NCBI GenBank assembly: GCA_033442325.1
Contig: JAWQFM010000022.1
Location: forward strand, 542,791 to 587,289
From: Salpingoeca rosetta
Taxonomy: Eukaryota > Protista > Choanoflagellata
Reading direction: 5' to 3'
DNA: 44,499 nucleotides
Shown: piece by piece, positions 1 through 44,499 of the stretch
How positions within the stretch are numbered: the stretch's first letter is position 1
Layout of the letters: every line of letters begins with the position of its first letter
The notes under the pieces: generated by a model
What the model was told of the DNA's origin: nothing
Seen by the model: only the letters and a program-made list of their open reading frames with translations
The model's database searches: none
Made by a program: the position numbers and the translations under genes

Positions 1-932
1 CCACTTGCAAGCTCCCTATCTTGATTCCGGCTAGGCATCCGAACGTACCTATTCGTGCCACTTTGACTGTGCACAGTTCGGCTCCGAGACCTATTGTCTC
101 TACCATTAGTCGTACGGGCAGTAAAAGACGCCCAGCGCAGACAATTCTACCGCTCACTATTTCATTTTATCAGGTACGTCATCTCGCGGCTAGCTTAGCA
201 GCTGACTTGCCTGCGCCATGCGTTCTGGACTTCAAGCTATTGCATCACTGCAGTCACTGAACGGGCTCGTGAACTTCGTCTAACCGTCGTCATACGACAG
301 GGCATCCAGTCTACTCAACATTGCCATCCCCCAATACTACACCTTCGTCACGCATGCATCACGTTCTCACGCAAGTCATGATGAGAATGCATTCGCGCGC
401 CACGACGTCACCTGTCCACAGTCCGGTCTACACGAGCATGTTGTCGCCAGCTACCACCGGCCGCGACGGCTGCCCTCCTCCTCTTGGTTGTATGTTGGAT
501 CGTCCAACCTGTCTATTTCAGGCCTTTCTTCAACGACTACATACTCGATTGAGTCCAGTTCCAGCCGTGTAGTTTTTTCTGCTTTCTCAGCCTGCGCGTG
601 TGCCAGTCGATTTTCTCCCGCGTGCCCTTTTTCGTCCAGCAGCGCTGGCTTGTTTTAAGCAAGGCTTGCAATGACAACCGTCTGGTATACATTGGTCATC
701 TCGCTTAACCTCACCCCCGATGTACACCCTTCCCCACTTTGCAGGTGGGGGGAGTTTGTAATTGTGTGTGTGTGTGTGTACCTGTGTTGTCAGGAGTGTT
801 TGTGACTAACATGATGGATGACGGCAGTGTTATATAAGGTTGTTTGTGCACGCAACTGCTGCAGTGTTCTGTTGTCGTTGTTGTCGTAAGCATGGTTGGT
901 GCTCACGGACACTGCACACACTTATTCACCAG

Positions 933-2303
933 GGTCTTCTATGTGACTGCAGTGGATGAAAATGGTCAAGAGTTCACGACAAGCCCCGGACCAGGGTTTT
1001 CAGCCGAGGTCATCTTTGTTCGACCCGGTGGGAAACGGTCCTTGCTGAAGAGCCAGTGGTTTGATCTTGGCGATGGCTCGTTCATGTGCCTGTTCTTCTT
1101 CAACGAGATTCCAGACAAGCTGATCATCAAGGTGCTTGCAATCAACCTCAAAGCAAGACATGCACAAGCCACCTTGCACAGTGAATGGACAGTTTGAGCT
1201 TTGCCCCTCCAATGTCATTTATGTAAAGCACACCCACACCACACTCGAAGACTCATAAAACGTACACATCATGCCACTTGCTCTCTCTGGTCACAGGTTT
1301 CTTACCGGGGTCACCCTGTGGCAGACAGCCCGTACACCTTGTCTGGCACGACGATGGAAGTAAGGAGTGTGTGCGTGTGTGCATGTGTTTGTGAAAGTGC
1401 GGACGTTTGTGTGTGTGTCTGTGTGTGTGTGTGTGTCTATGAAAGTGCATACATTTGTGGGCACGTGTGTGAAAGTATGTGCATGTGTGTACGCATCGCA
1501 TACTCATTTCCAGGCACGCAACCCACACAAACACCCACTGGTCCTCGCTTCCCGCTGACAACACACACACACACACACACATGATCACGCACATAAACAT
1601 GTACACGCCCTGCCACGTAGGCCTGCGATTGCCCGCATGCAAGCATGGATGACTTTGAGTACAACTACGGCTGTGATGTGTCGGATCCCGCCAACCAGAT
1701 TGAAGCTGATCTTGCGCCGTTTGCTGGCGGTATCTCCAAAGAGCTCATCGATGAAACGTGCGCACATTAACATGCTTGTGCTGACATTGATTGCGTTTCT
1801 GTGTGTGCGTGTGCGTGTGTTTGTCTGTCTGTGCGAGTGTGTGTGTCTGTGCGCTGCATGATAATGTACGATTTGGTGATCCTAACGCCAATCATTATGC
1901 CTCTGGCTTCAAACTTGCTTCTTGTTGCTGGTTAGGATGAAGATGCTTGATCGCAACGAGTCTTGTTATGTGCACTACGTCATTCGAAACGGGCGCATCT
2001 TTGGGCAAGGACATGGCCCCATGCAAGGTTTCAAAAGCATGATGGACGACATGCTGCTGTCACTGGCATCAAAGGTCAGTCACACCACATCTCACTGCGA
2101 CTTGCGCCCACGAACGTGCTTCACCATGAATGATTGTGCCTGATTTATGGAGTCAAGTCAAGTCAAGTCAAGTCATCCTTGCGTGATGTGCACAACAGAC
2201 ACCGCTGCCAGATGTGGAGTTTGTGCTAAATCTTGGCGACTGGCCACTCGCCTTTCACGCCAGCGCACACGGAGAGAAGGTCGCGTCTGTGGTGTGTGCG
2301 TGC

Positions 2304-2346
<43 letters not shown>

Positions 2347-3516
2347 CGTGTGTTTGTGTGTCTGTGCGTGTGCGCGCGTGAAGTTTGTTCTTGTTGTGCC
2401 TTCACGCTCGCTCTTGTGCACGAGATTTGCAGCTTAAACAAGTGCATGTTTGGCGAATCTCACATGGCAGTGCACGTACGCCACATCCACCACCGCCACT
2501 GCCATCATGGCATGATGTGCTCAGATGAGGCCGTATCCTGTGTTCTCCTGGTGCTCAAGCACAAACCATTCTGACATCGTCCTCCCCACTTACAAGATGA
2601 CAACTGCCACCATCTTTGGAAAGAACATGGAACAGGTTCGCACGTGTACGATTTGAGGGGTGTGGTGGGTGTGTTGGGTATGATATGTGCGTGTGTGGTG
2701 TGTGTATGTGTTTGCTTTGGGTATCCACGTGTAAGTGAGCTGTTACAAGCATTGGGTTCTTGACATCGTTATTAGTCTTGCTTTGACGTGTGCGTGTGTG
2801 TGTGTGCGTGTGCGCTCTCACACACTCTCTCTCTATCTCTCTGCCTCTGTGTGTGTATGCGTGTATGTGCGTATCAGATTCAAGTGGTGGATGGCAAGGC
2901 GGGCAAGTTCGCTGATTGGCAATCAAAGCGCGGCGTTGCTTTCTTCCGTGGCCGCCCTTCCAACCAGGCCCGTGTGGACGCAATGCTCATGAGCAAAGAG
3001 CGGCCCGATCTCGTTGACGCGCGCATCACCAAGAACCAGTTCAACTACTTTCCAAACGAGGAGGTGTGTGTGTGTGTGTGTGTGCGCGTGCGTGTGTGTG
3101 TGTGTGTGTGCGTGTGTGTGTGTGTGCGCGCGCGCGTGCGCGCGGTGATGGTGGTGGACAGTTGAGGTGGTTGCTTTGTTTCGTTGTCCCGCCGGTGGCA
3201 TGTCTACGCATTGTGCGTGTGTGTGTGTGTGTGTGTGTACGACATGTTCAAGTCAGTGATGCTCACAACCATGTGTTTCGCGTCTGTTCTGCTGTGTCTT
3301 TGAGCGGCGATGGCAGGCGAGGCGTGAGCACCGGGCGTTTGAGGCGAAATACGGCAAGAAGGCTGAATTGCAGCCCATAGACACCTTCTTTCGCAACAAG
3401 TACTTGCTGAACATTGACGGCACTGTCGCTGCTTATCGCCTGGCCACCACCCTCGCTGGCACCAGCACGCTCTTCAAGCAGGTATGTGCTGTGCTGCGAC
3501 TACGCTACGTGTGCAT

Positions 3517-3562
<46 letters not shown>

Positions 3563-4413
3563 CTCATCTCATCCGGCATGGTCACACATACGCACACACA
3601 CACACACACTGGCGCACTGCAGGAATCTGACTATTATGAGCATTTTTACAATGCACTTGAGCCGTGGGTGCACTATGTGCCTGTTGAGAGAAACCTCTCT
3701 GATCTGTTCGACCGCGTCGAATACGCCCAGCAGCACGATGACGAGGTGCACAGGGACACACGAGACTGTGCTGACTCACACACACACACACACACATACA
3801 CACACATACACGCACACACACACACACACACATACACGCACATCACATCACATGGACTGTGTCACCCCCCTCCACTTGCAAACACCATCCGGTTTTCAAC
3901 GCTGCGCGTGTTTCCCCTGGGCCTGACTGTTTCTTGGCGCCAGATGCAAGCCATTGCGCGGGCAGGCCGCGAGTTCACGCGCAAGCACCTCCGCATGCCC
4001 GACATCTACTGCTACCACCTCCGCGCCCTCCGCAAATACAGCCGCTTGCTCACTTTCACGCCCCAGGTGATGAGTGCACGCGCGTACATGCGTGCGTGCG
4101 TGTGTGTATGTGTGTGTGTGCGTGTGTGTGTGTGTGTGCGCGCGCTTTGTGTGTTGTCCAAGTCCACTTGCGTGCGCTCTGTGCTCACAATACATTGTCG
4201 TTTTGCGATTACCCAGGTGCCGCCTGGCATGGAGGAAATTGTTTCCGACAAAGCGAGGAAGCAATGTCCATGCCCAACATTTCCGGGAAAGCCGCGATGG
4301 TGGTGCGTGAACCCCTCACCTTGGCATGCTTAGCTTCATGTTGTCTGTGTCTGTAGATGTGACAGATATTGCCTGTCTCCTCGTCTTCAGCCTTTGCCAA
4401 GGAACACCGCCTT

Positions 4414-4499
<86 letters not shown>

Positions 4500-4767
4500 G
4501 CACGTCGTTGTGCTCGCTCACGTCTTCTGCATCATTGGATTGCGTGATGCCTGTGATGCAATCCCCCCCCACCAATCTCTCTCCCTCTCGATTTTGCCCA
4601 TGCACAGGAGCTCGGACTTGGTCTTGGGAACAGGGGTGGCTGGTGCCCTTGTTGCTGCCATGGCAACAGTGTATGCCAGAAGGAAGCAAGGCGGTGCCAA
4701 GGGCGGTAGGCGGCGCACACATGCACAGGGCCGCGGAAAGAAGCAGAAGACCCCCAAGCGCAAGTAA
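933..4767 (+). CDS. KDELC/POGLUT2-3-like glycosyltransferase (filamin-like domain + GT90/CAP10), multi-exon, 5' end unresolved
   Basis: GT-AG exons with compatible phases: 933-1131, 1297-1359, 1621-1757, 1936-2074, 2199-2279, 2525-2635, 2878-3063, 3317-3481, 3623-3745, 3944-4066, 4217-4302, 4608-4767. Motifs matching KDELC1/2: RVFYVTAVDENGQEFTTSPG, HPVADSPYTL, CDCP, LPDVEFVLNLGDWPL, PVFSWC..DIVLPTY, FFRGRPS, KYLLNIDGTVAAYRL, YYEHFYNALEPWVHYVPV. An in-frame ATG lies at 892, but no signal peptide is visible. Confidence 0.85.
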
Positions 4768-5756
4768 TAACGAACATCCATCCATCTAGCCGTATACCTT
4801 CCATGACAACGCCAACACCAAGACAACCAATTGGCATGCTTGCATCACTACCACGAACAGAACCCACGCAACCTACACGCGACAGCTTCCCATCTACCAC
4901 GGTTACTCTCTTCCCTTGTTCTCTTCCCTTGCTCTCCTTGCTCGCTCACGTATTGCTGGTGTGTTTGGGGCTTCATGAAAAGCGGTGGTACCCCAGTGGT
5001 ATTCAAACCTACCTTTCAATGTGTTGTTGTGTGTGATCTCTGACAAGAACATTGCACCACATCCCGTTCCGCTCGCGCTTGCTTGCCACCAACGGAAAGT
5101 GAACCTGACAAGCTGCAGCTTGTCAATATGTGCATTTCTGTTGTCATTTCAACGCATACTCTGGCTGGCACAAAGTCAACTTTGTGAGCCACCTGCGACG
5201 AAAGTTGCTTTACTGTGTTGGTCGACCCAACCTCGCACACCCCAACTTGCACTGAAGGCGAACCTGCCCCAAACATTTTGCAATTCGCGGTTTTGCACTG
5301 TCACTGACCAACCAAAACATGAACAACATACAACAGCAACATACAACAACAGTGTGGAGTTGGGTGAGATGGACGCACTGTGTTTCGTCGACCTGCACCA
5401 GCTGCTTGATGCTGGTGGATGCGGATGTGGATGTCGTTGTCGCGGCTGCTTCATTCATCCACCGAGCCAACCACCTTAAACACTCGGGCGACGATTGGCT
5501 TCAAGCACGCGAACAGGCGAGCGTCCAACACAACAAGACAACGACGCGCACATCCATACCAAGAAGAGCCACCAAACACATCCTCACATCTGAGCGAAGA
5601 CAAGTGAATACACGCACTATCAACAACGCCTCAGGCTTCTTCCTATCAGCGGTCCAGCCAAACGAGGACCTCGGAAGCGTGCACACTACGATTCAAGGAG
5701 ACAATCCCGAAGAAGTCACAGAGCATCATTGAGGCTTTGGACTCGACCACCTCAAG

Positions 5757-5984
5757 ATGAGAAGGGCTCAACCCACCAACACAGCGGCAGCGACGCTGAT
5801 GTTGTCGTTGCTCACGTTCATTGCAATGTTCTCGACCACTTCCTGCGCCACGCCAGCCACGACGTACCGTGTTGGCTGCACAGTGACTCCCATCAACCCA
5901 TGTGCGTGCGTGCGTGCGTGTGTGTGTGTGTGTGTGTGTACGTGTGTGTGTGTACGTGTGTGTGTGTGTGTGCGTGTGTGTGTA

Positions 5985-6067
<83 letters not shown>

Positions 6068-6813
6068 AATGGAATTGGTCACCCCTCAAATACCGAAGCT
6101 AATCATTCTGTTTTGACCCTCCTACTTCAATGGTTGCCACTACCTTCCTGTTCATAGGGCTGTGCAATGCCTTGGAGGACATCTTTGAGCGGTACGCACC
6201 ATGGGACGTCACGTTCCAGTACATGACGGAAGTGGACATCCTCGACAATGCCGCCAGCCTGGACTTTGCCCTTGTCGACCCAAAGACCGTCTCCTGCCTT
6301 GACGTGGAGCACGCTGTTGCTCCGTTGGCCACCCTGGGTCTTCCAAACATCTTCGGTACGTACGTCACAAGGCGTGTGTTTTGTGTGTGTGTGTGTTGTG
6401 TGTGTGTGTGTGTTCTTTGTGTGTGTGTGTGTGTATGTGCATGTGTTCTTTGTGTATTTGTGTGTGTGTGTGTGCTGTGCATGCATGTGCTTCGCCCAGC
6501 GAGCCTACCGCTACAACATGTGCCTTGCTTCCTCGTCCCACCATGTTCGCCAACCATTATTGACTCGCTTGGTCGTTTTCACAATGTTGTGCACGCAGTG
6601 GAGACGCGCAAGGACCACAACGACTACCTGTACCAGACTGGTGGCGTCATCTTTGCGCTGGCCAGCTCCGAGCTGAGGGTGCTCACAGATGTGAAGGACA
6701 AGATTGTCGCTGCCACCACGACCACGGACTTTGCAAGCACACTGGCCCCTTTTGCAGAGTACAAAACCGAGACGGGCAACGAGCTTGTCATGGACGCAGC
6801 AATGGTACGATTG

Positions 6814-6846
<33 letters not shown>

Positions 6847-6929
6847 TGTGAGTGAGTGGGTGTGCGTCTGCGTCGATGTGTGCGTGTGTGTGTGTATGTG
6901 CGTGTGTCTGCGTGTTTGTGTCTGCGTTG

Positions 6930-6963
<34 letters not shown>

Positions 6964-7830
6964 TGAACAAGGTGTGGTTGTACATTGTGGTCAAGCATAT
7001 CATCACTTCTTGCACCATCCCTTGCGTCACCCAACCTGTCCAAGCAGCTGGGTGTCCACACACACATATGCTCACACACATATATGCTCACGCACACATT
7101 GCATTGTGTGTGCGGCCTTTTCACAGGTGCAGTATCTGGGGTCGCCACAGCGCGTGCTTGAAGCGGTGCTTGCTGGTGTTGCACACGTGGGCATGGTGCA
7201 GACGGGGTTCCTTGAGCGTGCAGTGGCACGTGGGGACCTGGCTTGGGCGCAAGTCAGTGTGCTGTCACAGAACCTCGTGGTTGAGGATGACCTTCGCTTC
7301 CCGTATGTCAGCTCAACGCTCGTGTATCCAGACTGGTCACTGATCGCCTTTGACTCTGCAGATGCTGATGTAAGGGCACATGCATTTGCCGTGCGTGTGT
7401 GTGCATGTGTGTGTGTGTGCATATGTGGGTGCTTGAACTTGCGCTTGTACTTGTACTTGTACTTGCGGGTGCTTGTACTTGTACTTGTGTGTGTGTGCAT
7501 TTGTGTTGTTGTGCCCAAAGTCACGTGCAATCCAGCTTCGCAGCACCACGGACATCGTTAATTCGCCAATGCCTCAGCCCAATCAATCACACACCGTGTA
7601 CACATATCGATATACTCACGTGTAACCATGTCCTTTCAACATCCTGCACCCTCATTCACTAGGACCGAGAAACCATGATGAACTTTGTGTTTAGCACCAA
7701 CACCACACTGGACATCCACTTCACCACATCCCGCAGCTACGCCACCGTGGGCGACATCTTGGTGCGTACATTCGGTCGTGGTTGTGCACACACGCGCGCA
7801 CACAGCACGCTTGTATGCACAAACACACAC

Positions 7831-7910
<80 letters not shown>

Positions 7911-10900
7911 GCGCATGAATGTAACATGTTGCGCGCCTGTCGAGCAGCACACCCAATGCGTTGCTGCTGTTGACAAGCCTTCACCTCATCGCTGTGCCCC
8001 TTTTTGTGCCGTTCACGCACACACGCGCACGCACACTCACACTCACTCTGCCTCTCTCTCTCTCTCTCTGTACCTGTTTGCGTCTCTCCTTGTCTTTGCT
8101 TTGTTTACCAACTGTAGGAAACATACGGGGTGATTGTGCGCGACCTTGATCAGCCGCTGCTGGCACAGTGCCCACGATCGGCATCCCACTTTGTACACCA
8201 TGGTGACAGCACGGTTTCCGCAACTCCTGATCACGTTCGCCTCAGTGTTAACCGCACAGGCCTCACGGACGAGGAGATAGAGAAACAGCTTGAAACGATT
8301 ATCAACTGCCCATCTGACACCTATCCATTACATTACCTCATTATCTTCGAGCTGTGCGATGGAATGGACTGCCCCGAGCATTCCCTATGCATCTGTCGTC
8401 CCTGTCAACACGCAACACCAGTTCAAGTACGAGCGTTTGCACAAGTGCTATGCGTGTTCTCATGCATGTTGGTGTATTTGGCCATGAGCGTACAAGACGT
8501 GTCTACAATTGAAAAGCAAGGTATCCATCAAGCGTTTTCGATGACTAACATGAAACTCCCTGTATCCTCACTGCCACCACCACGACTACCGCCATCGTCA
8601 TGATAATCAGATCCACCACACAGAGGAGTTCTTCACGCAGCACACGCTGGAGACGAACCACGCGCTCCTGGCCGACATTCTCGGTGTCTCATGTGGGCGT
8701 ATGCGCACTTGCAGCCAGGACCAGCAACCAAACACACAGTACTTTCTGGTTGAAGATCACCTCTACGACGTGCGCGATAACCAGGATACGGTGTTCTTTC
8801 ACGTGAACGTCAAGTCCTTGGAAGGTGACGGCTTTTCGTTTTCCACAGAAGGGGTGCCTGTGCCTGGCCACCCGTACCTTGCCACCGTCAACATTTCTGG
8901 CCTCCACTTTGGAACGCTCACAGTTGAGGTGCGCACACATTTCGTTTGAGAATCGTGCGTGTTTGTTTTTGTGTGTGTGTGTGTGTGCGTGTGTGTGTAT
9001 GTGTGTGTATGTGTGTGTGTGTGTGTGCGTGCGTGCATGTGTGTGTGTGTGCGTGTGCGTGCGTGTGCGTGCGTGCGTGTGTGTGTGTGTGAGGGTATGC
9101 TCTTGTGTGCCGCTGTGAGAACCATAACGTTTCTCTTGTTTGTGACACTGGCTCATGCAATGCACATGCCGCTGCTCTCTCCCACACCCTCCCTCACCCC
9201 CCATACACACATATCAGGTGTTTCTCGCAGACCGCCTGACATCTGAGGAGGAGTGGGAGCCGATTACCGCCAGCCCCTTCCTTGTGGATGTGCTGCCACG
9301 TGACTGTCCCAAAGGCGAGGTCCCAACCCAAGACAATATGTGCGTGTGTCCTGCCGGCGCACTTCGCATTGGTGGCAAGTGCATGGACCCAGCAGAGTCG
9401 ACACCTCTCTTCGTCGCACTGACGGTGTTCGTCATCGGTGTTATCGGGTACATCGTGTTTATCGTTATGCGCAAGCGTGCGGATGCGCTGTGGCAGATCG
9501 ACAGCGAGGACATTGTTGTGAGCGATCCTCCAGAGGTGCTGGGGATGGGCGCATTTGGTGTAGTGATCAAGGGGGAGCTGAACGGCACCGGCATCGCCAT
9601 CAAGCGTGTCATGCCCAAACCACCGTCTCGATCAAAGGCGGACAAGGCGACAACATCCCAGACACGTTCCACCAAAAGCTCTCCGCGGAGCGTTTCAAGA
9701 GCTGGCGATCGCTTTATGCTGAGCACAACCAATTTCGAACAGCGGGCCGCCAGTCGTGGTGACACTCTCGTGAGCGCCATGAGCACGCACAACAGCACCA
9801 TGAACACGGCTACCAAGAGCAAACGTGGACGATCCCTGCAGGCAGCGAGGTAACTCCGAGTGGACACATGTTCCTGTTATTTCATGAAGACGCGTCCCTT
9901 GATCTCGCACACGCACACACTCTCACCCCTAGCAAACGCACGGATCACGACACCAACGTAACAGGGCCGAGTTCCTTGCGGAAATGAGGCTGTTATCGCG
10001 CCTGCGCCATCCGTGCGTCGCCACCATGCTCGGTGCAACTCTGACGAAGTCAGGCGAAGTGCTCCTCGTCATGGAGTACCTCGAGCACGGGTAGGTGTCT
10101 GCGTGTACATAAATATACATAGATGTGTGTGCGTGTGTGTGTGTGTGTGTCGCATGCTGCTTGAGAATGCGTGCAAGCAACCTGGCAGAGCCCTTCTCAT
10201 CGCTCACAAAACGCTGTCACCATCTGTAACTGCTCAAACGCTGCACAATACAACAACAGTTCGCTGTACGACTTTTTGCGCAACGACAAGCTGCCGACGC
10301 CAGACATGTTCCTGCTGCCCATTGTCAAGGACATTGTGTCTGGCATGCGCTACATCCACAACCTCAAGCCGCCGGTTGTGCACGGCGACCTGAAGGCAAA
10401 GAACGTGCTTGTGGATGGCAACTTCAAGGCCAAGATTGCCGACTTTGGGCTCTCACAGAAGCGTCGCTTTGGCTGTGGCACACCATACTGGATGGCGCCA
10501 GGTGTGTGTGTGTGTGTGTGTGGTGTATGCGTGTGTGCATATGTGCATGTACATGCGTGTTTGCACGTGTGTGTGTATGTGTGTGTGTGTGTGTGTGTGT
10601 GTTGCACAGCTGCGTCCTTTCCCCTACCTCAACACATACATAACCTTCCAACCACTGCCACTCACAATCACTGCCACTCACAACCACCACCACCACAACC
10701 ACCCATTGCCACCAATCATTCAAATCATGCAGAGGTGCTGCGCGGAGGAGAGGTGACGCGGGAGGCGGACGTGTACAGCTTCGCCATCACCGTGTACGAG
10801 ATCTACAGCCGACAGGACCCGTTCCCAGAGGAGAACGTGGCGGAGGTGCTGCAGCAGATTGCCGCACGCCAGGTGCCGGCAAAGCGACCCGACATCCCAG

Positions 10901-12327
10901 ACTCGTGCCCCGTCATGCTGGCTGAGCTTGCGCGGCGGTGCTGGTCCGAGGAGCCCAAGTTCCGGCCAACGTTCGACCAGGTGGACGCGCAGCTGGGCGA
11001 GCTCAACATCAGCAAGGTGGGCGCAAGCCTCATCCAGCAGAAGCAGGACGCGCTGAAGAAGGCCACGGTGCTCAACGACGTGTTCCCGCCACACATTGCC
11101 AAGATGCTGGAGGAGGGCAAGAAGGTGCACCCGGAGCACAAGGACGACGTGACCATCTTCTTCTCCGACATTGTGGGCTTCACCAACATCAGCGCGCAGC
11201 TGACGCCGGCGGCGGTGTCGGACATGCTGGACCGACTGTACTCTGCCTTTGACGAGCTGACGGAGAAGCACGGCGTGTTCAAGGTGGAGACCATTGGCGA
11301 CGCGTACATGGCGGCAACAAACCTTGTTGAGCCGCAGCACGACCACGCGCTCCGCATTGCGCAGTTTGCGGAGGACGCCATCAAGGCGGCGCAGTCGACG
11401 TTCATTGACATGGAGCGGCCGGAGCTCGGGTGCGTGAACATCCGCGTTGGGTTCCACTGCGGCCCTGTTGTGGCCAACGTTGTTGGGCGGCGCAACCCGC
11501 GGTACTGCCTGTTTGGGGACACGGTGAACACGGCGTCGCGCATGGAGAGCTCGAGCGAGCGCAACAAGATCCACGTGTCGACGTCTGCGGGGGACCGCGT
11601 GCGGAGCCAGGCGCCATGGGTGAAGCTTGAGTCGCGCGGGGTGCAGAACATCAAGGGCAAGGGCGAGATGCTGACATACTGGCTGGTGAGCACGAAGCGG
11701 GAGAAGAAGAAGGAGGGCGGGCAGCGGGTGATGATTGCCTCCGAAGAGGCAGAGGTCATCGAGATGCCGAACGAGGACACCAGCGACAACGAGAACGGTG
11801 GCGCCGAGGATGAGGGTGATGCAAGCTCGAAAGCGAGTGAGACTTTGCACAACAGCACGGCGGACCATGCTGCTGACACCACCTCCAATGTAGTCAGTGC
11901 TAGCCAAGGTGCTTCTGTCGTGCCTGCGCGTGTGTCGGCGTCGGCCCAGCACCGCTCAATACGCTTGAGTGACTCAGGCTTGCCGCCTTCCCACCGTGAG
12001 TCCTCAGACAAAGGTTCTTCCTCCTCTTTCGATGGTGACAGTGTTCGTCTGTACGACGCTCACGCTCGCGACAGCATCTCCGTCATGCATGGTGACGTCA
12101 GCGGACCTGGGGTGTCCTCGGATGCGAAGCACGCGCGGATTTCTCATGTCTCGTTGAGTGAGTGTACATGGCTTCATGCAGACCCAGCAGACAAGTCTGC
12201 GCCACAGGCCCACAACCGACCATCTTCACCTCGTTGTCTTGAGTCCAAGCAAGCCGTTTCACAACAAGAAGACGGCCGTGCGCCTTCCACTGTGTTGCGT
12301 GACAATGGCCCAGAAAGCGTTGTTTGA
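5757..12327 (+). CDS. Receptor kinase-guanylate cyclase, copy 1 (signal peptide, periplasmic-binding-protein-like sensor, Cys-rich/Ig-like stalk, TM, protein kinase, class III guanylate cyclase)
   Basis: Exons 5757-5901, 6158-6355, 6599-6804, 7127-7369, 7663-7761, 8118-8426, 8611-8928, 9218-9849, 9965-10090, 10260-10501, 10733-12327 splice in frame. Kinase motifs: [30 protein letters not shown]. Cyclase motifs: [37 protein letters not shown] (the Glu/Cys pair specifies GTP). TM segment [20 protein letters not shown]. Confidence 0.88.
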
Positions 12328-15252
12328 GTACTGCACTGTAACCATGTGAATCGACTGGCAGCTACGTGTGTGTGTGTGTGTGTGTGTGTGTCCCCTTGCG
12401 CGCTCACCTATGCTTCAACGCCACCTTTCTTTTTCTTTGTTGCTCCTGTTGTTCATGCCATGTTTGCCCGTTTGTCTTACTGTGGAACGTTGTTGTGCTG
12501 TCAGTTTTCATATCGTGCTTCGATCGACTGCACACCCTTGCTCTTTTGTATTCTTCACATGGGATTATATGTGGTTTGTTCCTTGTCGCGCTGTGGTCTT
12601 GCGTCCCAGCATGTCCTTCGGTTGTTCAACACACGATGCTTCAATACATACACCAGCATTGTGCCTTCATTGGACAACAGTGTGTGCATTATTTTGTGTG
12701 TTTCGTTGAGACGTGTGGGTGGAGAGTTGTAGGCAAGACCATCAAGTTCATTCGACTCGAACTTCGCGAAGATACGTTTCTTTGTGTCGAGTTCGGAACC
12801 AGGAAGGATTGCCTGTTCGGAGGAGCATATGCAAACGGAGATCAACCTTCAACAACGCGCTTGAGCGGTTCTGCTTTTCTCTTCGTTGTGTGACTTGACG
12901 TGTGTGACATCAGCCGTAGCTCGACCCTTTATCCTTTACCAACCTGCATTCGCGCGGTCCTCAACGACTGAGGCAAGCCATCGCACTGTAACGAACCTAC
13001 TTACGTGTTCCACTGTCACTTTACAGTCCTCTTTTTCCTCTCTCGGTGACGTCATCGAACCCAAAATCCACCTGCACTGACTGTCACTACGAGCGAAAAA
13101 GAAGCACAAACCTACCAAATTGCGGCTTTGTGTCAAGCAAAACAACGCAGTTGACCTGTGATCGAGGTGTGCGTTGCGGTAGAAGCGGCAGGAGATAGAC
13201 GAGAACCTCAGCTCACACGTCATTTCATCAGAGTCCAAAGCGGTTTCACGCACGCGAGCCGTACCACATCAGGCCATGATCTTGTTGGGAGTGTTGCTGC
13301 TTGCGGTGACACCCACGGTGAATGCTTACCGCATTGGGTGTGCAGCGACCCCTGTTCAACCGCGTAAGTTCTTGTTTTCTGCAACCTTCTTGCCTTGAAG
13401 CGTTCCTGCGCGTATTGGCATAGATATTGTGTTCATGTGTGTTTGGCGCCAACTGAACATTTGCAGGCATATGCAATGCCTTGGAGGACATCTTTGAGCG
13501 GTACGCACCATGGGACGTCACGTTCCAGTACATGACGGAAGTGGACATCCTCGACAATGCCGCCAGCCTGGACTTTGCCCTTGTCGACCCAAAGACCGTC
13601 TCCTGCCTTGACGTGGAGCACGCTGTTGCTCCGTTGGCCACCCTGGGTCTTCCAAACATCTTCGGTACGTATATGTCACAAGGCGTGTGTGTATTGTGTG
13701 AGTGTGTGTGTGTGTCTTGTGTGTGTGTGTGTGTTCTTTGTGTGTGTGTGTGTGTGTGTGTATGTGCATGTGTTCTTTGTGTATTTGTGTGTGTGTGTGT
13801 GTGTGCTGTGCATGCATGTGCTTCGCCCAGCGAGCCTACCGCTACAACATGTGCCTTGCTTCCTCGTCCCACCATGTTCGCCAACCATTATTGACTCGCT
13901 TGGTCGTTTTCACAATGTTGTGCACGCAGTGGAGACGCGCAAGGACCACAACGACTACCTGTACCAGACTGGTGGCGTCATCTTTGCGCTGGCCAGCTCC
14001 GAGCTGAGGGTGCTCACAGATGTGAAGGACAAGATTGTCGCTGCCACCACGACCACGGACTTTGCAAGCACACTGGCCCCTTTTGCAGAGTACAAAACCG
14101 AGACGGGCAACGAGCTTGTCATGGACGCAGCAATGGTACGATTGTTGTGTGTGTGTGTGTGTGTGTGTATGTGCGTGTGAGTGAGTGGGTGTGCGTCTGC
14201 GTCGATGTGTGCGTGTGTGTGTGCGTGTGTGTGTGTATGTGCGTGTTTGTGTCTGCGTTGATGTGTGTGTGTGTGTGTGTGTGAGTGTTGATGTGTGTGT
14301 GTGTGTGTGTGTGTGTGTGGTGAACAAGGTGTGGTTGTACATTGTGGTCAAGCATATCATCACTTCTTGCACCATCCCTTGCGTCACCCAACCTGTCCAA
14401 GCAGCTGGGTGTCCACACACACATATGCTCACACACATATATGCTCACGCACACATTGCATTGTGTGTGCGGCCTTTTCACAGGTGCAGTATCTGGGGTC
14501 GCCACAGCGCGTGCTTGAAGCGGTGCTTGCTGGTGTTGCACACGTGGGCATGGTGCAGACGGGGTTCCTTGAGCGTGCAGTGGCACGTGGGGACCTGGCT
14601 TGGGCGCAAGTCAGTGTGCTGTCACAGAACCTCGTGGTTGAGGATGACCTTCGCTTCCCGTATGTCAGCTCAACGCTCGTGTATCCAGACTGGTCACTGA
14701 TCGCCTTTGACTCTGCAGATGCTGATGTAAGGGCACATGCANNNNNNNNNNNNNNNNNNNNNNNNNNNNNNNNNNNNNNNNNNNNNNNNNNNNNNNNNNN
14801 NNNNNNNNNNNNNNNNNNNNNNNNNNNNNNNNNNNNNNNNNCATATGTGGGTGCTTGAACTTGCGCTTGTACTTGTACTTGTACTTGCGGGTGCTTGTAC
14901 TTGTACTTGTGTGTGTGTGCATTTGTGTTGTTGTGCCCAAAGTCACGTGCAATCCAGCTTCGCAGCACCACGGACATCGTTAATTCGCCAATGCCTCAGC
15001 CCAATCAATCACACACCGTGTACACATATCGATATACTCACGTGTAACCATGTCCTTTCAACATCCTGCACCCTCATTCACTAGGACCGAGAAACCATGA
15101 TGAACTTTGTGTTTAGCACCAACACCACACTGGACATCCACTTCACCACATCCCGCAGCTACGCCACCGTGGGCGACATCTTGGTGCGTACATTCGGTCG
15201 TGGTTGTGCACACACGCGCGCACACAGCACGCTTGTATGCACAAACACACAC

Positions 15253-15324
<72 letters not shown>

Positions 15325-18300
15325 GCGCATGAATGTAACATGTTGCGCGCCTGTCGAGCAGCACACCCAATGCGTTGCTGCTGTTGACAAGCCTTCACCT
15401 CATCGCTGTGCCCCTTTTTGTGCCGTTCACGCACACACGCGCACGCACACTCACACTCACTCTGCCTCTCTCTCTCTCTCTGTACCTGTTTGCGTCTCTC
15501 CTTGTCTTTGCTTTGTTTACCAACTGTAGGAAACATACGGGGTGATTGTGCGCGACCTTGATCAGCCGCTGCTGGCACAGTGCCCACGATCGGCATCCCA
15601 CTTTGGGATCATGAATGAAGCAACTCAAGAGTGGACCACCGAACTCTCTATCGATGTGGGAAGCCTTACTCATGACGAAGCTGAGCTGCTGCTGTCAGAC
15701 CTCGTGATTTGCCCGGCGAACACATATGCGCTTCACTATCTCATCATCTTCGAACTATGTGACGAGTTTCATTGCCCTGAGGAAGCATTCTGCACTTGCA
15801 GTCCTTGCAAGCGTGCGAACCCAGTGCAGGTCGGTAAGCTATGTCATGTTCACGCCTTGCACGTGATAGACTTTGATGTTGTGTTTGAACTGGTGCCCAC
15901 TCCCTGTGTTTGTCGCCGTTCACATGATGTACTTTTCCCCTGCCAACACCGCCACCACTAGATCCACCACACAGAGGAGTTCTTCACGCAGCACACGCTG
16001 GAGACGAACCACGCGCTCCTGGCCGACATTCTCGGTGTCTCATGTGGGCGTATGCGCACTTGCAGCCAGGACCAGCAACCAAACACACAGTTCCTGCTGA
16101 TCGAGGACAAGGTGTTTGATGAACGGCACAACCAGGATACGGTGTTCTTTCACGTGAACGTCAAGTCCTTGGAAGGTGACGGCTTTTCGTTTTCCACAGA
16201 AGGGGTGCCTGTGCCTGGCCACCCGTACCTTGCCACCGTCAACATTTCTGGCCTCCACTTTGGAACGCTCACAGTTGAGGTGCGCACACATTTCGTTTGA
16301 GAATCGTGCGTGTTTGTTTTTGTGTGTGTGTGTGTGCGTGTGTGTGTGTATGTGTGTGTATGTGTGTGTGTGTGTGTGCGTGCGTGCATGTGTGTGTGTG
16401 TGTGTGCGTGTGCGTGCGTGTGCGTGCGTGCGTGTGTGTGTGTGTGAGGGTATGCTCTTGTGTGCCGCTGTGAGAACCATAACGTTTCTCTTGTTTGTGA
16501 CACTGGCTCATGCAATGCACATGCCGCTGCTCTCTCCCACACCCTCCCTCACCCCCCATACACACATATCAGGTGTTTCTCGCAGACCGCCTGACATCTG
16601 AGGAGGAGTGGGAGCCGATTACCGCCAGCCCCTTCCTTGTGGATGTGCTGCCACGTGACTGTCCCAAAGGCGAGGTCCCAACCCAAGACAATATGTGCGT
16701 GTGTCCTGCCGGCGCACTTCGCATTGGTGGCAAGTGCATGGATCCAGCAGAGTCGACACCTCTCTTTGTCTGCATCTCGCTGGTTGTGATAGGACTGGCA
16801 ATGTACGGCGTGGTCGCTGTCATGCGCAAGCGTGCGGATGCGCTGTGGCATATTGACAGCGAGGACATTGTTGTGAGCGACCCGCCCGACATGCTTGGCC
16901 GAGGAGCGTTTGGAGTTGTGATCAAGGGGGAGCTGAACGGCACCGGCATCGCCATCAAGCGGGCAATGCCAAGGCCATCCTCCGATGCGTTGGCGTCCAG
17001 CTCGAAGAACCAGAAGTCAGGCACTTCGGTGGCTTCGTTTGAAGTCAAAGGCAATTCCTCACAGGCTGGTGTTGCCACCACCGTCTTCAACCTGGGCTAC
17101 CACGCAAACGGCGGAGACTTGATTGAAAAGGCGTTGAAGCAAGATCACTCATCGTTGTTCGGATCCACACAGCGCGGGCGAACCACGAAGGACTACTCTG
17201 TGGCCAAGTACGTTGCACTTCACGTTTAAGCGGCCTGTATGTCCAAGATACACTTCATTCATGTCACCACCGCTCACGGCATATGCTTGTAATGGCCTTG
17301 TTGACACTGACGTACAGGGCCGAGTTCATGGCCGAGATTCGCCTGCTGTCGCGCCTGCGCCATCCGTGCGTCGCCACCATGCTTGGTGCCATCGTCACGA
17401 GATCCAAGGAGGTGCTTCTTGTCATGGAATACCTCGAGCACGGGTTAGCACGCGAGGTGTGGGTGGGTGGATGAGCAGATGGATCGGTGAACTTGGATCG
17501 CGCAAGTCTTCATTTGCGCCTGCGGTCGGACACCGCTGTCTCCTTTCACTCACATCCAACACATGCGCGCGCACATATTTATCCGCACACACACATACAC
17601 ACACCGCTCATAATTGCACGTACGTTCGAAGGTCACTGTATGACTTCCTGCGCAACGACAAGCTGCCGACGCCAGACATGTTCCTGCTGCCCATTGTCAA
17701 GGACATTGTGTCTGGCATGCGCTACATCCACAATCTCAAGCCACCGGTTGTGCACGGCGACCTGAAGGCAAAGAACGTGCTTGTGGACGGTAACTTCAAG
17801 GCCAAGATTGCTGATTTCGGGCTCTCGCAGAAGCGTCGCTTTGGCTGCGGCACACCATACTGGATGGCGCCAGGTGTGTGTGTGTGTGTGTGTGCATGTG
17901 CACACATGCGTGTTTGCACGTGTGTGTGTATGTGTGTGTATGTGTGTGTGTATGTGTGTGTGTTGCACAGCTGCGTCCTTTCCCCTACCTCAACACATAC
18001 ATAACCTTCCAACCACTGCCACTCACAATCACTGCCACTCACAACCACCACCACCACAACCACCCATTGCCACCAATCATTCAAATCATGCAGAGGTGCT
18101 GCGCGGAGGAGAGGTGACGCGGGAGGCGGACGTGTACAGCTTCGCCATCACCGTGTACGAGATCTACAGCCGACAGGACCCGTTCCCAGAGGAGAACGTG
18201 GCGGAGGTGCTGCAGCAGATTGCCGCACGCCAGGTGCCGGCAAAGCGACCCGACATCCCAGACTCGTGCCCCGTCATGCTGGCTGAGCTTGCGCGGCGGT

Positions 18301-19133
18301 GCTGGTCCGAGGAGCCCAAGTTCCGGCCAACGTTCGACCAGGTGGACGCGCAGCTGGGCGAGCTCAACATCAGCAAGGTGGGCGCAAGCCTCATCCAGCA
18401 GAAGCAGGACGCGCTGAAGAAGGCCACGGTGCTCAACGACGTGTTCCCGCCACACATTGCCAAGATGCTGGAGGAGGGCAAGAAGGTGCACCCGGAGCAC
18501 AAGGACGACGTGACCATCTTCTTCTCCGACATTGTGGGCTTCACCAACATCAGCGCGCAGCTGACGCCGGCGGCGGTGTCGGACATGCTGGACCGACTGT
18601 ACTCTGCCTTTGACGAGCTGACGGAGAAGCACGGCGTGTTCAAGGTGGAGACCATTGGCGACGCGTACATGGCGGCAACAAACCTTGTTGAGCCGCAGCA
18701 CGACCACGCGCTCCGCATTGCGCAGTTTGCGGAGGACGCCATCAAGGCGGCGCAGTCGACGTTCATTGACATGGAGCGGCCGGAGCTCGGGTGCGTGAAC
18801 ATCCGCGTTGGGTTCCACTGCGGCCCTGTTGTGGCCAACGTTGTTGGGCGGCGCAACCCGCGGTACTGCCTGTTTGGGGACACGGTGAACACGGCGTCGC
18901 GCATGGAGAGCTCGAGCGAGCGCAACAAGATCCACGTGTCGACGTCTGCGGGGGACCGCGTGCGGAGCCAGGCGCCATGGGTGAAGCTTGAGTCGCGCGG
19001 GGTGCAGAACATCAAGGGCAAGGGCGAGATGCTGACATACTGGCTGGTGAGCACGAAGCGGGAGAAGAAGAAGGAGGGCGGGCAGCGGGTGATGATTGCC
19101 TCCGAAGAGGCAGAGGTCATCGAGATGCCGAAT
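6163..19133 (+). repeat. Direct segmental duplication, period about 7.3 kb (6163-11772 vs 13472-19133), with a mosaic of near-identical and divergent blocks
   Basis: Direct comparison shows near-identical blocks: 6163-8193 with 13472-15605, 8779-9410 with 16130-16765, and 10733-11772 with 18094-19133. Differences are mainly in microsatellite length. Confidence 0.95.
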
Positions 19134-19562
19134 GAGAGCAAACATCGCGGTGATGGTGACAAGCGCTCAGCTGCCTCTGCTGACAAGCCCACCCTCCCGA
19201 GACCCCCGAGCCAGAGCAGCTCGCTGCGAATTGCCTCGCTGGTTTCCTCGAGAGTGTCGCCAACGGGCTCTGATAAGCCATCTCCGAGTCGCGGAAGCAG
19301 CCTCAAATCCATGTCACGCAAACTCCCGTCGTCTGGTCCCTCACAGTTGTCACTGAAGGACTCTCCATGGCTTGCAAACCCCGATTCGAGTGAGGCCAAC
19401 GTCCGACGTCCTCGACGCAACCGAAGTTCCAGCCCACCGTCCCCATCCTTCCAGCGCATGGACCGCCGGGCCACTGCTACTACTGTTCATGTTGAAGACG
19501 ATGGCCATCATCCCCAGGCAACGTCCTTCCAAGCCTGGGCAGACTCCTCTGTGGACATTTGA
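13276..19562 (+). CDS. Receptor kinase-guanylate cyclase, copy 2 (tandem paralogue; one intron contains an assembly gap)
   Basis: Exons approximately 13276-13363, 13467-13664, 13930-14135, 14484-14726, 15085-15183, 15530-15829, 15962-16279, 16573-17207, 17318-17443, 17632-17873, 18094-19562. Intron positions and motifs match copy 1. Signal peptide [17 protein letters not shown]; [22 protein letters not shown]. Confidence 0.85.
14742..14841. other. Assembly gap (100 N)
   Basis: Run of exactly 100 N inside an intron of receptor copy 2. Confidence 0.99.
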
Positions 19563-19992
19563 CCCTTTGTTTTGACTGCTGGGTTCCCTTTGTACGTTGC
19601 CGTCTGGGCCCGGGCAGGAGACGCAAGTTCCGTGAATGTGCGTCTGCATTTACACTTGTGTGCTTTCTGCTGACTAACACGAGATGCACCTGTCCTTGAG
19701 TGATTGCACTGTGCCCGTTGGTGGTGCAACGCTGCTTAACTTTGCAAGTGCTCGTTCTTTACTTTGTTTTGTTTTGTGTCTTATACATTCCTCGATTTCA
19801 TTGCTCCCTTCTTGTATTCCTTGCTCAAATGTAACAGTTGCATCAATCAGCTCAAGTAATCGGGTGACATGACAGACAACATACCACGACCAGCACAACT
19901 CCAACCCACGTGAAAACTTGTAAATCAACCTCAAACACAGCACAGCCCAACACAAACGTCGGCCTTCCGCCTCCGTTGGGCGTGGCTCTGCA

Positions 19993-21322
19993 TTACGCAT
20001 CCACATCCTGCATAGTATCTGAGTCGCTGAGTTTCACCTGTCTGCTCCGCGTGCTGGACGCGCTCCTATCAAAGATGGCGCCCGGTGGCGAGCCGAGTAG
20101 TTCCTCATCCACATCGTGGTGGTGTGCTGCTGGTGGTGGTGGTGAAGTGATGTAGGTGACTGGTGTGTTCAACACGGTCGTGTGTTGTTGCTGGAACCCG
20201 TCACCACCGTGGTCATGAAAAGTGGGGTAGGCGCTGCTAGAGCGATCGCTTGTATTGCTTCGTCTGCTGCCGTTTCGACTCTTCACAAATACGAGGGAGC
20301 CTTCTGGTTGTGTAAACACCGTATCTGCGCGGTTTCTGGTGTCGTCAAACTGAAACACCTCGTGTGCTGCATCGTCGATAGCATCATTCTCATCTGTGCA
20401 CGTGCTGTCGTTGTGAGGGAAACCATCCGCATCGTCCTGCAACACCAGCACGGCCGAGGTGTTGCCGTCAATTGACAAATACTCCCCCTTGCGTCTGATT
20501 TCGGTGTGCGTGCGACCGCGACTGTCGTCGAGGTTCAATTCCCCAGCAGTTACAACGCTCACTTGCGCCTTTTCATGGGCGTGCTGTGTAGAGTGCTGCT
20601 CGCTTGCTTCATTCATATCGTCCTCATCATCACTGCTGTGGCTGCTGCTGTCGTCATTGTCGCTCTCGGCACTAAAGTTTGCCTCCTCTTGGCGATGACC
20701 ATCAGCGCTGGCATCACGCATATCGCCTCCTTCTTCAGGAAGCGCATATGCACCTGCAGCGGCAATCTTCCCCGACGTCTGTCTGGTGAACGTGGTTGTT
20801 GCGATCCCAACGTCGTCATCAATGACACCACTGCTGTGACCGTGGAGGTTTGCGGCATGTGGTAGTGGCGCAGTTACGTCCAGCATCTCAACATCACCGT
20901 CTTCTTGGCTCGTCTGGTCGATGCTGACGCTGCTGTGTTTGCCCACGTGCCCACCCCTGGTGCCCCATGCCTGCATGCGTTGTGGCTCATCCACATTGGT
21001 CTCCGCGACGATTCGCATGAGAGGGACAGGAAGACACGAACGCGGTGTCTCGTAGTGGTGGATGAGTTGCGCCAGATTCTGTACCGAGCAAATGGTAAAT
21101 GTGAGCAGCAGCGTTTGGCGTGTGTTGAGGTGTGAAGATGACGGATGTGTGTGTTGAAGGGAGAGTGAGTGAGTGAGTGTGTATGTATGTGTGTGAGTGT
21201 GTGTGTGTGTGTTGAAGGACATGCAATTGGTGTTACAATGTCAGCAACAGGTACCCAAGGTGAAAGTTGCAGACCACATTGCAGATCTCCAACACAACGC
21301 ACACTCGCGCACGCACACGCAT

Positions 21323-21384
<62 letters not shown>

Positions 21385-21928
21385 CACCTTACTTGGAAGA
21401 GGGGCTGCGTGGTGTTGTCATCTGTTTGGAGTTGGAACTTTCCCTTCCGCCCGCGAAGAATATCGTACTGCCTGCATTCCGTCTGCGTCGCCTTGAGAAA
21501 GAGGCGGTGCTGCTGGCCGTCGTCATGCACGATAAACGAGCCAACGGCCTGCCCAAACAACTCCGCGTACACAGACCCGGTCGTGACTGCGCTGTTGCGC
21601 ATGTTCAGAAGCGGCAACTCTGGTGCGCTGCTCACATGTGCTGTCGCTGCTTTGAATCCACTTGAGTTTGCTGTGTGGAACGTGGCGCTTGCAAAGTCGG
21701 AACTGGTCTGTCTCCGTCGTAGACACATGTACCACACTGCCAGCACGGCGATGAGCAGAAGAATAGTGGCAAAGCCAGCAGCTGCAAGGATGAACCCAAG
21801 CCGCGAAAGCCCAAGTTTGCTGCGGATGCTCGTGTCTCGGGTGGGCGTGACACCATCTGCAGTTGCTGTTGTTGCTGTTGCTGCTGTCGTCGTCGTCGTC
21901 GTCGTTGTTGTTGTTGTCGTTGTTGTCG

Positions 21929-22022
<94 letters not shown>

Positions 22023-23441
22023 CGTGAGATGTGATGTGGAAGACGAGGTCGGTTGCGGTGTGACAGACTCGGCATCCCGTGGGGAAAAAGTGATGGTGAG
22101 AGGTGTAATACTTGTCAGCCCACCGCCGTCAACAGCAACCACCGTGAACGAGACAAACGCTTGCACGTCAAGCAGTGACGATGCGTTGAAACTGAGAACA
22201 CGGCCACCGTCACCATCACCACCACCACCATCACCACCACCATCACTTGTGACATTGTCGTGCGTGATGACAGCATCGACGGCGTGGAGCGAGGTGCACT
22301 GGAAGACGTCACCAGGGTGGGTCCCATTACCGCCGGTGCTGCTGTCAGCACTCGTTGCCGGAGCACTGCTGCCATCAACGCTCTGATCAGCAGCGTTGGT
22401 GCTTGCATTGCTGCAATGGAGGACTGAGAGCAACACCACAGACACGTCCTTCCACGGACTGCACATGTCTGCATCCGTCACTGCTGGCAGCGATACTGTG
22501 ACAGCAGCAGCGGATGCATTGGCTGGGACTGCGGCCACGATGTGTGCCGTGTTGAATGCGGGCGCCTCATTGACATCAAGCACATGCACAACGTGCGAGA
22601 ACGACACGTTGGATGGAAAGCCATCGTGAATCATGGCATTGTCGCTGTCGCCGCCGACTGCACTACCACCACCACCATCATCATCATCGCCACCACCACC
22701 ACCTCTGCCATCACCAGCAACGACGCTCATATTTGAGTTTGTGGTGCCAGGGCTGCCTCGCCAGTCAACAGCGATGGTCACGGGTAATGCTGGTGATGCT
22801 TCAAAATCAAGCGGGTGGCGTGCCATGAGCGTGTTGTTGCTGTCGATTGCAAACTGTCCAGCTGCTGCTGCTGTTGCCGATGTTGTTGTCACGCGTGCGG
22901 TGTTGTCTCTGAATGGTGCGTGGAGATCCTCATCCAGCAGCAGCACGTGAGCAACCGGGGTCGGGTCGGTGTGAGTGGATAGTGTGTGCTCTGCAACAAA
23001 AGCACGGCTGAGGACGGTCGCGTATGGTGGCTCGTTGACATCGCGCACGCGCACCGTGTGCGGAATGATGTAGGAAGCACCCCTGGCAGACACGTTGGCG
23101 TAAAGCGAGAAGCGCCCATGTGGCAGCATCTCATAGTCAACGCCACTGCACACCACGTCCACCTCGCAAGTGTGCTCCTTGAGCAAGTGTGGATCATAGT
23201 AGTTGCTGGTGGCTGTCGTGCTGGTTGGCGTGACGGCTGTCACCTGTGCTATGCTTGTGGATGTTGTGAATGGCATACTCGTGGTGCTCGTGACAAACTC
23301 GCCCGAACCACTGCCCTGTGCATCCCCGTTGTCTGCACTCGATTCACTGCCTTGCATCTGCTCACATCGAATTGTTAGAGCAGTGCACGTGGGACCTCCA
23401 GGCGTTTCGGGGAACACGCCCACCTGCACATGCGCGGGCGA

Positions 23442-23517
<76 letters not shown>

Positions 23518-24499
23518 CGTGTCGTGTGTGAAGCAGCAGTGGCGTCAGGCAAGCGTACTGTGACTGCCAGGCTGAGCACATGCTGCACCGTTTCTGCTGT
23601 TGTGTTAACGCTGCCGCTGCCGCTGCTGCTGGTTGTGGTGGTGTTTCGCTGGTGAAAGCGAGAGGTGGTCTCCGTGATGTTGTGCACGCGATCTCGAATC
23701 GACACCACCAGGGGCACCTCCGTGCTGACCACCTGCATCTCCAGTGTTTGTCGTGCGCACGTGTGCACGTGTTGTGCAGCTGTTGAGAACGGAAACGACG
23801 TTGCCGTGGTTGTTGTCGTGGTGGTGGCAGTGGTGGCGGCGGTGGTGGGTGTCGATGCCGTTGTTGCTGTTGCTGTCGCGGGAGTGGCTGACGTTGCCGG
23901 GGTGTGAGTGTGAGATGCTGTGCTGTTCCATGTCGGAGGTGTCGACAGAGGTGTGGATGCAGGTAGCGTGGTGAAAGGTGGGGATGATAACGGCGATGGT
24001 GCCGTGCTGCCAGAAGAGGCGGAGCAGCACCGAAAGGTGAGGGCAACAAACGGGTACAAGGCTGCTTTGAGGGTTGTGTTTGAGTTGACAACAAGGACGT
24101 TGCCTTCCAGCCGAAAAGGGCTCACGTGCTGCACAAATGGAAAGACACCACCACCGCTGCCGCTGCCACTGCCACTGCCACTGCCACTGCCGCTGCTGTC
24201 GCTGTCGTCGACGCTTTCACTGTCACTGCTAAGCATTGTTGGCACTGTGTCCACGTACTGGCCGTCTGTGTCAATCAACTGTGTGCGTGTGAGGGTGCAC
24301 TGATGGTGTGCGCCTGCCCTGGAGCTTGTCGTGACATCATCAGCAGTGCGGGTGAACGCTGGCAGCAACGCTGCGACGACTGTACCGGGTTCTGCGTGAG
24401 CATCGGAGATGGTGTTGGGTACAATGGCCACTTGTGGCGCCGGAATAGGCTCCCACTCCACGATAACGCGCACATGGCAGAAAGCAGCCAGCCTCTGTG

Positions 24500-24532
<33 letters not shown>

Positions 24533-25722
24533 CGCTGCTACTACAAGTAGTGCTGCTGGTGGTGGTGGTGTTGGAATCACTAACAGTGCTGAGGTCGATG
24601 GTGTGTGGTTCTGAGGAGAGCCGCACAACAAGGTCGTGGGTGGACAGGTGTGGCGGTGACTCGAGTGATTGCAGCAGCACGATGTTGCCGTGTTCATCGA
24701 CATCAAACACAGGCGGTGTGCTGGTGCTGTTGCTGCTGTCGCCGGTGCTGGCGGGCATAAGGTGGTTGTCCGGTATGATGGAGAGGAGGCTGCGCTGGCC
24801 GAGTGAGCCGCCCATAATCTCCACCGCAGCCACCATAGACCCGATTGGGGCTGCCGAGCTAACATACACGGTGCTTGGCAGGGTGCATGTGGGCGCAGCT
24901 GCGGACTGCGACACGATCGTGATGGGAAGTAGTGTTGTTGCAGCGTGTGCAAACGGGTCGTCGCGATAGCGATGGTGTGCTGTGACGGTCACGTTGAGCA
25001 GCGTTCCGACCGGCAAGAACAGCGGCGCCCGCGCTAAGATGACTTCGCCCTCGCTCTGGTCGATGTGAAATAGGGGTTCAACCAGCGCCCCTTGATGCAT
25101 GAACGTGGCAGGAGGGTGCGCTGCAACTGTTACGTTGACTGCATACGTCATGTTGGCGCTGATCCCTGTCGTGCGATGCACAGCGGCCACGCGGAACATG
25201 TGCGTGTTGGCGGCCGCTGTCTGGGCCAGCCGTAGCGGCGCCGTGACATTTGGGGTTGGGGCCACGAAGACGGGGACATGTGAATCTTCGACAGCAGACA
25301 CCAACAGCGCTGGTCTGGCCTGCAACAGGCGTTGGAAGGGGGGGGCAGGGATTGTTAAGTGCATGCACGCAGCCAAGGCAAGTGAGACACCGGGAAGGAC
25401 AGGTACACGACGGTTGTTTGACGAAGAAGGCTGAAGCAAGACAGAAGGCCCCGTTGCATGTGTGTGTGTAGTACGTCGGCTGACGGTTGGATTGATTCTA
25501 CATCGTGTTGTTCCATCGCTGCGAGCAACAAGCCAAAGCACATGCAGGACTCACCTCGAACCACGACGATTGGACTGTGAGCACTAGCAGAAGCCCCAGT
25601 GTGTACTGCCACAGCAGTTGTTTCTGCCTTGATGAGCGTGGCGCAGCCCGCACCCGATTTGACAAGCCCATGGAGCGATGTGACCTTGTTGGTTGTGCGT
25701 GATGACTTTGTGTGCGAGCCAT
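19993..25722 (-). CDS. Cadherin-like single-pass receptor with poly-Thr mucin-like stretches and a cytoplasmic SH2-like domain
   Basis: Three phase-0 exons: 25722-25555, 25319-21393, 21078-19993. Hydrophobic leader LLWQYTLGLLLVLTV. Cadherin motifs VDYE..VRVRDVNEPP and LDFE..VLDVNEAPAF. TM LGFILAAAGFATILLLIAVLAVWYMCL followed by RRR. SH2-like GSFIVH...LFLK...QPLFQ|NLAQLIHHY...LPVPL. Alternative ATG at 25671. Confidence 0.75.
21886..22023 (-). repeat. Coding (ACA/ACG)n trinucleotide repeat giving a poly-Thr stalk next to the TM
   Basis: (GTT)n/(GTC)n on the + strand, in frame within the cadherin-like exon. Confidence 0.9.
23443..23517 (-). repeat. Coding (ACA)n repeat giving poly-Thr in the ectodomain
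   Basis: (GTT)n on the + strand, in frame within the cadherin-like exon. Confidence 0.9.
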
Positions 25723-26284
25723 CGAACTGGCGCAGATCTCTGGATCTCTGCTGCACTGCGCTGCTCTGAGAAGGAAGTTGAGTGAATGAGAAGGCTGGGT
25801 GAGACAGGTGCATCTGCTCTGATGCCCTGTCGTTGCGTGCTTGTGTCGCGTGCTGGCCCTTGTCTGCGCGCCCCCTCCCCGTGTCTTCTTGGGTTGTTGT
25901 GTTTGCCTTGGCCAGAGCAAGAAGCGAGCAGCTGCTACCACAACAAATGCAGGAGACAGGAAGGCGGAGGGTGTACATGAAAATTATGTACATTTTACAC
26001 AAATCCTCCACAACCGCATTGCGAGGACGAGCAAGTGCGAGCGAGCGAGAGGTGTGTGAATGCGCACGCCTCCAACTCCCTGCTGCACTGCGCTGCGACT
26101 GGCTGTCATTGCTCGGATTCTTCCTCGTCAACTTAGCCTTCAGGCTTGTAACTCACGCACACGCACTCGCCATTACCCGTGTTGTCGATTTGCATGCACC
26201 CGCGCACGCACTGCTGTGACAGGTGATCAGGAACGCCGCAACAACAGCACACGCACAGGCACATCATAGACACACAACGCGGAG

Positions 26285-28704
26285 ATGGACTTTCAGAACC
26301 GTGTGGGCAGCAAGTTTGGCGGCGGCGGGCCGGCCTCCTTCTCGGAGTCCAACCGCCAACGCAAAGAGCGTCTCATGGCTTTGGCCATGGAGACCATCGA
26401 TCTGGCCAAGGTATCAGCTGCGTCGCCTCTGCGTTTCAGTTTTGCGTGCTTTGGCATGCATGGTTTGCGTAGCTGCGCAATGTGCGTGGATGCTTGTACG
26501 TGTGTGTGCGTGCGTATGTGTATGTGTGTGCGTGTGTGTATGTGTGTGTATGTTCATGTATGTGTGTGTATGTTCATGTGTGGAGATGTGAACGAATGAA
26601 TACGCCACGGTGTCTGTGTGACGTGGCCTCGATGTCCTTGTTTGCTGTCAACACCTCACATGCACACACACACGCTCGCACACACACACACATACACACA
26701 CACGCACACACGCACACACGCGCACACACGCGCACACGCATACACACACACGCACACACGCACACACGCGCACACACACAGGATCCGTACTTTATGAAGA
26801 ACCACTTGGGCAAGTACGAGTGCAAGCTTTGCTTGACTCTGCACAATAATGAGGGAAGCTACCTCGCCCACACACAAGGCAAACGCCACCAGGAGAACCT
26901 GTAAGTGTTGACACGTGGTGATTGCAACGGCGCTAGCAGTGCTTTGCGTGTGCGGGAGGAATGGAGATTGATCCTGACTCCAAACGACGTTGACCATCTC
27001 TGCCTCCACTTCTCCATCTACACCATTGCCACAGGCGGATACGCGCAATCAAGGAAGCGAAGGACACACCCACCATGAAGCCGGTGCGTGCGTATGCTTG
27101 TATTGCTTCATGTCTGAACGGGTTGTGACCGTGCATGGGCACCAGTCTGAGCTCGCACTGCAGTGGTCGAAGTGGCTGTCATGTGACTGCTTGCCCTTTT
27201 GCTCACACCACATGTGTGTTGTGATGTGATACATCATGTGCACGCGACAGGATATGCCCCAGGTGGAGATTAAGAAGTTCTTGAAAGTTGGTCGCCCCGG
27301 CTACAAAGGTGCGTGACCATCAATTGCGGTGTCGCGTGCTCGTGCACGTGGCAACAATCATAGCGATGGTGGTGGTAGTGGTTTGCTTTCGCCACCAAAC
27401 AGACAGCAGCTGCCATCACTGTCTTGCCTCGCAATCCACCCACTACTTGCTATCCCATCCCCATCATCCCTCTTCCAATATGCTCATTGCACCCGCGTAC
27501 GTGTGACTGTCCTACTGCTGCTGTGCTGTTTGTGTTTGTTGTTTGCAGTGACGAAACAGCGTGACCCTGCCACGGGCCAATACAGCCTCTTCTTCCAGGT
27601 GAGACATCGTGTCGACGGCTTGGCAGGGCGAGAGTTCCAGTACGCTTCAACATTCAGCAATTCAGTCGTGTGTGTGTGAGTGTGTGAGAGAGTGTGTGAG
27701 TGTGTGCGAGAGAGAGAGAGAGTGTGTGTGTGTGTGAGAGAGAGAGTGTGTGTGTGTGTGAGAGAGAGTGAGAGAGAGAGAGTGAGAGACAGAGACTGTT
27801 AGTGTCAGCGACATGGCCTCAAAATACACACACATCAGATTGATTCATCCCTTGTCTTCGTGTGTACGTGCATGTGTGCATGCGTGCATGTGTGTGTGCG
27901 TGCGTGTGAAGATTGACTATCCCGAGATTGCGGAGGACGTGCTGCCGCGCCACCGGTTCATGTCCGCATATGAACAGCGCGTGGAGGCCCCCGACAGCAA
28001 CTTTCAGTTTATCGTCTTTGCAGCAGAGCCTTACGAGACCATCGCCTTCAAGGTACGTGTGTGTTTGCTTGTTTGTGTGTTTGTGTGTTTGTGTGTTTGA
28101 TTGTTTGTTTGTTAGGTTGTGCGTGCGTGCGTGTTCAATATGAGACGTCCCTCCCCTCCTCCACTTCGTGTATGTCGCAAGCACCTTCAATCCCACCTCC
28201 TCACACTCGCCTCCCCATCCCACCTCCTCACACCATCTGCCCCCTCTGGAACGTCAGATTCCGAGTTCTGAGATTGACCAGGCGCCGGGCAAGTTGTGGA
28301 CGCGCTGGAACCCGAGCACGAAGCAGTTTTTTCTGCAGTTCCACTTCAAGACCGAACGCGTACGCGCTACTGTGGATGGGGAGGGGGTGCTCACACACAC
28401 ACACAGACACACACGCACACGCACAGACACACACGCACACGCACAGACACACACGCACACGCACAGACACACACGCACACGCACAGACACACACACATGC
28501 ACGCACACACACACACACACCCTCTCTCTCTCTCTCTCTATGTTGGGAGGGGAGATGTTGCTGCTTGTATTGTACGTTCCCTACTCCTGATGGTTCTCAC
28601 GCGCATCTCTTTGATAACCCTTCAAATATCTTCCTCTGCGTGTGCAGGTCCCCGAATATGCGCCAAAACCCTTGCAAGCGGCATTCCAGCCCCAACCATT
28701 CTAA
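26285..28704 (+). CDS. SF3A2: Splicing factor 3A subunit 2 (SF3a66/Prp11)
   Basis: Exons 26285-26410, 26782-26900, 27035-27083, 27251-27308, 27549-27598, 27912-28052, 28258-28359, 28648-28704. Motifs [59 protein letters not shown] (matrin-type zinc finger), [38 protein letters not shown]. Confidence 0.96.
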
Positions 28705-29001
28705 CCACACACACACACACACACTCACACTCACACTCACACACACACACACACACACACACTCTCTCTCTCTCTCTCCCTCCCTCTCTCTCTCTCTCTT
28801 GAACAAGCACCGCCATACATGTGTGTGTGTGTGATTGCCTGCATTGTATCCCACTTGTATCGCTTCCGTCGTCCTTGCTTCTGCGTTGTTCTCTCTCGCC
28901 CTGTTTCAGTCTGAAGTACACAGATACACGACAGATGCCAGCCATGTGTCGATCACACGCTGCTTCACAATCATCAAGCAGTCTGCAATGCATACGCCAG
29001 C

Positions 29002-29044
<43 letters not shown>

Positions 29045-29107
29045 GCAGAGAGTCAGTCAAACAAGCACAAACAACCCCTCTTCCCCCCCCCCCCCCAACC
29101 ACAACCC

Positions 29108-30301
29108 CTATGCCGGGTCCAAGAACTGCACAACGCGTGTGGGAAAGAGGCGGATCAGGCGCGTGCGCACAGCGAGTGCCAGCGGCAGTGATGATGCAAC
29201 TGCGAGACCCGTCTTCTGCTCTCCATTGCACAGGCTTGGGTCGGCGCCAGCGGACACGAGCAGCTCCGTCGCCCGCCAATCCCCCTTGCGCAGCGCGTGA
29301 TGCAGTGGGGTGTCCCCATGCCGGTCCGCCTGGTTGACGCGACAGCCCTCTGTTGACAGAAGCGTGCGCATGGCGTCGTGGTAGCCGAGACGGCTGGCGA
29401 TGGCCAGCGCGGTCTCCAGCTTGGAGCCGGCCTCATATGACGGTGGCGCGGTGCTCTCTGCTGTGGGCTGGTTCACGTCTGCACCGGCATCCAGCAGCTG
29501 CTGCAACACGTTGGCGTTGCCGTAGCCAGCGGCCTTGTGAAGCGGGTACAGGCCAAACATGTCGCAGGACTGGTCTGGGTGCATCTTCACGTCGTGCAGC
29601 AGGTACTGCACCACAAACACCTGGTCCTTCCAGCTGGCGTGCTCCAGAAGCGTCAGCCCGTGCTGGTCGACAGCGCGCGCGTCTGCGCCCTCGCGGAGCA
29701 GAAATTTGAGCGCCTGCAGCTTGCCCAATCCCGCAGCGAGCATGGATAGGGACCGGCCAATGGAGTCGCGCAGCTCCACATCACCGCCCGACAGATGCTT
29801 GGCCTCCCTCACCAGCTCCTTGAAGTCCTGCAGCCGGTTGCCGCGCAGAGCAGCCGTTGCGGCGACTCGGATGCGCTCCAGGTCCTCGGCCGTGGACAAT
29901 GCGGGCGCACGTGTGCCATCACGGCTGAGGTCCTCGCTGGTGCCACACGCATCCTCTTCTTCTTTTGTCGTTGTCGAACCGAACATGAGCCCCGTCCAGA
30001 GGCCCAGCATCATCAGGCTTGTTGTGGCTGTGTTTGAGGTCTTGTTGCGCCCAGCGGCGTTGTGAGTCCAACTCCAGCCACCGCTGCGCGTGGTCTGTGC
30101 AGGCAGCAGTGCCTGCTGCCCTCTGGTGCGTTCTTGACCACCACGGCTGCTCAGCCACACATAACTACTGCTTGCCGACACGGCAGTGGCCACTGCTCGT
30201 CTCCTCGCCGCGGCTGCCACCACCCCGCGCCCAACACCAACAGCAGCAGCGGCACCAACAGCAGCAGAACGACCAACAAGCGTCATCATCAACGTCGGCA
30301 T
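29108..30301 (-). CDS. Ankyrin-repeat protein, single exon, with a possible mitochondrial presequence
   Basis: Ankyrin motifs GLYPLHKAAGYGNANVLQQLLDAGADVNQ and GDTPLHHALRKGDWRATELLVSAGADPSLCN. The ORF-track extension upstream of 30301 is microsatellite, so the start is inferred. Confidence 0.8.
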   Translation of the reverse strand: MPTLMMTLVGRSAAVGAAAAVGVGRGVVAAAARRRAVATAVSASSSYVWLSSRGGQERTRGQQALLPAQTTRSGGWSWTHNAAGRNKTSNTATTSLMMLGLWTGLMFGSTTTKEEEDACGTSEDLSRDGTRAPALSTAEDLERIRVAATAALRGNRLQDFKELVREAKHLSGGDVELRDSIGRSLSMLAAGLGKLQALKFLLREGADARAVDQHGLTLLEHASWKDQVFVVQYLLHDVKMHPDQSCDMFGLYPLHKAAGYGNANVLQQLLDAGADVNQPTAESTAPPSYEAGSKLETALAIASRLGYHDAMRTLLSTEGCRVNQADRHGDTPLHHALRKGDWRATELLVSAGADPSLCNGEQKTGLAVASSLPLALAVRTRLIRLFPTRVVQFLDPA

Positions 30302-30537
30302 CGTTGGTAATTGTCGAATTTTATGGATGCTATGACGAAAATTCAAGGAAGGACTCAACATTGCAGCCCAGCATGCAAAACAAGATCGAGAGAAGCAAGC
30401 GCGGATAGGCATACACACACACACACACAGACACACAGACACACACAGACAGACACACACACACACACACAGACACACACACACACACACAGACACAGAC
30501 ACAGACACACACACAAGCTAACGGGTAGGTGTCTCGA

Positions 30538-39889
<9,352 letters not shown>

Positions 39890-40075
39890 GGTGTTGGCAG
39901 CGGTGGTGCTTTGGTGGTGCTTAGGTGCTGGCCGTGTCGCTCGCTCAACGGTCCAGTCACACACCACAACGCACAGTCGTTTGTCGCAACAACACGCTTC
40001 AACAATAATGTCGGACAAGGCGCGAAAACCCAGTTCGGCCTATAACAAGTGCATTGGCCTATATGTATTTGGGTT

Positions 40076-40174
<99 letters not shown>

Positions 40175-40215
40175 GACACTTCCACACGAGCATGGACACA
40201 TACAAACATGCACAC

Positions 40216-40258
<43 letters not shown>

Positions 40259-40293
40259 TGCACACACGCACGCAAATGTACATGACGCGTGTG

Positions 40294-40905
40294 CTATGAA
40301 CAGAGGATAGATAAGTGCTGGCGAAGGTCCGGGTAGCCAAGGAGGGAGCTGGTGCGCAGAAACAGCTGGAGAAGGAGGGCGTTGTTGGCGGCAATGCGAG
40401 CCATGGCATTGCACGTCTCTGCTGCGCGCAGGTCAGACAAGTCTCCCGCGCGATGCAGCCGCAGCGCTGCAACCACCACGTCACACGCACGCCGCACACT
40501 CAGCGCACCATCATCAGCATCGGTCTCAGCATGGTCGGGAAACAGGTGCCGTTGGCATGCTGCACGCGACTCCACAATGGCTGCCGTGTTGGCAACTGGA
40601 ATGGCCGTCGCATCAGTAATAGCAAACCATGCGTTGCCGAGCGTCACAACCAACGCAGCAGCACGCTCCTCCCGCGACATCATCGCGGACGAGGAACCCG
40701 CAATACCAGAAGCAGCAGCAGCATCGGCCAATCTGTGTTGCTCTATTGCATCTCGGTGTTGTCGCTTTGATGGTGGTGCTGTTGGAGTGCGGCTGTGCTG
40801 GGTGTAAACAGGAAGCTGCGTATCTGCTGACATGCCCACGTCTGGAACAGCGAGAACACGGTGCAGCCACGCCCATTCCTCAGCACCAACAATTCCTCCA
40901 CCTTT

Positions 40906-40967
<62 letters not shown>

Positions 40968-42989
40968 GAGCAAAAGATCCGCCCCGCAGCACGGGCGGCA
41001 GCGGCAAGAGGTCACCGCTGGTGATGGCGGCGAGAAGATCAGCAAACAACAGCAGCGGGTGCTCCACCACAAGCACAGCGCGGCGTGCACGCGACAACGC
41101 ACCTGCTGCCGCTGCTGGCTGCAATGCAAACCACGACTGTACAGCACCAAGTGCGCTTGCACCTGGATGTGCGGCTGCCTTGGTCAGCACTCGCAGCACA
41201 GCACGCCGTGTCGCCGCCACCACAGTGAGGCGAGACGTTGTGGAAGACGAAGATAAAGACGCGGCTGAAGATCTCATGAGCGACGAGGATGACGCTGACA
41301 ACGGTGACAGCTGTGGTGATACTGGGCGAAGCTGGCGTGAGCGTTGGCGCAAACTGCACACGCGTGTCGACAGCGGGGAGAGTGCGCAGGCAAGCAGCTG
41401 CGGCAGCGCGTCCTCCTGCTCGCAGGCGGTGTTGACCTCGGCCAGGTACTGCGCAGTGAAGCCGAGCGAGGCCTCGTGGTGGCGGCGCTCGTAGTCTGCA
41501 GAGGAGGCAGGGGACGCGCGGCGGGCGTAGCGGCGGCGGTACACGGACCACGCGACCACCTGTGACGGCGGGAGTGGGGGTGGGATAGTGAGCGGGGTAC
41601 GTTTGGGACGGCAACCAAAGTATGCAGGCACACACTGAACACCCACGCACACATGCACACACAGAGACATACGGACAACACACAAACTCACACTCACACT
41701 TACACTCACACTCACACTCACACGCACACACACTGAACATACTGAACACACACGCAAACACATAGACGTAAACACACAATCACACACCTTCATGTGATGG
41801 ATGAGGGCCTGGCTCGGGTAGAGGGAGAGAACGGTGCTGTTGGGAGCGCTGCAGATGGTGTGCACGGAGTTGAACAGCGAGCTGTGCGCGTGCGTGGGGC
41901 GAACAATGGTCTTGACGTTGCCCAGGAGCGGGTTGTCCCTGTGCAGGCGGCAGCGGTAGGTGTTAAGCATGGGTGCCCCGGGTGGGTGGTCACGCAGCAG
42001 CCGCCCACTGCTGTAGGAGGCCATCAGCATGCGCACCTGGCCCGTGGTGGCCGGCAGCGTGGCCAGGTACGATCGCAGCGCACGCGTCGGCCTCAATGAC
42101 GTGCGCGAATGCACCGTGGCATACTCGTCCACGTCCATGAACATCACCCACTCGCACTCGCGCTTGGCGCGCAGCAGACAGTGGCCCGTATACCCCGGCT
42201 GCGTGTGCGGCGTGGGAAACCACACGTAGTCGATGGTGAAGAACAGCTGCAGCAGGCGCACGTGCGCGTGAAGGTTGTCCACCCCAGAGTCGTTGTCGTA
42301 CACAAACGTCTTCTGCAGCCCATGCACGGCCGTGTAGAACCGCAGCCACTCCTCAAGGAACTCACTCCGGTGCCACATGAGCAGGCACGCGCACAGCTGA
42401 TACGGAGGGCCCGCCGCTTGCTGTGTGCGCTGTGCGGGCGGCGTGAGGTGGGGCGTGTCGACGTGTCGCAAGCGATGGCGGCGTTGCCGTTGCTGGTGCT
42501 GCTGCCCTGGTGTATTCGTAGAAGCAGAGGGTATGGAGCGTATGGCTGTTGCTTGCACAGGTGTGTCGACTGCTGTCCTTGTTGTTGCTGTTGGGATGAC
42601 GGTCGTCGGATGGGCAAGCACGCCGCGAAAAGCGACGGTGACGGTCGTGTGGCCGAGCCGGAGCGAGCGTGGCACGGGGCACCGCGTGATCTGCTGCACG
42701 ACGGAGAGCGGGCGCGTGATGGCTGGGGGGTGGTTAAACACGCAGCGCACGCCACTGTCTTCGATCGTGAGGTTGTAGAACTCTGATGCGCCGCAGGTGT
42801 TGCGTTCCGTTGTCGCCAGGAAGCGGAAGCCGAGCGACTCGCTGGCGTGCGTCAGCTGCTTGTGGAACACGACAACCGTGCCATCGCCTTCATTCTGCAC
42901 CAGATAGACTTCCCCGCGGTGGGGGGCCTACAGCGCATGTGTGCATATGTAGACAGAGAGAGAGAGAGGGTGTGTGTGTGTGTGTGTGG

Positions 42990-43078
<89 letters not shown>

Positions 43079-43325
43079 GCGTGAGCAAGTGTGCGTGAGA
43101 GAGTAGTGTGCGTGAGAGAGTAGTGTGCGTGAGTGTGCATATGCGTGTGTCTGTGTGCCACGACACCTGCACCACCTGCACTGCACTGCATCCACACACC
43201 CTCTTTGCTCGCACCTTGTTGGCAGCGGTGGCGATGGCTGCGTGGATGATGCCGTGGTGGCCGCTGTCACGTGGAACCAGCGCCAGCATCAGCACCAGCA
43301 CCACCACCACCACCACCACGCGCAT
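40294..43325 (-). CDS. Glycosyltransferase family 92 (DUF23)-like membrane-anchored protein with a long C-terminal extension containing poly-Gln
   Basis: Phase-0 exons 43325-43215, 42927-41788, 41559-40294. N-terminal hydrophobic anchor MRVVVVVVVLVLMLALV. Motifs LCACLLMWHRSEFLEEWL, FVYDNDS, HCLLRAKRECEWVMFMDVDEY (DxD), KTIVRP, IHHMK. Confidence 0.8.
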
Positions 43326-43516
43326 GCATGCACACTGTCACAAACACAGAACTTTGTTTGCGCCAATCGCTTTCCCCACCTCTGAGCGCTGGGAGCAGTG
43401 TAAGATTTCAGCGAGTTTTCCCCAATAAAACAACAGAACAAAAAGAAGAACTGGGAGGAGGACCAACCATCATCAAACTGCCACAACAGCCACCAACCAA
43501 CCAACCAACAACGAAG

Positions 43517-43710
43517 ATGATGCGTGAAGATGAACGCCCACTGCGGCGACGGGTTGCCAGCAGCAGCGAAGGTGCGGTGTGTGTGTGAGTGTGTGTGAGT
43601 GTGAGAGTGAGTGTGTATGCAATTGTGTCAGTGAGTGTGTATGTGTGTGTGGTGTGTGTGTGTGAGTGTGTGTGTGTGTTGGCACTGTCTGCCTCTTCCC
43701 CCCAAACGCA

Positions 43711-43745
<35 letters not shown>

Positions 43746-44417
43746 GCTGCTCGTTGTTGCGCAGGCGCTGATGACTCGTTTGTAATGACGGAGGAGCAAG
43801 TGAAGATGGTCAAGTCGGCGATACACAAGGACAGGAGCAACCCGCTCGTCACCAGCATCATCTGGATGATCATCGGCGGCTTTGTCTACTTTTACTTTGA
43901 CCTGCAGAGTGTCCTTCTCTTTGATCCTCGCATCCCAACGTCAGTTGTGTATGTATGTGTGTGTGTATTGGCTTGTGTGCTTGGGCATGTGTGTGCGTGT
44001 GCGTGTGTGTATGTGTACGTGTATGTGCATGCGTGTGCTTGTGTGTGTGCTTGTGTGTTTGCTCGTGCGCTTGTGTGCAATTGTCTCTGCGGGCTTTGTG
44101 TTTGAGTTGAATGTATCTTTCAACCTTCCATGCTATCTCCCTCGACCAGCGTGCACTCGTGCGTCTTTGCTCCCGTTTTGCATTCACCTCACCTCACCGC
44201 ACGCACACACACACACATACACACACACTGCACACACACACACACCTTCTGACTGACACAGGTTTTGGTTGCGGTTGTCTGCTGTGTTGTTTGGAGTGTC
44301 GTGCGGGACTGGAACCTTGTGTGTGTTGGCCAGCCTCCTATTCAAGGTGGACTATGAACAACAGTTTCCCTGGGCGATCCCACTTGCGGCTGGCACAGGC
44401 GTGCTCTGCGTTCTCTC
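43517..44417 (+). CDS. TMEM128-like small multi-pass membrane protein, 3'-partial
   Basis: Exons 43517-43571, 43765-43939, 44262-44417 splice in frame to ...[17 protein letters not shown]...[13 protein letters not shown]...[20 protein letters not shown]. The pattern (W..YY.D, YD.KYP.LIP) resembles TMEM128 from memory. The gene continues beyond the window. Confidence 0.6.
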
Positions 44418-44499
44418 GTAAGCTATGCGTTACGGCATTTCTGTGTGTGGCTGTGTTTGTATGCGTGTGTGTGCATGCGTGTGTGTGTGTGTGTGTGTG

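What the first reader, a model, noticed from the sequence alone, without database searches (positions are those of the whole stretch)
5757..19562. Tandem receptors fusing a bacterial-type solute-binding sensor to a kinase and a guanylate cyclase
Seen: both genes encode signal peptide, sensor, Cys-rich/Ig-like stalk, TM, kinase and GC. The sensor ([25 protein letters not shown]...[21 protein letters not shown]...[18 protein letters not shown]) has the pattern of type-II periplasmic binding proteins of the phosphate/phosphonate-binding family, as in TtrS-like bacterial sensor kinases (established pattern, recognised by eye). Animal receptor GCs use a different, ANF-receptor ectodomain. Inference: a small-molecule or anion chemosensor that outputs both phosphorylation and cGMP, possibly with a horizontally acquired sensor. 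I recall similar architectures in diatom predicted proteomes, which needs checking.
Basis: partly seen in the sequence, partly recalled or inferred. Interest (0 to 1): 0.75.

Follow-up and report, generated by a model that had tools for sequence, protein, structure and literature searches.

The report
Choanoflagellate receptor kinase–guanylate cyclase pair
Two neighbouring genes of the choanoflagellate Salpingoeca rosetta each encode a cell-surface receptor that joins a bacterial-type small-molecule binding domain to a protein kinase and a cGMP-making enzyme; the design is real but belongs to a large, already catalogued yet unstudied protist family.

Summary
The genome is Salpingoeca rosetta. 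Two tandem + strand genes of 11 exons each (5757-12327, about 1370 aa; 13276-19562, about 1307 aa) close in frame with GT-AG introns. Each encodes a signal peptide, a PhnD-type type II binding domain, a Cys-rich and Ig-like stalk, one membrane span, a TKL kinase with every catalytic motif, and a class III cyclase with the guanylate-type Glu/Cys pair.

The assembly gap at 14742-14841 starts 15 nt after the exon 4 donor of gene 2, so it lies in an intron.

The sensor assignment rests on collinear exon matches to Pfam PF12974 and to a family profile (exon 4: 39 bits, E 1.7e-11). A relative's ectodomain folds at pLDDT 96 and matches PtxB, HtxB, ArrX, AioX and PhnD. Exon 4 is also 33% identical to a bacterial fragment that its source names TtrS.

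The design is not unique. I found no paper describing it.

Ligand, kinase activity and horizontal transfer remain untested. The joined spliced protein was neither searched nor folded. No other window's notes describe this sensor fusion.

The parts
5757..5901 (+). Gene 1 exon 1: start codon, signal peptide (MRRAQPTN + hydrophobic [16 protein letters not shown]) and the first strand of the binding domain (YRVGCTVTP)
   Evidence: Sequence read. Donor CCCAT|GTGCGT. Same intron phase as gene 2.
6158..6355 (+). Gene 1 exon 2: binding domain, first helix and strands (LCNALEDIF...[10 protein letters not shown]...ATLGLPNIF)
   Evidence: Family profile hit at 6247-6339, 11 bits. 52% identical to P0121 residues 45-109. 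Junction letters.
6599..6804 (+). Gene 1 exon 3: binding domain, hinge and second lobe ([13 protein letters not shown]...[14 protein letters not shown])
   Evidence: PF12974 profile 84-124. Family profile 24 bits, E 7e-7. Acceptor CGCAG|TG read.
7127..7369 (+). Gene 1 exon 4: binding domain, second lobe returning to the first ([21 protein letters not shown]...[18 protein letters not shown])
   Evidence: PF12974 24.3 bits, E 2.3e-5. Family profile 39.2 bits, E 1.7e-11. 33% identical to the TtrS-named fragment P0230. Donor GAT|GTAAGG.
7663..7761 (+). Gene 1 exon 5: last helices of the binding domain ([12 protein letters not shown]...ATVGDIL)
   Evidence: Collinear with P0121 residues 254-292 by eye. 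Junctions.
8118..8426 (+). Gene 1 exon 6: Cys-rich stalk cassette (…CPSDTY…[17 protein letters not shown]). Diverged from gene 2.
   Evidence: Family profile hit on the C.C.PC motif at 8355-8444.
8611..8928 (+). Gene 1 exon 7: beta-rich stalk domain (most of the Ig-like fold)
   Evidence: 38-44% identical to P0121 and P0005. The homologous region of relative L001 folds as a filamin-type Ig domain.
9218..9849 (+). Gene 1 exon 8: end of the Ig-like domain ([13 protein letters not shown]), Cys knot, membrane span ([20 protein letters not shown] then MRKR), kinase Gly loop (GMGAFGVV), Lys (AIK) and a Ser/Thr-rich insert
   Evidence: Sequence. 55% identical to P0121 and P0005.
9965..10090 (+). Gene 1 exon 9: kinase helix C ([10 protein letters not shown]) to the hinge (LVMEYLEHG)
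   Evidence: PF07714 28.9 bits.
10260..10501 (+). Gene 1 exon 10: kinase catalytic loop [11 protein letters not shown], and activation segment up to WMAP
   Evidence: Best solved matches are CTR1 and RIPK2/3; the NPR1 kinase-like domain scores 4e-9.
10733..12327 (+). Gene 1 exon 11: kinase C-lobe, about 47-aa linker helix, class III cyclase domain with Glu ([10 protein letters not shown]) and Cys ([10 protein letters not shown]), acidic/Ser-rich tail, stop
   Evidence: PF00211 188.8 bits. ANP receptor 1, E 3e-58, aligned across C-lobe, linker and cyclase.
13276..13363 (+). Gene 2 exon 1: start codon, signal peptide [17 protein letters not shown], first strand YRIGCAATP
   Evidence: Donor CCGC|GTAAGT.
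13467..14726 (+). Gene 2 exons 2-4 with their introns (exons 13467-13664, 13930-14135, 14484-14726): binding domain. From gene 1 position 6163 the exon letters are identical to gene 1; only the first five bases of exon 2 differ.
   Evidence: differences otherwise only in microsatellite lengths inside introns. Profile hits.
14742..14841 (.). Assembly gap inside intron 4 of gene 2
   Evidence: It starts 15 nt after the donor and replaces 35 nt of TG repeat in gene 1.
15085..15183 (+). Gene 2 exon 5: end of the binding domain, identical to gene 1
15530..15829 (+). Gene 2 exon 6: Cys-rich stalk cassette, diverged from gene 1. An alternative donor lies at 15833|15834.
15962..16279 (+). Gene 2 exon 7: beta-rich stalk domain
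16573..17207 (+). Gene 2 exon 8: end of the Ig-like domain, membrane span ([20 protein letters not shown] then MRKR), kinase N-lobe, diverged insert
17318..17443 (+). Gene 2 exon 9: kinase helix C to the hinge
17632..17873 (+). Gene 2 exon 10: kinase catalytic loop and DFG
18094..19562 (+). Gene 2 exon 11: kinase C-lobe, linker, cyclase domain, diverged tail, stop
   Evidence: (192.6 bits).

Best explanation
These are two tandem paralogues of a Salpingoeca rosetta family of single-pass receptor guanylate cyclases.

Proposed order of events, outside to inside:
1. An N-terminal signal peptide puts a two-lobed PhnD-type (type II) binding domain outside the cell. It probably closes on a small, likely anionic, solute.
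2. A Cys-rich segment and a filamin-type Ig domain form a stalk.
3. One helix crosses the membrane.
4. Inside, a TKL-type kinase domain with all catalytic motifs is joined by a short helical linker to one class III cyclase domain.
5. The cyclase domain carries every catalytic residue in one chain, so the receptor should work as a homodimer, as animal GC-A does, and make cGMP when ligand binding re-orients the two chains.
6. The kinase either only regulates the cyclase, as the animal kinase-like domain does, or also phosphorylates itself (the Ser/Thr-rich insert) or other substrates.

The two copies share an essentially identical sensor: exons 2-5 differ only in the first five bases of exon 2. 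They differ in signal peptide, stalk cassette, membrane span, kinase insert and tail. They should therefore see the same ligand but differ in regulation, partners or location.

Shown here: the gene structure, the domain identities, and the catalytic and specificity residues. Inferred: ligand binding, dimer mechanism, cGMP output and kinase activity.
For: - Gene models close in frame with GT-AG introns.
- Pfam on exons finds PF12974, PF07714 and PF00211.
- A profile built from 41 ectodomains of the family hits exons 2, 3 and 4 in order, at 11, 24 and 39 bits, in both genes.
- Paralogue P0121 (XP_004991666.1), whose sensor exons are 47-52% identical to the window's, scores 47.8 bits on PF12974, plus kinase and cyclase. 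Its residues 40-300 sit nearest bacterial PF12974 clusters in the ESM Atlas, score 0.95.
- The ectodomain of a full-length relative folds at pLDDT 96.2. Its best solved matches are XAC2383, PtxB, ArrX, HtxB, AioX and PhnD, E 1e-16 to 1e-12.
- The stalk of that relative contains a filamin-type Ig fold.
- Exon 11 aligns to ANP receptor 1 at E 3e-58. The motifs [18 protein letters not shown] and [17 protein letters not shown] are identical or near-identical, and they include the guanylate-type Glu and Cys.
- The catalytic-loop exon best matches active TKL kinases and keeps HGD, K, N and DFG.
- Single-ORF transcript-derived relatives have the same order of domains: Choanoeca perplexa P0050 and the cryptophyte-like contig L001.
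Against: - No expression or splice data for these two genes were available, and the word searches did not return their own annotated proteins.
- Pfam on exon 4 alone is just below the gathering score (24.3 against 27 bits).
- The fold was predicted for a relative that is about 30% identical in exon 4, not for the window's own spliced ectodomain.
- Several positions that are nearly invariant in the wider family differ here: FGG to TGG, the SGLGSG loop to TTTDFAST, and DVGFVR to HVGMVQ. The ligand cannot be guessed, and binding could even be lost.
- Signal peptide and membrane span were judged by eye only.
- The identical blocks around an assembly gap could partly reflect assembly error.
Confidence: 0.85

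Rival explanations
1. The kinase domain is only a regulatory module, as in animal receptor cyclases, and transfers no phosphate. cGMP would then be the single output.
For: The whole kinase-linker-cyclase unit is homologous to ANP receptor 1, whose kinase-like domain is a pseudokinase. The catalytic loop reads HGD rather than HRD.
Against: The Gly loop GMGAFG, the AIK lysine, the helix C Glu, the catalytic Asp, Lys and Asn (HGDLKAKN), DFG and APE are all present. The catalytic-loop exon matches active kinases (CTR1, RIPK2/3; 6e-14 to 1e-12) better than it matches NPR1 (4e-9).
Confidence: 0.35
2. The sensor part and the kinase-cyclase part are separate genes, or one copy is a pseudogene, so the fusion is an artefact of reading exons together.
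For: There are no transcript data for this locus. The two genes' own annotated proteins were not recovered. There is an assembly gap in gene 2.
Against: Both chains close in frame over 11 exons without a stop. The annotated S. rosetta paralogue P0121 and the transcript-derived relatives P0050 and L001 carry the same continuous architecture. The gap is intronic.
Confidence: 0.05
3. The near-perfect identity of exons 2-5 and their introns between the two copies is partly an assembly artefact, with collapsed or mis-joined repeat copies, rather than gene conversion.
For: The identical block is interrupted by the only assembly gap. The introns are full of microsatellites, which confuse assemblers.
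Against: Microsatellite lengths differ between the copies at seven places. Unique diverged cassettes flank the identical blocks in both copies. Cyclase exons at six further loci on three other contigs and elsewhere on C22 give nearly the same scores as the two here, which indicates genome-wide homogenisation or very recent spread.
Confidence: 0.12
4. The cyclase makes cAMP rather than cGMP.
For: Pfam PF00211 does not separate the two activities. Some sources name relatives 'class 3 adenylate cyclase'.
Against: The substrate-specifying Glu and Cys match those of ANP receptor 1 within identical motifs. Adenylate cyclases carry Lys and Asp at these positions (established knowledge of class III cyclases).
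Confidence: 0.07

Closest known systems
Animal receptor guanylyl cyclases (GC-A/NPR1, GC-C)
   Same: Single-pass receptor with a juxtamembrane kinase-fold domain, a helical linker and one class III cyclase domain. It has the guanylate-type Glu/Cys and the full catalytic set for a homodimer. NPR1 is the best solved match (E 3e-58).
   Different: The ectodomain is a type II PhnD-like fold, not the type I ANF-receptor fold. A Cys-rich and Ig-like stalk is present. The kinase keeps all catalytic residues instead of being a pseudokinase. The linker is about 25 residues shorter. A Ser/Thr-rich insert lies in the kinase N-lobe.
[quoted passage not shown]
   Same: A PF12974 binding domain is used as the extracytoplasmic sensor of a membrane signalling enzyme. 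Exon 4 is 33% identical to a fragment that its source names TtrS. These bacterial fragments are the nearest non-eukaryotic matches of a relative's ectodomain.
   Different: The output is a eukaryotic TKL kinase plus a cyclase, not HisKA/HATPase. The topology is a type I single-pass protein with a signal peptide and stalk.
Solute-binding proteins PtxB, HtxB and PhnD, and the sensor partners AioX and ArrX
   Same: The predicted fold of the family's ectodomain matches them (Foldseek probability 1.0, TM 0.6-0.8).
   Different: Those are free periplasmic proteins that hand their ligand or signal to a transporter or a kinase. Here the domain is fused to the signalling enzyme. Sequence identity is only 12-18%.
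Protist kinase-cyclase receptors with other binding-protein ectodomains (diatoms such as Seminavis and Thalassiosira)
   Same: They share the same kinase-cyclase chassis at 50-57% identity. The fusion with PF12974 occurs in Ditylum, a Hanusia/Guillardia-like cryptophyte and Choanoeca perplexa.
   Different: Many diatom members carry PF01094, PF13416/PF01547, PF12849 or PF13458 ectodomains instead. The S. rosetta sensor is strongly diverged, about 26-30% identical in exon 4.
Trypanosome receptor-type adenylate cyclases and Venus kinase receptors
   Same: A flytrap-type binding fold is fused through one membrane span to a cyclase or a kinase (from reviews PMC6027212 and PMC4026697; not tested here).
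   Different: Those use type I folds and have a single enzymatic output.

Membership tests
Receptor guanylyl cyclases (animal type) | Signal peptide and one membrane span (type I topology) | tested here: met
   Read directly from the sequence. N-terminal hydrophobic leaders occur in both genes. There is a 20-23 residue hydrophobic stretch followed by MRKR. No predictor was run.
Receptor guanylyl cyclases (animal type) | Kinase-fold domain, linker, then one class III cyclase domain | tested here: met
   PF07714 and PF00211. A continuous alignment to ANP receptor 1, E 3e-58.
Receptor guanylyl cyclases (animal type) | Guanylate-type specificity residues (Glu, Cys) and the full metal and transition-state set in one chain | tested here: met
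   [18 protein letters not shown] and [17 protein letters not shown] align to the same motifs of ANP receptor 1.
Receptor guanylyl cyclases (animal type) | ANF-receptor (type I, PF01094) ectodomain | tested here: not met
   No PF01094 match. PF12974 is found instead.
Receptor guanylyl cyclases (animal type) | Kinase-like domain is a pseudokinase | tested here: not met
   All catalytic motifs are present. The best matches are active TKL kinases.
Receptor guanylyl cyclases (animal type) | Ligand-stimulated cGMP synthesis | not testable with these tools
   Needs an enzyme assay.
PhnD / phosphonate-binding type II binding proteins (PF12974) | Match to the family profile | tested here: met
   Pfam: exon 4 scores 24.3 bits (cut-off 27) and exon 3 scores 11 bits, in collinear order. 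The family-specific profile gives 11 + 24 + 39 bits on exons 2-4. Paralogue P0121 scores 47.8 bits.
PhnD / phosphonate-binding type II binding proteins (PF12974) | Two-lobed alpha/beta fold of PhnD topology | tested here: inconclusive
   Met for relative L001: pLDDT 96.2 with PtxB, HtxB, ArrX and PhnD as top matches. The window's own spliced ectodomain was not folded, because the joined model was left out.
PhnD / phosphonate-binding type II binding proteins (PF12974) | Conserved anion-binding residues and a known ligand | not tested
   By eye only: several positions nearly invariant in alignment A1 differ in the window.
TtrS-like sensor histidine kinases | PhnD-like sensor domain | tested here: met
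   Exon 4 against P0230: 33% identity over 72 residues, E 7e-8.
TtrS-like sensor histidine kinases | HisKA and HATPase_c transmitter | tested here: not met
   Pfam finds only a eukaryotic kinase and a cyclase.
TKL group protein kinases | Complete catalytic motifs and best similarity to TKL members | tested here: met
   Best matches are CTR1 and RIPK2/3. NCBI names the paralogues TKL/DICTY4.

The most novel reading that the evidence does not exclude
Choanoflagellates, the sister group of animals, keep an ancestral-like form of the receptor guanylyl cyclase. In it the kinase is still active and the sensor is a sensor-kinase-type PhnD flytrap that reads a dissolved oxyanion (a phosphorus, sulfur or arsenic species) directly. 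The family of twelve or more genes, with variable sensors on a homogenised kinase-cyclase chassis, would be a chemosensory repertoire steering cGMP-dependent behaviour or cell-type switching. It would also show how the animal pseudokinase domain arose.
Probability: 0.2. Interest if true: 0.7.

Novelty: new variant of a known kind. Interest (0 to 1): 0.5.

Why it matters
An older review held that single-pass receptor guanylyl cyclases arose after animals split from protists (PMC1435932).

[quoted passage not shown] It is combined there with bacterial-type solute sensors and with a kinase that looks active.

If the ligand and outputs were worked out, three things would follow:
- a direct link between seawater chemistry and cGMP signalling in a model choanoflagellate;
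- a natural comparison for how the animal kinase-like domain lost catalysis;
- modular sensor-to-cGMP parts for synthetic biology.

Against this, the architecture is already visible in public automatic annotation (UniRef F2UGJ5 and its relatives) and is common in marine protist data. The find is an uncharacterised family rather than something unseen.

Tried and rejected
- Word search with the 720-aa open frame of exon 11 and with the ectodomain of P0005. Neither returned the window's own annotated proteins, so no database protein for these two genes could be used.
- P0005 was first taken for the third paralogue on this contig. One search places it on contig C25 instead.
- My first exon 2/3 junction (6359/6504, with the anchor [12 protein letters not shown]) was wrong. 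The P0121 guide and the letters give 6355/6599.
- A homology-guided junction script and any phylogeny were lost when the script machine failed. The junctions were then checked by reading letters.
- Seven literature searches found no paper on this architecture. Biswas et al. 2009, on kinase-cyclase fusions, is cited in papers that are held but is not itself in the library, so I could not check it.
- The large representative search was not used, because the family scans and word searches had already settled the identity.
- The joined spliced protein was deliberately neither searched nor folded. All searches used single exons or open frames by reference, or database relatives.
- Pfam found no named domain in exons 1, 5, 6 or 7.

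Full report
**Source and layout**

The window is G000:C22:542791-587289 of a 55.4 Mb genome. The closest named proteins are from Salpingoeca rosetta, and paralogues in this genome match them at 100%. The organism is therefore this choanoflagellate.

The + strand between 5757 and 19562 holds two tandem genes whose introns are full of (TG)n and (CA)n runs.

**Gene models**

I built the models from three sources:
- stop-free frames;
- a first splice-site scan and tblastn of the annotated paralogues P0005 and P0121;
- reading of the junction letters.

Gene 1 exons: 5757-5901, 6158-6355, 6599-6804, 7127-7369, 7663-7761, 8118-8426, 8611-8928, 9218-9849, 9965-10090, 10260-10501, 10733-12327. The sum is 4113 nt, or 1370 codons plus the stop.

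Gene 2 exons: 13276-13363, 13467-13664, 13930-14135, 14484-14726, 15085-15183, 15530-15829, 15962-16279, 16573-17207, 17318-17443, 17632-17873, 18094-19562. The sum is 3924 nt, or 1307 codons plus the stop.

Both sums are multiples of three. All introns are GT-AG, and intron phases agree between the copies. One junction in gene 2 (exon 6/7) has an equally legal alternative, 15833 joined to 15975.

The joined spliced proteins were never handed to a search or a fold. Everything below rests on single exons or open frames given by reference, or on database relatives.

**The assembly gap**

Gene 2 is letter-for-letter identical to gene 1 up to 14741 and again from 14842.
- The N run begins 15 nt after the exon 4 donor (GCTGAT|GTAAGG).
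- It stands in for 35 nt of TG-rich intron in gene 1 (7385-7419).
- Exon 5 of gene 2 starts 243 nt after the gap.

Under the best model the gap lies in intron 4, so frame continuity across it does not arise. A weaker donor 27 nt further on would place the gap in coding sequence. I rate that unlikely, because the GTAAGG donor is much closer to consensus. The spacing to the next helix also matches P0121 and P0013 only with the earlier donor.

**The sensor**

- Pfam on single exons gives PF12974 for exon 3 (11 bits, profile 84-124) and exon 4 (24.3 bits, E 2.3e-5, profile 136-205). The order is collinear, but each exon alone is under the 27-bit cut-off.
- I made a family profile from 41 ectodomains related to the full-length relative L001 (alignment A1). 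It hits exon 2 (11 bits), exon 3 (24 bits, E 7e-7) and exon 4 (39 bits, E 1.7e-11), in order, in both genes. Nothing comparable appears elsewhere in the window.
- The annotated S. rosetta paralogue P0121 (XP_004991666.1, UniRef F2UGJ5) is 47-52% identical to the window's sensor exons. It scores 47.8 bits on PF12974 over profile 47-219.
- In the ESM Atlas, P0121 residues 40-300 lie next to bacterial PF12974 clusters at 0.95.
- For the fold I used an intronless metatranscriptome contig that encodes P0123, a protein of the same 90%-identity cluster and length as P0013 (L001). Its ectodomain, residues 45-330, folds at mean pLDDT 96.2. Its best solved matches are XAC2383, PtxB, ArrX, HtxB, AioX and PhnD, with E 1e-16 to 1e-12 and TM up to 0.83.

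This shows the fold for the family. For the window's own ectodomain it is an inference through homology.

**Nearest bacterial relatives of the sensor**

The L001 ectodomain matches many eukaryotic fragments. It then matches bacterial fragments carrying PF12974 with PAS domains, or named sensor histidine kinase TtrS, at 33-37% identity over nearly its full length.

The window's exon 4 aligns directly to that TtrS-named fragment at 33% over 72 residues, pairwise E 7e-8. That is at least as good as its match to the Choanoeca homologue, 26%.

TtrS and ThsS are documented to use a PhnD-like PF12974 sensor (PMC5408782).

**The stalk**

Exon 6 carries a Cys-rich motif (…C.C.PC) that the family profile also recognises.

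The stalk of L001 folds at pLDDT 85.6. Its C-terminal half matches filamin-type Ig domains: the TRIM3 filamin domain at E 3.6e-4, and filamin A and B repeats with TM 0.5-0.67 against the target. The window's [13 protein letters not shown] resembles the end of a filamin repeat; that last point is from memory and is only a lead.

Pfam sees no named domain in exons 6-7.

**Membrane span and kinase**

Each gene has one hydrophobic stretch followed by MRKR: [20 protein letters not shown] in gene 1 and [20 protein letters not shown] in gene 2.

The kinase has GMGAFG (GRGAFG in gene 2), AIK, a Glu in AEFLAEM (AEFMAEI in gene 2), [11 protein letters not shown] and WMAPE. Every residue needed for catalysis is present.
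- The catalytic-loop exon matches the active TKL kinases CTR1 and RIPK2/3 best (6e-14 to 1e-12).
- It matches the NPR1 kinase-like domain at 4e-9.
- A Ser/Thr-rich insert of about 75 residues lies between the lysine and helix C. It differs between the two copies.

An earlier first-stage note on another piece of this genome (s1-436590) also remarks on a receptor cyclase with an intact-looking kinase. I tested the point only on my own stretch.

**The cyclase**

PF00211 scores 188.8 bits. The best solved match of exon 11 is ANP receptor 1, E 3e-58. A single alignment runs from the kinase C-lobe through the linker to the end of the cyclase domain.

The motifs [18 protein letters not shown] and [17 protein letters not shown] are identical or nearly so. 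They contain both metal-binding Asp residues, the Asn and Arg, and the Glu and Cys that specify GTP. One chain therefore carries a full catalytic set, as in homodimeric animal receptor cyclases. The linker is about 25 residues shorter than in GC-A.

**The family in this genome**

- PF12974-type exons occur at 13 or more places, and cyclase exons at many more.
- Eight cyclase exons give nearly the same score, 190.5-192.6 bits. They lie on C14, C34, three places on C21 and three on C22, which include the two genes here and a third about 57-60 kb upstream of the window.
- More diverged pairs of sensor and cyclase exons lie on C36, C12, C15 and C33 (twice).
- Kinase-cyclase parts are about 90-97% identical among paralogues, while sensors are 43-52% identical.
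- Between the two genes here the pattern is extreme. Apart from the first five bases of exon 2, exons 2-5 and their introns are identical except for microsatellite lengths. Exon 1, exon 6, the kinase insert and the tail are diverged.

**The family outside this genome**

The same chassis is abundant in marine protist data (7994 of 8000 scored candidates at E <= 1e-10).
- With a PF12974 ectodomain it is found in Choanoeca perplexa (P0050, 82 bits), in a cryptophyte near Hanusia and Guillardia (P0013, 87 bits), and in the diatom Ditylum (P0064).
- Diatoms also carry it with PF01094, PF13416/PF01547, PF12849 or PF13458 ectodomains.
- No animal sequence was among the best 120.

**Horizontal origin of the sensor**

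A bacterial origin is plausible, because the nearest non-eukaryotic relatives are bacterial sensor kinases. The shared fusion across three eukaryotic groups means any transfer was old, or passed between eukaryotes. I could not build trees after the script machine was lost.

**Literature**

Seven searches found nothing on this architecture. A 2006 analysis held that animal receptor cyclases arose after the split from protists (PMC1435932). A 2009 paper on kinase-cyclase fusions is not in the library and may already have revised that view.

Public automatic annotation already names the paralogues 'TKL/DICTY4 protein kinase' and 'guanylate cyclase', with these Pfam domains.

**Verdict**

What is new is limited. 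This is a variant of the receptor guanylyl cyclase design with a type II, sensor-kinase-like flytrap and an apparently active kinase, in a family that is common but unstudied. Ligand, kinase activity, cGMP output and evolutionary route remain to be tested.

Noticed in passing
window 6163-8193 against 13472-15605: Exons 2-5 and their introns are identical in the two genes except for microsatellite lengths at seven places. Exon 1, exon 6 (8194-8608), the kinase insert (9607-9948) and the tails (after 11775) are diverged. The pattern suggests gene conversion in blocks.
   Followed up: partly
window introns, e.g. 5902-6157, 6356-6598, 6805-7126 (TG-rich) and 7762-8117 (CA- and CT-rich): Most introns begin with long (TG)n runs, while intron 5 carries (CA)n and (CT)n.
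   Followed up: no
G000:C25:607256-612864: Paralogue P0005 maps here at 96-100% identity. It has the sensor and the kinase, but contig C25 gives no PF00211 match, and the annotated protein skips most of the cyclase domain. It may be a natural cyclase-less, kinase-only receptor, or a broken copy.
   Followed up: partly
G000: C14:1258898, C34:348701, C21:513863/521623/535697, C22:486121/553918/561279: Eight cyclase exons on four contigs give almost the same Pfam score (190.5-192.6 bits). This suggests concerted evolution or a very recent spread of the kinase-cyclase chassis while the sensors diverge.
   Followed up: partly
G000:C27:763133-764414: Two sensor exons 96-97% identical to P0005 lie here without kinase or cyclase matches nearby in the lists. 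This may be a truncated duplicate.
   Followed up: no
proteins P0007, P0009, P0058, P0084, P0105: Diatom and metagenome relatives put at least five different bacterial-type binding-protein folds (PF01094, PF13416/PF01547, PF12849, PF13458, PF12974) on the same kinase-cyclase chassis. This looks like a modular receptor family.
   Followed up: no
window 9500-9849 and 16860-17207: A Ser/Thr-rich insert of about 75 residues lies between the kinase lysine and helix C. It is unrelated in sequence between the two copies but is present in distant relatives too. It could be a regulatory phosphorylation region.
   Followed up: no

Follow-up and report, generated by a model that had tools for sequence, protein, structure and literature searches.

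What history leaves two neighbouring genes identical over more than a kilobase, introns included, and unalignable elsewhere along the same tract? The question is raised by a 44,499-nucleotide stretch of the choanoflagellate Salpingoeca rosetta genome (the window), which carries two complete tandem receptor guanylate-cyclase genes:

5757–12327, + strand: gene A, from the ATG at 5757 to the stop codon at 12325–12327, defined by open frames and splice junctions.
13276–19562, + strand: gene B, the tandem paralogue, from the ATG at 13276 to the stop codon at 19560–19562.

In gene A, exon 1 encodes a signal peptide; after it come the PhnD-like binding domain, further Cys-rich exons of the ectodomain, a hydrophobic transmembrane helix (about 9420–9490), an insert-bearing kinase, then a class III cyclase and finally a C-terminal tail that is unique. 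The full plan of a membrane receptor guanylate cyclase is thus present, including a signal peptide, a predicted binding domain, a single transmembrane helix, a kinase and a cyclase. Gene B repeats the exon plan of gene A with its own exon 1, which encodes a different signal peptide, and its own tail, and global alignment detects no relationship between the two genes in exon 1, intron 1 or the C-terminal tails. The position and phase of all splice junctions are conserved. Protein searches, run on single exons or on open frames without interruption, matched gene A to Pfam families PF12974 (weakly), PF07714, PF00069 and PF00211 (E 6e-56). PF12974 reaches 24.3 bits on single exons of A, below the curated cut-off of 27 bits, and exceeds the cut-off in the paralogue P0031 and the homologues P0010 and P0007. 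The Pfam search returned no match to the ANF-receptor ectodomain PF01094 in A or B, and the sensor is PhnD-like instead. The closest solved relative in the PDB is ANP receptor 1 (GC-A; E 2.9e-58), and alignment of the cyclase catalytic domain to this protein shows that two motifs of 16 and 17 residues are kept and that the guanylate cyclase-type Glu (...ETIGD...) and Cys (...YCLFGD...) are conserved. In class III cyclases, this Glu/Cys pair is a determinant of GTP specificity. The domain also carries the metal-binding Asp residues of its class. The kinase retains the Gly-loop, Lys, catalytic Asp and DFG motif and may be active. As read from these features, A and B should bind one common ligand, their PhnD-like domains being identical, and produce cGMP, and they would differ in the linker, transmembrane helix, kinase insert and tail. 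A tblastn search of the window with four homologues recovered A and B as its only family members. Receptor cyclases of this family are annotated as 'TKL/DICTY4 kinases'.

Self-BLAST and global alignment in 50-column windows resolve one tandem pair, A6163–11775 against B13472–19136, with a period of about 7.3–7.4 kb. The common internal tract of 5.6 kb is composed of substitution-free blocks of up to 1,240 nt, introns included, interleaved with islands at 35–80% identity. The principal blocks and islands, delimited by self-BLAST, alignment and run analysis, are:

6163–8205 (B13472 to about 15617), + strand: identical block 1, covering binding-domain exons 2–5 with four introns and running 88 nt into the exon that follows.
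8206–8584 (B about 15618–15935), + strand: island 1, the Cys-rich second part of exon 8118–8426 and most of intron 8427–8610.
8585–9409 (B about 15936–16764), + strand: identical block 2, covering exon 8611–8928, intron 8929–9217 and the start of exon 9218–9849.
8741–8778 (B16092–16129), + strand: a mini-island of 38 nt inside identical block 2.
9410–9465 (B16765–16820), + strand: transmembrane-helix island, in which A, B and a third paralogue, U, all differ.
9607–9974 (B16962–17327), + strand: island 2, a Ser-rich low-complexity kinase insert and intron 9850–9964, unalignable among A, B and U.
10578–11775 (B17939–19136), + strand: identical block 3, an intron end and the last exon, which runs through the C-lobe of the kinase and the cyclase domain and 75 nt into the tail.

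Mismatch-free runs extend, in A coordinates, over 6163–6362, 6396–6895, 6909–8205, 8585–8740, 8779–8985, 8989–9387 and 10592–11771. The breaks within the first 2 kb are GT/CA microsatellite length differences only, and block 1, in which the PhnD-like binding fold of both genes lies, contains zero substitutions outside microsatellites. Between the blocks, identity per window falls to 24–68% across A8206–8584 and to 32–48%, the random level, across A9607–9974, and it is about 80% across A9975–10090, 30–48% across intron A10091–10259 and 52–98% across A10260–10591. An earlier note on this DNA, made from the letters alone, had described near-identical blocks with their introns, and the alignment bears this out with one correction: the fourth of its blocks begins at about 10592 rather than 10502, the intervening A10502–10591 being a microsatellite-rich intron at 52–92% identity. 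The note's further description of three introns that keep their position and phase and have largely unrelated sequence is accurate, as introns 8427–8610, 9850–9964 and 10091–10259 are 46%, 52% and 48% identical in global alignment with GT/AG junctions at the same position and phase. Switch points do fall within exons as it proposed (about 8205, 8740/8779, about 9410 and 11775), and two others are intronic (8585 and 10592).

The mosaic is far from a random scatter of differences. Mismatches occupy 570 of 5,464 ungapped A/B columns and leave clean runs of 1,240, 1,180, 498 and 399 nt; across 2,000 permutations the longest clean run averaged 63 nt and never exceeded 146 nt. For many pairs in the family alignment, a Sawyer-type site permutation returned p<0.0005 with a test that ignores rate differences between exons and introns, and we therefore treat the permutation tests as supportive only and the segment trees described below as the firmer test. 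Synonymous divergence between the copies, a comparison that the earlier note had suggested together with windowed identity, is strongly heterogeneous, with per-exon dS values of 1.66 (exon 8118–8426), 0.15, 0.69, 0.87, 0.28 and 0.004. Because per-exon dS runs from 0.004 to 1.66, a single recent duplication is excluded, in agreement with the argument of that note. Purifying selection alone might be invoked to keep the blocks identical, given the strong protein-level conservation of the kinase and cyclase domains, but identity in the blocks extends to every synonymous site and to at least six introns, adjacent exons within these domains stand at dS 0.3–0.9 and segment trees conflict with one another; intron identity effectively refutes this explanation, and we assign it a negligible probability. 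Two further candidates were rejected: unequal crossover as the main process, on the grounds that identity is internal and patchy and both flanks are private, and allelic haplotypes mis-joined in tandem, on the grounds that A and B have nothing in common in exon 1, in their tails or in the 5′ and 3′ flanks.

Blocks of perfect identity also call the assembly itself into question, and copy B carries a contig break inside its longest identical block:

14742–14841, no strand: assembly gap in copy B, in an intron, 15 nt past the donor.

The donor GT lies at B14727, A7384 corresponds to B14741 and A7420 to B14842, and 35 GT-rich bases (A7385–7419) stand where B has 100 N, a number that need not equal the true gap length. 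Both flanks of the gap are collinear with and identical to A, and no reading frame is touched. The S. rosetta assembly was reported to derive from 454/Sanger reads of 400–800 nt (PMC4054682). Because the identical blocks are longer than such reads, a few true A/B differences may have been averaged away. A stronger version of this concern is that a pooled consensus was placed twice, or that the assembler jumped between paralogues, or both, such that the 100% blocks and the patches shared by B and U are chimeric. The break in copy B, further gaps at the family loci C25, C34 and C36, and identical blocks (up to 1,240 nt) that exceed the published read length all fit an artefact of this kind. Against it, several microsatellites within the identical blocks differ in length between the copies, which were therefore assembled separately; switches among unique, A-like and U-like sequence occur every 40–300 nt, within single 400–800-nt reads; the B-unique island 2 lies about 120 nt from a U-type intron; the gene body of U is free of gaps; A and B have wholly dissimilar flanks; and an assembler is unable to make 100% identity out of 45%-identical sequence. 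We consider an artefact unlikely.

The third paralogue explains part of the divergence between A and B. U lies on the same scaffold (G000 C22, about 484.2 kb), 64–72 kb upstream of the pair, and several patches in which B departs from A, the whole intron 17444–17631 among them, are about 97–100% identical to U. Three tracts link U to one or other copy:

16821–16917 (A9466–9562), + strand: B=U tract 1, kinase N-lobe, with 17 of 17 informative sites grouping B with U.
17328–17648 (A9975–10276), + strand: B=U tract 2, covering exon 17318–17443, the whole of intron 17444–17631 and the initial bases of the exon after it.
10362–10549, + strand: A=U tract, kinase exon 10260–10501 and the start of the next intron, with 16 of 19 informative sites grouping A with U and B the odd one out.

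Over 144 nt of the kinase N-lobe, identity to U is 99.3% for B and 88% for A, and over 184 nt of intron 17444–17631 the identity of B to U is 96.7%. The corresponding intron of A, 10091–10259, is instead 70–100% like introns of four paralogues on other scaffolds. Informative sites in B=U tract 2 place B with U at 13 of 14 and then 85 of 87 positions, on either side of a short A=U stretch at A10048–10067. Read in order along the genes, the runs are AB 122/123, BU 17/17, BU 13/14, AU 8/10, BU 85/87, AU 16/19 and AB 66/67, the last in identical block 3. Maximum-likelihood trees of successive segments change partner in the same way, from (A,B) with support 100/99 to (B,U) 93/91, to (B,U) 100/100 with A falling among the other paralogues, to (A,U) 66/90 nested inside (A,B,U) 98/98, and back to (A,B) 100/99. 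Adjacent segment trees conflict with high support, the informative-site runs agree, and at least eight switch points among three partners fall in about 2.4 kb (A9410–11775).

Sharing with other paralogues admits a reverse history in which one of the two genes (B or A) arose very recently by copying 5.6 kb of the other, and the islands came in afterwards from elsewhere in the family. At least three diverged B patches shared with U, and the resemblance of A intron 10091–10259 to introns of four other paralogues, are what such imports would leave. We searched the whole 55-Mb assembly for donors of the unique islands with B15606–15959, B16900–17320, A8194–8608, A9560–9960 and both copies of the 38-nt mini-island as queries, and island 1, island 2 and the mini-island each returned their own locus only. 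The sole extra matches were to the conserved kinase N-lobe flank within queries B16900–17320 and A9560–9960. Exon 8118–8426 further opposes the reverse history: its dS is saturated, and A and B share 58% amino acid identity (the first 25 residues being identical) versus at most 38% with any other paralogue, marking the two genes as still each other's nearest kin in island 1. An interior-only copy would also have had to insert precisely between two independent parts, a homologous exon 1 encoding a signal peptide of its own and a tail. Taken as a whole, we judge the reverse history improbable. Import of every island from a third copy was dropped after the donor search returned own loci only; islands 1 and 2 could in principle stem from lost or unassembled donors.

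Exchange appears to extend beyond these three genes. The family comprises 10 complete genes on six scaffolds with at least 88% amino acid identity in the kinase-C/cyclase region, where the next cyclases reach at most 54%, and U and seven other paralogues are 90–100% identical to block 3 up to about A11700. Between A and the other paralogues, pS is 0.52–0.84 in the ectodomain, 0.36–0.54 and 0.13–0.39 in the kinase and 0.01–0.06 in the cyclase (omitting C25, where an assembly gap cuts that exon), a 70-fold 5′-to-3′ fall in synonymous divergence that is family-wide. At the protein level, the sensor half shows 25–57% amino acid identity across the family and the output half is almost invariant. 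The longest exact shared stretch scales with the proximity of the copies, measuring 1,180 nt in the tandem pair, 688–890 nt within the C21 cluster, 524 nt at 64 kb on the same scaffold and 102–321 nt between scaffolds. GC3 is 0.88–0.89 in the homogenised 3′ exon versus 0.54–0.82 elsewhere, a rise compatible with GC-biased conversion that could equally reflect codon selection.

We propose that A and B are probably old tandem duplicates repeatedly overwritten by interlocus gene conversion, with participation of U and rarer family-wide exchange, a reading drawn from the assembled sequence of one genome. An old tandem duplication of a receptor guanylate-cyclase gene would have created A and B, after which non-reciprocal ectopic recombination of the non-crossover type would repeatedly have copied tracts of roughly 0.1–2 kb between them in either direction. 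Shorter tracts would also have passed between A and U and between B and U, and exchange among all ten members on six scaffolds would have occurred more rarely. Very recent A/B tracts would then carry no substitutions and only microsatellite length differences, and islands that escaped recent tract cover would keep the original divergence, with dS from 0.7 to above 1.6 and unalignable introns. Conversion rather than crossover is the likely mechanism because A and B each keep their own flanks. The old duplication and conversion posited in the earlier note fit the mosaic and the unrelated exon 1, intron 1 and tails, and our analysis adds U as a third partner; its description of the process as ongoing seems apt, judged by zero divergence in one genome and not by observed events.

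Why the islands persist under repeated conversion has several candidate answers. There is about an even chance that the main reason is a barrier that reinforces itself, in which heavily diverged sequence and indels prevent heteroduplexes from forming. Selection to keep transmembrane or regulatory segments distinct is a possible but less probable cause, and chance survival is more doubtful still. At the level of the family, where the sensors are saturated with change and the kinase-C/dimerisation/cyclase module stays nearly invariant down to its synonymous sites, the polarity of homogenisation might itself be selected: because class III cyclases work as dimers, a shared output module maintained by conversion could let receptors with different sensors heterodimerise freely, forming a combinatorial sensing array whose partner compatibility is kept by gene conversion. 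We regard this as a speculative idea and a long shot.

The earlier note had gone further, proposing that conversion spares specificity-determining segments and that the locus could be a constant-framework, variable-cassette receptor diversification system. The first proposal is not supported: the binding fold sits in a 100%-identical block, and the islands are instead the Cys-rich linker after the domain, the transmembrane and juxtamembrane region, the kinase insert and introns. A dedicated system, in which exchange is directed to shuffle specificity segments, would agree with switch points inside exons and with a family whose sensor half is highly variable (25–57%) and whose output half is nearly invariant. 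The remaining evidence runs the other way, as the A/B binding domain is identical, the genome-wide search found no silent cassettes or extra copies of the unique islands, the family has just ten complete genes, dN/dS in the islands is about 0.2–0.4 and not above 1, and no recombination signal or dedicated enzyme was seen in the window. Such a system is very improbable. The mosaic is best read as concerted evolution of an ordinary, if clean, kind and not as a purpose-built device for diversifying receptors.

Conversion at this locus bears on how the family can be studied. Interlocus gene conversion, in all likelihood still active, is documented here at unusual resolution in a choanoflagellate, among the closest living relatives of animals. 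Trees and orthology calls for these receptor cyclases will be wrong where they use whole genes, dating duplications by the 3′ half will grossly underestimate their age, and knock-outs or guide RNAs designed against the kinase or cyclase exons of a single gene will strike several. The more exciting reading is removed, as the A/B analysis gives no sign of a built-in receptor-diversifying device.

Compared with known receptors, A and B resemble the animal receptor guanylate cyclases ANP receptor 1 (GC-A) and GC-C in being single-pass proteins with a kinase or kinase-homology domain, a linker helix and a class III cyclase. They differ in an ectodomain of the PhnD-like type II periplasmic-binding fold (PF12974) rather than PF01094, and in a kinase that, as read from sequence, keeps its Gly-loop, Lys, catalytic Asp and DFG motif. 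Closer in plan are protist binding-protein/kinase/cyclase receptors of diatoms and other choanoflagellates, matched in Seminavis, Thalassiosira, Cylindrotheca and EukProt/MMETSP transcriptomes, which are 50–58% identical in the kinase-cyclase part and carry PF12974, PF01094 or PF13416 sensors. A and B belong to this protist subfamily with binding-protein sensors, working like an animal receptor guanylate cyclase, and their interest lies in the mosaic and not in the architecture.

Programmed cassette systems, including chicken immunoglobulin pseudogene conversion, lamprey VLR assembly, trypanosome VSG and Neisseria pilE/pilS, pair a single expressed site with numerous silent donors, operate on a somatic or clonal timescale and are directed at the part that contacts antigen or ligand. 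The A/B pair shares with them the copying of short tracts from a template between related sequences. Unlike in those systems, all copies in this family are complete genes, no silent donors were found and A and B have identical binding domains. A full-text literature search found no report of gene conversion in S. rosetta or in this receptor family, and literature on binding-protein receptor cyclases in choanoflagellates yielded nothing on gene conversion. The locus falls instead beside the textbook cases of interlocus conversion, such as the primate gamma-globin pair, the red/green opsin genes, MHC/KIR clusters and plant R-gene clusters. It departs from these in its choanoflagellate host and in an unusually sharp family polarity, with pS about 0.7 in the sensor versus 0.01–0.06 in the cyclase across six scaffolds. 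As in those cases, identical tracts stand beside old islands, exon/intron borders are ignored, flanks are diverged, several partners take part, closer copies exchange more and GC3 is raised in the converted part.

The window, at ~55% GC and with GT-AG introns rich in (GT)n/(CA)n microsatellites, is eukaryotic in character and holds two complete, neighbouring receptor guanylate-cyclase genes, A and B, head to tail on the + strand (A or B before a number denotes a window coordinate in that copy). The genes adjoining the receptors are unrelated to them.

3368-4333, + strand: GT90 glycosyltransferase fragment
5757 (ATG) to 12327 (stop), + strand: gene A
13276 (ATG) to 19562 (stop), + strand: gene B
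20874-25541, - strand: 1555-codon open frame
29108-30514, - strand: ankyrin-repeat protein
40294-42900, - strand: GT92 glycosyltransferase

Trinucleotide repeats abound in the 1555-codon frame, reading (GTT)n/(GTC)n on the + strand (21830-22030 and 23430-23520). Its single Pfam match is mucin-like and below threshold, and it probably encodes a low-complexity secreted or surface protein.

Protein searches, run per exon or on uninterrupted frames, define a shared receptor architecture. Exon 1 is private to each gene and carries a signal peptide, with A/B likeness confined to a short Y-R-[VI]-G-C motif. A PhnD-like periplasmic-binding fold (PF12974) is encoded by the exons that come next; its score stays under the cut-off when exons of A are searched singly and passes it for the related database proteins P0031 (a paralogue), P0010 and P0007 (homologues). 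Cys-rich ectodomain exons, one TM helix, a protein kinase interrupted by a Ser-rich insert and a class III cyclase (PF00211, E 6e-56) complete the proteins, and the C-tails beyond A11775 and B19136 are unrelated between the genes.

Self-BLAST reveals one repeat pair in the window, A6163-11775 versus B13472-19136, in which substitution-free blocks alternate with strongly diverged islands.

A6163-6362: mismatch-free
A6396-6895: mismatch-free
A6909-8205: mismatch-free, 1240 nt
A8206-8584: 24-68% identity
A8585-8740: mismatch-free
A8741-8778: mini-island, 38 nt
A8779-8985: mismatch-free
A8989-9387: mismatch-free
A9607-9974: 32-48% identity, random level
A9965-10090: exon, ~80% identity
A10091-10259: intron, 30-48% identity
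A10260-10501: exon, 90-98% identity
A10592-11771: mismatch-free, 1180 nt

The 570 mismatches in 5464 columns are far from randomly placed: in 2000 permutations the longest clean run averaged 63 and never exceeded 146, and the mosaic described in the earlier note is thus confirmed by clean runs of up to 1240 nt and by dS values per exon of 1.66, 0.15, 0.69, 0.87, 0.28 and 0.004 from 5′ to 3′. The limits given there need a single correction, the final block starting at ~10592 rather than 10502. Position and phase are conserved at all splice junctions, including those of the three introns noted there as diverged (46%, 52% and 48% identical). Over the first 2 kb of the repeat, microsatellite length is the sole type of difference. 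Nearly all introns of both genes contain (GT)n or (CA)n microsatellites (window 5900-6070, 6360-6420, 6810-6960, 7385-7460, 7820-7910, 8950-9110 and 10502-10600, with the same places in B); since the identical blocks are otherwise unchanged, these length changes offer a convenient clock for tract age.

We searched the 55.4 Mb genome, in which the window is 542791-587289 of contig C22, and identified a third partner, U, at ~480-487 kb on C22, 64 kb upstream of A. Site-by-site comparison of the three genes reveals repeated partner switches (A coordinates; agreeing of informative sites).

9150-9409: A+B, 122/123
9466-9562: B+U, 17/17
9975-10043: B+U, 13/14
10048-10067: A+U, 8/10
10076-10276, whole intron included: B+U, 85/87
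10362-10549: A+U, 16/19
10578-11764: A+B, 66/67

Intron B17444-17631 is 96.7% identical to its U counterpart and "unrelated" to that of A, whose version (10091-10259) is 70-100% like introns of family members on contigs C25, C36, C34 and C14. Maximum-likelihood trees of successive segments contain highly supported groupings that contradict one another. In order along the gene, they join A with B (100/99), B with U (93/91), B with U again (100/100) while A sits with other paralogues, A with U (66/90) in a trio with B (98/98), and once more A with B (100/99).

A wholesale assembly artefact could mimic such blocks and switches. The published S. rosetta assembly, which may differ from the one used here, was built from 454 reads of ~400 nt together with mate-paired Sanger reads (PMC4054682). 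The identical blocks exceed this read length, so a few real A/B differences could have been lost, and one block contains a gap in B. The exon upstream stops at B14726 with a donor GT at 14727, and the N run begins at 14742, 15 nt into the intron; A7384 pairs with B14741 and A7420 with B14842, and 100 N in B, a count that may not be the true length, face 35 GT-rich bases in A. On either side of this intronic gap B matches A at 100% identity, so that the flanks are collinear and the reading frames untouched, and the gap is a contig break within a repeat copy. Against an artefact, however, microsatellite lengths differ between copies within identical blocks, partner switches are spaced 40-300 nt apart and thus shorter than one read, the gene body of U is gap-free, and A and B each have private flanks. 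Crossover as the main process is unlikely because both genes retain these flanks. The sequence comparisons are best explained by repeated interlocus gene conversion acting on old duplicates; conversion on an old duplication, as the earlier note proposed, is supported by mosaic, switches and conflicting trees and appears to extend to several partners.

The islands look like old A/B divergence showing through rather than imports or fast-evolving cassettes. A whole-genome donor search with the three islands of both copies, namely island 1 (the later part of exon 8118-8426 and its intron), island 2 (kinase insert and intron) and the mini-island, found each sequence to be single-copy, with no second locus. 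The exon holding island 1 has 58% amino-acid identity between A and B, still mutual nearest relatives, and ≤38% to other members, with saturated synonymous sites and dN/dS ~0.2; these features together argue for old divergence over import. Heteroduplexes probably fail to form across such strong divergence and indels, a barrier that would reinforce itself; island persistence could also stem from selection acting on linker, TM helix or insert, or from chance alone. The further suggestion of a receptor diversification system, with a constant framework and variable specificity cassettes, does not fit: the A/B binding fold sits inside an identical block, the PF12974 match of P0010 stops just short of residues aligning to island 1, the islands comprise the linker, the TM helix, the insert in the kinase and introns, silent donors are absent from the genome, and nothing points to diversifying selection.

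"Variable sensor, constant output" does hold at family level, where ordinary conversion limited to the conserved half would yield the same picture. Across the whole genome the family has exactly ten genes with a kinase-C/cyclase part ≥88% protein-identical (A, B and U on C22, three on C21, and single members on C14, C25, C34 and C36), and the next cyclases reach ≤54%. When A is compared with its eight paralogues besides B, pS falls along the gene from 0.52-0.84 in four ectodomain exons (30-57% amino-acid identity) through 0.36-0.54 in the kinase N-lobe exons and 0.13-0.39 in the following kinase exon to 0.06-0.14 in the kinase C-lobe (exception C21a, 0.28) and 0.01-0.06 in the cyclase domain (exception C25, 0.36, its exon cut by an assembly gap). 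The longest exact shared stretch shrinks with distance: 1180 nt in the tandem pair A/B, 688-890 nt among the three C21 genes, 524 nt between U and either A or B, and 102-321 nt between scaffolds. Conversion would be strongest between the closest copies and within the 3′ module, the best conserved one. The homogenised last exon (window 10735-11700 and 18096-19061) has a GC3 of 0.88-0.89, compared with 0.54-0.82 in other exons, lowest in the most diverged one (8118-8426), with intron GC of 0.47-0.54; this rise may have been left by GC-biased gene conversion, with which it is compatible without being proof.

Other family members add detail. In the C21 cluster (503-544 kb; loci L023, L024, L025, L006, L007 and L010), two members lie in tandem on the + strand and one on the - strand ~15 kb off, and 263-336 consecutive polymorphic sites agree over the TM, kinase-insert and intron region, the very part in which A and B differ most; each subgroup is thus homogenised in different parts. 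Paralogue exons on C25 (601.5-613.7 kb; L028, L012 and L017) are 100% identical to the "TKL/DICTY4 protein kinase [Salpingoeca rosetta]" (P0031), a match that identifies the genome as belonging to this choanoflagellate and rules out a human origin; the protein is annotated at 1235 aa without a cyclase Pfam match although the locus encodes a cyclase; the gap in its cyclase exon (334 N, merged coordinates 10239-10572) makes the public model probably wrong there. The C36 paralogue (277736-278704) has one in-frame TGA in a kinase-C/cyclase region of just 90% identity, the explanation being either decay of this copy or a sequencing error.

Gene conversion driving concerted evolution is textbook biology, and our full-text literature search found it unreported for S. 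rosetta and for this receptor family. The general interest of the finding is moderate to low, and its practical relevance lies in tree building and editing of these receptors. Cyclase specificity for GTP is set by a Glu and a Cys; both are kept in the A/B cyclase, to which, among solved structures, the atrial natriuretic peptide receptor comes nearest (E 2.9e-58).
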